A DNA stretch of 57,027 bases, filler included, from Jimgerdemannia flammicorona (Eukaryota): NCBI GenBank assembly GCA_003990765.1. It is 2 parts of 2 records of this genome, joined end to end, with 100 filler letters (N's around TTAATTAATTAA, not from the genome) between each part and the next. Parts side by side here need not be neighbours in the genome. Positions count along the whole stretch, not along the records: positions 28,565 to 57,027 come from RBNJ01000559.1; 1 more part is not named here. One strand, given 5' to 3'. The stretch's first letter is position 1. Each line of letters opens with the position of its first letter. The notes under the pieces were generated by a model that worked only from the letters and a program-made list of their open reading frames with translations, made no database searches and was not told where the DNA came from. This document shows, piece after piece, positions 1 to 57,027 of the stretch. A program made the translations under genes and the position numbers.

Positions 1-9
1 AAAAAAAAA

Positions 10-1110
10 GCATTCCTATAGGCACTTAGTTATCATTCCGTTGGTTTGCTCAGTAGTCTGTATCAACTGTATAGATGAAGTTTTCGATGTCGCTGTTTTT
101 TCCACTGAATGTTGGGATTTGCAAGGTCTTGGTTGGCTTGTTCTGTTCAGCAATCTGTCCTACTATCCCTGCTAGTACTGCTAGCTGGGTAGTCAGTGCT
201 GTAATGTTGGTATCTACCATTGTGTTGACTATTGGTAGTGGGTCTGTTGGGGTAGATTCTCCTGAAGATTCTTCTGCTTAGTGGGGTTGTGGTGCTGTAT
301 GCCTTGGGGTTACTTGATTTCCAGATATCAAGTCAAAGAGTCCTGTGAGAGAGGATAAACCAAACCTCTGTATAGGTGGCTGAGTTGGTTCTGGGGTCTG
401 ATCTTCTTGACCTGTGGTTCCTTGGTAAATTTCTAGGCCTGCTGTTCCTAGTTGGCTATTGTCAGACTGGTAACCTGTAGAGTCTTCATCTGACTCCCTT
501 TTCTGATGAGATAGTGTGTCCTCATACTGGCTAGGTCCTTCAAAGAGGATATCAGTCTCTGGCTGGGTAGATGGGCCTGCTCCTTGTTCAGCAGTAGGAG
601 ATGGTTGGCCTGCTAGCTCATTCTCATATCTAGTTATGGCAGAGGTGTAGTATACAACTAGTCTGTAGTAGAGGGAGGTCTTGGTAGGGGTATGATGATA
701 TCTGTCAGAGGCAATCCACTCAGCAGCTGCTTCTCTTGCAGCAGGGGGTGTGATATAATCTAGAAAATCCTGGGTGGCTGCAGCAGTAGATTCTGGAGTC
801 CTAGTGGTTCCAATGTGTCCTCGGAGGAGTTTGTAGAACCTATGGTGGCTAACAATATTCCTAAGTCCTAAGTGGTATGTCCTAAAGGCCTGGTATAGAT
901 CCTTGTAAGCCTGGTCAATTATAAGCTGGTGGGTCCTAGGGTCTGTGGTTTCTTGATACCACCTGGTCCTAATGGTAAGGGCTTCTCTGGCTCTGGTTTG
1001 AGGATCTACAGTTGTTTCTGAGGGTTACTTCTGTCCAAGGTTGGTCTTGTTTCAACTTCAGGAGTATGTTCTTTGGTGTCTTCTTGGCTAGTAATCTGCT
1101 GCTACCAAGT
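10..1110 (-). mobile_element. Family-1 Ty3/Gypsy element, upstream tandem copy: PBS, leader frame and gag 5' part (truncated)
   Basis: Near-identical to 8233-9334. PBS complement ctgctacca at 1099-1107 lies next to the LTR. Gag ATG (MVDTNI) at 220. Confidence 0.9.
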
Positions 1111-1877
1111 TGTAATAACTCTCACTTCTACCCCTCTCTTATCCTTTGGATAATTAGGGAAGTGGACTATTACTTAGGGACTTAGTACACAATGTGTACC
1201 AAGAAGCCTTCAGTTTGAGGAAGTGCTTGCTTATAAGTAGTTGTAGCAGCAGTGCCTTCTATTTCAAAGGTCTTGTTCTTTGCTATACACAGACTGAATT
1301 TGCCTTAGAATTCAGGTTCAATGAGTTTACTTAAGTCTTTGAGGATTTATATACTGGTCTCAGTTCTGGCAGAAGTTAGCTAGGCTTCTGGAGTTTAGTC
1401 AGAAACACTAGAGTCACTTAGATATTATTACTAAGACTCAGGGGAATGTGTGTATGGAGGGAGGACTTGATTCTTGTATCAAGAACTGAACTAAAACTGC
1501 TTTATTTCAGATGGAAACTGGGGGGTATTTATACAAGTTGGTCTATGATTTCTGACTAAGTATGAGTGACTAATTTGGTAACTATAATGAGGTTTGTGAT
1601 TGCGACCTTTGTCAGGTGGTTTTTGGCAAAAAACAACTTTGTGATCAGGATCTCAATTACTAGGCAATGATCAGCTACTGTAGTAACAGTTGCTGTGGCG
1701 TTGATTGTTGGGGATAAGCTGGATATCGTTTTTTGTGTCATTTTCACATCATTCGTTCATTTGTCACTTGCTACTCATATGTTATGCTTTTTTCATATGA
1801 TGACGTCATTGCTTCCAGGTCACATGATCACTTGTCTCATCACGTTCCATCTGTTCATGCTCTTTCATTCTATTACA
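1111..1877 (-). repeat. Family-1 LTR shared by two tandem elements
   Basis: TGTAAT...ATTACA termini; matches 9335-10079 and 40918-41692. PPT (AGGGGGAAAGAA on -) on one side, PBS on the other. Confidence 0.93.
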
Positions 1878-1888
1878 TTCTTTCCCCC

Positions 1889-2731
1889 TTAGAAATCAAT
1901 GTCCTCATTGATTTGGAAATTAAGAACCAGGGGAGAGAAAGGTGGAGAATCTTCCTCAGGATTGTTGCCATCTTCTTTAGTGGCAGGGAGGGTGGTTGCT
2001 GATGGCTCGCTGTCTAGGATGGAGAAGTCAATGAGGTCTGCAAATGGTTCTTACATGGGGATGGGTGCTGGTATAGGGGTTCTCCATCTGATGCAGTTGG
2101 GGCCATCCAAGTAGGGTTCTTGGTCCTTATGCCTGGGGATATCCATTCAGATTGGGGGTCCTTCCAAGAGGTCAGAGAGACCTTGGAGCCATTGGTCTGA
2201 GTTATCATTCAAGAGGGGGCTCTAGTGAGGCTCGATGTCAGTAGACTTGAGGGCAATCCAGAAGTTGGCTTCTTGGGTAACCTTGACTTCCAGGGCATCA
2301 ACCTTGGGGAAAGAGAGGTTCTGGAAGTCCTTCAGTTATATGTAGTTGAGATTGGGGATCACAAAGGGTGCATGGTGCATGATTTAGTGGACCTTCTTGG
2401 CAAGTCTTTGCTAGTACCTGTCTAGGTGAGTCTAGTCAGAGACCTGGTCAGTGGGTAGGCCATTTGTATGTTGGAGAAGCTGGTGACTGATTTCATATTC
2501 ATGCCAGATTTCTAGGTGGCTGGTAGCAAGGTAGGCCCTTTTGATAAGTTTATGGTGGTCAAGAACATACTATCCTAGGTCTGGGCTGGAGAGGTTAAGG
2601 GCCTCTGAGTGGTGGTTCCTTCCTTAGATAGCAACCTGGATGTGTCCAAAGAGGCAGTCAACCTGGCTTGGGAGGGGCTGGCTATGGTGGGCAGTTTGGT
2701 GGTAGGTAGCTTGGCTGCAGGTAGTAGGCAT
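1889..2731 (-). pseudogene. Accessory ORF3 of family 1 (~280 aa, unknown function)
   Basis: One frame of 281 codons from ATG 2731 to a TAA abutting the PPT. Internal stops are mostly single C>T/G>A changes; the second copy (41704-42528) keeps the frame. Confidence 0.75.
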
Positions 2732-2795
2732 TCTTGTCTTATCTTTTCTTTGTGAGGAGAGGGGGATGAGGGTTGCAGAGTATTCTTACCTTGGG

Positions 2796-2803
2796 TATTT
2801 ATA
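2796..2803 (-). promoter_or_regulatory. Internal TATA box upstream of ORF3
   Basis: GTATAAATACCC ~65 nt upstream of the ORF3 ATG; same core as the LTR TATA; TATAAATA conserved at 42593-42600. Confidence 0.6.
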
Positions 2804-3363
2804 CTTATTCACCCATCTGGTGTGACCTTCCTTTGGTCATGCTTTTCAGCAAAATGTATGATATGTTGCTGTAAGTGGGGCATGTGCTGGCCACATAAGA
2901 AAATCCTGATTTCAAAGATATTGTCACTTGTAGTTGTGGTTACACAGGGTTAACAGGTCTTGGTCCACTTTTTTTTTGTCTGGTTGGTGCATTTGCGAGA
3001 ACTGGCCATCCTTGTCTAGGGCAAGGGCTCTCATTGTTATGGCTGGGGTTTCAAACCTCTCAGAAATATAATTTGAGGCAATTCCTAGTAACAATATCTA
3101 TCACATGGATAGACTTAGACTGGTTTCGACATTGTCAGCTTTCCTAAGTTTCATATGAAGCATCCATCATCATCCAGTGGAGATGATACAGATAGCATGA
3201 AATGGAGCTGTTCAAATGTGTTTTGCTGTACTGTACTAGATTGTCCTTTGCTCGAGTATCTCCTTATTGATTATCCATAGTGTTTCTTTTTTCTGCAATG
3301 TTCAGTATTATATGTTTGAGATAAGATATGTAGTATCTTTCTGCTCACTAGGTGCTCCAATAT

Positions 3364-6300
3364 TTAGAGCTGCAGTTCCTTCCTTTGGTAGGGAGTGAGT
3401 GTTTCCATATAGTCCTGAAGGACTTCACATACATTCTTCAGGGCTTCTTCTTTTTTCCAGGTGGTGTCATGGGTGGAGTAACCCTTCTACTTGATCAGGA
3501 AAAACCGCTTGACTGTTTTGGGATATTTGCAGACCTTGTGGTCAAGTACTTTCTCAATTTCAAATTCCTCATGATCATTGATCCTAATTGGGAGTAGTGG
3601 TGGAACTGTATGCTTGGGGAATGAGTTCTCATAGTAGTCCACCAATTGGCTGATATGGAATACTGGGTGTACTTGGATATTGTAGGGAAGTTGCAACTTG
3701 TAGTTGACTTTACTGATTTTTTCCACAATCTTGTATGGTCCAATTCTTCTAGCATGAAGTTTCTTGGCTGATTGTTGTGCTAGGGTGTCTAGGTGAAGGT
3801 GGTCTGTTCTAAGCATAACTATATTACCAATATTGTAAGAGACTTCTCTTCGCTTCAGGTTCGTATACTTGGTCTGATAGTCTTGTGCTTCTATGAGAGC
3901 ATTTCTTGTTATTCAGGTAAGGTCAGAAATGGTCTTGGCCAGGTCTTGGGCTGCTGGGACTGCTGATTTTGCAGTAGTGCTTAGGGTCCTTGGGTATTGA
4001 CTATGGTTCAGGAAGAATGGAGTCTTCTTCATGGAGGTTTGCTGACTGTTGTTGTAGGCAAACTCAGTATGGGCTAGGTACTTGTCCCAATCATTTTGCT
4101 TATAACAGTAGAAGATACTAAGCATCTGTTTGAGAGTCCTGTTGGTTCGCTTGGTTTGACCATCAGTTTGAGGGTGGTAGGCAGTAGAGAACTTCAGCTT
4201 GGTTCCATGGAGAGAGAAAAATGCCTTCCAGAAGTTGCTTGTGAACTTGGCATCTTGGTCAGATACAATAGTACTAGACATGCCATGTAGCCTGAATACT
4301 TAGTTGAGGAAAATCTCAGTAATCTCTGGTGCTATCGCAGTGGTCTTAGTGGGTATAAAGTGGGCTTGTTTACTTAGGCGGTCCACAAATACCATAATGG
4401 CATCCCATCCTGCCTAGGTCTTGAGGAGTTGGACAATGAAGTCTATTGCAATCTGATCCCAGTTGTGACTTGGGATAGGTAGTGGTTGTAGGAGTCCTGC
4501 TGGTAGCTTGTTACCACTTTTGAACCTTTGGCACATCTCGCAAGAGACCACAAAGTCTTTGATGTCTTTGGTCATCTTTGGCCAGTAGAACTCTCTTGAG
4601 AGGAGATTGTAGGTCTTTTCAAAACCAAAGTGTCCTGCTGCAGGAGTATCATGGAGTTCCTGCATGATCTTGAGTCACAGAGTATCATTGTTGAGTACAA
4701 CTACTCTGTCATGGTCCCTGTAGATAAGTCCATCATGGTAAGTGAATCTCTTAGACATTTGCCTCATGGGTTCTGGGACCTCGGCCTCTGGGTCTTGGCA
4801 GCATTGAAGGAAATTTGTCAGGGGGCTGTCTTGCTGATAGCCTTCCTTGATCATCTGGGTGAGGTCTCCAATTACTTCAACTATGAAGACAAGTTCATCT
4901 TCCATATAGTATGGGCTGTGTGTGAATATACTGCAATGCATGGTGATCAGTGTAGGCCACAAATAGCTGTCCTAGGAAGAAATGGCACCATTCCTGGAGT
5001 GCAGTGACAATAGCCAGGAGTTCCTTCTCATGGGTGGTATACTGGGTCTCAGCTGGCTTGAGCTTTTGGGAAAGATAGGCCACTGGGCAGTCTTCTTGGC
5101 TGAGTACTGTTCTAATAGCAATGTCAGAGGCATTCGTGGTCAGAGTGAATGGCCTGATAGGGTCAGGTGCAATTAGCACTGAGGCCTCAGTGAGGAGTCT
5201 CTTGAGATGGTCCATAGCCAGGGTACATTCAGGGGTCCATTCAGTTTTGATGTTCACTCCTTTGTGGGCCAGACTGGTCAGTAGGGCTATAATAGCAGAG
5301 TATCCTTGAATAAACCTTTGGTAATAACTAGCAATACCCAGAAAGTACTAGAGTAGCTTGAGAGTAGTGGGGATAGAAATATCCTTGAGGGCTGATACCT
5401 TTCGGGGGTCTACATTGATTCCTTCAGCAGAGATGATATATCCTAGATACTCAATCTGGTCTTAGTAGAACTTGTATTTGCTTATCTTGGCATAGAGCTG
5501 GTGTTCTCGCAGAAGGGTCAGTACTTGTCTGAGGTGGGTGTAGTGTAGCTCTACTGTCTCACTGTAGATTAGTATATCATCAATATACACAAGGACACAG
5601 ATATTGAGAAGTGGTCCAAAGATGTCATTCATCAGATACTGGAATGTTGCTGGTGTATTGGTCAAACCAAAAGGCATGACTCGGAACTGGTAGTGTCCAA
5701 ACCATGTTCAGAAAGCTGTCTTCTCAATGTCCTTCTCATCAATGAGAATCTAGTAGTAGCCATTTCGCAAGTCTAGTAGGGAAAAGATCTTGGCGTTGAA
5801 GATTTGGTATAGTAACTGGCAAGGCATACCAGTTCTTGATGGTGATCTTGTTGAGGGCTCTGTAGTCAATATACATTTGCAGAGAGCCATCCTTCTTCTT
5901 GACAAATAGAATAGGGGCTCCAAATGGAGAGCAACTGGGTTCAATATATCCTTGGGTCAGTAGTTTGGTCAATTCATCTTTGAGGATCTTGAGCTCAGGT
6001 TGGGCCAGTTGATAGATACTCTTGTATGGGGGTTCAGATCCTGGAATAAGATCAATTCCATGTTGGATTTGGCACTTGGGTGGAAGTCCTTGGGGGTCTT
6101 GGAATATATCTTGGAATTCTTCAAACAGTTCTTGAGCTTCTGTTGGAATTGGGCTACTTGTAGCTTCAGTGACTTCTTGTACTATATAGATGAAGTAGGT
6201 ATTTCTCTTTTTTTGAGAGAGTCTCTTCATTTGAATGATAGAGATGATTTCAATTCCCTGGTAGTTGGTACCTTCCTGGGGTGTCAGAGTGATCTTTCTG

Positions 6301-8444
6301 CCTTCATGGGTCAGATTAACCTCGTTGGTTCTCCAGTTGATGTCTGGGTTGTGCTGGGTCAACCAGGCTTTTCCTAGGATGATGTCCTGTCCTGGGAGGT
6401 CTACAATGTTGAAGTCCAACTTCTCTTGATATTTGCCAATCTTGAGTAAGAGATCTTCACAGATCTTGGTCAGTGGTGCAGTCTTGCTATCACCAAAGAT
6501 AACACTTCTTCTTTCAGTAGCTGGTCTGCTTTGGGCTCCAATCCTCTTGGCAGTCTTGGTGCTGATGTAGTTTCTAGTAGCATCACTATCAAGCAAGACA
6601 TTGACATTCTGTCTGTGGATTTGGCCTGTGAACTTGATGCAACTGTCCTCCTTCTTAATGGTGTTGAGCTCTTCATCCTTATTGTTGTTGTCCCAATTGC
6701 TGTCAGTCTCCTCAAAGTCAGTTTCTCCCCATCCTTCACAAGGAGAGTTGTCTTGTTGGAGTTCCTCAGTCTGTTGGACTTAGTTTCTTTCAGAATTGAT
6801 TTTGAAATTCCTGAAGAAGCATGCATGGCATTCACTAACATGTTCCATACAGTATATTCGAATAGAATGAGGGTATTGTCCACATGGTACATAACCATCT
6901 GCAATTCTCTTATACCAGTTTTCATCATCTTCCTTCATGGTAGTGACCTTTTGACTGAGAGATTTGTTGGTTGATCCAAACCCTTCCTTGCCACAGTCTG
7001 TCTGGGAGAGTTCAGGGACTTCTTCAATGGTGAGATCTTGACAGATTTCTTCAATGATTGCTTGGGCAATCCTTTGGCCTGTTTTGACTTCAAATGATGT
7101 GTCTTCAAAATTTCGCAAGATAATGTGGATTTCACCAGTAAATCCTTGATCAACTACTCCTCCTCCTAGCCCAATGTTGAACTCTTTGGCTAGGCTGCTT
7201 TGCTCAGCAAGGTGGATGTATGTTCCTTTGGGAGCTTGTATTGCAATTTCTGTTTGCACTGTAGCATTGGTACTTGGTGGAATGGTGAGGTCTTGACTAC
7301 TGTAGAGGTCATAACCAGTATCAGTTAGGTGGGCCTTAGTGGGGATGGTAGCCTTGTACTATATCTTCTGTACTTTGATGACATTCTCAGAGTTCTTCTT
7401 TCCTGGACCTTCTCCAATGACAGTAATGTTCTGGTTACTGGGTTCACCTGATCTGTTTCTCTTCTCTGGGCATTTGACTGAGATGTGTCCTGCCTTCCTG
7501 CAGATGAAGTACAATATCTTTTCGCGGAGCTGCTTCTTTTCATCCTCAGTGGGAGGTCTGGGTCCTCTGGGGTTTTGCTGGTTCCTTTGATCATTCCTTT
7601 GATCATATCTTTGGTCATTCCTTTGATCATTTCTCCTGGTAGGATTTCTCCTATCTTGGTTATCCTTCTTGTGTTCTCGATTTCATGAGGCTTGTATAGC
7701 AAGGATTTCACAGGCTCTTCTTTGTACTTGGGCAAAACACCATGAATAGTGGGGACATTCTTGGGGAAGATCTTGTTTCTTGATCTTCTGGGTAAGCTAG
7801 TCTGGTAGGGCTGCAAAGAGATAGTTGGCTCTGGTACCATTGATGGCCAAATTGTTCTCCTGATAGGTAAGTCCAATGGTTTTGAGATAGGCATCCATTC
7901 TGGTAGCAAAGGTCTCTAGATCCTCTTTGCCATTCTTGTGGAACTTCATCTGGGACAGTTTGTTCTAAGTTTCTTGTATATAGGCCACATTTCAGAATTT
8001 AGTCAGTAGCAAGGCCTTGAGTCCTGGGCCTGCTTCATAGTTATCCCAACCTGGTCTATTATTGGTAGGTGCTTGTCCATTGACTTGAGGGTGGTTTTCC
8101 CAGATTACTGGATGTTGTTCCAAGGTTTGCCAGAATTTGGCTGCTGTTCCAGTGAAGAATATGGCTACTGTTTCTTCCTGTGCTGCTGATGTGGCAAACA
8201 GCTGTTGGAGGGTACTATTCTGGTTGTTGGTGAGCATTCCTATAGGTACTCAGTTGTCATTCCATTGGTTTGCTTAGTAGCCTGTGTCAACTACATTGAT
8301 GAAGTTTTCGATGTCACTGTTTTTTTTACTGAATGTTGGGATTCACAGAGTCTTGGTTGGTTTGTTCTATTCAGCAATCTGTCCTACTATCCCTGTTAGT
8401 GCTGCTAGCTGGGTAGTCAGTGCTGCAATGTTTGTATCTACTAT
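3364..8444 (-). pseudogene. gag-dUTPase-pol polyprotein pseudogene (family 1)
   Basis: Zinc knuckle (Y)FICRKAGHISVKC near 7470-7510; dUTPase ~6975-7340 (GGGVVDQGFTGEI, QRIAQ, GFGST); RT, RH, IN, chromodomain EEFEIEKVLDH. Many stops; ~108 bp RH deletion near 4905 relative to the 44700 copy. Confidence 0.92.
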
Positions 8445-9334
8445 TGTGTTGACTATTGGTAGTGGGCCTGTTGGGGTAGATTCTCCTAAAGATTGTTCTG
8501 CTTGGTGGGGTTGTGGTGCTGTATGACTTGGGGTTACTTGATTCCCAGATATCAAGTCAAAGAGTCCTGTGAGAGAGGGTAAACTGAACCTCTGTATAGG
8601 TGGCTGGGTTGGTTCTGGGGTCTGATCTTCTTGACCTATGGTTCCTTGATAAATTTCTAGGCCTGCTGTTCCTTGTTGGCTATCATCAGACTGGTAACCT
8701 ATAGAGTCTTCGTCTGACTCCCTTTCCTGATGAGATAGTGCATCCTCGTACTGGCTAGGTCCTTCAAAGAGGATATCAGTCTCTGGCTGAGTAGATGGGT
8801 CTGCTTCTTGTTCAGCAGTAGGAGATGGTTGGCCTGCTTGCTCATTCTCGTACCTGGTAATGGCAGAGGCATAGTATACAACTAGCCTGTCGTAGAGGGA
8901 GGTCTTGATAGAGGTATGATGATATCTGTCAGAGGCAATCCACTTGGCAGCTGCTTCTCTTACAGCAGGGGGTGTAATATAATCTAAAAAATCCTGGATG
9001 GCTATAGCAGTAGATTCTGGGGTCTTAGTGGTTCCAATGTATCCTTGGAGGAGTTCATAGAACCTATGGTGGCTAACAATATTCCTAAGTTCTGGGTGGT
9101 ATGTCCTAAAGGCCTGGTATAGATCCTTGTAAGTCTAGTCAATTACAAGCTGGTGGGTTCTTGGGTCTGTAGTTTCCTGGCACCACCTGGTCCTAATGGA
9201 AAGGGCTTCTCTGGCTCTGGTTTGAGGATCCACAGTTGATTCTGGGGGTTACTCCTGTCCAAGGTTGGTCTTGTTCCAACTTCAGGAGTATATTCTTTGG
9301 TACTTTCTTGGCTGGTAATCCACTGCTACTAAGT

Positions 9335-10079
9335 TGTAATAACTCTCACTTCTACCCCTCTCTTATCCTTTGGATAATTAGAGAAGTGGACTATTACTTA
9401 GGGACTTAGTATACAATGTGTACCAAGAAGCCTTCAGTTTGAGGAAGTACTCACTTATAAGTAGTTGTAGCAGCAGTGCCTTCTATTTCAAAGGTCTTGT
9501 TCTTTGCTGTGCACAGACTGAATTCACCTTGGAATTCAGGTTCAATGGGTTTACTTAAGTCTTTGGGGATTTATATACTGGTCTCAGTTCTGGCAGAAGT
9601 TAGCTAGGCTTCTGGAGTTTAGTCAGAAACACTAGAGTCACTTAGATGTCATTACTAAGACTCAGGAGAATGTATGTGTGGAGGGGGGACTTGATTCTTG
9701 TATCAAGGACTGAACTAAAACTGCTTTATTTTGGATGGAAACTGGGGGGTATTTATACAAGTTGGTCTGCGATTTCTGACTAAATATGAGTGACTAATTT
9801 GGTAACTATAATGAGGTTTGTGATCATGACCTTTGTCAGGTGGTTTTTGGCAAAAAACAACTTTGTGATCAGGACCTCAATTACTAGGCAATGATCAGCT
9901 GCTGTGGCAACAGTTGCTGCAGCTCCGATTGTTGGGGATAAGCTGGATATCGTTTTTTGCGTTCGTCACTCGCTATTCATATGTCGTGCTTCGTTCGTAT
10001 GATGACGTCATCGCCGCCGGGTCACGTGATCGCTCGTCTCGTCGCGTCCCATCTGTTCGCGCTCTTTCGTTCTATTACA
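9335..10079 (-). repeat. Family-1 5' LTR
   Basis: TG...CA ends, TATA at 9750-9757, ATGACGTCAT at 10002-10011, mutated PBS at 9323-9331. Confidence 0.93.
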
Positions 10080-10720
10080 ATCTGGTTCAAATCTGATTTG
10101 GATTAGTTTGTTTGAAGCACATCTATTATACTCTATAGTAAAATTTGAAATATTATTAGCAACTATATTTAATTCAACAATATCTCTAATATTACTGATA
10201 ATATCTGAATACTTTTATCTGAAGTTTTTGATAGAGATTATTATGCTCTTTTTTTTATAAGCCTCTATAATATCATTATGAATAGTATTAGCACTTGGAG
10301 TATATAAGTTAGGCTTGACAAGACCAAAGAGACTTCATAATGAAGGACTCTCAATAGCTATAAATGGTTGGGCATCATATATTATCCAGTAAATAAGTCA
10401 ATTTCAAAACTCCAGTATAGTATATGGCTGAATTGTTTTTCAGATGTGTGAGAGATATATTTTCAAATCTATATATACTAAAATAAGAGAGAGAACATCT
10501 ACTTACTACAGCTGGAATATCAATTTTACTTGGGGTTGCGAGCCCTTGGATGGAAGGGTCATCACGGATGGGATGGAAGGCAGCAGAGTTGTGTAGTGGT
10601 CTAACGTCAACGAAGCCATGGGGGAAAGAGTCAATTTATACTCCAGGCAATGTCGTCGTGCTGCAGTACGCCAATGACGGAACTTGATCCTCCATCCGAT
10701 TCGGAACCGCCGGAATCCCC
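10080..10720 (-). mobile_element. Decayed hAT-like DNA transposon 5' fragment
   Basis: Minus-strand translation of ~10240-10400, LIYWIIYDAQPFIAIESPSL*SLFGLVKPNLYTPSANTIHNDII, resembles the hAT transposase N-terminal dimerisation segment. Possible terminus GGGGATTCCGGCGGTTCCG near 10720. Confidence 0.55.
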
Positions 10721-10859
10721 ATATATATACAATTTCGACAAATGTAGTAATATATAGTCCCGGTCACGTACACACATTTTTTGTCATGACGTTTCCAATA
10801 ACTAGAAATTAGAAAAGCTATCAGCTTGCTGTGACAAAATGTGATTATACAACTAGAAA

Positions 10860-11245
10860 AGTTAAGTACATCTTATTTTTCTAATATATAATATAATATT
10901 AATAATATATCGGAATATATATTTTTAATATTTAAAAAATATATTAATATATAAATAATAAATAAAATTAGATTTAATAAATTTTATCTAAAAATAAATT
11001 ATGAATTATTATACTATAAGTTTATATAAATTATAAATATTAATTAAATTACTTGATATTTTAAAATTAATAATAACAATAGTTTACTAATTTTAAATAA
11101 TATATAATATATAAGTTACTTATAAAAATTTAATTTTTGATTTTTGATTTTGATTAATTTTTTTTCTTTTTTCTAATATTATTAAATTATAAATTTAAAA
11201 TTCTTTATAATTAACTTTATATATTATTAATGTATACATTATAGA
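10860..11245. other. Extremely AT-rich tract
   Basis: Almost only A/T over ~380 bp, upstream of CTR9. Confidence 0.8.
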
Positions 11246-11404
11246 TAGAAGACCATGTTAGATACAGAACAGAGCATTTAAGAAGTTTACTGTCCTGGAT
11301 CTAATTATAAGTAAGTTTACCAACCATCACGTTGATGACGTCAGCGGCATGAACACTTAACAGTTGAATAACATAACAACAGTTGAATCACATCATTCGC
11401 TAGT

Positions 11405-14400
11405 ATGGCCGCCGTCCATAGAACAATCGAGGTTCCCCTGCAGGAGGAACAGGTGCTGGAGGTCGACTGCTCGGAACTTCCCCATGATCCCTCTGAACTA
11501 ACCTCCATTTTTCAATCCGAGGGTTGCGCTTTGCAATACTACAGGCTATTGGCCGTGAGTAAGATTATATGCACTATCACTGAAAAGCGCAATAGATTGA
11601 ACTTGAAACGCGTCTATCCTTCTCACCCAATCTCCCCCTCAAACCACAGCTTGAATATGATAAGCAAGGTAGACATCAGGACGCGATCTACATTTTAGGA
11701 ACCGGCCTTGCCGCCGGTACGTGTTCTCGTGAAATTCCAACTTTGTAATCTAAGTCAACGGTGACCAAACCGTATTCAGTTACTTTCATATGTTTCCCTC
11801 ACTGAAATCAGCGTCACAAAGCAACCGCGAACAACCTCGTGCCAAACTTCCACTTCTGACGCTGATCGCTACGCTCAATATCAAGAAGTCCCGTTACGCC
11901 GCCACTCGCGAGGAGAAGAATCAGCCTCTAACAGAGGCGACACAGGCTCTTAACGAGGCAGACTCCATAAACCGTCAGTATGAGCCGACAATGATAGTGA
12001 AAGGCTTGCTTCGCTTGCAACGCGGCGAATTCGACCTCGCGTTTCAGGACTTCCGCATGGTTCTCGAGAGGCGGCCTGGGTGCGTGCCGGCCTTGTTAGG
12101 TAAGGCTCGCATCCAGTACAATCGGAAACAATACAAGCAGGCTCTGCGGTCGTACCAGACCGCCCTGACCAACCAGCCCGCTGGCGGCAGCCCCGAGATT
12201 CGATTGGGTATCGGACTATGCTTTCATAAGCTAGGGATGTATCAGGAGGCTAAGAGGGCCTTCTCTCGCTGCATTCAGACTGTAAGTTGCAGCCTTCTCG
12301 CTCCGGCGGAATGTCCTCGTTTCTGTTAAATTAGCCCAGAGTTACGAATTATAACCCCTAGCCTTGAACTTAAACACCGATATTTTAGAACCCCACGCAA
12401 CCGGACCCGACCGCGTTAATCCTGCTGGCCATCATGGAATTTAACGAGTCCAAGGACTTTACGCGTGGAGAGGATGCGCAGGCTGATGCATTGACGCGAG
12501 GCAGGGGATATATGCAGGAAGCCTACAAAGTCGGCAGGAAGAACGCTGTCGTACTGAACCAATTTGCAAACTATTATTTCCTGCGGAGGGATTTTGCCAA
12601 GGTGGGTGAGTGAAACGCTATTGCGGTCGAAGTCAATGGGGGAAAGTTAGCATCATCACCTATGTTAAGATGCCGCCTTCCTGTCACATAAGTTTTAAAA
12701 GATTACCCCACCTTTGCCATTCCGCGCCCTAAAACACATATAAATATTTTTCCCATGTCATACGTATTGCAGGCAATGCAAGCGGCATCCAAGGCCTCCA
12801 AGGCTGCCGACGACAAATCTATTAAGGCCGAGTCTGCCTACCAGATGGCCAGAGCTCATCATCAAATGGTAAGTTCTCTTGTGTTTACGATTCATGTGGT
12901 GCTATAACTTGCAATCTGCTGACATGTCGGTCGGAAACGTATTACTTTAATAATCACAGCAACAGTTCGAAGATGCCTTCAAGTTATACCGGCAGATCAC
13001 GGAGCTGGATCCAGAACATTTACTCGCGCAGTATGGGTTGGGACAGATGCTCATCTGGAAAGGTACACTTCATATCTGGTTTTGGGGTCTTAAGATGGTA
13101 CAAACGTTAAAAGAGAGGGAATCATTCGCGCTCATCATTTGTTTGAAATTCCAATTCGTTGAAGGTGAAACCGAACTAGCGATTCAAACCTTCGAGAAGG
13201 TGTTGGCTGTCGAGCCCAAAAGCGTGGAGACATTGAAAGTTAGTGTCATTACACTCGGGTATCTTGTGCATGTATCTATCATCACTGACTTCGATGTCTT
13301 AAAAATCGTTTGAATGCATCGAAAGGTCTTGGGGTCCCTATATGCGCAAACTGGCAACCGCAGCAAGGCCCTTGAACTGTTCAGCAAGGTCACGAACATT
13401 ATCCATGAGCACCACTTCGACCTGGATGACCCGGGCATGTTCATCGAGTTAGCCCAGCTAGCGGAGGAAACGGACCCGGTGAAGTCACTGAAATGTACGT
13501 ATTCTTATGAGTTCGTTTTGGTATACATCCAACAGGCTAATGATGCACTTAGGATATGTCTGACACAGCTTATGAGGATGCATTATCGGTTTATTACAAT
13601 CGGGGTGAAAGCGTGAATCCGGAAATTCTCAACAATGTCGCAGCGATGTGCCATTCTTCAGGTAAGTTTCCCACATTTTGTTGAACCTTCAAAAATAAAA
13701 ATTAGAAAGTTCTTATCCGTCTGGCGTTTGTTGGTTTACTCTTCATAGGGGATCTGACAAAAGCTGAGAGCTATTACAATGCCGCTCTGCAGGGGTGCGA
13801 GGAGCTGTTGGTGGATGAAGGTGACTCCACGGCTAAGGAAATCATTAGAGGTTTGGAGTGGACCATGACGTACAACTTGGGCCGCCTTTATGAGGAAATG
13901 CACAATCTGGCGAAGGCGACGGACATTTACAAAAGAATCGTAGCAAGTCATCCCAGCTACATTGATGGTAAGTTACATGATGGCGTCTGCCGGATTGGCG
14001 TCCGAAAAAATGTGTATTGTGCTTGCTTGATAATATTTATTCATCTTTTGATCGATATTATTTCCGGTGTGATTAGCACACCTCCGTCTGGGTGCAATTG
14101 AACAATCACTGGGCCGAATCACTGAAGCAATCGAGCATTACAAGGAGGTATTCGATACCGATGATAAAAATGCGGACGCATGGCTGATGATAGGTCTCGC
14201 GCAGGCGGAAATGAACGAGTCGCGTAACAGCAAGAAGAGTTTGGAACGAGTGGTCAGGGACTGCGATAAGAACGATGTGTACGGGTTAATCGCACTGGGA
14301 AATTATCACCTGGGAGTAGCGAGGGATGCAAAAGGCGACGATAAGAGACTCCAGGTGAGCTTAATTAAATTTCAGTGTATTACTTAAATGGCTATCCATC

Positions 14401-16518
14401 TTCCGTCTAACAATATTTGATGTGTTCTGCACGTTCACAGAGGCAAGAATCGTACCGCATCGCTGCCCAATCTTTCAGCAGAGTTCTCAAGAGCGAACCG
14501 ACCAGCGTTTATGCTGCAAATGGCATTGCCATTGCCATTGCTGAGACTGGCTCACTTAAAGAGGCCCAGCAAACTTTTGATCAAGTTAGAGAGGCCGCGA
14601 GTAATTTTCCATCTGTGATGGTCAATCTGGCGCATATCTTGGTTGAAAAAGGCGAGTTCAGGCAGGCGGTCGTGATGGTAGGGTTTGAACTTTGTATTTA
14701 TATTTTTTAATTGTGGCGCAGCAATGTCAACTTTCACTAAGCGACATTATCTGTTGTGTAGTACGAAAACGTTTCCAAGAAGTACTACGATAACAAAGAC
14801 GCCAATGTTTTACTGTGCATGGCAAAAGCTCAGTTTATGTCCGCCAAAACAGAAAAGAGTCCAGCAGCGATGCTCGATGCACTTCGGTTTACCCAGAAGG
14901 CTTATCACGTGAACCCTACAGACAAAGCGGTGCTCTATGACATTGCACTGGTGCAACAATCATATGCTCAAATGATTGCTGACAAACCCGTAGAGCAACG
15001 AACGACGCAGGAGCTACGACAAGCGATTGCGGGTTTGGAGATGAGCAAGCAAATGTTCCGCACGCTGATGGCCGTGCCATCAGAGGAACACGTTAACTAT
15101 GACCGCAAGCTTGCGGAGCAACGTGTTCGTCACGGTGAATCGTTGCGCGGTCAAATTGAGCGCAGGCTAGCGGAGCAAGAAGAGTTTGAGGATGCAAAGA
15201 ACCGGAAATTGGAGGAAGCGAAGTTGAAGCGGGAGGCAGAGCGGTTGAAGAGAGAACGAGTGGAAGAGGAGGCACGGGAGCGGAGAAGAGAAGAGGAGAG
15301 GAAGGTCGAGGAACAGCGACGGAACGTGATGGATAGAGTGCAAAAAGTCAATGAGGAGATGCGGGATGTCGGCGAAAGTGATGTGGACGAAGAAGAGAAA
15401 AAGGAAAGGAGACGCAGAAGAAAGAAAGACCGAGAAAGGATGGAAGCCGAAGACGGGGAGATGGGTGGCGGTATGGAGGACGGCGACAGTTCCGATGGAA
15501 GAAAACGGAAGAGGACATCGGTGAAAAAGGACAGGGAGAAAAAGGTAAGCTTGTTATAGCCTTAGCAAAACCCAATCGGGAAGGAGGAGTAAGCTTGCGT
15601 ATTATGAGACTGGATATCGGCTTGTATATTTGCTCAACCTATGCTGAACTGTATATGCCTCGAAGACCCAGCCCCGTCGGAAACGTGCCAAGTCTGAGGA
15701 ATACGAGGGAATAGACGGTGGAGATAGCGAGGGGGCATCGCGGAAAAGAAAAATGTAAGTCGTTGTAGATTGTTATTCATAAGTGTGTCCGCAATAATCA
15801 TGTATGCTCATGAGATATTGTTTCTGTAGCAAATCCAAGGATCAGATCGACTCCGAAGATGAACGAGACGGAGAGGAACCAGAGCGGTCGGAAGGGAACG
15901 GCAACTCCTCTGGGAAGAGACGACTGTAGTGAGTACAGTTTCAGGCATTCATGCATCCACCCCATCATAGGAAGTTTGAGGCTTTAACATCAACATTTCG
16001 CTTCATGTACATTCTGCAGTAAATCCAAGGATATGGTTGAATCCGGTGACGACGATGACGACGCGATTGGAGTAAATGAAACTAATATCGACGATGGGTG
16101 GGACGGTGGCGGTGGCAATGGCTCTGCTAGCCCAAAGAGGATGTGAGTCGCTGTCATATTTATTATGATGTTGCCTTCAATTTGTTTATTTACGCTTTCG
16201 CAGAATTGGCTGGATGGCATTCCCGATGGCTCACGTACACGATTCGTGATTTAACCACATTCGTTAGTATCAATGATGACTACGATGCTCCGATGCTCAA
16301 TCACGAGGAGGACCCCGCGGACGGAGCGGGTGAAACAGGCGATGCAGGTGCGGACGAAGAGGACGATGAGCAGGGCGGCGTAGCTTCGCGAAAGAAACAG
16401 TGAGTAGCCTAATCTGCAACAGCAACCGGTTCATGATCATGAAGACTCATGCTATCTATCCAAATTCCATAGCAACAGCAAATCGAAGGCGATTGTGGAT
16501 TCAGAAGAGGATGAATGA
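11405..16518 (+). CDS. CTR9: RNA polymerase II-associated PAF1 complex subunit Ctr9 (multi-exon, TPR repeats)
   Basis: N-terminus RTIEVPLQEEQVLEVDCSELP...LLALEY, TPR exons, YAANGIAIAIAE motif, coiled coil and acidic/basic tail; GT-AG introns. The last exons are approximate. Confidence 0.9.
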
Positions 16519-16777
16519 AAGATGTATAAATGTAAAACTTGGCGATAGAATGATGTACAAATGAAGATCGATAAAGAAACAAATTTGGCCATGGATCTCG
16601 GGGCGATAGAGCTAGGGATTGCCGTGCTGGGAATGATTGGGTTCTACGTCATTTGCGGAAACACGGTCACAGACCCCAGCAAAAAATTCCCCATCGCATC
16701 CGTTCCATAAAACCTGGCTCACAACCCGACCCCTGACACCTCTCCCCATCCACCTTCGCCTCTCCGCCACGAACAAA

Positions 16778-19700
16778 ATGGTGCACAAAATCGATACCAA
16801 GTCCATCCACACCATCCGTGTCCTGGCCGCCGACACCGTACGCGCCGGTAATTCGGGCCACCCAGGTATGAACAACCAGTCGCGTCACCGCGTTACTACG
16901 TATTTTTCCTGTGCACCCCCCGACCATGGTTTCTCAACCTTGCTTTGACGCTTCAACAATAAGGTGCTCCTATGGGTTGCGCTCCTATGGCCCACATCCT
17001 CTTCTCTCGCTTCATTACCGTCAATCCCAAGAATCACGAATGGGTAAGTGCTGGAGGCGTAAGCAAACTTGGTAGAGGGAAATAGGGTAAAGTAACGCCA
17101 AGAAGGCTGCTCATATCAGAAGCGCTGAGGGATTTGGATTGTCGATGCGAAAATGGCCAATTGTGCTTGCGTTTTTTGCACAAGCTCGACGCGCGCCCGA
17201 TATGTGCATGATATTCGCTTGTAGCATTCCCTCTGATCGTTATCTGATCGCCCTGCCCTTACATTCTACGTTTAAGATTAATCGTGATCGCTTCGTCCTA
17301 TCCAATGGTCATGGCTGTGCTCTTCACTACATCATGCTGCACTTGATGGGTTACGACTTGACTCTTGACGACCTGAAGCATTTCCGTCATGTGGACTCCA
17401 AGTAAGTTTCCTCCAACCCCTCAATCCAAGGCCTTACTTAAGCGTATGCTGGAGTTAGCGGCCAAATGGACCAAGAAAACACGTCTTAACGCCCGTCGCT
17501 GGCGCGGATTTATTTATACTGGATTCCAACATTCTCAACGTTGTGTCATTTTTTTTTTTTTTTCCTAATAGAACTCCTGGCCACCCCGAGAACTTCCACA
17601 CTAAGGGCATTGAAGTCACGACTGGCCCCCTTGGTCAGGGCGTAGGTGAGGCCGTTGGTTTGGCCATTGCACAAGCCCACCTTGGCGCGACCTTCAACAA
17701 GCCTGGCTATGAGCTATTCTCGAACCATACTTATTTCATCTTGGGTGATGGATGCATGCAGGAGGGTGTTGCCTCTGAGGCTGCGTCGTTGGCTGGGTGA
17801 GTAAACTCGTAAAACTCATTGGCGTCGGTAGACTTCGTTAAATTTCTGGCACGTGATCTCACTATGAATTGCTTTCATATGACGTCATTTCACCTTTTGG
17901 ATGTCGTTACCATAAATAGCCATTTGCAACTTGGCAACCTTATAGCCCTCTACGATGATAACCACATCTCCATCGACGGTGATACAGCGCTCGGTTTTAC
18001 CGAAGATGTTGTAAAGCGCTTCGAGGCTTACGGCTGGCACACGCAAGTTCTGGACGATGGTGATCACGACTACGAGGGTCTGGCTCGCGCCATTGAAAAC
18101 GCCAAGAAGGTGACCGACAAGCCGTCACTGATCAAAATCCGCACAACCATTGGTTATGGGTCCCTGAAACAGGGCGAGGAAGTCGTCCATGGCTCTCCAC
18201 TCGATCCTGCCGACATCAAACAGCTCAAAACCAAGTTTGGCTTCGATTCTGAGCAGCACTTCTTCGTCCCCGAAGAAGTCCGTGATTTCTACGCCAAGCG
18301 CATCGTCCACGGCATCAAGGCTGAGGAACAGTGGAATGCCCTATTCGAAGCATATGCTCAAGAGTTCCCCGCCGAGGCCAAGGACATTAAGCGACGTTTG
18401 GCCGGCGAGCTTCCCGAGGGTTGGCAGGATACCCTTCCCAGATATACCCCATCCGATCCCGCCATCGCCACTCGCAAGACATCAGAGAATGCATTGACCA
18501 AGTTGGCCGGGGCCATTCCTGAACTGCTTGGCGGATCAGCGGATCTAACTGGGTCGAACTTGACGAGGTGGAAGGGCGCGAAGGATTTCCAGCATGTGAG
18601 TCGGCGGATCTACTTTGCGTAACATTGAGAGATTTTGAACGCTTTATTTTATTTTATTTTATTTTATTCTTTTTCCGATCGTTATGCGTACTGATTATAA
18701 TTATCTTTTTCTCTTTGTAGTCGTCCACTGGTCTTGGTGATTACTCAGGTCGCTATTTTCGCTACGGTGTCCGTGAGCATGGCATGGCGGCCATCATGAA
18801 CGGTATCGCTGCCTACGGTGGCTTGATTCCGTATGGTGCTACGTTCTTAAACTTCATAACGTAAGTAGGACAGATTCTAACTTGCAGTCACATGTGTGTA
18901 TTGCAATGCGTTCTTATCTAATGAGTCGTTCGTCGAAACTTGTATGTGTATACCTATTCAACGAAAAGCTATGCCTGGGGCGGCGTCCGTCTTTCAGCCC
19001 TCTCTCGTCTGCGCGTTATCTATGTCATGACTCATGATTCCATTGGGCTTGGTGAAGATGGCCCTACTCATCAACCGATCGAGACCCTCGCTTTGACCCG
19101 CGCCACTCCCAACCTCCTCACCTTCCGCCCCGCTGACGGCAATGAGACCTCTGGCGCTTACATTGTTGCCATCGAGAATATCCAACGTCCTTCGGTTATT
19201 GCTCTCTCTCGCCAGAATCTGCCTCAGCTTGCTGGCTCCTCTGTCGAGGTTGTTCGAAAGGGCGCCTATATTCTGCAGGACGTCGCAGACTTCAAGGTCA
19301 TCATTGTTGCCTCAGGGTCTGAGGTCTCGCTCGCCGTTGATGCAGCGAAGTTGCTTCCTTTCCCCGCTCGCGTTGTTTCAATGCCGTCGGCCGAGCTCTT
19401 CACCGAGCAGTCGGTGGAATATCGTCGCTCCATCTTCCCGTCCGGCATTCCTTCGGTCTCAATCGAGGCGATGAGTACCTTGGGCTGGGAAAGGTTCTCA
19501 CACTACCAAATAGGCATGAAGGGCTGGGGCGCTTCGGGAGTAAGCATCATTATCGTTTCTTTGGCATGCCCTTAGCTTTCCAATCGCGTCATTATTATGA
19601 TTGCTATTATTTGTCATACCCTCCACTGAATCTCCAATGTTTTTATCCTCTCTTTTTGTCATCACCGCTAACAGCCCATCAAAGGCTTGATGAAGAAGTT

Positions 19701-19794
19701 CGGTTTCGTCCCGGATGCCGTGGCCCAGAAGGTGGAGAAGGTGGTTGCCCATTTCGAAAACAGGCCTGTCCCTGACCTGATCTGGACCTTCTAA
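16778..19794 (+). CDS. TKL1: Transketolase (multi-exon)
   Basis: [69 protein letters not shown]. Confidence 0.97.
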
Positions 19795-20186
19795 GCGTTT
19801 ATATACATAGTATGGTGTGATATAACTAGACTGTCATTGTCCACCACGCCAAAAACAAAGATTTCTATGTGCACCTCGCTCACCCCAATATAAATGTTCC
19901 TCCTGTGAGCAGTGTTATCGTATTTTCTCTTTGTAGTCGAATTCGTGTTTCTCTTTTTTTTCTTTTGGCATTCTTATTTCTCGTTAACGTACTCCTCTGG
20001 TATCCAATTTTTGGGGTCAAAATGGCATGGAAAAAGATGGTTTTAGGCTTCTGGATGTAGGAAGAACAATTTTGTGTTCCATTGGACGTAGCAAACCATT
20101 TATTCATGTTCTATGGAAGACACGCAAGGACATGGAGTATAACGTGGCATTCACTTATTAATTTCGTCAGGAATACTATATTATTA

Positions 20187-22607
20187 TTATTTGCCGATGC
20201 AAAATTCACGAAACACCAGCTCTAGTATCTCCTCTACGTCTACCTGGCCGGTAATCCTGCCCAGGGCGCCGGCTGCCTGGCGGAGCTCTTCAGCAGCAAG
20301 GACGACGTCCGAGTATGGGTCATCTGGAGCGAGTGACGAAAAAAAAAAAAATGGCAATTTTTATAAAGACTGGTGGTGTATGATGAGATGAGAAATAACC
20401 CAACGTTGGCCCCCACTTTTGGTGACCGTCCATTACACCTCAAACCTCACCGAGAAATGTATCTAAAGCCATTAAGCAATCCTTTAAATGTTCACGATGC
20501 CGTGCTTGCGTGATTACCGAGCCAGAAGAGACTGATGCTGCTGCGGGATCAAACCTATTCGGTACGAACGACATTAAATCAAACGCCTAGCATACCCTAA
20601 TTTTGCGGGAATAAATGCAAGTATAACCCCAAGTAGTCGTCCCCCTTTCCGTCCACATTTCCGTTAGACTCACTTGTCACTCAGTATTTCCACAAATTCA
20701 TTCATAAACTTGTCGAACCCTTCGCCAGTCTCGCACGATAGTGTCCAAATATGCATTGGGGTGGACATAGCGAAAATACGTCGAATCAGGGCGCTATTAT
20801 TGATTACGGCAGGGCTGCCAGGTATAGTATCACACTTATTGAGTATGAGAAGCGTATCAGGGTCGATGATATCGCGAGTCATGTGTATCAGCGGGGTAGA
20901 ACGTTCGGAGAGGAGATCGGGAAGTGAGAGAAGGCATATTTTGATATCTGCAGAATCGATGCTGAAATGAGCATTCAAAGGGAGACATACTATGAGGACT
21001 GATTATTGGGAGAAATGGGGCAAATGGAGTCGTATGGAAAAACAAAAAGTTGTATCCAAGGGTCCCTATGAGCGGCGAAACGTGTTCTCGATGGAAGGGA
21101 ACAAACTTACCGTCTCAGCGCTCTTTTCACGCCTTCCATCTCAATCACGTCCTGGGAGTCCCTTAAACCTGCCGTATCGCTCATGATGACGGGATATCCA
21201 GCAACGTTAAGTGCGACTTCGACCACATCGCGGGTCGTGCCAGGGATGGGGGACACGATGGCCGCTTGGCGCTGAGCTGGGAAAGGCGTATGCCGATCAA
21301 AAAACAGTTATTGGGAAATAATCTCTTGGTGAAGCAACACTTATGTATACAGTGTCGTCCAGATAAAGTCGAGAGCAACCGAATCTGTAAATGTAAACGG
21401 ATGGAGATGAATACACACCCATCCTATTAAGAAAACTGCTTTTCCCAGCATTTGGTGGTCCCAAAATGGTAACATTGATGCCGTCGCGCAGAATCTCACC
21501 ACGTCGATTATCGTCCGTGTGCTTATAAATTGAAGCGCGTAAGGAGCGAATGATAATGACGACTGAAGATGTCGAGCGACATTTGCGAATCAGCTCGAAT
21601 GAAGCTAAAATTTTCATCACATTGTTCCTCAATAGTGATCGCATTGTCATACCTCGATCGATCACTTTTTCCTCAATTCCGTCCTCTTCGCCAAAGTCAA
21701 TTAGTGCTTCTAGAGGTGCCATACTCTTGAGCATTTGTGTGCGCCATGACTCGTAAAGTTGTTTCAATCCGCCCTGCGTGCAAAATGCGCGAAATTATCA
21801 AAAATGCATGTCCTCAGGAGGGCAAGAACAGATCAAAATGCAGCATTTAGAACATACCTCGGCTTGTCGCAGGGCCTGTTTACGTTGTGCCTCCGTCTCG
21901 GCGTTCAACAGGTCCGCGATGCCTTCGACAGACGTAAGATCTAACTTGTTGTTTTCAAATGCTCTAGAGTGGCATTCGTTCGCGCACATGCATTAATGTG
22001 TTGTATTCGCGAAGGAATCCATATCACAGATATATTTAACCAGCAATTTTACCGGCGTGAAAATTCTCCGCGTTCAGCCATCCGGAATCCAGCGTCAACA
22101 CACCCTAACGCGTCCAGAACACCGCGAATGACGGCAGTGCCGCCATGAATGTGCAACTCGACCACATCCTCGCCGGTGAAGCTGGCTGGGCCTGGACAGT
22201 TTCGGGATAGCGGAGACCAAATTAATGGAAGGGCTTGAAATTTGGTATTACATTTCTGCTGAAATCAATGGCTCACCAGGAAACCAGAGGACCAATCCTC
22301 TATCAAGAAAATCTCCTGAGCTTGGGTGCCAAATTCTGCGGAAAACCGCTTGCCGAGGATTTGGTAGATATGATCCGGTAATTCGATCCTTAATACCAGG
22401 TGCAATTCTGGTCAAAACCTGTATCAGCAGCACTGTATGAGTGTTTGACTTGATCAACTCGTGATAAACAATGGAAATTACCTCTGACGCACGGGGGCCC
22501 GAAACACGTATTACAGCAAGGCCAGCTTTTCCAGGAGCGGAGGAGAGGGCGAAGATTGTGTCTGTGTGAGATGCTGCAAGGAGGGAGCGGCCGAGTGTCC
22601 TAAGCAT
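20187..22607 (-). CDS. MSS1: Mitochondrial tRNA modification GTPase (MnmE/TrmE/GTPBP3 family), multi-exon
   Basis: [65 protein letters not shown]-terminal FREFCIGK*. Start codon uncertain. Confidence 0.93.
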
Positions 22608-23392
22608 TGCAGTGCCGAGATGTGAGGAGAGAACAGTCACAGCATAGCCGGGAATGTTGGTATAAAACCGTGGGAAGCGGAATTTTCCCCCACTACCTTG
22701 CCGTTTAAGCAATTATTACTCCAAATATAAATCATCACATGCAAAAAGCGTAATCGACAACAAAAAAAGGTACTAATCTAGATAGGTCATAAGGTGCTTT
22801 TTAATAAACTTCGCCTCATATAATAATATATCGACCCTGCAAAGTAGAAACGACTATTTTTCCCCAAGGCCATCAAAGCACGTGTCATTGAGCACCCCTC
22901 TGGTAAAAGCCGACGAACATGTATCCAACCGTCTTCTGCACATGGTGGTAACAGATGCTCGCACGGCACTAGCATGACCGTGGCTTGTAGTTTATTTCCT
23001 CGGACGATGCAAGACGTCTATGTAATGGTGTGATAAACTATCCACATGGGGCGTGTTCGTGTTGGAGAGGCGATATCAGAAGAGGAATAAGGGTAGGCTA
23101 AAGACGCTGATCTGTAATTCGATCTGCCAATAATGTTCTCAACCTAACCGATCGCGGTTGTTTTTCCACTATAAGCCGAAACTTTACCACATGTGGTGTT
23201 GTCCTTAAGTGGTACACCAGAACTTTCACATGTCGGTGTTTGACAACTTCTCCACAATCACTTTTGGTGTTCCTCTCTTTCCTTTGCCTTCGTGCTCGTC
23301 GAGGTGGAACGCATCTTGTTATCATAACACTCTTAGCACATTAGTATATATAGACATTAACCCCTCACTTACCCAGGGTGCGGTAGATTGAA

Positions 23393-25420
23393 ATGACCCA
23401 TCTAAGCGATTTTAGCTTTTTGCGTAGGTTTCCTCTTCCTTTTGTTTTATGGTTGACAGTTCGGGACAAGTCAGTCGTCTTGGAATTTGTTGCAAACCTG
23501 TTCATATTGGCTTCTCTTCCTTGTTTACACTACAGAACGAGCGGTATCCCTCACCTACCTATACATCTTCTTGATAATTCGCGTATACCAGGTCAACCAT
23601 TTCCAATGTCTTGCACCTTCGCGGTTACGAGCTGGTGAGCTCAAAGGCATCGTAACGGTTTTGGTAATGATAGCAATACCATTTCAATTGTACTATGGTA
23701 GGTGGCTACCGGATCTCGCAGATTGTAGTACGGGATGAATTAAAAGCGACCACATACTGATCTGCTGTCTTGACCATTGGTATAGATTGGACGTCAACGA
23801 AAATCAAATATGATGAAGGCTTCATGATGCTTCCCAATACAGCCACAATCGTAAACAAACCTTTCGAAGCTTGGACTGACGCCGACAAAGCTCTGGTGCC
23901 ACCGACTGATTACAGTCTGTGCGTTGGTTTTTCACTGCAGACGTATGTATCGGAAATTCATTTCGCTCATGAGATTTGCGTAATACTTACTGCATAGATA
24001 CCATCGAGTCAATGCTTAAGAAATATCGTAGGTTTAGCGAAGCACGACATTAAACATTTTACCCAAATAGTGGTACATTATTCCTTCTCCAGTCGTTTTG
24101 GAATTACCTTGCAAATTCCGTCGCGAAAGCAAGCTTCATGGGGAGCTTGGAATTTAAGTGGTACATTCTGTGGTAGGTAGTCTTGCTCGCTTTATATAAT
24201 CAAGGTACAATCGACATGGTTATTGATGCAACCGCTAATTCCGTTTAGGTGCGGCGTAAGCATCATCATGTTTCCTGCCCTTCAATATAATTTCAGTCGG
24301 AGTGTTTATGATCCCACTTGGAAGGAGATCATCCCAGAGCTTGCATACGGTGTCGGTTAGTGCATATGTTTTACTGAATCTCCTGAGTTGGCAGTGATGG
24401 TCGCGATATTAACAGGCTTCCTTGCTTACTTTGCAGAGTTGCTTATTGTCTGTATGCTGGGCATCCAATCGCATTTCCGTTTCACGAAACTCATCTCGCA
24501 AACTCGCAACTCGACCAACGAGAAAACTATCGTTCAGAAATTGACATACTTCATGGAAATGAACAAGATTCTTATTGTGGCTCTACTTGTGGACTCGGTC
24601 TCATTAATTACGCTTAGCGTTGATGGGTTGACACCAGAAGCATTCCTCAACAAGCACAAGTTCACGGCAGACTTATTCATTTGCAACGCCAATTTCGCCA
24701 GCTTCATCATTTGGTTTTTGGTTATCATGATTTTCCATCCTCGACATGGCTACGGTATACAATTTTTTTTTCTCAACATTGTTAATGGTTCATAACGGTC
24801 TATACTGACGATTCGTCATTTTCATCACAGGTGGTGTTGGAACAACCTCGTCGTTTAATACCACTAACGGTCAAGCCCGAACTCACGTAGTTGATGGCAC
24901 CCACTCCGTTGTCCCTATTCATGATCAACCCAATACCAAAGCCAATGGATATATCCCGTATGGTGCAAACGACGCCACAGGGGACCTTAAGGACCCACCT
25001 CCGCCCTTGTCTCCTACAACTCCGAAATACCAAAACTATAATACGAACCCGCCACCGAAGTCGCCAAAATCACCACAACGACCCACCTCTCCCGCTCACA
25101 ACGGCTCATCCTCCTCGGAAGGTGCGAATGCCTCGGGCGAAACACGACCGCTGGCGACTGATCACGGAATCGAATTCTACGCCGTGACATCTGACAGGCC
25201 GCCACGTAGAAGACCCAGCTCCCCCGCCGCTGCAGTTCCGAGGCCCCGTGCCGACGATATTCCCATGCAAACCATGTTCGAGGAAGAATGTGGAGATAGG
25301 CCATCTTCGCGACAACAGCACCGTGTCCCGCATCAACGACCAGGACAAGGAAGTTTTGATAATGGAGGGGCCCGTCGGGATCGAAACCTACAACGGGACA
25401 ACAGTACCGATAGCGGCTGA
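23393..25420 (+). CDS. Uncharacterised multi-exon 7-TM membrane protein with Pro/Ser-rich C-tail
   Basis: Exons joined at GT-AG sites give seven hydrophobic segments followed by a long disordered tail ending DNSTDSG*. Confidence 0.75.
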
Positions 25421-26347
25421 CTTCGCCAGTCGCCCAGGGGTGCTAAAACCAACGGCGAATCATTTTAGTATGGTCACGCAGTATGATGTCCTTTCCTAAT
25501 TGTTTAACCCTAATGACAGTATATATATAGCAGAAATTGTCTATTTCCTATTCTTTGTACAACATTAATATTGGATGGCATTGTTGGCGTTCGCGCGAAT
25601 TAACCCTCGGCGGATATAAGCCATATTTTCAGTGTATTCCCGTCAACCAATCTCCAAATTCCGTAGAAACAGTGTATCATAAGCATGTACCAAATGAGTA
25701 TAAGTTGAGGTTAGAGCTAGTATGTAAATACTGCTTGGGTTGCATTTGTGTAGTGTGTGAGTGGTATACAAATACATCGCATTCACTCTGGCCTGTTACA
25801 TTTGAGTTCATTGTACGCATCCCGGCCAGTTGGATATGGATATGTCATGTACATCCTGATTAGCGTGTCAGATAGTGTGCGAGTACATCATATAGTTTAC
25901 TCAAGTAGGCTGGCTAGCAAAGCATACTCTATGTTCGTATTAGTTCAAATGTGGCCTATTATATTAACTCTACTTTCGGTCAATGTAAGTAATACTACAA
26001 AAATCGGCCTTGAACCGAAAAATTGCATGACGTCACGCGTAATCTCGGCCCTCATACCCAATACTCCTTGTCTTTTCACAAATACCATCATGCCTAAGAT
26101 AAGAAAACCCTCCAGGCATCCAAACCCCTGGCGAGTAGCATGATAAACACGAGGCGTCAGACGAGATCCCAGCCCAAACTTTCTGCAAGGATTGCCTCCA
26201 CTTCGGATCCCCAAGGCAAAGAGAACATCCAGACAATCGTCTTCGCTCCCGGTCTCCCAACTTGTCTGAGATGAACAGCAGGCATAAGAAGCAGGCCTCC
26301 ATCTCAGAACCCAAGGGCAGGGAGATCCAGATGTCTATTGCCAGTCA

Positions 26348-26910
26348 TTTTTATTTTTATTTTTTATTTTTATTTTTTTTTTATAGTTACTTGGACTCTC
26401 ACTTTATTACTAGTCTATACCAGATATAATACAATATAGGCCCCAGCCCCCACTCACCCTGCTATCTGGCTATCCCACCCCACATGGGGCATCCCCCCCT
26501 ACCCCCTCACAGTTGAAGACCACTGACTCATTGACAACTTGAACTCTCCTCCTTACTTGAAGTATAAATCTTTTCTATAAAGTCCTCTCTTGGAGCTCCA
26601 ACCAACCACTATCCATTCAACAATTCCAGCATCAATGACTCCCACCTCAACATCTTCACCTGTAACCCCATTCTCCTCTCCTCCTCAAAAACATATAACC
26701 AGTATCCAGAAAGACCTACTCAAATAGTAAGAGTTCAACTTAATGTCTACTATTTATAATTCACTTCCCCAATCAGCTATAGTCTAAGATCATTCCAATG
26801 ATCCCTCTCTTCAGCTACAGAAGGTTCCACACCCAGCCTATCCTCAATTATCTGCCAAAAGTCAGACAGAACCTCACACTCTCCCAACCAATATTCAGGG
26901 GTCTATACTA
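26348..26910 (-). mobile_element. 5'-truncated LINE 3' end with (TAAAAA)n/poly(A) tail
   Basis: T-rich tail at 26348-26382. Minus translation TPEYWLGECEVLSDFWQII matches LINE ORF2 at 32525 (QTPEHWLGECKILGDFW). Confidence 0.75.
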
Positions 26911-28086
26911 TACTATCTGGTAGTGCAATTATATTATAACTACTTCTGTCTACTTAAACATAATAATCAAAGAGTGGAGGTCATTTAAGGAGGCCCTTTA
27001 CAAGCAGTTCAAGCCTGTTAATACTATCAAGTTAGCCAGAGATAAGCTAGTAAATGTTAAGCAACTTAAGTCTATACAAAGTTATAATATATAATTTCTA
27101 TCAATCCTACTTGAGCTGCCAGTAATAGCTGAAGATGAGAAGATAGACTGCTATATTTGAGACTTGAAAGGAAATACACAAGTCAAGGTCAAGCTAAAAG
27201 AGCCACAGATCCTTGATGAAGCTATGAGAATTACTAATAGATTTGATATTATCATCTTTAGTAACTACTTTAAACCAGAATATTACAAGAAGAACTATTT
27301 TGAGAACTGTCACAGAAACCAACCAAGAATAGTTGGTATAGTACTAATAGATCTAAACACTATGAATAAAAAGAATACCAAACTGATCTTGAAAGAAAAA
27401 AATTGTCTGAGAAATCTAGAGCTTGTTTTTTCTATTACTAAACAGGATACATTACAACCAAATATCTTAAGAAGACCAGTGAATCCTCAAAATCAGTCAC
27501 TATATTGTTCAAAGATATATCTGTCAACTCCACTACCAGTTAACCTGAACTCAAGATCAAGAAGCTCTACCTAAAGACCCAGATTCCTCAATGTCAATTA
27601 CAGAAAGCCATTGATCTTAACCTACACTCTGTCAAATAAGTCACTATTTTAGTCAAAGATTAAACTCTAGTATCTATTAGAATTGCAGTCCAATGTTCTG
27701 AAGAATATTATGACAGAATTGTACCATAATTAGAACTCAGTATTAAGCATCACTTAGATATTAGTACTGGTGTCATTGATCTAGACTATTGAGGACCAGT
27801 TTAAGTCTTACTTATCAATCAGGAGAATCAAGACTATACAGTCAAGGAAGGGGACTGAGTTGTATAAATGATACTAGAAAAAGTCAGTTAATCCAAGATT
27901 ATAGAAGTTCAAGAACTATCTGAAACTAAGTAAGACTAGAAAGGTTTTAGTAATACTGATCAAGTAGTAAGTCTTACTGAAAATTGAGCTCAAATTATAC
28001 TCATTTTCAAAGATCTAGTTTAAGGAAAAGAAGTTCAAGTACTTATAGACAGCAGAGTAGTAAGAAACTTCATCAATCAGAATCTC
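26910..28086 (+). mobile_element. Third Ty3/Gypsy relic: gag, dUTPase, start of protease
   Basis: Gag-like WRSFKEALYKQFKPVNTIKLARDKL; decayed dUTPase (GVIDLDY*GP, EGD*V, ELSETK...KGFS); LIDS..RNFI cut by an LTR at 28087. Confidence 0.75.
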
Positions 28087-28464
28087 TGTAAGAGGGTTGC
28101 TTTTTAGGGTAACTGTTACGTAGTTCTGGAAGGGTTTTCTGGAAGTTCTGGATATTCTGGAAGACTGTTTTCTTATGGTCAAGATCAATTTCGTATGGAG
28201 TACGTCCTCTACGCTTATTGATTTCAAGATCGGGTTGACGTCTCAACCAAAGTCCCTTTTTGGACTAGTTCTGGATATTCAGGATTTTCTGTATTTCAGG
28301 AAGTTCAAGAAACTAAGACCAGCTCAGTTGAATTGGTGTATCGCTGCAGACAATACCCAATTAGGAAATTTCGTGACGGGGTTAGGAGTAGGACCTAACA
28401 GGGAGCGGATTTACTTAAGAGTGGTTTGTGGGTTATGAAATAGGTTTATTCGCTATTCATGATA
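28087..28464 (-). repeat. Family-2 LTR U5/R end, inserted in the third Gypsy; cut by the gap
   Basis: Reverse complement of ~47706-48082, starting TGTAAGAGGG. Confidence 0.9.
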
Positions 28465-28564
28465 NNNNNNNNNNNNNNNNNNNNNNNNNNNNNNNNNNNN
28501 NNNNNNNNTTAATTAATTAANNNNNNNNNNNNNNNNNNNNNNNNNNNNNNNNNNNNNNNNNNNN
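28465..28564. other. Assembly gap (44 N + TTAATTAATTAA + 44 N)
   Basis: N runs flank a six-frame stop linker. Confidence 0.95.
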
Positions 28565-31500
28565 CTATATGTGGATGGTATATTTGAAGTCTGGGAACAG
28601 AACTTGGATGGTACTCCTCTTCTTATCAGATGAGGTCCTGCTGTGAGGAGCTAGGTGGCAGAGGATGTACTGATGCATGGCACCCAGCAGGTACATTTTG
28701 GAGTTCTGGACATAGCAAAAGGGGGTCAGGTAGTGGCAGTTGGTGAGGATGAGCTAGTGGATATGATGGAGGAGGAGTAGAATGAAACTGTGAGTATAGG
28801 GACAGATATCATAATATTGAGTATAGAAAGACCAGTACCTCTAGGAGGGAAAGAGGTGGGAACCCTACTATGGATGAGCCAGATGATGAGCAACTTCACA
28901 GCTGAAGAGTTGGGAGAAGTAGACCTGAGAGTAATGAGTGAGGAGCATTGGGTACAGATTCTGCATAGTGATGGGGTAGTGGAGGCACTGAAGATAGAGA
29001 TACTTGTGATTTTCCTAGAGGAGGAGAGGTATGATGTTGATAAGAAGAGAGAGGCTGAGCTAGCAATTATTGCTGGTGAGTGGGCTGTATACAGTTGGGC
29101 AGAGTATCATAGATTGCAGCTCTGGTGGAAGGCCTGCCTGAAGTATCAGGAGAAGTTTGAGGAGAAGGAGAATGGGAAGATGGCTGAACTTCTGGTTATA
29201 TTGGAGGCAAAGATGGCTACAGAGGTGGAAGTGGTCACCAAACATAACTTGGATATGGCAAAGAAGGGAATGAATGTGGATTTGTAGAAGAGAAGCAGTA
29301 CTTCTGAATATTATTTACAATAAATAGTACAACTAATATTTTTTCTCTGAATGTGAATGGGTTATAGAGCTCTAGGTAGTATAAGAATATTTTCACTTGA
29401 CTTAAGAGATTGAAGGCTGATCTCTTTCTGCTGCAGAATATGTATTACAAGGGTGATATAGATCAAGTAGAGTGGACTAAAGAATGGGGAGGAGCTATAG
29501 CTTGAATGGGCAAAGTAGCAGTTTTGATATGAAGTAGTAAAGGGGATTTGAGTAGAATCAGGAGCTGGGGAGACTATTTGGTATAGGGGGAATGGCATCA
29601 ACCAGGGTGGGAACCAGTGAGAGTTGGCTCTTACTACTGTTCTATGGCTAGGGGTGAGCAGATTGCATAGATTAAGGGTCTCTTAAAGGAGGATGTATTC
29701 TTGGAGAATGGGGTGAATATTCTAGGAAGTGACTTCAATATAGTGCAGGATCTTCAGTTAGATAGAACTGATGACAGAAGGAGTACTAGTAGAAGGAGTA
29801 GCAGCCTGGATGTTTGAGAGGAGGTAGAGAATCTTAGCTCTTTAGGAGATATGAGCAGAATACAGTGGGAAAAAAAGAGGATTTACATACACTAAGTAAA
29901 TGGACTAGATACAAGAATTGACTGGATACTGATAGCTGAATGCTGGAGCATGGATGTTTGGAGGACTCTGGAGGTAGAGTGGTGCCCATGGTCAAATCAC
30001 TGGGAATTGTTAGAACAGAGGCAGTTTGGGGGGAGTGGAGATGGACCTGGACATTGGTATCTTAACTCCTCCTTGCTGGCTGAGAAGATGTTATGGGACC
30101 CTTGGGCAGAGGACATTCAGAGAAAGATTGCTAGCTGGATACATGAGAGTTTATCAGTAGATATCTGATGAATGAAGTTGAAAGAGGTTGTGAGGGTTTA
30201 CTGGAGAGAAGCTGGTAGGGATATTGAGTGGTAGAGAAGAAAGAGAGTGAGGTATGCTTCTAATAGATTGGTCAGATTGCAGATAGAATGGACTGATTTG
30301 ATAAATTCTGAAGAGGTGGATGATTGGAGGTTAGTGTAGACTAAGCTGGAAGTAGTGGAGTTGTAACAAGTGTTGAGAGAGAAGAAGAAGATATGGATGA
30401 AAGGAATGGCAGCTAGGTTGAGATAGCAGAGGCTTGAGGAGGCTAGGTATTTGTCAAGGCTCCTTCAGACTAGAAGGGTGCAACATTGATAGGATAGAGT
30501 CTTTGATGCAGAGGGAGAAATGGTTTGTGGTATACAACAGATCTTGGGGTTGCTGAAGGAGTGGCAGAGGGGTCTATAGAGTGAGGAGGAAGGGGGAGGA
30601 AGGGGGTACTGATGCAGAGGCAATTGGAGACACTCTGGAGACTTGGGAGCTACCACAAGTGAAGGGTCTGGGAAATTTGATTCTACCAGTCTAAGAGGAG
30701 GAGATCCAGAGAGTCTTTGTGACAACTAAGCTTAGAACAGCACTAGGAGAGGATGGACTATCTTGGGACTTTTGGAAGAAGATGGCAGGAGTCTTAGGAG
30801 TGTTAGGAGAGATAGCAGTCCTCTGTGATATTGTTCTTCTGAATGGCCAGTAGATGGGAGGGCAGGACCTGGGGCTGGTGGCCCTATTGTATAAGGAAAA
30901 GGAGAGATAGAAGAATTAGAAGAACTGAAGACCAATAATGCTTCTGAATATAGACAGGAAGATGGTTACTAAGGTGATTGTAGCAAGATTACAGAAGGTT
31001 GCCCAACAGGTGTTGGGTGAGGAGTAGTAGGGTTTTATTGGAGGTAGACTTATCAGAGATGGGATGGCCTGGGTCCATAGCATCATTGAAGGGGCATGAG
31101 CTAGTGGATTGGATGAGAGACTGGTCTTTTTGGACCAGGAGAAGGTTTATGACCAGGTCCAGTAAGTATGGTTGAGCAAGGTGCTGGACAGAATAAAAGT
31201 TCTTCTGCTATTTCAAGCTTCCATATTGAATCTGTTAGAGGGCAGTAGGGTGGCACTGATGTGTAATGGTCACTGAGATCTAGTGTTTCCCTTAGAGAGA
31301 GAAGTTCCTCAGGGGGATCCACTGTCTCCTATTTTATATACTCTTTTACTAGAACTTTTGATGGATAGAATTCAGTAGAAGGTAACAGAGCTCTCTATTT
31401 ATGGTGTGGTGTGGAAGGTGGGAGTCTTTGCAGATGACATGATGGTTGGACTCAGATTAGTGGCAGATATTGAGACTCTTAAAGAGACAGTAGAATGGTA

Positions 31501-32851
31501 TAAGGTACACTCTGAAGCAAAACTCAACTGGCATAAGTGTGAGACAATGGTGTTGGAAAATAAATTAGTAGGAGGAGATGTCATTGGAACAATTGTCTCT
31601 ACAGGAGAGGTGGTGAGATATCTGGGTATCTTCTTTTCAGTATATGGATCTGTCTTATTATGGGTATAGTGGAAGAGGAGAGTGGCTATCTGGGGAGAGG
31701 CACTTAGAGGCTGGGGAGGTTACCACATCTCTCTGGCAGATTGGGTGTCAATTCTGAATATCTATTAGTTGCCTAAGCTATAGTATATAGCCTATCACTT
31801 GGACTTCTCTGCTTGAGTGGTGAAGAGACTGATGAAATTAGTTAGGGATTGGATTTGAGCTGGGAGGTAGTCCTAGATCAGTTGGAATATCCTTTTAATA
31901 TCAGTAGTTTAAGGGGGGCTAGGACTGGTGGACTTTCCTAAGAGACTATACTGCCTGAGAGCTTGGTGGTTGAAGCAGACTGTGGAACTGAGGGGAGGGA
32001 GATGGGTGCCACTGATACAGAAGGTGTGGGAGATGAGATTCTCCCAAAGAGAGTTCTCAGGGGATTTGCTATCTCTGGTAGGCCTGGGTAGAAGCTGTCA
32101 GCTAAGATATAAAGGCTTCTGGTGGGGGATAATAGATAGAGTACACCATATAGGCTTATACTGATATAGTAATAAAGAGAGGATACTGTGGGGACCAGCT
32201 ATATAGAGATGAGATAGACTACTTTTAGGAGATACTCCACTTATTGAGTTTGATATTGAGGATGGAGTAGAGTGTCAGCAGGGACTTGGTCAGGATCTTT
32301 GGCCTAGAAGTTGACAAGCAGTGAGGATTGGTGAGAAGTAGGATTGAGCAGGAGTCTGGGCATGGAGTACTGAGGTGCAAAGGTGGCTTCCTCCCAAGTT
32401 CTGGGTAGTATAGTGGCAGATACTACAGAGGAATATTATGTTGAATTTTCATGCTAGACATCTGGTGGATGGTGGACTACTGGAATGTGAGAAGTACTAT
32501 AATGTAGGATAAGTTGGGGGATTTGTGCAGACTCCAGAACATTGGCTGGGAGAGTGCAAGATTCTGGGGGATTTTTGGATAGTGGTATGGGACTGGCTAG
32601 GTGTGAAGAGGAGACCAGATAGAGAGAGAGGTCACTGGGAAGATTTGAGAACTAGGTTGGTGGGAGGTATAGGCAATGAATGGCTTACTGTAGGGTGGAT
32701 TTTAGCTATATAGGTAGGGCTGGCTGGACATTAGCTCTTTGTTTTTGAGGAGGAATGTTAGCTGAGTTTGCAGAAGAGGTTGTTGAGATGAGAGAGATTG
32801 GTGAGGGATTTGCTGACAGAGTGGTGAGTTAGATGGGGTCCCCAGAGTAAG
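28565..32851 (+). mobile_element. Decayed L1/Tx1-like LINE: ORF1 3' part (to 29287) and ORF2 APE-RT-CCHC
   Basis: SLNVNGL, ADLFLLQ, SDFN, TRIDWIL, RPIMLLNIDRK, LDQEKVYD, PQGDPLSP, FADD, YLG, QTPEHWLGEC. 3' end interrupted by an LTR. Confidence 0.9.
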
Positions 32852-34853
32852 TGTAAGAGGGTTACTTATTAGAGTAATTATTACATAGTTCTGGAAGAGT
32901 TTTCTGGAAGTTCTAGATGTTCAGAAAGATCATTTTCTTATGGTCAAGATCAATTTCATATGGAGTACATCCTCTATGCTTATTGATTTCAAGATTAGAT
33001 TGATATCTCAACCAAAGTCCTTTTTCAGACTAGTTCTGGATATTCAGGATTTTTTGTATTTCAGGAAGTTCAAGAAACTAAGACCAGCTTAGTTGAATTG
33101 GCATATCACTGCAGACAATACCCAATTAGGAAATTTCATGACAGGGTTAGGAGTAGGATCTAATAGAGAGTAGTTTTACTTAAGAGTGGTTTATAGATTA
33201 TTAAATAGGTTTATTTGCTATTCATGATATTGCTATACTAGGAGTAGTTGTGTGAAGGGGTATTGTGGGGAAGTGTTCAGGAATGTTCTTGTATATTCAA
33301 GTCTGTTTGCATCTGAGATTCTGAGGTCTGGGAGAGGGGGTATTTATACTAGTGAGAAGCTATCTGGACTATGCTAAATATGAGTGTAGTACTTAGTATC
33401 TTGCTGAGTCAGTTCACAGTCATATCATATAAGGCTAATCTAACTATACTATGACTGCTAGTCTATTTATAAGTTTAGATGCTATCTGGGTAGTCTTCAA
33501 TGATATTATCTCTGATAAAGTAGTTGTCTAGAAAGAGTTATTTGCAGATTAATTCTCTCTATTCACTGAGGTAATAATATATTGAGACTTCATCTCTATC
33601 TCACAGAATAATATCATCTGTCTCATATGCTGGATAAGGTGTTAGTGGGTGAAGGAGGGATGTATTGTCTTTACTTTCATCAGATTCGCTGTCTGTATAC
33701 CTTCTATAAGTTATGGCACTATAAGTTACTGGATTGTAGTAAGCTGGTGGCTGTGGTTCATGTTGCTCATACTCAGGTAGTAGAGTTGTTGATTCGATCT
33801 CGAGAGTTGTCTGGAGGTACAGATTATATTCTCCAGTCTCTTCATTATAGTTAAAATAATCAGAAGTGAATGTGGGTTGGTACTCATACTAGTGGTCATT
33901 GTCTCAATAAGTCTCATAGATGGTTATGAACTATTGTAAGTTCATTGGCAAGGTTGGCAGAGTGATCAGAGTTGGTAGGGATCCTTGGCTGGAGGTCATA
34001 TCAGCATCAGAGAGATCATTGTCTTCTGCCTCATCTTCATCAAATTGGATTATATCATAGATATTCTTCATAGTATATCTAACTTGGGGTATCTGTAGGA
34101 TATGGTCATTGGGGTGTGGGAAGATTCTGTCTGTAGTCTGAATATACTCAATATACTTGTGGTTGAGTTCTTATATCATGTCATCAATTTGGCCATAGAA
34201 TAGAGTAGTAATCATTTCAGTAGTAGTAACTTAGAGATGGAAGATAACAGTACTATACTTATAGAAGAGTTCTTGATGTTTATAGGCAATGAGTTTCTAG
34301 TGTTGAGACATCTGGGTAATATCTATATTGTAGTGGTGTTTGACCATATCTTCTAGGAGGTAGCTGATTTGGTAGTAGCTTGAGATTTGTCTGATTTGGT
34401 AAGCTTCACTAAGCATGTTCAGGATATTCCATCAGACTTCCACAAAGTAGAGGGGTGCTAAGCTATGGATATTTATGAGAGGCAGAAAAAGTGTAGCTCA
34501 GTTGATAATGGCATTCCAAATATCAGCACAGATGCAGTTGTAGATCTCAGTGGTCATGTTTGTATATGTTCAGGAGTTGAAGTTATTTATTTAGTTTGTT
34601 TTAGTTCTCTGTTTCAACATATCTCAATGCTTGGTATATATGCATTTGGTCCTGATTGGTAAGATTCTGTTTATGTAAATCTTATATTTTGTGACTTTAT
34701 ATTGACTCAGCTTTGTATGCTATAACTTTAGTTTGACTCAGCTTTATAATCCTATATGTAATTTCTGGATTTGTTCAAACATCACATGTGATTTCAGTGG
34801 CTTGTTTAGAGGGTGACATGTAATTTCAGTGGCTTGGAGGTTGTATATTTACA
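32852..34853 (-). repeat. Family-2 3' LTR (2002 bp) containing the U3 ORF at 33475-34557
   Basis: TGTAAG...TTACA termini; reverse complement of 45986-48082; PPT at 34855-34866. Confidence 0.92.
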
Positions 34854-37800
34854 ACTCTTCCCTTCTTAGCTTTTGATGTCCTCATTGGGGCCTTCTAATT
34901 TTGTTCTAGTGTTGTTATACTATTTGAGAGATCAAAAGTCTGATAAAGTCCATTTTTCGTAGAAAGTAGCATGCTCATAGTACAGTTACCTAATACATTG
35001 GATTCACACATTAAAGAGTCATATATTCAATACCATATGCCAGAAGTGATTCTGATATTATTCACTGCTGGAGAATTTCCTCTAAGAAATCTTCTTAAAT
35101 ATCTATACCTCATTTTCCATCAGTAGTATAGAGAGAATAGGCTTGCTTTCAGTTTTGCTATTTTTTCCAGAGGGTTGGTATTCTTTTGTCTTGACTTACT
35201 GAGTTCTTGATTTTGTTCATAATAATTATAATGTTTGAGAGGATAATATATAGTATATACTGATAGGTGCAGGGTATTTGGTTTTAGTTGTCTAAGGAAT
35301 CATATTCCTGAACTAGGTCAGTGGTATTCTGGAGATTGGTCTTGGGTTCTCAGGTTGTATCATAGATTAGGTAACCTTTCTATTTGACAAGATACTCTAG
35401 GTAGTTCTTGTGGTCACATTTGTTGAGGATTTATTTAACTTCATATTCTTCTTAACCATTAATAATGACAGGTATAGGTGGTTCTGTAGTTTGGTTTGAG
35501 AATAGCTTTTCATCATTTTCATTATATCACTTGAGACATTGGACATTAAAGACTGGGTAGATCTTAATGATATTTGGTAACACCAATTTGTAAGAAATAG
35601 GAAAGACTTGTGCAATAACTTCAAATGGTCCAATAAACTTACTGTTTAGCTTTGTAGATGGTCTGTACTTGAGGTTGTCAACTTGGTATCCTCAGATGTC
35701 CAGTAGAACTTTTTCTTCAATGTCAAAATTTTCCTCTCAGTGGTGCTGGTTAATATACTGTAACTGTTGTTCTTGAGCTCATAATAAATTCTCAATTGTG
35801 ATCTGGCTTAGATTGTATATTTAGAGCAGGAATTATTCAACAGCTTCAACAGTAGAGAGTTTGTCAGTGGTTTGGATAAGTATCAGAGAGGTGTTTGGGT
35901 TTTGTCCAGTATTGGTGAAGAATGGGGTCATTCCAAGAAAGGCTTGCTTGTTATTATTGTAGGCAAACTTGACTATAGTGAAGTGTTTATGCCAATCATC
36001 TTGCCTGTAGGAAACATAGTTCCTTAGTATTTGTTCCAGAGTTCAGTTCATTCTTTCAGTTTGGTCATCAGTTTTAGGGTAAAATACTATGGATAGTACA
36101 AGTTTTGTTCCAAGGTATGTATGGAGGGCTTTCCAAAAATGGCTGGTGAATTTTGGGTCTCAGTTACTAACAATGATCTTAGGAAGACCATGATAGCAGA
36201 AGATGTTGTCAAACAAGAGTGTGGCTATATCTGGTGCTGTTGCAGTAGTAGTAGTTGACACAAAGTGGGCTTATTTGCTGAGATAGTCTATGAAGACAAT
36301 AATTGCATTTTTCCCATTCTTGGTTCAGGATAGTTATACAATGAAGTCTATAGAGATTTGTTCCCAATTAGCAGATAGTACTGGGATGGGGTGGAGTAGG
36401 CTAGGTTTTGCTAGTGTTGAGGACTTGTTACATTGGCAAGCATCACAGGAAGTAATATAGGTCTTGAGCTGATCTGCCATATAGGGCCAATAGAAGTTTC
36501 AAGAGATAATTTCATAGCATTTGTCAAATCCTAAATGTCCAGCTATAGGAGTATCATGATATTCAAATAGGATAGTTCTTTGAAGGTCTCAGTTGTTTGG
36601 AACATACAATCTGTCCTTGTAGTAGATAGCATTGTCTTTTAGTTAGTATTGATGATACTGGGTGTACTTATCAGTATCATCACTGCTTAGAATTTCTCAG
36701 AGTACTTGAGCTTTCTTATTATTAGCACATACTGTGATAATTTGTTCTATGATAGAATTTGTAACCAAGGTGAGAATTTGGATAACTTTTTCAATTTGTG
36801 GTCTGGAGATTACATTAACAATAATATTTTCCTTGTCAGAGCAATACTGGATTTCATAGTCAAAGTTGGTGAGAACTTTCATCTATCTGGCTTGTTTTCA
36901 GGAAAGAGTAGCCTGGATCTTGATGTTGACTAATGACTTGTGGTCAGTCAATATGGTAAAGTATGCTCCTTCTAGATATGGTCACTATTTGATCAAAGTG
37001 TCCATGATGGCTAACATTTTCTTCTCATGAGTTATATAGTTGATTTCAACATTGTTGACCTTGTGAGAGTGATAGGCCACAGGGTGTCCTTCTTGCATAA
37101 GTACTGCTCTAAGGGCTAGGTCAGAGGCATTAGTAGTAACTTTATATGATAGGGCAGGGTTTACTGCTTAAAGTACTGGAGTGGTTATCAAGGTATCTTT
37201 TAGTGCTTAAAAGGCTGTATCTTGTTCAGATCTCTAATTTACAAGATTGTTGAAGTCTTTTTCTTATTTTATGGTCCAGAGCTGTTCTTCTTTCTTACTA
37301 TACTTGGTCATTTGAGAAAGAGCAGTAGCAATCTTGACAAAGTTGGTAATAAATCATCTGTAATAGTTTGCTAATCTCAGAAATGACTGGAGGTCTTTCA
37401 GCTTCTTGGGTCTGGACTAATCCTTGATTGTGGAGATTTTGCTAGGGTCTACTTTGATTTCATTAAGAGTGACTATATGTCCAAGGAATTGGATTTCCTT
37501 CAGAAAGAATTCACATTTGCTAAGTTTTGCAAAGAGTTGGTTTTCTCAGAGTTTCAGTAGTACTAGTTTAAGGTGTTTGAAATATTCCTCCAGGGTTTTG
37601 CTGAAGACTAGTATATCATCAATATAAACAATAACAAATTTGTCCAGGTATAGGTATAGGATAGTATTCATCAGGGTCTGGAAGGTTGCTAGAGCATTAG
37701 TTAAACCAAAGGGCATAATCAGGAACTCAAAGTATCCATAGTGAGTTTGGAAGACTGTCTTGTAGATGTCTTCTTCTTTTATGGCAATTTGCCAGTACCT

Positions 37801-40800
37801 ATTTTATAGTTCAAAAGAGCTCATGAATTGCAAGTTGGTAAGCCTATCAAATATTTCATCAATTCTGGATAGTGGGTAATAGTTCTTGATGGTCTGTTCA
37901 TTGAGGTCATGGTAATCAATATATATTCATAGGTCTCCTCCTTTCTTTACAACAAAGAGGACTGGGTGATATATTGGATCTGATGAATCCTTATTCTAGG
38001 AGTTTGTCAATTTCTTTCTTGAGTGCATCAATTTCTCTCAGAGATATATAGTAGATTGACTTAAAGGCTGGCTTGGCATCTGGGATGGTCTTGATGGTAT
38101 AGTCTACTGCTCATTTAGGAGGTAGGCCTTTCAGGAGTTTCTTCAGGAATATGTCTCAGAATTTCTAAAGTAGGGGTCTAATATGGCTGTTAACTTTGGA
38201 AAAGTCTTCTTCAGAGTTCTTAGGTTCTCCTTTGGATGGGCAGATAGAGATGGCAAAGAGAGGGCATTTCTTGGCCAATTTCTTGAGTTTTAGCTTGTTG
38301 ATGTGGGTGATCTTTGATCCAGGATTATTGGAACTAAGTGGGTCCTTTTCACCTTACAGTTTGAAGTTGTGATGTTCTTTCTTAATGGTCAGAGAATGGT
38401 TTACCCAATTGATCATAGGGTTCTCTTATTTTAACCATAAGGTTCCAAGGATGATTTCATTATCAGGAAGTGGTATGATCTGGAGGATAATATATACTTA
38501 GTAGTCACTAATTCAGAAGAGCAGATTGCAGACTTCCTTGCTAATGACATGAGAGGTTTCATCAGCTGTAGCAACTGCTTGAGTTTGTTGCACTGGAGAT
38601 GTCAGGACCTTGAGTCTGTTGGCTGTTTCTTCATTGATGAAGTTGCCTGAGGTACTACTGTCTATCCTAATCTTGACAGATGCTCAGTTGACAAAAACTT
38701 GAAGTGTAAGCAGTTTGTCTGATCTAATGGTAGTGATTTCAGTTGTAAGAGCTTTCCTTCTGATAGTTCTTCTTTGAGCTAGTTCATTGACACAAGAGAA
38801 GCAATCATCAATTATTCAGGAAGAGTACATTCTAATACCATAGGGGTATCAGCCACTGGGTACATATCTGTCTTTGATTTTCTTGTAGAATTATTCTTCC
38901 TTATTCATGGTAGGTTGGGCTGGAGCCTTGTTTGATGAGCCAAATCCTTTGGATCCTTGGATAGTGGGTAGTAGTTCAGAGACTTTCTTAACTATCAGAG
39001 TTGACTTGATTTTTTCAAATAGGATCTGGGCAATACAGAAACTGATGGAGATCTTGAAGAATATCCAACTGTGATTTCAGATGAGGACAATAATTTTACC
39101 TGTGTAATCTTCATCAATAACTCCTCCTTCTACTGAGAGTCCTTTTAATGTTAGGCTGCTGCAATAGCATATTCTTCCAATATGTCCTTCAGGGATTTGG
39201 ATGCTGATTCCTGTATAGACTTGCTTGACTTCTTGATTAGAAACTGTAGCTTCTTTGGCTACATATAGGTCATATCCAGCTGCCTTTTGACTTCCTTTGG
39301 TTGGGGCCTTGGCAGTTTACCTTAACTTGACAAAGTCCAGTGTTCTGGTAGTCAGGTTATTGAGGTAGTGCAGAGTAGTAATAGTTGCTCATATTGCTGT
39401 TCAGGGTTTTCAGTTGAGGCAGGCACTGGCTATGTATTCTGTCTTTCAGCAATAGAAGCATGCTCCACTTCTTTGAAGTTCATTCCTTTCTCCTTCAGTG
39501 AGTTTCTTGAAGGTACTCAGCTGGGTGGATTCATGATTTCGGAGTGTCCAAGAGGTAGATGTAGAGGGAGCTTGAGATGCTTTATACTTGGGTTCTTCTT
39601 TCTTAGTCTAAGTCTTTTTCTGGTTATTGAATTGTCTTCAGGGCAGAATTGGTCCAGCTATCAGAATTTGCTTGACCATAGTCTTGATTCTTGCCAGGCA
39701 CCATTGTTGGTAATCATAACCAACTGGGCATCCTTGTTCTTAAATTTTCCTTGTAAGCCATTCAGGTAGTATATCAAATAAGTGGTCTGCTCTTGTACCA
39801 TTTCATGTTTTATCATTGGCAATATATTCTAGGCCAACAGTGTTCAGAAGTGACTCAAGTTTTGTACAGAAGGTTTCAAATTTCTCCTTGCTATGTATAT
39901 ATATCAAATTTGAGGTTGCAGAGTTTAACTCAAGATTTGGTGATCATAGTTTCACTGTAGTATTGTACAATTATGAGTTATTTCAGTCCAGAGGCTGCAG
40001 GATGGGCTCTATATTCTGAGGTATTGTTTGCTACATTTTGGACAACTACTGCAGATTGAGTATTCCATGTGTGGGGGTTTTCAGGAAGGGTTTGTCACCA
40101 TTCTTCAGTGGGTCCTCAGAAGAATGTAACAACTCAACAGACATAGGCTGTAGTAGTAGCAAAGAGTTATTCCAGAGTATAGTCTTGATTGTTTATCAGA
40201 AGGCAGTCAGCAACTTACTCATTGGTCCATTGATTGGCTTCAAAGTTAGTACTAACTATACTAATAAAGCTTTAGACTTCTTGTGCAGTACCATTGAAGA
40301 TAGGTAGGCTCAGATTTTTGGTAGGTCAGGCCTGTTCAGCTAAGGCAGTAATGGTTGCTACTATTATTGCTACCTAGGCTATAAGGTCTAGAATCTGTTA
40401 GTTTGCCATATTGTTTACTAGAGGTAGTTAGACTGCTGATAGTAGTGTTACCAGTACTACTTGAGGTACTGGTGCAGAATGTGAGGGTGTTCTTTGAGTC
40501 TGTGTAAGTTGCTATAGTAGTAGTTATAGATCTGGAGTAAGAGCTTGATAAATAGCTATTTGTTGCTGTATAGGTGTGTTCTGTCCTGATGGAGGTATAT
40601 CTCCTTTGGTAGTATATCTGAGATCGAATTCACTGAGATACTCCTCCTCCTCTTCAGCTTGGTCCCTATATAGTTGGGTTTGCTCAGCATCAAAGTAGAC
40701 AGAGTCAGTTATATATCTGATTTCAGATAGACTTAATTCAAAGTCAAGTTCTGGTTCAGTATTGGTTTCAGGTTTAGGTAGAGCTGTAGCAGAGCCTACT

Positions 40801-40917
40801 TCTGATTCAGGATCAGGTTGTTGATAAAGGGTTTCTCTTACTTCTTCCTTAAGAATATAGTGGGCCTTGCTATTCTGGAATCAGTAGTATAATGCTGTCT
40901 TGGTCCTGATATAGTGA
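32852..40917 (-). mobile_element. Family-2 chromovirus, heavily mutated, inserted in the LINE and interrupted in its leader
   Basis: Collinear with 48535-56675 in reverse; gag ATG at 40409, pol stop at 35284. Confidence 0.93.
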
Positions 40918-41692
40918 TGTAATAACTCTCACTTCTACTCCTCTCTTATCCTTTAGATAATTAGGAAAGTAAGACTATTACTTAGGAACTTAGTACACAG
41001 TGTATACCAAGAAGCCTTCAGTTTGAGGAAGTGCTCACTTAAAAGTAGTTGTAGTGGTAGTACCTTATCTTTTAAAGATCTTTCTGATTTGCCCTATCTT
41101 TCAAGGATCTTGTTCTTTGCTATGTACAGAGTTAATTCGCCTTGGAATTCAGGTTCAATAGATTTACTTAAGTCTTTAGGGATTTATATACTAGTCTCAG
41201 TTCTGGCAGAAGTTAGCTAGGCTTCTGGAGTTTAGTCAGAAACACTAGAGTCACTTAGGTGTCATTACTAAGACTCAGGAGAATGTGTATATGTAGGGGG
41301 GACTTGATTCTTATATCAAGGACTAAACTAAAACTGCTTTATTTTGGATGGAAACTGGGGGGTATTTATACAAGTTGGTCTATGATTTCTGACTAACTAT
41401 AATTTAGTAACTATGGTGAGGTTTGTGATTGCAATATCTATTGCTAGGAAATGATCAGTATTGCTGCAGCACTAGTTGCTATAGTGCCAATTACTGTAGT
41501 GCTGATTGCTGCAGTACCGTACTGCAGCACTGATTACTGAGAATAAGCTGGATATTATTTATTTACATTGTTTGCATCATTTATTATATTCATCATTCAT
41601 AATATTATATATCATGCTTGATTATATGATGATGTCATTACTTGCTGAGTTATATGATTGCTCATTACATCTTGTCTGTTTGTTCTATTACA
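40918..41692 (-). repeat. Family-1 3' LTR
   Basis: TGTAATAACTCTC...CTATTACA; PPT at 41693-41705. Confidence 0.92.
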
Positions 41693-41703
41693 TCCTTCCC
41701 TCC

Positions 41704-42528
41704 TTAGAAATCAATATTCTTGTTAATTCAGAAATTGAGAACCAGGGGAGAGAAAGGCAGAGAATCTTCCTCAGTATTGTTGCCATCTTCTTCAGTAGCA
41801 GGAGTGGTTACTGGTGGCTTGCTGTCCAGAATGGAGAAGTTAATAAGGTCTGCAAATGGTTCTTATATTGGAATAGGCACTGGTGTAGGGGTTCTCCATC
41901 TGATGCAGTTGGGACCATCCAAGAAGAGTTCTTGATCCTCATGCCTAGAGATATCCATTTGGATAGGTGGTTCTTCAAGGAGGTCATAGAGGCCTTGGAG
42001 CCATTGGTCTGGGTTGTCATTCAGAAGAGGGCTCCAGTGGGGCTCAATTTTAGTAGACTTGAGAGTAATCCAGAAGTTGGCTTTCTGGATTATCATAATT
42101 TCTAGCTTGTCAACCTCAGAAAAGGAGAGGTTCTGGAAGTTCTTTAGTTGTATATAGTTGAGGTTGAGAATTACAAAGAGTGCATGGTGCATAATTTGAT
42201 GAACCTTCTTGGCAAGTCTTTGCTCATACCTGTCCAGGTGGGTTCAGTCTGAAACCTGGTCAGTGGGTAGGCCATTTGTATGTTAAAAAAGCTAGTGGCT
42301 GATTTCATATTTATGCCAGATCTCTAGGTGGCTAGTAGCAAGGTAGGCTCTTTCAATAAGTTCATAGCAGTCAAGGACATATTGTCCTAGGTCTGGGCTG
42401 GAGAGGTTAAGGGTCTTAGAGCAGTGGTTCCTTCCTTAGATAGTAACCTAGATATGTTCAAAGAGATAGTCAACCTGGCTTGGGAGGAGCTGGCTATAGC
42501 AGACAGTTTGGCAGTAGGTAGCAGGCAT
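41704..42528 (-). pseudogene. Accessory ORF3, second copy
   Basis: 275 codons; net length difference from 1889-2731 is a multiple of 3; includes track ORF 41863-42192. Confidence 0.72.
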
Positions 42529-45500
42529 TCTTGTCTTGTCTTTTCTTTATAAGAAGAGGGGAATAAGAGTTGTAAGATATTCTTACCTTTGGTATTTATA
42601 CTTATTCACCTGTTTGGTGTGACCTTCTTTTGATCATACTTTTTATCAGAATGCATGACCTGTTGCTGTAAGCAGAGCATATGCTGGTCATATGAGAAAA
42701 TCTTGATTTCAAAGATATTGCTATTTGTAGTTGTGGTTACACAGAGTTGACAAATCTTGGTCCTCTTTTTTTTTTATCTGGTTGGTACATTTGCAAGGAC
42801 TGGCCATCCTTGTCTAGGGCAAGGGCTCTCATTATTGTGACTGGGGGTTCAAACCTCTCAGAAATAGTATTTCTTATAATCTGAAGCAATTTCTAAGTAA
42901 TAATATCTGTTATATGAATGGGCTTAGATTGGTTTTGACATCATCAGCTTTCCTAAGTTCTATATAAAACATCTGTCATCATCCAGTAGAGATGATATAG
43001 ATGGTATAAAATGGAGTTGTTCAAATATATTTTACTGTACTATACTATATTGTCCTTCATCTGAGTATCTTCCTATTAATTATATAGTATTCCTTTTTCT
43101 GCAATATTCAGTATTATATGTTTTGGATAAAATATATAGTATGTTGTTTGCTAGGTGCTCTGATTCTTTAGAGCTGCAGTTCCTTCCTTTGCTGAGAAGT
43201 GAGTGTTTCCATATAGTCTTAGAGGGCTTTGTATGCATTCTCTAGAGTTTCTTTCTTTTCCCAAGTAGTGTCATGGGTGGGGTAACCCTTCCACTTGATG
43301 AGAAAACTCTGTTTAACTGTTTTGGGATATTTGTGGATCTTGTAGTTAAGTACTTCCTTGATTTCGAATTCCTCATGATTATTGATTCTAGTTGGAGGTG
43401 GTGGTGGAACTATATGCTTAGGGAATGGGTTCTCATGATAGTCCACCAATTGACTGATATGGAATACTGGGTATACTTAGATATTTTGGGGAAGTTACAA
43501 CTTGTAATTGACTTTGCTGACTTTTTCCACAATCTTATATGGTCTAATTCTTCTAGCATGGAGTTTCTTGGCTAGTTGTTGTACCAGGGTATCTGGGTGG
43601 AGGTGGTCAGTTCTAAGCATAACTATATCACTAATGTTATAGGAGACTTCTCTTTGCTTCAAGTTCATATACTTGGTCTAGTAGTCTTGTACTTCTATGA
43701 GAGCATCTCTTATCATTTAAGTAAGATTAGAAATAGTCTCAGCCAGATCTTGGACTGCTGAGACTACTGATTTTGCAATAGTACTTGGGGTTCTTGGGTG
43801 TTGACCATAGTTCAAAAAGAATGGAGTTTTCTTCATAGAGGTTTACTGGCTGTTGTTGTAGGCAAACTCGGCATGGGCTAGGTACTTGTCCCAATCATTC
43901 TGCTTATAACAGTAGAAGAAGCTAAGCATCTGCTTGAGAGTCCTATTGATTCACTTGATTTGACCATTAGTCTGAGGGTAGTATGTAGTAGAGAACTTCA
44001 GCTTGGTTCAATAGAGATTGAAAAATGTCTTCTAGAAGTTACTTATAAACTTATCATCTTGGTCAGATACAATAGTGCTAGATATATCATGTAGTCTGAA
44101 TACTTAGTTGAGGAAAATCTTAGCAATCTCTGGTGCTGTAGCAGTGGTCTTGGTGAGTGCAAAATGGGCTTGTTTGCTTAGGCAGTCTACAAATATCACA
44201 ATGGCATCTCATCCTGTCTTGGTCTTGGGGAGTTGGACAATGAAATCTATTGCAATCTGATCTTAGTTATGACTTGGAATTGGTAGTGGTTGCAGAAGTC
44301 CTGCTGGTAGCTTGCTACCACTTTTGAATCTTTGGCATATCTCATATGAGGCCATAAAGTCTTTTATGTCCTTGGTCATCTTTGGCCAGTAGAACTCTCT
44401 TGAGAGAAGGTTGTAGGTCTTCTCAAAACCAAAGTGTCCTACTGCAGGAGTATTATAGAGTTCCTGCATAATCTTGAGTCACAGAGTATCCTTATTAGAT
44501 ATAACTACTCTGTTATGATCTCTGTAGATAAGTCTATCACAGTAAGTGAATCTCTTAGACATCTACCTCATGGGTTCTGGGATCTCAGCCTCTGGGTCTT
44601 AACAGAATTGAAGAAATCTCATCAGGGGGCTATCTTGCTGGTAGCCATCTTTGATCATTTGATAAGGTCTCCAATTACCTCAACCATGAAGACAAGTTCA
44701 TCTTTCATATACCTAGAGAAACCATCAGCTACATAGTTAGTTTTACTTGAGATATACTTGATTTCTATATCAAAGTTAGTAATGATTTCCATCTAGCAGG
44801 CTTGTCTATGGGTTAGCATAGGCTGTATATGGATATACTGCAGAGTATAGTAATCAGTATAGGCTACAAATAGTTGTCCTAGGAGAAAGTAGTGCCATTC
44901 TTAGAGTGCAGTGACAATGGCCAGGAGTTCTTTCTCATTAGTAGTATATTAGGTCTCAGCTGGCTTGAGCTTTTGGGAAAGGTAGGCCACTGGGTAGTCT
45001 TCTTGACTGAGTACTACCCCAATGGTAATATCAGAGGCATCTGTGGTAAGAGTGAATAGCCTAGTAGAATCAGATGTAATTAGTACTGAGGCCTCAGTAA
45101 GGAGTCTCTTGAGGTGGTTCATAGTTTGGGTATATTCAGGGGTCTATTCAATCTTGATATTTACTTCTTTGTAAACCAGGCTGGTCAGTGGGGCTGCAAT
45201 AGTAGAGTATCCTTAGATAAACCTTTGGTAGTAACCAGTAATACTCAGAAAGCACTAAAGTAGCTTAAGGATAGTGGAAATAGGAATATCCTTAAGGGCT
45301 GATACCTTTCAAGGGTCTATGTTGATACCTTTAGTAGAGATGATATATCCTAGGTACTCAATCTGGTCTTGATAGAACTTATACTTACTCATCTTGGTAT
45401 AGAGCTGGTGTCCTCACAGAAGGGTCAGTATCTGTCTGAGGTGAGTGTTATATAACTCCACTGTTTCACTATAGATCAATATATAATCAATATATATAAG

Positions 45501-45985
45501 GACACAGATATTGAGAAGTGGTCCAAATCATTTATCAGATACTAGAATATTGCTGGTACATTAGTCAAACCAAAAGGCATAACTTGGAACTAGTAGTGTC
45601 CAAACTATATTTGGAAAACTGTCTTTTCAATGTCCTTCTCATCAATGAGGATCTGATGATAGCCATTTCACAAGTCTAGTAGAGAAAAGGTCTTGGCCTT
45701 GAAGATTTGGTGCAACAACTCATCAATCCTAGGCAAGGCATACCAGTTCTTGATGGTGATCTTGTTGAGGGCTCTGTAGTCAATACACATTTGCAGAGAG
45801 ACATTCTTCTTCTTGATAAACAGAATGGGGGCTCCAAATGGAGAGCAGCTGAGTTCAATATATCCTTAAGCCAGTAGTTTAGTTAACTCATCCTTGAGGG
45901 TCTTGAGTTCAGGTTGGGCTAGTTGGTAGATACTCTTATATAGCAGTTCAGATCCTAGAATGTGATCAATTCTACATTGGATTTG

Positions 45986-48082
45986 TGTAAGCACACAACC
46001 TCCAAGCTACCGGAATTACATGTCACCCTCTGAACAAAGCCACTGAAATCACACGCGAGCTCCGAACAAATCTGGAAATCACCTGCTTGATCACGAAGCT
46101 GAGTCAAACCAAAGTCACAGCGTACAAAGCTGAGTCAATACAAAGTCACAGAACACAAGATCTACACAAACGGAACCTTACCAATCAGGACCAAATGCAT
46201 ATATACTGAGCACCGAGACATGTCAAATCAGAGAACCAAAACAAACAACAACTACAACTTCCAAACATACAAACATGACCACTGAGATCTACAACCGCAT
46301 CCGCGCTGACATTTGGAATGCCATTGTCAACCGAGCCACACCCCCTCTGCCCCTCATAAATATCCATAGCCTGGCACCCCTCTACTTCGTGGAAGCCCAA
46401 TGGAACGCCCTGAACATGCTTAGTGAGGCCCACTGAATCGGACAAATCTCAAGCTACTACCAGATCAGCCGCCTCCTGGAAGACATGGTCGAACACCACC
46501 ATGATACAGACATTACCCAGATGTCTTAACACCAGAAGCTCATCGCCCGCAAATATCAAGAACTCTTCTATGAGTACAACACCTTTATCCCCCGCCTCCG
46601 AGTTACTACCAGCGAAATGGTTGCTACCCTGTCCTATGGGCAAATCGATGATATGATACAAGAACTCAACCATAAGTACCTCGAGTATATCGAAACCACA
46701 GACAGAACCTTCCTGCACCCTGATGACCATATCCTGCAAATGCCTCAAGTCGGATATGCCATGAAAGACGTCTATGATATAATCCACTTCGATGAAGATG
46801 AAGCAGAAGACAATGATCCCTCTGACGCCGATATGACCTCTAGCCAAGGATCTCTGCCAACCCTGATCACTCTGCCAACCCTGATCACTCTGCCAACCTT
46901 GCTGATGAACTTACAACAGTTCATAACTGCATATGAGACTTATTGGGACAATGACCACTGGTACGAATACCAACCTGCATTCACCCCCGATTACTTCAAT
47001 TACAATGAAGAGACCGGAGAACACAATCTGTACCTTCAGACAACCCTCGAGATTGAACCAACCACTCCACCACCTGAGTATGAGCAACATGAACCACAGC
47101 CGCCAGCATACTATAACCCCGCAACTCATAGTGCTATAACCTATAGAAGGTACGCAGACAGCGAATCCGATGAAAGTGAAGACAGTATACCCATCCTTCA
47201 CCCACCAACACCTTATCCAGCATACGAAACAGATGATGCTATCCTGTGGGATGGAGATGAAGTCCCAATGTATTACTACCTCAGCCAACAAGGAGAAGTA
47301 ATCCGCGAATCATTATTCCTAGACAACTACTTTATCAGGGATGATACAATCGATAGTGATGTCATCGAGGAATACCCAGACAGCACCTAAACCTATAAAT
47401 AGTCTAGCAGTCATAGTATAGATAGATTAGCCTTGTACAATGTGACTGTGAACTGACTCAGCAGTCAGATGATCTCTTGACATGTCAGATCACACTTGTA
47501 CTACATGACTACATTCTGACTCAGCAAAGCACTTAGTGCTACATCCATATCTAGCCTAGTCCAGATAGCCCCTTACTAGTATAAATACCCCCTCTCCCAG
47601 ACCTCAGACCTCAGAATCTCAGACTTGAAGACTTGAACAATCCGAACACAACTCCTGAGCACTTCCCCACAATATCCCTTTACACAACTACTCCTAGTAT
47701 AGCAATATCATGAATAGCAAATAAACCTATTCCATAACCCACAAACCACTCTTAAGTAAATCTGCTCTCTGTTAGGTCCTACTCCTAACCCTGTCACGAA
47801 ATTTCCTAATTGGGTATTGTCTGCAGCGATACGCCAATTCAACTAAGCTGGTCTTAGTTTCTTGAACTTCCTGAAATATGGAAATCCTGAACATCCAGAA
47901 CTAGTCCAGAAAAGGACTTTGGTTGAGACGTCAACCCAATCTTGAAATCAATAAGCGTAGAGGATGTACTCCATACGAAATTGATCTTGACCATAAGAAA
48001 ATGGTCTTCCAGAATATCCAGAACCTCCAGAAAACCTTTCCAGAACTACGTAATGGTTACCCTAAAAAGTAACCCTCTTACA
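45986..48082 (+). repeat. Family-2 5' LTR (2097 bp)
   Basis: TGTAAG...CTTACA; TATA at 47580-47587. Confidence 0.95.
46275..47390 (+). pseudogene. LTR(U3)-encoded accessory ORF (~371 aa)
   Basis: ATG 46275 (MTTEIYNRIRADIW) is in frame with track ORF 46617-47390; only two stops (TGA, TAA), each one C>T from CGA/CAA. Confidence 0.8.
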
Positions 48083-48085
48083 ACT

Positions 48086-48099
48086 TGGTAGCAGCGGAT
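48086..48099 (+). other. Primer binding site, initiator tRNA-Met type
   Basis: TGGTAGCAGCGGAT 3 nt after the LTR; complementary to a ...CUGCUACCA tRNA 3' end; same core in family 1. Confidence 0.8.
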
Positions 48100-49044
48100 T
48101 ACAATCCAATTCCGCTTCAAGACGCTTTCTCACCCCGCTACAAACCTCTCTGCAAATTTCTATAAGTTGGTATAAAGCCCAACCTCTGAACTGGAATTTA
48201 TCCTGAACCATCTGACAATCTGGAGAGAATTGAACCTGACGTACAAGGACAATTTGACCTCCACACCTGCAACAAGTGGGACAAACTTCATTCTAAGAAA
48301 GAAATACTCCAGTTAAATCAGCAAATAGGTGAAACCCTATTCACCGAACTCCTTGCACTACACCCAGCAAGTTACGATGAAGAAGGTCTTATTGAAGCCT
48401 TCTTTACTCTTCTCAACAAGAGTTTTGTCAGCTCCACAAATCCGAGTGACCTAGGACAACCAGCAGCAGTCTTTCTAGCCTTAGTTTCTCATGAAGCCCA
48501 AGCCTCTGTAGCCAAGTGGCTCAACTCTACCAACTTTCACTGCACCAGGACCAAGACCGCATTATACTACCGATTCCAGAACAGCAAGGCTCACCATATT
48601 CTTAAGGAAGAAGCAAGAGAAACCCTTCATCAACTACCTGACCCCGAATCTGAAGCAGGCCCTGCTACAACCCTACCTGAATCTGAAACCAATACCGAAC
48701 CTGAACTTGACTTTGAATTAAGTCCATCTGAAATCAGATATACAACTGATTCTGTCTACTTTGACGCTGAGCAAACCCAATTACACGGGGACCAAACCGA
48801 AGAAGAGAAGGAGTATCTCACTGAATTCGATCCTGGATATACCACCGAAGGAGACACACACCCATCAGGACAGAATACACCTACACAGCAACAAACAGCT
48901 ATCTATCAAGCCCTCACTTCAGATCCACAACTACTACTTCAGCAACTTACACAGACCCAAAGAACTCCATCACACTCTGCACCAGTACCTCAAGCAGTAC
49001 CAGTAACACCACTACCAGCAGTCCAACCACCTCCAGCAATCAAC

Positions 49045-52000
49045 ATGGCGAACCAACAGATTCTAGACCTCACAGCCCAAGTAGTTATAATGGCAGCAAC
49101 CATTACTGCCTTAGCTGAACAGACCCAACCTACCAAAAATCTGAGCCTACCTACCTTCAATGGTACTACACAAGAAGTCCAAAGCTTCATTAGTGTAGTT
49201 GACACCAACTTCGAAGCCAATCAATGGACCAATGAACGAGTTGCTGACTGCGTTCTGACAAACAATCAAGACCACACCCTGGAACAACTCTTTGCTACAA
49301 CTACAGCCTATGTCCGCTGAGTTGTTACATTCTTCCAAGGACCTACCGAAGAATGGTAGCGAACCCTTCCTGAAAAACCCCTCACATGGGATACCCGACC
49401 TGCAGTAATTGCTCAGAATGCAGCAAACAATGTCCCAGGATATGGAGCCCATCCTGCAGCCCCTGGACTCAAACAACTCATGATTGCTCAATATCACAGC
49501 GAAACCATGATTGTCGAATCTCGAGTAAAACTCCACAACCTCAAATTTGATGTACATGGCAAAGAAGAATTTGAAACCTTCTGTACAAAACTCAAGTCAC
49601 TCCTGAACACTGTTGGCCTAGGATACATTGCCAATGATGAAGTACGAAATGGTACAAGAGCAGACCATTTACATATTCGATGCCCTGCCTGAATGGCTTA
49701 CTAGAAAAATCCGAGAACAAGGCCGCCCAGTTGGTTGTGACCACCAACAATGGTGCCTGGCAAGAATCAAGACTATGGTCAAGCGAATCCTAACAGCTGG
49801 ACCAATCCTGCCCCGAAGGCAATTCAACAACAACAAAAAGACTTGGACCAAGAAAGAAGAACCCAAGCATGAAGCATTCCGAGCTCCCTCCACATCCACC
49901 TCTTGGACACCCAGAAATCATGAACCCGCCCAGCCAAGTACCTTCAAGAAACTAACTGAAGGCGAAAGGAATGAACTTCGAAGAAGCAGAGCATGCTTCT
50001 ATTGCCGAAAGACAGGACACATGGCCAGTGCCTGCCCTAACCGAAAACCCCGAACAGCAACACGAGCAACTGTTACCACTCTGTACCACCTCAACAACCT
50101 GACCACCAGAACACTAGACTTTGTCAAGTTAAGACAAACTGCTAAGGCCCCAACCAAAGGAAGTCAAAAAGCAGCCAGATATGACCTGTATGCTGCCGAA
50201 GAAGCTACAGTCTCCAACCGAGAAGTCAAACAAGTCTACACAGGAATTAGTATCCAAATCCCTGAAGGACATGTTGGAAGAATATGCTGTCGCAGCAGCC
50301 TAGCATTAAAAGGACTCTCAGTAGAAGGAGGAGTCATTGACGAGGATTACACAAGCAAAATTATTATCCTCATCCGAAACCACAGTTGGACACCCTTCAA
50401 GATCCCTATTGGCTTCTGCATCACCCAGATCCTGTTCGAAAAAATTGAGTCAACCCTGACAGTCAAGGAGGTCTCTGAACTACTACCCACCATCCGAGGA
50501 TCCAAAGGATTTGGCTCATCAAACAAGGCCCCAGCCCAACCTACTGTGAGCAAAGAAGAACAATTCTACAAGAAGATCGAAGATGGATATGTACCAAGTG
50601 GCCGATGCCCTCATGGTATTGGAATGTACTCTTCCCGAATGATTGATGATTGCTTCTCTTGTGTCAACGAACTGGCTCAAAGAAGAACCAACAGAAGAAA
50701 GGCTCCTACAACTGAAATCACCACCATTGGATCAGACAAACTGCTCACCCTTAAGGCTTTTGTCAACGGAGCACCTGTCAAGATTATGATAGACAGTGGT
50801 GCCTCAGACAACTTCATCAATGAGGAAACAGCCAACAGACTCAAGGTCTTCACCTCCCCAGTACAGCAAACTCAAGCAGTTGCTACAGCTGATGGAACCT
50901 CGCATATTATTAGCAAAGAAGTCCGCAATCTACCCTTCCGAATTGGTGACTACCGAGTACATGTCACCCTCCAAATCATATCACTTCCGGATAATAAAAT
51001 CATCCTTGGGACTCTATGGTTAAAACGAGAAAACCCTATGATCGATTGGGTAAACCATTCTCTGACCATCAAGAAAGGACGCCACAACTTCAAACTACAA
51101 GGTGAAAAGGACCCACTCAACTCTAGTGACCCTGGACCAAAGATCACCCACATCAACAAACTACAACTCAAGAAATTGGCCAAAAAATACCCTCTCTTCG
51201 CTATCTCCATCCGCCCATCCAAAGGAGAACCCGAGAACTCCAAAGAGGATTTTTCCAAAGTTAACAGCCATGTCAGACCACTACTCCAGAAATTCCGAGA
51301 CATATTCCCAAAGAAGCTCCCGAAAGGCCTACCTCCCAAACGAGCAGTAGATCATGCCATCAAGACTATCCCAGATGCCAAACCAGCCTTCAAGTCAATC
51401 TACCACATGTCTCCGAGAGAAATTGATGTACTCAAGAAGGAAATCGACGAACTCCTAGAACAAGGATTCATCAGACCCAGCATATCACCCTATGGTGCAC
51501 CAGTCCTCTTTGTTGTCAAGAAAGGAGGAGACCTACGAATGTGCATTGACTACCACGATCTCAACGAACAAACCATCAAGAACTGTTGCCCACTACCGAG
51601 GATCGATGAAATATTCGATAGACTTACCAACCCACAATTCATGAGCTCTTTTGACCTGCGAAATGGTTACTGGCAAATTGCCATGAAAGAAGAAGACATC
51701 TACAAGACAGCTTTCCGAACTCACTATGGACACTTTGAGTTCCTGGTTATGTCCTTTGGCTTAACTAATGCTCCAGCAACCTTCCAGACACTGATGAATA
51801 CCATTCTGCATCCATACCTGGACAAATTCGTTGTTGTCTACATTGACGACATCCTAGTTTTCAGCAAAACCCTGGAGGAACATCTTGAACACCTTGAACT
51901 AGTACTACTGAAACTCCGAGAAAACAGACTCTTTGCAAAACTCAGCAAGTGCGAATTTCTCCTGAAAGAAATTTAATTCCTTGGACACATTGTCACTCCG

Positions 52001-54178
52001 AATGGAATCAAAGTGGACACAAGCAAAATCTCTGTAATCAAAGATTGGCCCAGACCGAAGAAGCTGAAAGACCTCCAGTCATTCCTGGGATTAGCAAACT
52101 ATTACAGGCGATTTGTGGCCAACTTTGCTAAAATCGCTACTGCCCTCACCCAAATGACCAAGCACAACAAGAAATAAGAACAACTCTGGACTATGAAACA
52201 AGAGAAGAACTTCAACAATCTTGTACATTGGGGACCCGAACAAGACACCACCTTTCAAGCACTGAAAGATGCCCTGATAACCACACCAGTACTTTAAGCA
52301 GCAAACTCTGCCCTACCATATGAAGTCACCACTGATGCCTCTGACCTAGCTCTTGGAGCAGTGCTCATGCAAGAAGGACACCCTGTGGCCTATCACTCCC
52401 GCAAGTTCAACGATGCCGAAATCAACTACGCAACTCACGAGAAGGAAATGCTAGCCATCGTAGACACCCTGATCAAATGGCGACCATACTTAGAAGGAGC
52501 ACACTTCACTGTATTAACTGACCACAAGTCACTAGTCAACATCAAGACACAGGCTACCCTTTCTCGAAAGCAAGCTAGATGGATGAAAGTCCTCACCAAC
52601 TTTGACTACAAAATCCAGTACCGCTCTGGCAAGAAAAATACTGTTGCCGATGCAATCTCCAGACCACCAATCGAAGAGGTTATCCAAACTCTGACCCTGG
52701 TTACCAACACTATCATGGAACAAATCATCGCAGCATGTGTTGATGATAAAGAAGCTCAAGCACTCTGAGAAATCCTGAATAATGATGATGCTGACAAGTA
52801 TACCCGGTACAATCAATACCAACTCAAGGACGATACTATCTACTACAAGGACAGATTGTATGTTCTAAACAACCGGGACCTCCGAAGGACTATCCTATTT
52901 GAATGTCATAATGTCCCTACAGCTGGACATTTAGGATTTGACAAATGCTATGAAGTTATCTCCCGAAACTTCTATTGGCCCTACATGGCAGATTAGCTCA
53001 AAACCTACATCACTTCCTGTGATGCCTGCCAACGAAACAAGTCCTCAACACTAGCAAAACCCGGCTTACTTCACCCTATTCCAGTACCATCCGCAAATTG
53101 GGAACAAATCTCTATAGACTTCATTGTACAACTACTCCGAACCAAGAACGGAAAAGATGCAATTGTTGTCTTTGTGGACTATCTCAGCAAACAAGCCTAC
53201 TTTGTGCCTACTACCACTACTGCAACAGCACCAGACATAGCCACACTCTTGTTTGACAACATCTTCCGCTATCATGGTCTCCCCAAGATCATTGTTAGTG
53301 ACCGAGATCCGAAATTCACCAGCCACTTTTGGAAAGCCCTCCATGCACACCTTGGAACGAAACTTGCACTATCCACAGCCTTTCACCCTAAAACTGATGG
53401 CCAAACCGAAAGAATGAACCGAACTCTAGAACAAATGCTAAGAAACTATATCTCCTACAGACAAGATGATTGGCATGAACATCTCACTGCAGTCGAGTTT
53501 ACCTATAACAATAGCAAGCAAGCCTCTCTTGGAATGACCCCATTCTTCGCCAACACTGGACAAAATCCAAACACCCCTTTAACACTTGTCCGAACCACTG
53601 AAGAACCCTCCACAGTTGAAGCTGTTGAAGAATTCTTACTCCGAATGCGCAATCTAAGCCAGATCGCAATCAAGAATTTATCACGAGCTCAAGAACAACA
53701 GTTACAGTATGTTAACCAACACTGCCGAGAAGAAACTTTTGATATTGGAGAAAAAGTCCTACTAGACATCAGAGGATACCGAGTTGACAACCTCAAGCAC
53801 AGACCATCCACAAAGCTGAACAGCAAGTTCATTGGACCATTTGAAGTCATTGCACAAGTCTCTCCAACCTCCTACAAACTGGCACTACCAGACACCATTA
53901 AGATTCACCCAGTCTTTAATGTTCAACATCTAAAGCGATACAATGACAATGATGATGAGCTATTTCCAAATCGGACCACCAAACCACCTGCACCTGTCAT
54001 CATTAATGACCAAGAAGAGTATGAAGTTGAACAAATCCTCAACAAACGTGGAAACAAGAACCATCCTGAGTACCTTGTCAAATGGAAAGGTTATCCGATC
54101 CACGATACAACCTGGGAACCCAAGACCAATCTTCAAAATGCTACCAACCTAGTTCAGGAATATGATTCCTTGAACTAG
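49045..54178 (+). pseudogene. gag-dUTPase-PR-RT-RH-IN-chromodomain polyprotein (ancestrally one ORF)
   Basis: [14 protein letters not shown], dUTPase ~50120-50520, IDSGA, YIDD, HPKTDGQTER, GPF, chromodomain EEYEVEQIL...YLVKWKGY...TWEP. A 4-nt insertion near 49672 (absent in the minus copy) and a few stops break the frame. Confidence 0.95.
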
Positions 54179-54603
54179 AACCAAATACTCTGCACCTATC
54201 CATACATACTATATATTACCCTCCTGAACATTATAACTATTACGAACCAAATCAAGAACTCGGCAAAACAAGACAAGAATACCAACCCTCTGAAAAAATA
54301 GCAAAACTGAAAGCAAGCCTATTCTCCCTGTACCACTGGTGGGAAACAAGGCATAGACATTTAAGAAGATTCCTTAGAGGAAATTCTCCAGCAGTGAATG
54401 ACATCAGAATCACTTCTGGTGCACAGCATTGAACACACGACCCTTTAACATGTGAATCCAATGTATTAGGCAACTGTACTACAAGCATGCCACTTTCTGA
54501 GAAAATGGACCTTGCCGGACTTTTGACCTCCCAAATGGTGTAACAACACTAGAACAAATTAGAAGGCCCTGACAAGGATGTCGAAAGCTAAGAAGGGGAG
54601 AGT

Positions 54604-56675
54604 TGTAAGTGCATAACCTCCAAGCCACCGAAATCACATGTCACCCTTGGAACAAGCCACTGAAATCACACGTGACCTCTGAACAAATCTGGAAATCACC
54701 TGCTTGATCACAAAGCTGAGTCAAACCGAAGTTACAGCACACAAAGCTGAGTCAATACAAAGTCACAGAACATAAGATTTACACAAACAGAATCTTATCA
54801 ATCAGGACCAGATGTATATATACCGAGCACTGAGATGCGTCGAATCAGAGAACCAAAACAAATAACAACCACAACTTCCAAACACACAAACATGACCACT
54901 GAGATCTACAACCACATCCGTGCTGACATTTGGAATACCATTGTCAACCGAGCCACACCCCCTCTGCCCCTCATGAATAGCCATAGCCTGGCACCCCTCT
55001 ACTTTGTGGAAGCCCGATGGAATGCCCTGAACATACTTAGTGAGGCCCACTGAATCGGACAAATCTCAAGCTACTACCAGATCGGCTGCCTCCTGGAAGA
55101 TATGGTTGAACACCACCATGATACAGACATTACCCAGATGTTTCAACACCAGAAGCTCATCACCCGCAAACATCGAGAACTCTTCTATGAGTACAACACC
55201 TTTATTCCCTGCCTTCGAGTCACTACCAGCGAAATGGTTGCTACCCTGTCCTATGACCAAATCGATGACATGATACAAGAACTCAACCACAAGTACCTTG
55301 AGTACGTCCAGACCACAGATAGAACCTTTCTGCACCCTGATGACTATATCCTGCAAATGCCCCAAGTTGGATATGCTATGAAGGATGTCTATGATATAAT
55401 CCACTTCGACAAAGATGAAGTAGAAGACAATGATCTCTCTGATGCCAATATGATCTCTAGCCAAGGATCTCTGCCAACCCTGATCACACCACCAAACTTG
55501 CCAATGAACTTGCAACAGTTCATAACTGCATATGAGACTTATTGGGACAATGACCACTAGCATGAATACCAACCCGCATTCACCCCCGACTACTTCAACT
55601 ACAATGAAGAAATCAGAGAACACAACCTGTACCTCCAGATAACCCTCAAGATCGAACCAACCACTCTACCACCTGAGTGCGAGCGACATGAACCACAGCT
55701 ACCAGCTTACTACAATCCTGCAACTCATAGTACTGTAACCTATAGAAGGTATGCAGACAGTGAATCCGATGAAAGTGAAGACAATACACCCATCCTTCGC
55801 CCACCAATACCTTATCCAGCCTACGAGACAGACGATGCTATCCTATGAGATGGAGACAAAGTTCCAATATACTATTACCTCAGTAAACAAGGAGAAGTAA
55901 TCCGCGAACTATTATTCCTAGATGACTACTTCATCAGAGATGATGCAATCGATGGTGATGTCATCGAAGACTACCCAGACAGTGCCTAAACTCATAAATA
56001 GCCTAGCAGTTATAGTATAGTTAGATTAGCCTTGTATGACGTGACTGTGAACTGACTCAGCAGTCAGACAATCTTCTGATATATCAGATCACACTTGTAC
56101 TACGTGACTGCATTCCGACTCAGCAAAGCACTTAGTGCTACACCTATATTTAGCATAGTCCAGATAGCCCCTCACTAGTATAAATACCCCCTCCCCCAGA
56201 CCTCAGAATCTCAGACTTAAACAGACTCGAACACACAAGAACATTCCTGAATACTTCCCCATAATACCCCTTCACACAACTATTCCTAGTATAGCAATAT
56301 CATAAATAGCAAATAAACCTATTCCATAACTCACAAATCACTCTTAAGTAAATCTGCTCCCTGTTAGGTCCCACTCCTAACTCTGTCACGAAATTTCCTA
56401 ATTGGGTATTGTCTGCAGCGATATGCCAATTCGACTAAGCTGGTCTTAGTTTTTTGAACTTCCTGAAATACAGAAAATCCTGAACATCCAGAACTAGTCC
56501 GAAAAAGGACTTTGGTTGAGACATCAACCGAATCTTGAAATCAATAAGCGTAGAGGATGTACTCCATACGAAATTGATCTTGACCATAAGAAAACAATCT
56601 TCCAGAATATCCAGAACCTCCAGAAAACCCTTCCAGAACTATGTAACAGTTACCCTAAAAAGCAACCCTCTTACA
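54604..56675 (+). repeat. Family-2 3' LTR (2072 bp) with U3 ORF copy at 54892-55989
   Basis: TGTAAG...CTTACA; the 25 bp length difference from the 5' LTR is accounted for by 18-bp and 7-bp duplications in the latter. Confidence 0.95.
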
Positions 56676-57027
56676 ACTAGGTTCAGTGGTCTGTGATTCT
56701 TGGTGTTGAATTATTTTTACCTAAGTGCAGAGAATTTGGTAGTGAAGATGAGATTTTCTTTGGTTGATATATGTAATATATATCTCTTATAGTTCATAAA
56801 AACCTTGGCTCAGTAGTAGCTATCTCTGGAGAGATAATTCAGAAAATGTTCACTTGTAGCTTTAATAGATTCTTTAGTATATTTCTCATAAAAATAACTA
56901 CTGATTAATCTTTCAAATTCTTTTCTGATGTCTTTGATATGATCAACTTCTTTGTTGAGTATTATAAATATGTTAAATACTTTTTATATAGTCTTATTAT
57001 TGAGTTTGTCAAATTTCTCTTAGTTGA

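Follow-up and report, generated by a model that had tools for sequence, protein, structure and literature searches.

A probably shared 3'-end accessory gene outside the LTR in one chromovirus family and inside it in a distant relative: a candidate case of polypurine-tract relocation

We have analysed a 57,027-nucleotide stretch of DNA from Jimgerdemannia flammicorona (GCA_003990765.1; two parts joined with filler, hereafter the window), and find two related families of long terminal repeat (LTR) retrotransposons whose additional open reading frames lie on opposite sides of the LTR boundary. In family 1 the ORF ends on the polypurine tract (PPT), just outside the LTR, and in family 2 an ORF lies entirely within it. 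We provide evidence that the N-terminal domains of the two encoded proteins, about 120 collinear residues, are very probably homologous. As judged from the placement of genes, stop codons and motifs, the 3' architecture is collinear between the families, and only the positions of the PPT and of the TGTAA LTR terminus differ. Relocation of the PPT is, in our assessment, likely to be the best explanation of a gene found outside the LTR in one family and inside it in the other.

Self-blastn of the 57 kb window, together with the junction sequences, was the basis for all LTR, primer-binding-site (PBS) and PPT coordinates, and shows the two families nested around an island of host genes. Family-1 copy 1 lies on the minus strand, with a 3' LTR of 767 bp (TGTAAT...TTACA) at 1111..1877, an internal part at 1878-9334 and a 5' LTR at 9335..10079. 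Family-1 copy 3 (40918-45985, minus strand; LTR at 40918..41692) is interrupted by family-2 copy A, which lies on the plus strand with a 5' LTR of 2097 bp (TGTAAG...CTTACA, followed by the PBS) at 45986..48082 and a 3' LTR at 54604..56675. Family-2 copy B, on the minus strand (32852-40917), has its 3' LTR at 32852..34853 and is 5'-truncated at 40917, without a 5' end. Junctions are canonical in both families: LTRs begin with TG and end with CA, a PBS follows the 5' LTR and a PPT precedes the 3' LTR. The PBS, ACTTGGTAGCAGC..., is identical in the two families, and the PPT is AAGGGGGAAAGAA in family 1 and AAGAAGGGGAGAG in family 2.

By their domain content, both families are dUTPase-bearing chromoviruses, that is, Ty3/gypsy elements with a chromodomain. 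Pfam matched all the domains of family 2 (gag-CCHC, dUTPase, protease, RT, RNase H, integrase and chromodomain), and in family 1 it matched dUTPase, protease, RNase H and the integrase SH3 domain. The RT and chromodomain of family 1 are visible in translation and by similarity to family 2 rather than by Pfam, which also gave no match to a CCHC motif in family 1; the domain order is that of family 2 as far as the broken frames permit. Sequence comparison makes the two families distant relatives, with 56-60% identity in pol DNA, 55% over the best pol segment (249 residues), 39% in gag (222 aa) and 87.5% over the 32 nt that span the LTR end and PBS.

Beyond the LTR at 1111-1877, in element orientation, positions 9-1110 contain a second PBS and gag segment that is 90% identical to 8233-9334; read from the sequence, these parts form a tandem LTR-internal-LTR-internal array with one LTR in common, an outcome expected of unequal recombination. 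No matching target-site duplication flanks family-2 copy A (45981-45985 versus 56676-56687), the sequence 3' of its 3' LTR does not resume the interrupted family-1 copy 3, and its LTRs are 11% apart, with codon periodicity within the ORF; it may be a recombinant of two insertions. A 378-bp fragment of a family-2 LTR end lies at 28087-28464, 4.4 kb from the LTR end of copy B and in the same orientation, and the intervening 28465-32851, where GC skew is very strong (0.4-0.49) and long ORFs are lacking, may represent a further decayed insertion. The host gene island between the elements (11754-22712) has a GC content of 47-50%, against 35-44% in the elements, and holds pieces of a TPR-repeat protein (11754-12329 and 13706-14101), a transketolase with at least two exons (17813-18622 and 18925-19575) and a TrmE/MnmE-type GTPase on the minus strand (21297-22712).

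The additional ORF of family 1, ORF3, occupies one minus-strand frame at 1889..2731 in copy 1, with 280 codons and a terminal TAA, and 9 internal stops. In copy 3 the frame is kept at 41704..42528 (minus strand) with 7 internal stops. A spacer of 632 nt (2732..3363, minus strand) separates the pol stop (3364-3366) from the ORF3 ATG, and the family-1 PPT (1878..1890, minus strand) overlaps the ORF3 stop codon (1891-1889), with the LTR beginning at 1877. The family-2 ORF, of about 371 codons and starting MTTEIY..., lies entirely within the LTR in all three LTR copies: at 46275..47390 in the 5' LTR of copy A (plus strand, 371 codons and a stop, 2 internal stops), at 54892..55989 (plus strand, 3 internal stops) and, in copy B, at 33475..34557 (minus strand, 11 internal stops). 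Its layout is that of a U3-encoded gene: it lies inside the LTR, 3' of the PPT and 5' of the putative LTR promoter. The family-2 PPT (54590..54602, plus strand) follows the pol stop (54176-54178) by 412 nt, the PPT and LTR terminus together falling 412-425 nt after pol, and precedes the ORF ATG by about 290 nt.

These descriptive elements agree with the original prediction. The frame at 1889-2731 was recovered, and all of the quoted peptides are present, LFGHIQVAI*GR, YEISHQL and QRLAKKVH*IMHH... in ORF3 and IRADIWNAIVNR, YQISRLL and KLIARKYQELF... in the family-2 ORF. Self-blastn and the junction sequences likewise give the orders described there, pol-ORF3-PPT-LTR on the minus strand in family 1 and pol-PPT-LTR in family 2, with the ORF within the LTR, and the LTR lengths of 767 and 2097 bp correspond to the 0.75 and 2.1 kb that had been estimated. 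Acidic, proline-rich tails had also been noted in both proteins, and the C-terminal parts in both families have a pI of 4.1-4.3, 18-24% aspartate plus glutamate and 9-15% proline; the N-terminal domain is near-neutral.

Relatives of either ORF are few. An exhaustive profile search of 1.84 billion representatives with family-1 ORF3 returned six proteins at E <= 0.001, and five of these (P0006, P0009, P0010, P0011 and P0012) are true relatives, including intact proteins of 342 aa (P0009) and 247 aa (P0010); the sixth, P0013, is a repeat protein and was taken as a false match. A metagenome contig of 1535 bp, L001, encodes an intact 291-codon homologue that is 55% identical in alignment to the copy at 1889-2731, and that copy is 60% identical to intact P0015 and to P0006, a close relative of the L001 ORF (tblastn). 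The layout of L001 is that of family 1, with the stop codon on the PPT and then TGTAAT. L001 is the one relative with element context, and five true relatives in 1.84 billion representatives do not bear out the suggestion that the gene defines a clade.

For family 2, two intact relatives were found: P0014, which covers the N-terminus (128 aa, 91% identity, no stops), and P0005, which covers the C-terminus (247 aa, 65% identity). Protein searches gave nothing beyond these two, metagenome contigs yielded no further family-2 sequences, and viral contigs held no relative of the ORF of either family. Within the spacer between pol and ORF3, a block of 45 nt (2984-3028, minus strand) is 84% identical to positions 9-54 of L001, at a level of ORF3 protein identity of just 55-60%. 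The block sits about 250-370 nt upstream of the ATG, near the position that the PPT and LTR start take in family 2, and may be a regulatory element of the gene cassette.

The pattern of substitution among copies indicates that both ORFs are real genes, or once were. In both, the frame is kept across diverged copies and is intact in some relatives, and copy-to-copy differences pile up at third codon positions in the ORFs and not in the flanks (for example, 0.066/0.066/0.170 differences per codon position in an ORF versus 0.093/0.125/0.116 and 0.119/0.070/0.075 in flanks). The dN/dS ratio is about 0.25 between L001 and the copy at 1889-2731, an estimate that is biased because more than 90% of the differences are transitions, and about 0.2 between copies within the window, even between the two LTRs of one element, which are perhaps not sisters because that element lacks a target-site duplication. 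Given this bias and the doubtful sisterhood of the LTRs, we relied on the codon-position periodicity relative to the flanks.

Transitions exceed 90% of differences in all element copies (101 of 110 in the family-2 ORF; 55 of 58 between two family-1 LTRs), and the ten stop codons of ORF3 copy 1 comprise five TAA, four TAG and one TGA. Both the transition excess and the types of stop fit C-to-T hypermutation, through cytosine methylation or a process like repeat-induced point mutation (RIP). The metagenome relative L001 looks unmutated.

Direct pairwise comparison of the two ORFs gives marginal results. The statement that they align without gaps holds for a block of 40-50 residues, with 8 of 40 or 10 of 50 positions identical, and fails for the full collinear alignment, which requires small gaps. 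BLASTP of the block gives E 0.012 (10/50 identities), or E 0.002 with the intact P0006; with the other family-2 copy a different register appears at E 0.10. For Smith-Waterman alignments, the number of shuffles out of 500 that attained the real score varied with the pair from 1 to 145, and the family-2 ORF has an equally good match (45 residues, 20% identity, 22 bits) to non-coding sequence of family 1. The 40-residue block by itself, at 20% identity, is at noise level.

Profiles reach further. A family-1 HMM that includes the intact database relatives scores 17.5 bits against P0014 (E 1.1e-7 at Z=1; HMM positions 22-141, residues 9-126), and 11.7, 5.6 and 4.8 bits against decayed family-2 copies, lower with more decay. 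The highest score among 20,000 shuffles was 12.4 bits, so that none reached 17.5, and reversal of the sequence lowers the score to 1.2 bits. The same HMM gives at best 13.3 bits among 177,635 PDB sequences, 5.3 bits among 140 other ORFs of the window once ORF3 and the family-2 ORFs are set aside, and no more than 0.5 bits on 21 translated non-coding flanks. The result is independent of the copies in the window: profiles from database sequences alone or from four divergent members alone still score 16.0 and 15.7 bits, and one from close relatives alone scores 4.4. For the database-only HMM, 1 of 35,000 shuffles (17.1 bits) exceeded the observed 16.0, and the shuffle outcomes together thus place the empirical p at about 1e-6 to 1e-4. 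The reciprocal family-2 HMM, which is shallow, gives at best 4.1 bits (E 0.001) against family-1 proteins.

Profile-profile comparison, which the original prediction had named as a check, improves with depth: the hhalign E value falls from 0.075 with three family-1 sequences to 0.0026 with seven, over 126 collinear columns that unite all three blocks noted earlier. None of 300 column shuffles reached the observed score of 29.4 (mean 14.7, maximum 28.7), and reversed controls gave 15.3 and 13.3. Taken by itself hhalign remains weak, with a probability of 10-12% at E 0.003. AlphaFold2 models of the two proteins have mean pLDDT values of 42.9 and 33.5, too low to superpose; the four main helices of these low-confidence models coincide under the hhalign register. 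The claim of one protein family is supported for the N-terminal domain of about 120 residues, at 16-20% identity between the families, and not for the C-terminal halves of the two ORFs, which give no alignment.

Databases provide no name for this domain. In a Pfam scan of 12 proteins no family passed its gathering threshold, and PDB sequence searches gave no significant match. A hit to DUF6827 on the decayed copy P0003 (13.8 bits versus a cut-off of 26.9) is absent from P0014, P0004 and P0008, the three further family-2 proteins spanning the same N-terminal part, and was dismissed as noise. ESM Atlas neighbours common to P0015 and P0014 (a 127-aa hypothetical protein, Closter_coat and Translat_reg) have scores of 0.89-0.93, within the range of shuffled proteins; with recognition below 2300 in this resource, shared neighbours are a lead only. 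The ORFs probably encode a small, unnamed protein family with about 120 conserved helical residues and an acidic tail.

In spacing and promoter-like motifs the two 3' ends are collinear. The ORF ATG follows the pol stop by 632 nt in family 1 and by 713 nt in family 2, and the LTR end follows the ORF stop by 778 and 692 nt, respectively. A TATA-like box, the putative promoter of the gene, lies 72 nt upstream of the ORF3 ATG (2798..2803, minus strand) and 75 nt upstream of the family-2 ATG (46200..46205, plus strand; LTR position about 215), and such a hexamer occurs 72-80 nt 5' of the ATG in six of six copies. TATA-like hexamers are rare in the elements, at counts of 9 per 8,969 nt and 8 per 10,690 nt, which puts the probability of a chance match in a 9-nt interval at about 0.7-0.9%.

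Each of the six full LTRs contains a single sense-oriented copy of a 14-nt motif, GTATAAATACCCCC, which is otherwise absent from the 57 kb (0.01 matches expected by chance). It lies at 1521..1534 (minus strand) in family 1, 355 nt after the ORF3 stop, and at 47579..47592 (plus strand) in family 2, 189 nt downstream of the ORF stop; its distance to the LTR end is about 420 nt in family 1 and 500 nt in family 2. We take GTATAAATACCCCC as a putative LTR core promoter, and if it is one, its position downstream of the family-2 ORF places that ORF in U3. The TATA-like box upstream of ORF3, GTATAAATACC (2798-2809, minus strand), repeats the first 11 nt of GTATAAATACCCCC at 1521-1534 (minus strand), and family-1 ORF3 may use a copy of the LTR's own core promoter.

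The flanking DNA is nearly saturated with change, and what similarity it retains is faint. Alignments of the 375 nt upstream of the ATG between copy A and family 1 have scores reached by 1, 6 and 15 of 500 shuffles, versus 54, 156 and 28 of 500 for the more decayed copy B and 0 of 500 when L001 was aligned with copy 1 as a positive control. The best alignment shows the PPT and LTR start of family 2 as a short insertion within the spacer. Between the spacers, nhmmer found no significant DNA similarity and short local matches are at shuffle level. A collinear 15/16-nt match, GCCCT-GACAAGGATG, that links the family-1 spacer to the bases immediately 5' of the family-2 PPT was discarded, as 265 of 300 shuffles reach its score. 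No vestigial PPT was found 3' of the family-2 ORF, and no ORF remnant (at most 0.5 bits) in the family-2 spacer between pol and PPT (in copy B, minus its last 82 nt) or in the other flanks.

The same gene could also have reached the family-2 LTR without any movement of the PPT: recombination between a family-2 ancestor and a family-1-like element, or the cDNA of one, would have inserted the cassette of promoter and ORF into U3. The original ORF-less spacer would then be represented by the 425 nt that separate pol from the PPT in family 2. The lack of a vestigial PPT after the family-2 ORF speaks for such an insertion, and the 24 nt 5' of the family-2 PPT resemble the last codons of ORF3 and its PPT (54-75% identity by manual count), so that the PPT module could have stayed in place. 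Against an insertion, the distance from pol to the ATG is preserved (632 versus 713 nt), and the 375 nt 5' of the ATG, a stretch that in family 2 includes both the PPT and the start of the LTR, align weakly but in collinear order with the spacer of family 1 (1, 6 and 15 of 500 shuffles). The family-2 spacer, free of any ORF remnant (at most 0.5 bits), also counts against it, as does the N-terminal domain, which is far more diverged (16-20% identity) than gag (39%) and thus makes a recent exchange unlikely. Taken together, we regard insertion into U3 as unlikely.

It is more improbable still, in our view, that the ORFs have separate origins, each having been captured by or having arisen at the 3' end of its own element, and that they resemble each other by chance as helical domains with acidic tails. 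The noise-level 40-residue block, the hhalign probability of 10-12%, the lack of a Pfam family that links the ORFs and the ESM Atlas neighbours that fall within the shuffled-protein range are all compatible with such a coincidence. Yet chance does not readily account for an HMM score of 17.5 bits that 0 of 20,000 shuffles reach, with 1.2 bits for the reversed sequence and a PDB maximum of 13.3, for scores that are higher with deeper profiles and more intact targets, or for the TATA position and spacing common to both families. A further reading accepts the gene and moves the promoter: the genomic promoter would be the TATA-like box 75 nt upstream of the family-2 ORF (LTR position about 215), and the ORF would lie in R/U5 as the first cistron of the full-length RNA. 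The box is indeed ahead of the ORF, but the shared 14-nt core promoter lies 189 nt downstream of it, at a similar distance from the LTR end in both families (about 420 versus 500 nt), and it would be unusual for an LTR element to have an R region longer than 1.3 kb and to carry gag as a downstream cistron. We consider this reading highly improbable.

Under relocation of the PPT, the explanation that we prefer, ORF3 and the family-2 LTR ORF would be one accessory gene of a dUTPase-bearing chromovirus lineage. Its protein would consist of a conserved helical N-terminal domain of about 120-150 residues and a fast-evolving, acidic and proline-rich tail, which is probably disordered. In the genomic RNA the gene would be a 3'-terminal cassette, 630-710 nt after pol and upstream of the shared LTR core promoter, and we predict that it probably has its own subgenomic transcript, because of the TATA-like box 72-80 nt before the ATG. 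The PPT and TGTAA terminus coincide with the gene's stop codon in family 1 and are placed about 290 nt 5' of its ATG in family 2. In reverse transcription the PPT sets the 5' edge of U3, and a PPT upstream of the cassette would therefore copy promoter and ORF into both LTRs. Use of the upstream PPT would thereby turn an LTR of 0.77 kb into one of 2.1 kb.

The numbers are consistent with this mechanism: the LTRs differ by 2097 - 767 = 1330 nt, and the cassette comprises a leader of 289 nt and an ORF of 1116 nt. Collinearity of the remaining 3' architecture is also what a moved PPT predicts. The original proposal that PPT relocation explains the LTR lengths is thus supported in so far as the extra 1.33 kb is about the size of the cassette and the architecture is collinear. 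In L001 the gene has stayed outside the LTR across about 40-45% protein divergence, and of the two states it is the 2.1-kb LTR that is unusual, a mild argument for movement into the LTR.

If the gene did enter the LTR in this way, every family-2 element would have two copies of it, and the complete gene would survive in each solo LTR. As to function, our best guess, made with low confidence, is an adaptor-type protein that acts on the life cycle of the element or against host control, in the manner of retroviral accessory proteins encoded at the 3' end. We put forward the complete scenario tentatively, as one that may well be correct but that we would not yet call probable: a fungal-type chromovirus cassette of promoter, ORF and LTR terminator was swept into U3 by relocation of the plus-strand primer site, leaving the gene in two copies and solo LTRs as potential protein-expressing units, so that the two families would form a natural before-and-after pair in which PPT relocation accounts both for the evolution of LTR size and for the entry of genes into LTRs.

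Related families with a gene just outside the LTR and fully inside it provide a concrete, testable case of LTR boundary movement through a change of plus-strand primer site, and it is mainly as such a natural pair that they are valuable. They also illustrate a way for an element to carry an accessory gene at twice the dose and to deposit it in solo LTRs. Additionally, the small protein family described here can now be searched for in fungal genomes.

The extra genes of LTR retrotransposons are poorly understood. Plant LTR retrotransposons carry additional ORFs (aORFs) that are lineage-specific, lie between pol and the 3' LTR and are conserved within lineages (PMC7264820). Both of our ORFs resemble these as extra ORFs of a lineage, in dUTPase chromoviruses here and in plant lineages there, and in the parts of that review available to us we found no mention of an aORF inside an LTR (PMC7264820). 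Basidiomycete Ty3/gypsy elements share the combination of chromodomain and dUTPase with both of our families, and an unexplained 'add. ORF' is mentioned for them; the portion of the text that we consulted gives no family, position or LTR location for it (PMC2864245). Our literature search for ORFs within or encoded by LTRs found no retrotransposon case.

Genes inside LTRs are known mainly from complex retroviruses. The superantigen gene sag of mouse mammary tumour virus (MMTV) is a complete accessory ORF in the U3 of an unusually long LTR, downstream of the PPT and present in both LTRs. The family-2 ORF has the same layout, a whole ORF in the U3 of a long LTR and so in both LTRs, in a chromovirus rather than a mammalian betaretrovirus, and it has no sequence similarity to sag and no Pfam match. 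We know of no close relative of MMTV with a sag gene outside the LTR. In primate lentiviruses and foamy viruses, nef and bel/bet are 3'-end genes that overlap the PPT and U3, and family-1 ORF3 is like them in being a 3'-end accessory gene that ends on the PPT. The proteins are unrelated, and the overlap of nef and bel/bet with the LTR is partial, whereas the gene described here lies wholly before the PPT in family 1 and wholly after it in family 2.

Follow-up and report, generated by a model that had tools for sequence, protein, structure and literature searches.

A long reading frame inside the LTRs of a Ty3/gypsy chromovirus of Jimgerdemannia flammicorona, a candidate accessory gene

We analysed a 57,027-nt stretch of Jimgerdemannia flammicorona DNA (the window; assembly GCA_003990765.1) in which the 2.1-kb LTRs of a chromovirus family contain a reading frame of up to 372 codons. 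On balance we favor the reading that this frame (the LTR ORF) is a genuine lineage-restricted accessory gene of the family that sits wholly in U3 and is dead in the copies seen here. The narrower proposition, that it descends from a real ancestral gene, we consider likely. An ORF lying wholly in U3 would therefore be copied into both LTRs at every reverse transcription.

Carrier element and other copies

Ty3/gypsy elements lie nested in the right third of the window. One carrier of the ORF is element A, with the following parts.

45986-56675 (+): element A, a Ty3/gypsy chromovirus with 2.1-kb LTRs
45986..48082 (+): 5' LTR of element A, 2097 nt, TGTAAG...CTTACA (repeat pair, alignment, blastn, ends read)
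48086..48097 (+): primer binding site (PBS) TGGTAGCAGCGG, beginning 3 nt past the 5' LTR; the same site occurs in the family-1 element
48190..54178 (+): broken gag-pol with CCHC knuckle, dUTPase, protease, RT, RNase H, integrase, SH3 and chromodomain (Pfam)
54604..56675 (+): 3' LTR of element A, 2072 nt (repeat pair, alignment, blastn)

We classified element A as a chromovirus because its gag-pol domain set ends in a chromodomain. Pfam matches included dUTPase (E = 1.3e-30), RVT_1 (5.3e-31), RT_RNaseH (4.9e-35), rve (1.2e-08) and Chromo (5.2e-17), and the protease region matched RVP_2/gag-asp_proteas. The pol order is PR-RT-RNase H-IN with the chromodomain at the integrase C-terminus, the LTRs have TG..CA ends, the PBS follows the 5' LTR, and the 3' LTR is preceded by a polypurine tract, AAGAAGGGGAGAG. 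The 5' and 3' LTRs are 89% identical. Comparison of both flanks gave no matching target-site duplication (ATTTG vs ACTAG); on the 5' side lies RT sequence of a family-1 element, on the 3' side unrelated sequence. Two insertions seem to have recombined to form element A, which leaves its family membership unaffected.

The window also holds other copies and a sister family, here called family 1.

32852-40917 (-): element B, internal part up to 40917, 5' part missing (repeat comparison)
32852..34853 (-): 3' LTR of element B (repeat pair, blastn)
28087..28464 (-): the final 378 nt of a fourth LTR copy (94% identity), truncated at an N run (blastn)
~1115-1881 and 9339-10083 (-): LTRs of family 1, which has the same PBS and the same dUTPase-bearing pol layout

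The fourth LTR fragment excludes the ORF portion. Family 1 has an LTR of 767 nt without a long frame.

The reading frame and its decay

46275..47390 (+): LTR ORF in the 5' LTR of element A, 372 codons including the stop; internal stops at codon 54 (TGA, 46434) and codon 85 (TAA, 46527) (translation)
54892..55989 (+): LTR ORF in the 3' LTR of element A, 366 codons, three internal stops (translation)
33475..34557 (-): LTR ORF in element B, 361 codons, 11 internal stops; 18-nt and 15-nt in-frame deletions relative to the 5' copy of A (translation, alignment)
46852..46898 (+): 18-nt tandem repeat of 2.6 units (LPTLIT) inside the ORF; one unit fewer in the other two copies (repeat scan, alignment)

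These three frames had been reported in the initial annotation, and their coordinates, codon counts and lengths in multiples of three were confirmed. The ATG and the final TAA are common to all three copies. The internal stops number 16 over 13 codon sites, and the initial annotation had attributed them to single C>T or G>A changes. Measured against the sense codon of another copy, transitions do suffice for 15 of the 16, but a single transition accounts for only 11: four stops (codon 54, where both LTRs of element A share the TGA, and codons 109 and 339 in B) need two, and the stop at codon 346 in B is the sole one requiring a transversion. Differences between the copies are 91-92% transitions (~11:1). 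Transition mutations have killed the frame in all three copies of the window.

Decay of every copy in the window is a point in favor of one rival reading, that the ORF is a relic with no present function: a foreign or new coding piece that landed in U3 of one master element, has been carried passively since, and resembles coding sequence merely on account of the family's youth relative to its decay. We think this unlikely, for reasons given with the relatives and the substitution patterns below.

The plain majority consensus of the three copies retains three stops (its codons 54, 223 and 319), each common to two copies. When C or G was placed wherever the copies differ by a transition, the frame opened fully, to 412 codons. 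This was the sole rule tried that opens the ORF; it is biased towards open frames and is weak proof alone. Under the same rule two other frames on the + strand reached 96 and 60 codons, and one antisense frame opened to 281 codons, which counts towards a chance origin of the ORF (see below). Polarizing C>T changes with copy B as the outgroup gave no clear RIP-type context and a CpG enrichment of ~2-fold (17/81 derived C>T vs 112/961 sites), in both cases with a polarization that is unreliable because of many parallel hits.

Relatives and metagenome contigs

A tblastn search of the window with the ORF returned its own three copies only. Among 5.8 billion protein clusters and 1.84 billion representatives we found two real relatives, P0001 and P0002, both of which stem from gene calls that list open frames only. 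P0002 (128 aa, 91% identical) shares the initial Met and has R at the site of the codon 54 TGA and Q at that of the codon 85 TAA. P0001 (247 aa, 65-67% identical) is open through the same C-terminal residues with three in-frame gaps, and it retains Trp at both TGG codons that became stops in the A 3' copy and in B. A third candidate, the 436-aa repeat protein P0003, was rejected as uninformative: its E value of 3.2e-06 was summed over six stretches on one 38-residue motif. An alignment query against proteins of 30-69 aa gave no matches. Pattern searches for related DNA loci gave 231 and 339 matches in metagenome contigs and 134 in viral contigs, none of which tblastn confirmed.

Contigs from four public runs (3841, 448, 423 and 432 contigs) matched the LTR at a likeness of at least 80%. 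At position 46527, where the 5' copy of A has the T of its TAA, the contigs carry C at nearly all of the depth (X1, 2270.5/2274; X2, 26.1/26.1; X4, 21/21; X19, 2.8/2.8), and the stop is therefore private to that copy. Depth in X1 over bins of the ORF was 330-1658, of the order of that of the LTR and mostly above the 423-509 of the internal part; the ORF is therefore part of the repeated LTR and not a single-copy host gene. One X19 contig of 9601 nt matched the window only at 46992-47182, with 81% identity over a segment that overlaps conserved blocks of the acidic half of the protein, and this suggests the existence of more distant relatives.

Chance, drift and selection

Could the ORF have arisen by chance in an LTR poor in T? 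Random frames are lengthened by the composition of the + strand, which has much A and C and little T (A 0.34, T 0.23), and to this can be added the antisense opening noted above. We nevertheless regard chance as very improbable. None of 2000 first-order Markov sequences with the composition of the LTR reached 372 open codons; for the longest open stretch on the + strand, the median was 80-101 codons and the maximum 197-246. The positions of the ATG and stop are common to the three copies and the two database proteins, and substitutions are 3-periodic in the ORF only.

Neutral drift was simulated to 67% amino acid identity. With transition shares of 0.5, 0.67 and 0.9, the 257 codons aligned to P0001 stayed open in 7, 8 and 25 of 1000 runs, respectively (0.7-2.5%), a result that is suggestive rather than conclusive because protein databases list open frames only. 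It weighs against a passively carried relic, given that P0001 is still open at its level of divergence and has gaps in-frame only.

Indels point the same way, since they either avoid the frame or come in multiples of three. Among the three window copies the ORF has indels of 18 and 15 nt, whereas the remaining 980 nt of the LTR have indels of 1, 6, 2, 63, 7 and 1 nt, 4/6 of them not multiples of three. In the contigs, the indel table had two rows within the ORF, which form a -1/+1 pair spaced by 2 nt on the same contig, and six rows outside; the table is non-exhaustive, as the known 18-nt variant shows there as loose ends only.

Differences in the ORF at codon positions 1:2:3 were 24:24:62 (A 5' vs A 3'), 55:30:97 (A 5' vs B) and 69:39:90 (A 3' vs B), and the non-ORF part of the LTR lacked this 3-periodicity. 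The pol genes gave the same shape (PR-RT, 99:55:166; IN, 61:31:86). The raw third-position excess is partly compositional because position 2 is poor in G+C. We corrected for composition by modeling C>T and G>A changes in their trinucleotide context, with C/G assumed ancestral at every transition difference. The approximate non-synonymous/synonymous ratio of the ORF was then 0.66, 0.70 and 0.82 in the three pairs (one-sided p = 0.024, 0.015 and 0.12). The element's own genes gave 0.58 (PR-RT), 0.56 (IN), 0.74 (RNase H) and 0.78 (gag-N) by the same method, so that in this ratio the LTR ORF looks like the less constrained of them, gag-N and RNase H.

The initial annotation had proposed dN/dS and indel phase as checks on its reading. 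Indel phase came out in favor of a coding frame among the three window copies, and dN/dS only in part: the corrected selection signal is modest, with one of three pairs non-significant, and a raw McDonald-Kreitman-style table was non-significant. A modest signal fits a relic; equality with gag-N and RNase H of the same element speaks against one. One would not expect a selection signal when comparing the LTR pair of a single element, but a recombinant origin of element A from two insertions would explain it. From the three dead copies and the two protein fragments, we have fair confidence that the ORF was open in ancestral and other copies and evolves like coding sequence.

Encoded protein

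The protein of the A 5' copy has 369 residues besides the two stops, with a pI of 4.19, 66 D+E vs 16 K+R, 31 Tyr, 28 Pro and no Cys. Its C-terminal half was described in the initial annotation as acidic and rich in Pro and Tyr, and residues 171-371 bear this out (pI 4.05, 44 D+E, 4 K+R, 19 Tyr and 21 Pro). The absence of a membrane segment was likewise borne out: the maximum 19-residue Kyte-Doolittle mean is 1.49, at the LPTLIT repeat, and there is therefore no clear membrane segment in the protein. Its sequence has no basic cluster fit for nuclear localization or nucleic-acid binding. Within the acidic half, short blocks reach the highest identity to P0001, with 14-16 matches per 20 residues: QPAFTPDYFNYNE.TGEHNLYLQTT, AYYNPAT, HPPTPYPAY and DNYFIRDD. 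We dropped a late-domain reading, as the PPxY motifs of the window copy (PPEY, PPAY) are not retained in P0001.

No Pfam family matched the protein at E up to 1, a PDB profile search found no relative (best E = 0.26), and an ESM Atlas search with the 286-aa open piece gave no usable match. The initial annotation had allowed that the frame might turn out to be a fragment of gag or of a host gene. Paralogy with gag was ruled out (best E = 0.15 vs the element's gag), and no host relative was found in Pfam, the protein clusters and representatives, PDB or the Atlas. The lack of relatives outside the family and of a fold is also what a relic would give.

An AlphaFold2 model built from a 6-row alignment with X at the two stops was unusable (mean pLDDT 30.8, pTM 0.19). 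It draws helices over the first 140 residues at low confidence, and the N-terminal half is probably helical. Because the model is unusable, the functional guess made below draws on composition only.

Position within the LTR and possible expression

46100..46137 (+): two TGAGTCA sites (bZIP/AP-1/Gcn4-type), starting at 46100 and 46131, 31 nt apart in a local repeat (3/3 copies)
46200..46205 (+): TATATA, placed 70 nt ahead of the ATG; candidate ORF promoter (conserved in 3/3 copies)
47454..47523 (+): two TGACTCA sites upstream of the main LTR TATA (motif scan)
47580..47587 (+): TATAAATA, putative main promoter TATA marking the end of U3 (3/3 copies; within the block common to the sister-family LTR)
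47720..47725 (+): AATAAA, candidate polyadenylation signal in the putative R (3/3 copies)

Within the LTR, 289 nt precede the ORF and 692 nt follow it. The initial annotation had placed it in U3, and we infer the same, because it is wholly inside the LTR and upstream of the conserved TATA at 47580. The only block common to both LTR families is 47575-47592 (17/18 nt, E = 0.034). Going by this shared TATA block together with the AATAAA at 47720, the main start would be near 47610, with a U3 of ~1.6 kb that would include the ORF; the U3/R border, and hence the position of the ORF wholly in U3, is putative. The upstream TATATA and TGAGTCA repeats described previously are present and conserved in all three copies, and of the 16 TGASTCA sites in the window, 10 fall in the three LTR copies (6.2 kb). 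A scan for sigma-70 promoters and terminators was set aside as irrelevant to a eukaryote.

Conservation of the upstream TATA and bZIP sites would also fit a real gene lying in R instead of U3, with genomic RNA starting from the upstream TATATA (~46230), the ORF as first cistron, and gag reached by reinitiation, splicing or an internal entry site. We judge this arrangement improbable. The sole LTR block common to the sister family is the downstream TATA, and R would be ~1.5 kb, far above the usual length of such regions. Contig depth in run X19, whose RNA nature is only a guess, is low across the ORF and rises from 10.6 to 1299 to 8088 from bin 47624-47701 on; this jump is a weak hint only, because contigs do not reveal starts or levels.

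If the ORF lies in U3, as we favor, it may have its own promoter at the start of U3, formed by the TGAGTCA sites at 46100 and 46131 and the TATATA at 46200, ahead of the ATG at 46275. We rate such a promoter as a possibility somewhat short of an even chance. The ORF mRNA would be ~1.5 kb and end at the AATAAA of the LTR (47720), and transcription of the genomic RNA would begin further along, at the second TATA (47580), the family-conserved one. Promoter-proximal poly(A) sites are commonly bypassed (retroviral poly(A) site occlusion). The AATAAA would accordingly be bypassed at ~110 nt from the genomic start and used at ~1.5 kb from the start of the ORF transcript.

The protein might be a regulatory adaptor or activator of the element's own expression, a weak inference from composition: the C-terminal half is acidic and rich in aromatic residues and Pro, and the conserved motifs are short. 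An activator in particular is doubtful. Taken together, these features would permit a fungal LTR retrotransposon that is 'complex' in the retroviral sense. Its LTR cassette would comprise a bZIP-site promoter, the 372-codon ORF and a shared poly(A) signal upstream of the genomic promoter, and each LTR, including solo LTRs, would be a potential expression unit for an acidic regulator that boosts family transcription or blunts host silencing in trans. We offer this as speculation that is unlikely to hold.

Comparison with known systems

To our knowledge, genes inside an LTR are otherwise known mainly from a few retroviruses. The superantigen gene of MMTV, sag, is a complete ORF of a few hundred codons wholly in U3, and hence in both LTRs of each provirus; Sag is a type II membrane glycoprotein and its carrier a vertebrate betaretrovirus. 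With an ORF wholly within U3 (the border here being putative), sag is the nearest analogue in layout. The LTR ORF differs in its fungal Ty3/gypsy carrier and in encoding an acidic protein without a clear membrane segment or a Pfam match.

Foamy-virus tas/bet and HIV/SIV nef are accessory genes at the 3' end that overlap U3 but have their starts in the internal region. Those of foamy viruses are expressed from a second promoter that precedes the one in the LTR. This internal promoter is nearest to the expression logic proposed for the LTR ORF. In contrast to these genes, here the whole gene and its putative promoter lie inside the LTR, and no sequence similarity was found to them or to sag.

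Chromoviruses with a dUTPase in pol have been described for Basidiomycota. Element A resembles them in having CCHC, dUTPase, PR, RT, RNase H, IN and chromodomain, and differs in the gene in its 2.1-kb LTR. The sister family, with the same pol layout, is without the ORF. Since that family replicates with a 767-nt LTR, the gene is non-essential to such elements, which counts in favor of a relic.

Additional ORFs (aORFs) described for LTR retrotransposons include ORF0 of Retrosat2/RIRE3/RIRE8, gene23 of Grande, those of RIRE2 and Retand, and brtn of Boty; all of these are internal, placed either ahead of gag or in the interval from pol to the 3' LTR, in some cases in antisense orientation, and none of those described is inside the LTR (PMC7264820, PMC3485330). 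As described, their likeness to the LTR ORF is that of a family-specific extra ORF present in several copies, with no outside relatives and no known function (PMC7264820, PMC3485330). The LTR ORF is found in most family copies (3/3 ORF-bearing LTRs, two proteins and thousands of contigs), as is asked of an aORF. It falls outside the internal region to which the definition of Vicient & Casacuberta 2020 confines aORFs (PMC7264820). The open-access full-text literature that we searched contained no LTR retrotransposon with an ORF wholly inside the LTR. Extra genes of LTR retrotransposons are thus already known from the internal region, as these sources describe them (PMC7264820, PMC3485330), and what would be new here is a gene wholly inside the LTR.

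Its location would have consequences for the family. A gene in the LTR is doubled at each insertion and kept when recombination leaves a solo LTR, and its hundreds of sites could together influence the entire family in trans. Provided that the protein is made, it would represent the fungal equivalent of the U3-encoded or U3-overlapping accessory genes of retroviruses and a handle on self-regulation or silencing escape. For annotation, the warning is that long LTRs may conceal genes that repeat masking removes.

Flanking gene

A transketolase gene flanks the elements, and its closest similarity, to yeast-type enzymes, is consistent with a fungal host without being proof of one. Its best PDB matches were 5hje and 1trk (~1e-79), which we take to be fungal yeast-type enzymes, vs 4e-63 for 1itz, presumably a plant one.

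Mutations and repeat variation in the LTR ORF

The reading frame carried in the 2.1-kb LTR of the family-2 chromovirus (LTR ORF) was compared among the 5' and 3' LTRs of element A (45986-56675, +) and the LTR of the 5'-truncated element B (32852-40917, -). The same stops arose in independent copies, the A 3' LTR and B, and numerous further transitions are parallel changes. Transitions outnumbered transversions by about 11:1 among the copies, with only about 2-fold enrichment at CpG sites and no clear RIP context in the mutations. Repeat number also differed among LTR copies: the A 5' LTR has 2.6 LPTLIT units, while the A 3' LTR and B each have one less, and the repeat is shorter in P0001, a 247-aa database protein that is 65-67% identical to the LTR ORF product.

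Variable sites within the LTR ORF
46852-46898: 18-nt tandem repeat encoding LPTLIT, in the A 5' LTR
about 46959-46961: codon 229, TGG>TAG at the equivalent sites in the A 3' LTR and B
about 47247-47249: codon 325, TGG>TGA at the equivalent sites in the A 3' LTR and B

Element junctions

No target-site duplication matched across the flanks of element A (45980-45990 versus 56676-56700). On its 5' side the element borders family-1 RT sequence, which does not resume beyond the 3' LTR. Element A probably arose by recombination between two insertions, which rules out dating it from its 11% LTR divergence. Element B ends at the site equivalent to A position 48537 and directly adjoins a family-1 LTR at its exact end; this junction (40917/40918) is a deletion or recombination between the two families.

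Family 1 and the dUTPase

Family 1, a second chromovirus family, has a 767-nt LTR (copies at about 1115-1881 and 9339-10083) and a PBS identical to that of family 2. A second PBS and gag start (1024-278) follow the 3' LTR of the family-1 element, and two elements therefore lie in tandem with one common LTR. In both families a dUTPase domain follows the gag zinc knuckle and precedes the protease.

Family-1 and dUTPase features
1-10083, -: family 1, with LTR, PBS and dUTPase-bearing pol
40918-45985, -: additional family-1 fragment, between elements B and A
6780-7358, -: region with the family-1 dUTPase domain in pol (Pfam 1.9e-29)
49622-51976, +: region with the family-2 dUTPase domain (Pfam 1.3e-30)

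At the gag-pol junction (49549-49670), A and B differ by two 4-nt indels, one an insertion and the other a deletion, which lie 121 nt apart and mutually restore frame; one of the two copies may mark a natural frameshift region here.

Host genes

Intron-bearing host genes occupy 11754-25420, flanked by transposon nests. An ORF at 14762-15559 had no match in a Pfam search.

Host genes
11754-12329: TPR protein (TPR_1 2.6e-16)
17813-19575: transketolase
21297-22712, -: MnmE/TrmE-type GTPase

Possible further copies

The fourth LTR copy (fragment 28087-28464, -) is cut by two 44-nt N runs (28465-28508 and 28521-28564), and additional family-2 sequence may therefore be hidden there. In public sequencing run X19 (record 13, organism B), a 9601-nt contig of high depth (368.7) matched the window solely at 46992-47182, the most conserved block of the LTR ORF, with 81% identity and both flanks dissimilar. 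This contig may carry a distant relative of the LTR gene that belongs to a different family of elements, or else a host copy.

Follow-up and report, generated by a model that had tools for sequence, protein, structure and literature searches.

An ATG-less open frame fused in frame to gag in fungal-type Ty3/Gypsy chromoviruses of Jimgerdemannia flammicorona: a candidate non-AUG-initiated extension of Gag

Introduction

In an LTR retrotransposon of Jimgerdemannia flammicorona, the stretch between the primer binding site (PBS) and gag contains a long stop-free frame that has no ATG of its own and reads directly into the gag ATG. This arrangement raises two questions: does the frame encode a part of Gag and, if so, at which codon would its translation begin? 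The analysis was made on a window of 57,027 nt, filler included, consisting of 2 parts of 2 records of this genome (GCA_003990765.1) joined together. A preliminary description of the locus had suggested an N-terminally extended Gag produced by non-AUG initiation, with the PBS as one possible start, or by splicing.

Retrotransposon families and copies in the window

The window is a nest of LTR retrotransposons in which two families were recognised by self-BLAST and Pfam. The family-2 element is a Ty3/Gypsy chromovirus (Metaviridae) of fungal type with a dUTPase. The copy that carries the frame in question, F2A, comprises the following parts:

45986..48082, plus strand: 5' LTR of family 2, 2.1 kb, TG...CA (self-BLAST repeat 45986-48089 vs 54604-56682)
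48085..48099, plus strand: PBS-like TTGGTAGCAGCGGAT, 2 nt past the LTR end and common to family 1
49045..54175, plus strand: gag-pol (Pfam scan and ORF list), broken by several stops in F2A
54604-56675, plus strand: 3' LTR of family 2 (self-BLAST)

The LTR of family 2 is truly 2.1 kb long: the TGTAAG that follows the polypurine tract (AAGAAGGGGAGAG) at 54604 recurs identically at the start of the repeat, at 45986. The 5' LTR contains a TATAAATA box at 47580-47587 and an AATAAA at about 47719, and the 3' ends of the LTRs read ...CTCTTACA in all four LTR copies. No tRNA genes are found within the window. The domains of gag-pol are arranged in the order CCHC knuckle, dUTPase, aspartic protease, RT, integrase, Tf2-type SH3 and chromodomain. 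Their Pfam E-values are 1.3e-30 for dUTPase, 2.3e-12 for aspartic protease, 5.3e-31 for RVT_1, 1.2e-8 for rve, 3.2e-18 for SH3_Tf2-1 and 5.2e-17 for Chromo; zf-CCHC (E 5.2e-4, 20.4 bits) lies slightly below the cut-off of 20.8 bits, and RNase H has no Pfam match in the ORFs scanned. Within 49622-51973 (plus strand), the dUTPase domain of the polyprotein thus follows the CCHC knuckle and precedes the protease.

Family 1 lies on the minus strand as a tandem LTR-internal-LTR-internal arrangement (1-1881 and 8233-10083). Self-BLAST delimits an LTR at 10083-9335, an internal part, an LTR at 1881-1111 and the beginning of a second tandem unit, which leaves the window at its start; the family-1 copy in this second unit is designated F1b and the other F1a. 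A further copy of family 2, F2C (40917-32852, minus strand; self-BLAST), is 5'-truncated and begins within the region upstream of gag. At the junction 40917/40918 (minus strand) the end of a family-1 LTR adjoins the start of F2C in the motif block of that region, at the equivalent of 48537, which is either a chimera truncated at its 5' end or the outcome of template switching. The copies in the window are decayed, with transitions accounting for 1025 of 1133, 143 of 158 and 184 of 211 pairwise differences (87-90%). This kind of decay, the affinity to dUTPase chromoviruses known from fungi and the prominence of soil metagenomes among the public sequencing runs that best match the stretch would all accord with a fungal host.

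Another open frame, of 286 codons with 7 Met, is located in U3 inside the family-2 LTR (46530-47387, plus strand), its end lying some 190 nt short of the TATA box. It is also found at 55147-55986 (plus strand) and 34302-33481 (minus strand), and so occurs in 3 of 3 long LTR copies, with protein identities of 83% and 75%. It is absent from family 1 and possesses no relative in Pfam or the ESM Atlas. A coding frame within the LTR is unusual for a retrotransposon, and this one may be an accessory gene.

An open frame without ATG between the primer binding site and gag

The frame upstream of gag in F2A and its counterparts in the other copies, referred to here as leaders, are as follows:

48190..49044, plus strand: 285-codon open frame lacking ATG and continuous in frame with gag (stop-to-stop frame, shuffles, protein comparison)
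8445..9248, minus strand: family-1 leader frame in F1a, with a private stop at 9137, GUG as candidate start codon (9233-9231) and ATA where gag would start (8444-8442)
221..1024, minus strand: family-1 leader frame in F1b, with one private stop (280), GTA where F1a has the candidate GUG, and the gag ATG at 220-218
40410..40917, minus strand: leader part of F2C, equivalent to 48537-49044, with four stops and the gag ATG at 40409-40407

The F2A frame is sited between the PBS and gag of the family-2 element. From stop to stop (48190-49320) it comprises 376 codons, of which the first 285 contain neither an in-frame ATG nor a stop and lead into the ATG at 49045; on this point the frame scan agrees with the preliminary description. 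The equivalent frame that had been claimed for family 1 is likewise recovered at 9248-8445 and 1024-221 (minus strand), where each copy is interrupted by one private stop only. The part of the leader at 48190-48536 is represented by a single family-2 copy in the window, F2A.

A stretch of this kind could be untranslated: it might be what remains of a former domain of gag, or it might act as RNA, for instance in packaging or dimerisation. That it is open could then be a by-product of base composition, as the coding strand is poor in T and G. Composition was assessed with mononucleotide shuffles: an open frame of such length occurs in 0 of 5000, against 3.9% for an ATG-free frame alone. The remaining two frames of 48190-49044 hold 10 and 23 stops.

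Protein-coding character of the leader

The similarity between the leaders of the two families lies at the protein level and is specific to one frame. In BLASTP, the family-1 and family-2 leaders match only when their two open frames are compared (E 2.4e-10; 221 aa with 27% identity); the 8 other frame pairs give E-values of 0.30-2.1. No nucleotide match between families 1 and 2 is obtained by self-BLAST at 1e-20. The motif VAKWLNSTNFHCTRTKTALYYRF (48508-48576), which had been singled out as shared, aligns with the family-1 motif.

Two database proteins extend the comparison, which comprises these two and the two families. P0002 (261 aa, E 4.5e-8), obtained by profile-free HMMER from 1.84 billion representatives, belongs to a third lineage and extends from the conserved block across the linker to the N-terminus of gag. 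P0003, obtained by a word-index search with alignment, is an unbroken 552-aa ORF of family-1 type that runs from the leader into gag on a contig of 3481 nt and shows 87-90% identity to the two family-1 copies of the window. It is the sole match of the alignment query at near lengths in the protein word index, which yielded no further relatives with the F2A leader plus gag at near lengths or with the alignment at longer lengths. In contig collections, the protein alignment query gave 334 pattern matches among metagenome contigs, and 107 and 34 pattern matches were found among viral and genome contigs, respectively, with 0 confirmed in each case; a 25-nt invariant LTR word had 0 matches among metagenome contigs.

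One further protein, P0001 (889 aa, E 2.8e-17), was set aside as non-homologous, its match consisting of the short motif GETLFTELLAL via 11 tandem repeats. The peptide concerned, IGETLFTELLALHPASYDEEG (48319-48390, plus strand), matches the 11-fold tandem repeat GDTLFSELLALNGEASKDDY... in P0001, a likeness that is probably due to chance.

Identities at the three codon positions were used in place of dN/dS, because within-family differences represent post-insertion decay and between-family synonymous sites are saturated. Between the families, identities at positions 1, 2 and 3 are 0.43, 0.49 and 0.39 in the leader compared with 0.56, 0.66 and 0.38 in gag, and with shifted-frame controls that are not clean these values suggest a weak codon-position signal in the leader.

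The protein-coding nature of the leader frame is well supported, as the frame-specific protein similarity, the unbroken relative and the confident fold described below are taken together, despite this weak codon-position signal. The weakness of that signal and the absence of relatives from Pfam, PDB and Atlas speak for an untranslated leader. Against it stand a similarity that is confined to protein and to one frame, a frame that stays open in independent lineages, P0003 included, and a confident predicted fold. As for an RNA element, Rfam gives no match at E <= 0.1 in 45900-49400, and no unusual folding energy is seen in the segments tested. We consider an untranslated leader very improbable.

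A predicted six-helix domain and an acidic linker

Two parts can be distinguished within the extension:

48235..48630, plus strand: predicted six-helix domain (AlphaFold2; helices at model residues 6-137), which includes the motif block 48508-48576
48640..49044, plus strand: acidic Pro/Gln/Ser/Thr-rich linker, predicted to be disordered (composition; pLDDT in the full-length model)

The AlphaFold2 model of 48220-48660, that is the N-terminal 147 residues, has a mean pLDDT of 79 and a pTM of 0.73, obtained from only 5 sequences. The full-length model is poor (pLDDT 39), and its linker falls below 50 from residue 146. As modelled, the extension consists of an orphan six-helix domain and, after it, an acidic Pro/Gln-rich linker of about 135 residues. 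The acidic/Pro/Gln character earlier ascribed to the linker is confirmed by its composition, residues 151-285 containing 17% D+E, 13% P, 11% Q and 21% S+T. No relatives of the six-helix domain were found in Pfam, PDB sequences or the ESM Atlas. As regards a possible likeness to the retroviral matrix (MA) domain, Foldseek searches of PDB and BFVD with the domain model gave no match at E <= 1e-3, and the best Z of the domain model in VIA-align wide, 4.7, is under the level that is meaningful for helical bundles. Judged by eye from the translation and the model, the extension possesses no signal peptide or membrane anchor, consisting of amphipathic helices and the acidic linker without a long hydrophobic stretch.

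The linker motif TPSHSAP (48964-48984, plus strand) is conserved across all four lineages in the alignments. In the form TPSH(S/T)(A/N)P it is retained a short way upstream of the gag Met in all four, the family-1 equivalent lying about 25 codons before the gag Met. As a matter of speculation, this motif could be cleaved by the protease or resemble a late domain.

Depletion of ATG in the leader

In-frame ATG codons number 0 in 285, 0 in 268 and 0 in 268 codons of the leaders, compared with 15 in 784 and 4 in 393 codons of the pol ORFs. P0003 likewise has no Met from its first residue until the gag Met. The depletion extends to any frame. In the 855 nt of the F2A leader there are 2 ATGs, where dinucleotide shuffles give 8.5 (fraction at or below the observed value, 0.003), a density of 2.3/kb compared with 20.7/kb in gag-pol, and the family-1 leaders contain 5 and 4 against 9.4 and 8.2 in dinucleotide shuffles (0.02 each). 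ATGs common to F2A and F2C number 0 in 508 nt of leader and 64 in 5131 nt of gag-pol. When codons are shuffled, 6.7 out-of-frame ATGs are expected in the F2A leader and 2 are present (0.017), and the pol ORFs lie above expectation; the family-1 copies as they stand are not significantly depleted by this measure (0.198, 0.136).

The 9 ATGs of the two family-1 copies are distributed over 8 sites, of which 1 is common to both; at each of the other 7, a single copy has ATG and its counterpart reads ACA or ACG. Many sites that differ between copies in this way (ATG versus ACA/ACG) are encountered both at 47960-48055 (plus strand) and in the family-1 leaders. Many ATGs of the window copies are therefore regarded as decay products, as such sites fit an ACG (CpG) decaying in both ways. 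Two out-of-frame ATGs are retained in the F2A leader, at 48377 (25-codon uORF) and 48491 (6-codon uORF), and the one ATG common to the family-1 leaders has A at -3. The leader is AUG-poor, not AUG-free, and its depletion covers all three frames.

Candidate start codons and the upstream boundary

The points at which translation of the frame could begin, and the gag AUG into which it runs, are as follows:

48163..48189, plus strand: last two in-frame stops, TAA 48163 and TGA 48187, which bound the open frame upstream
48220..48222, plus strand: candidate non-AUG start CUG, context aatCUGg, with A at -3 and G at +4; codon 11 of the frame
49045..49047, plus strand: gag AUG, optimal context aacAUGg (alignments)

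The family-1 counterpart of the CUG is GTG at 9233-9231 (minus strand), context actGTGg, which is codon 6 of the F1a frame. The two align without a gap (AAT CTG GAG vs ACT GTG GAT), and in this comparison of two families each is in strong context and unique in its leader. In-frame codons of the pattern A..[C/G]TG G number 1 in 284 in the F2A leader and 1 in 267 in the F1a leader, compared with 3 in 1263 in the other F2A coding frames, this class of CUG/GUG codons, defined by A at -3 together with G at +4, having been chosen after the sites had been seen. The first helix of the AlphaFold2 model begins 6 residues after the CUG. No stable hairpin above shuffles follows the candidate codons in segments of about 90 nt (z -0.99, 0.04 and -0.17).

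The preliminary description placed the start further upstream, either at the AAC-TTG-G of the PBS or, after a few C>T reversions, in a frame that continues through the PBS into U5. Neither is supported, because in both families the PBS is cut off from the frame by in-frame stops. In family 2 the roughly 630 nt before 48190 contain 12 stops in this frame, and the four LTR copies of the window visibly differ at just one of them, 48070; the density in family 1 is similar. The last two stops before the family-1 frame (9284/1060 and 9251/1027) are common to both copies. As a weak argument, the 40 of 348 metagenome-contig differences listed include 48147 and 48159 and do not include the stops at 48163 and 48187.

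An AUG might also be supplied by splicing, with an AUG-bearing R/U5 exon joined to the frame near its 5' end. Long leaders of retroelements are often spliced, and family 1 possesses a CAG shortly before the GUG region (CCCCAG|AATCAACTGTGG). In family 2, however, the homologous place lacks a corresponding YAG acceptor, and the AUGs of U5 are mostly private ACG>ATG changes or heads of uORFs of 4-6 codons. Moreover, the open frame begins sharply after the shared stops and the predicted fold begins right after the CUG, so that splicing appears highly improbable. None of the public runs listed as containing the stretch is recorded as RNA. No splice joint into the leader was present in four contig runs (two from soil metagenomes, one unclassified and one tentatively taken as RNA), which are silent on splicing and expression; the tentative RNA run covers mainly 47692-48081 and the leader barely. 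The only joint in the four runs is a 63-nt skip within the LTR, in one low-depth contig. Of the earlier proposal, the AUG-less N-terminal extension of Gag itself stands on sequence grounds (similarity, P0003, predicted fold, ATG depletion and the CUG/GUG pair), while the PBS start does not hold and splicing is unsupported.

Initiation at an ordinary AUG is a further explanation: intact master copies would have ATG at or near the CUG/GUG position, the long ORF would simply be a long gag, and the ATG would have been lost by decay. P0003, the sole unbroken relative, does open with M exactly on the GUG position, and all window copies are heavily mutated. That initial M may be a GTG written as M by a gene caller of bacterial style or a true ATG, and fits both. 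The loss itself is awkward, since to derive the GTG and GTA of family 1 and the CTG of family 2 from ATG requires A>G or A>C at the first base, unlike the C>T/G>A changes that dominate the decay; among the 40 of 348 metagenome-contig rows listed there is no majority alternative at 48220, a weak argument. An efficient upstream AUG would also leave unexplained the purge of ATG from three frames of the leader and not from gag-pol, as well as the retention of the downstream Met and its context. At the gag Met position, Met is found in F2A, F2C, F1b and P0003, and Ile in F1a (ATA) and P0002 (known as protein only). Both families have their gag AUG in an optimal context, which is aacATGg in family 2 and acaATGg in family 1. 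An ordinary AUG start is on balance unlikely.

Proposed translation of long and short Gag

According to the reading that we favour, 40S subunits would scan the genomic RNA from the cap, and a minority would start at the near-cognate codon in optimal context, CUG 48220 in family 2 or GUG 9233 in family 1, to yield a long Gag. The remaining subunits would scan about 825 nt of nearly AUG-free leader and start at the gag AUG (49045), giving ordinary Gag and Gag-Pol. Leaky scanning to the gag AUG is favoured because AUG depletion in all frames, ending at a conserved AUG of optimal context, is what it predicts. What is directly observed is the open frame, its protein conservation, the scarcity of AUG and the placement and surroundings of the CUG/GUG codons; from this we infer that these codons are used, that both isoforms are made and any ratio between them. 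Non-AUG initiation at CUG/GUG combined with leaky scanning to produce long and short Gag is, on this sequence evidence, somewhat more probable than the contrary.

A simpler variant would have all Gag begin at the CUG or GUG, with ATG 49045 as an internal Met and a single isoform. The evidence for coding and for the candidate codons serves this variant equally well. Near-cognate starts are, however, inefficient: in extracts of the cited papers, ribosome density in the glyco-Gag extension of MLV is 6.7% of that in gag (PMC5778647), and the AUU of RTBV captures about 10% of ribosomes (PMC5902531). Depletion of AUG in all frames and the conserved optimal-context AUG at the end of the leader are also predictions of leaky scanning rather than of exclusive non-AUG initiation, which we regard as quite unlikely.

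Extended to the group as a whole, the two-isoform reading would describe a clade of fungal-type chromoviruses that make two Gag isoforms from one RNA, in which CUG or GUG initiation adds the orphan domain and the TPSH(S/T)AP linker and an AUG-purged leader of about 0.8 kb passes the other ribosomes to the gag AUG. The chances of this wider formulation are evenly balanced.

Comparison with known systems

The extension of MLV glyco-Gag has 88 codons, and that of the present elements, with about 275 codons, is about three times longer. It also differs in its content, a helical domain and an acidic linker without signal peptide or anchor by eye, and in its bearer, a Ty3/Gypsy chromovirus here and a retrovirus there. 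As no signal or anchor is seen by eye in the extension, the likeness to glyco-Gag concerns translation only and not targeting. In both cases the upstream frame runs unbroken into the gag AUG (gPr80gag in MLV; here also in P0003). As presented in the extract consulted, MLV glyco-Gag starts at accCUGg and gammaretrovirus extensions are generally without AUG (PMC5778647). The aatCUGg of family 2 is a CUG in similarly strong context, whose use here is a candidate one; the extension is AUG-poor in both; and the production of long and short Gag from one RNA by leaky scanning in MLV is proposed here (PMC5778647).

A second parallel is offered by RTBV, again in extract, whose ORF I starts at AUU and is followed by about 900 nt without AUG that are passed by leaky scanning (PMC5902531). 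Both are reverse-transcribing elements with a long AUG-poor stretch between a non-AUG start, a candidate in the present case, and a downstream AUG. In RTBV, however, the ORF proteins are separate and entry is by ribosome shunt, whereas here the frame is fused to gag. Near-cognate codons flanked by A at -3 and by G at +4 also serve filamentous fungi as starts for N-terminal extensions of cellular proteins, for example in Neurospora cpc-1, according to the extract of the report cited (PMC5487733). The present codons resemble these in being near-cognate codons of A-3/G+4 context in frame with the main AUG and without a stop in between. The fungal cases are host genes with regulatory uORFs, whereas the present one is a mobile element with a predicted folded domain.

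Chromoviruses carrying dUTPase have been reported from Postia, Phanerochaete and Tuber (PMC2864245), and share with the present element their Ty3/Gypsy affiliation, the chromodomain and the dUTPase within the polyprotein. They differ in that no coding leader or AUG-less gag extension is described for them in the extract of that report (PMC2864245).

Implications for retrotransposon Gag

A search of one collection of papers, by the titles and abstracts listed, returned none that describes such an extension in an LTR retrotransposon, and the leader as read from its sequence would represent a known translational logic in a setting for which that material holds no description. Gag of LTR retrotransposons is usually annotated from the first AUG, and about 275 conserved, foldable codons upstream of it escape ORF finders here. 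If the CUG/GUG start is true, the logic of non-AUG initiation and leaky scanning known from gammaretroviruses and plant pararetroviruses extends to fungal-type Ty3/Gypsy elements, an orphan N-terminal Gag domain is added for study, and long "5' UTRs" of retrotransposons may conceal coding sequence. If two isoforms are made as proposed, these elements would parallel, among retrotransposons, both glyco-Gag and the leaky scanning of RTBV, and the balance between the isoforms could serve to adjust the assembly of particles or the number of copies.
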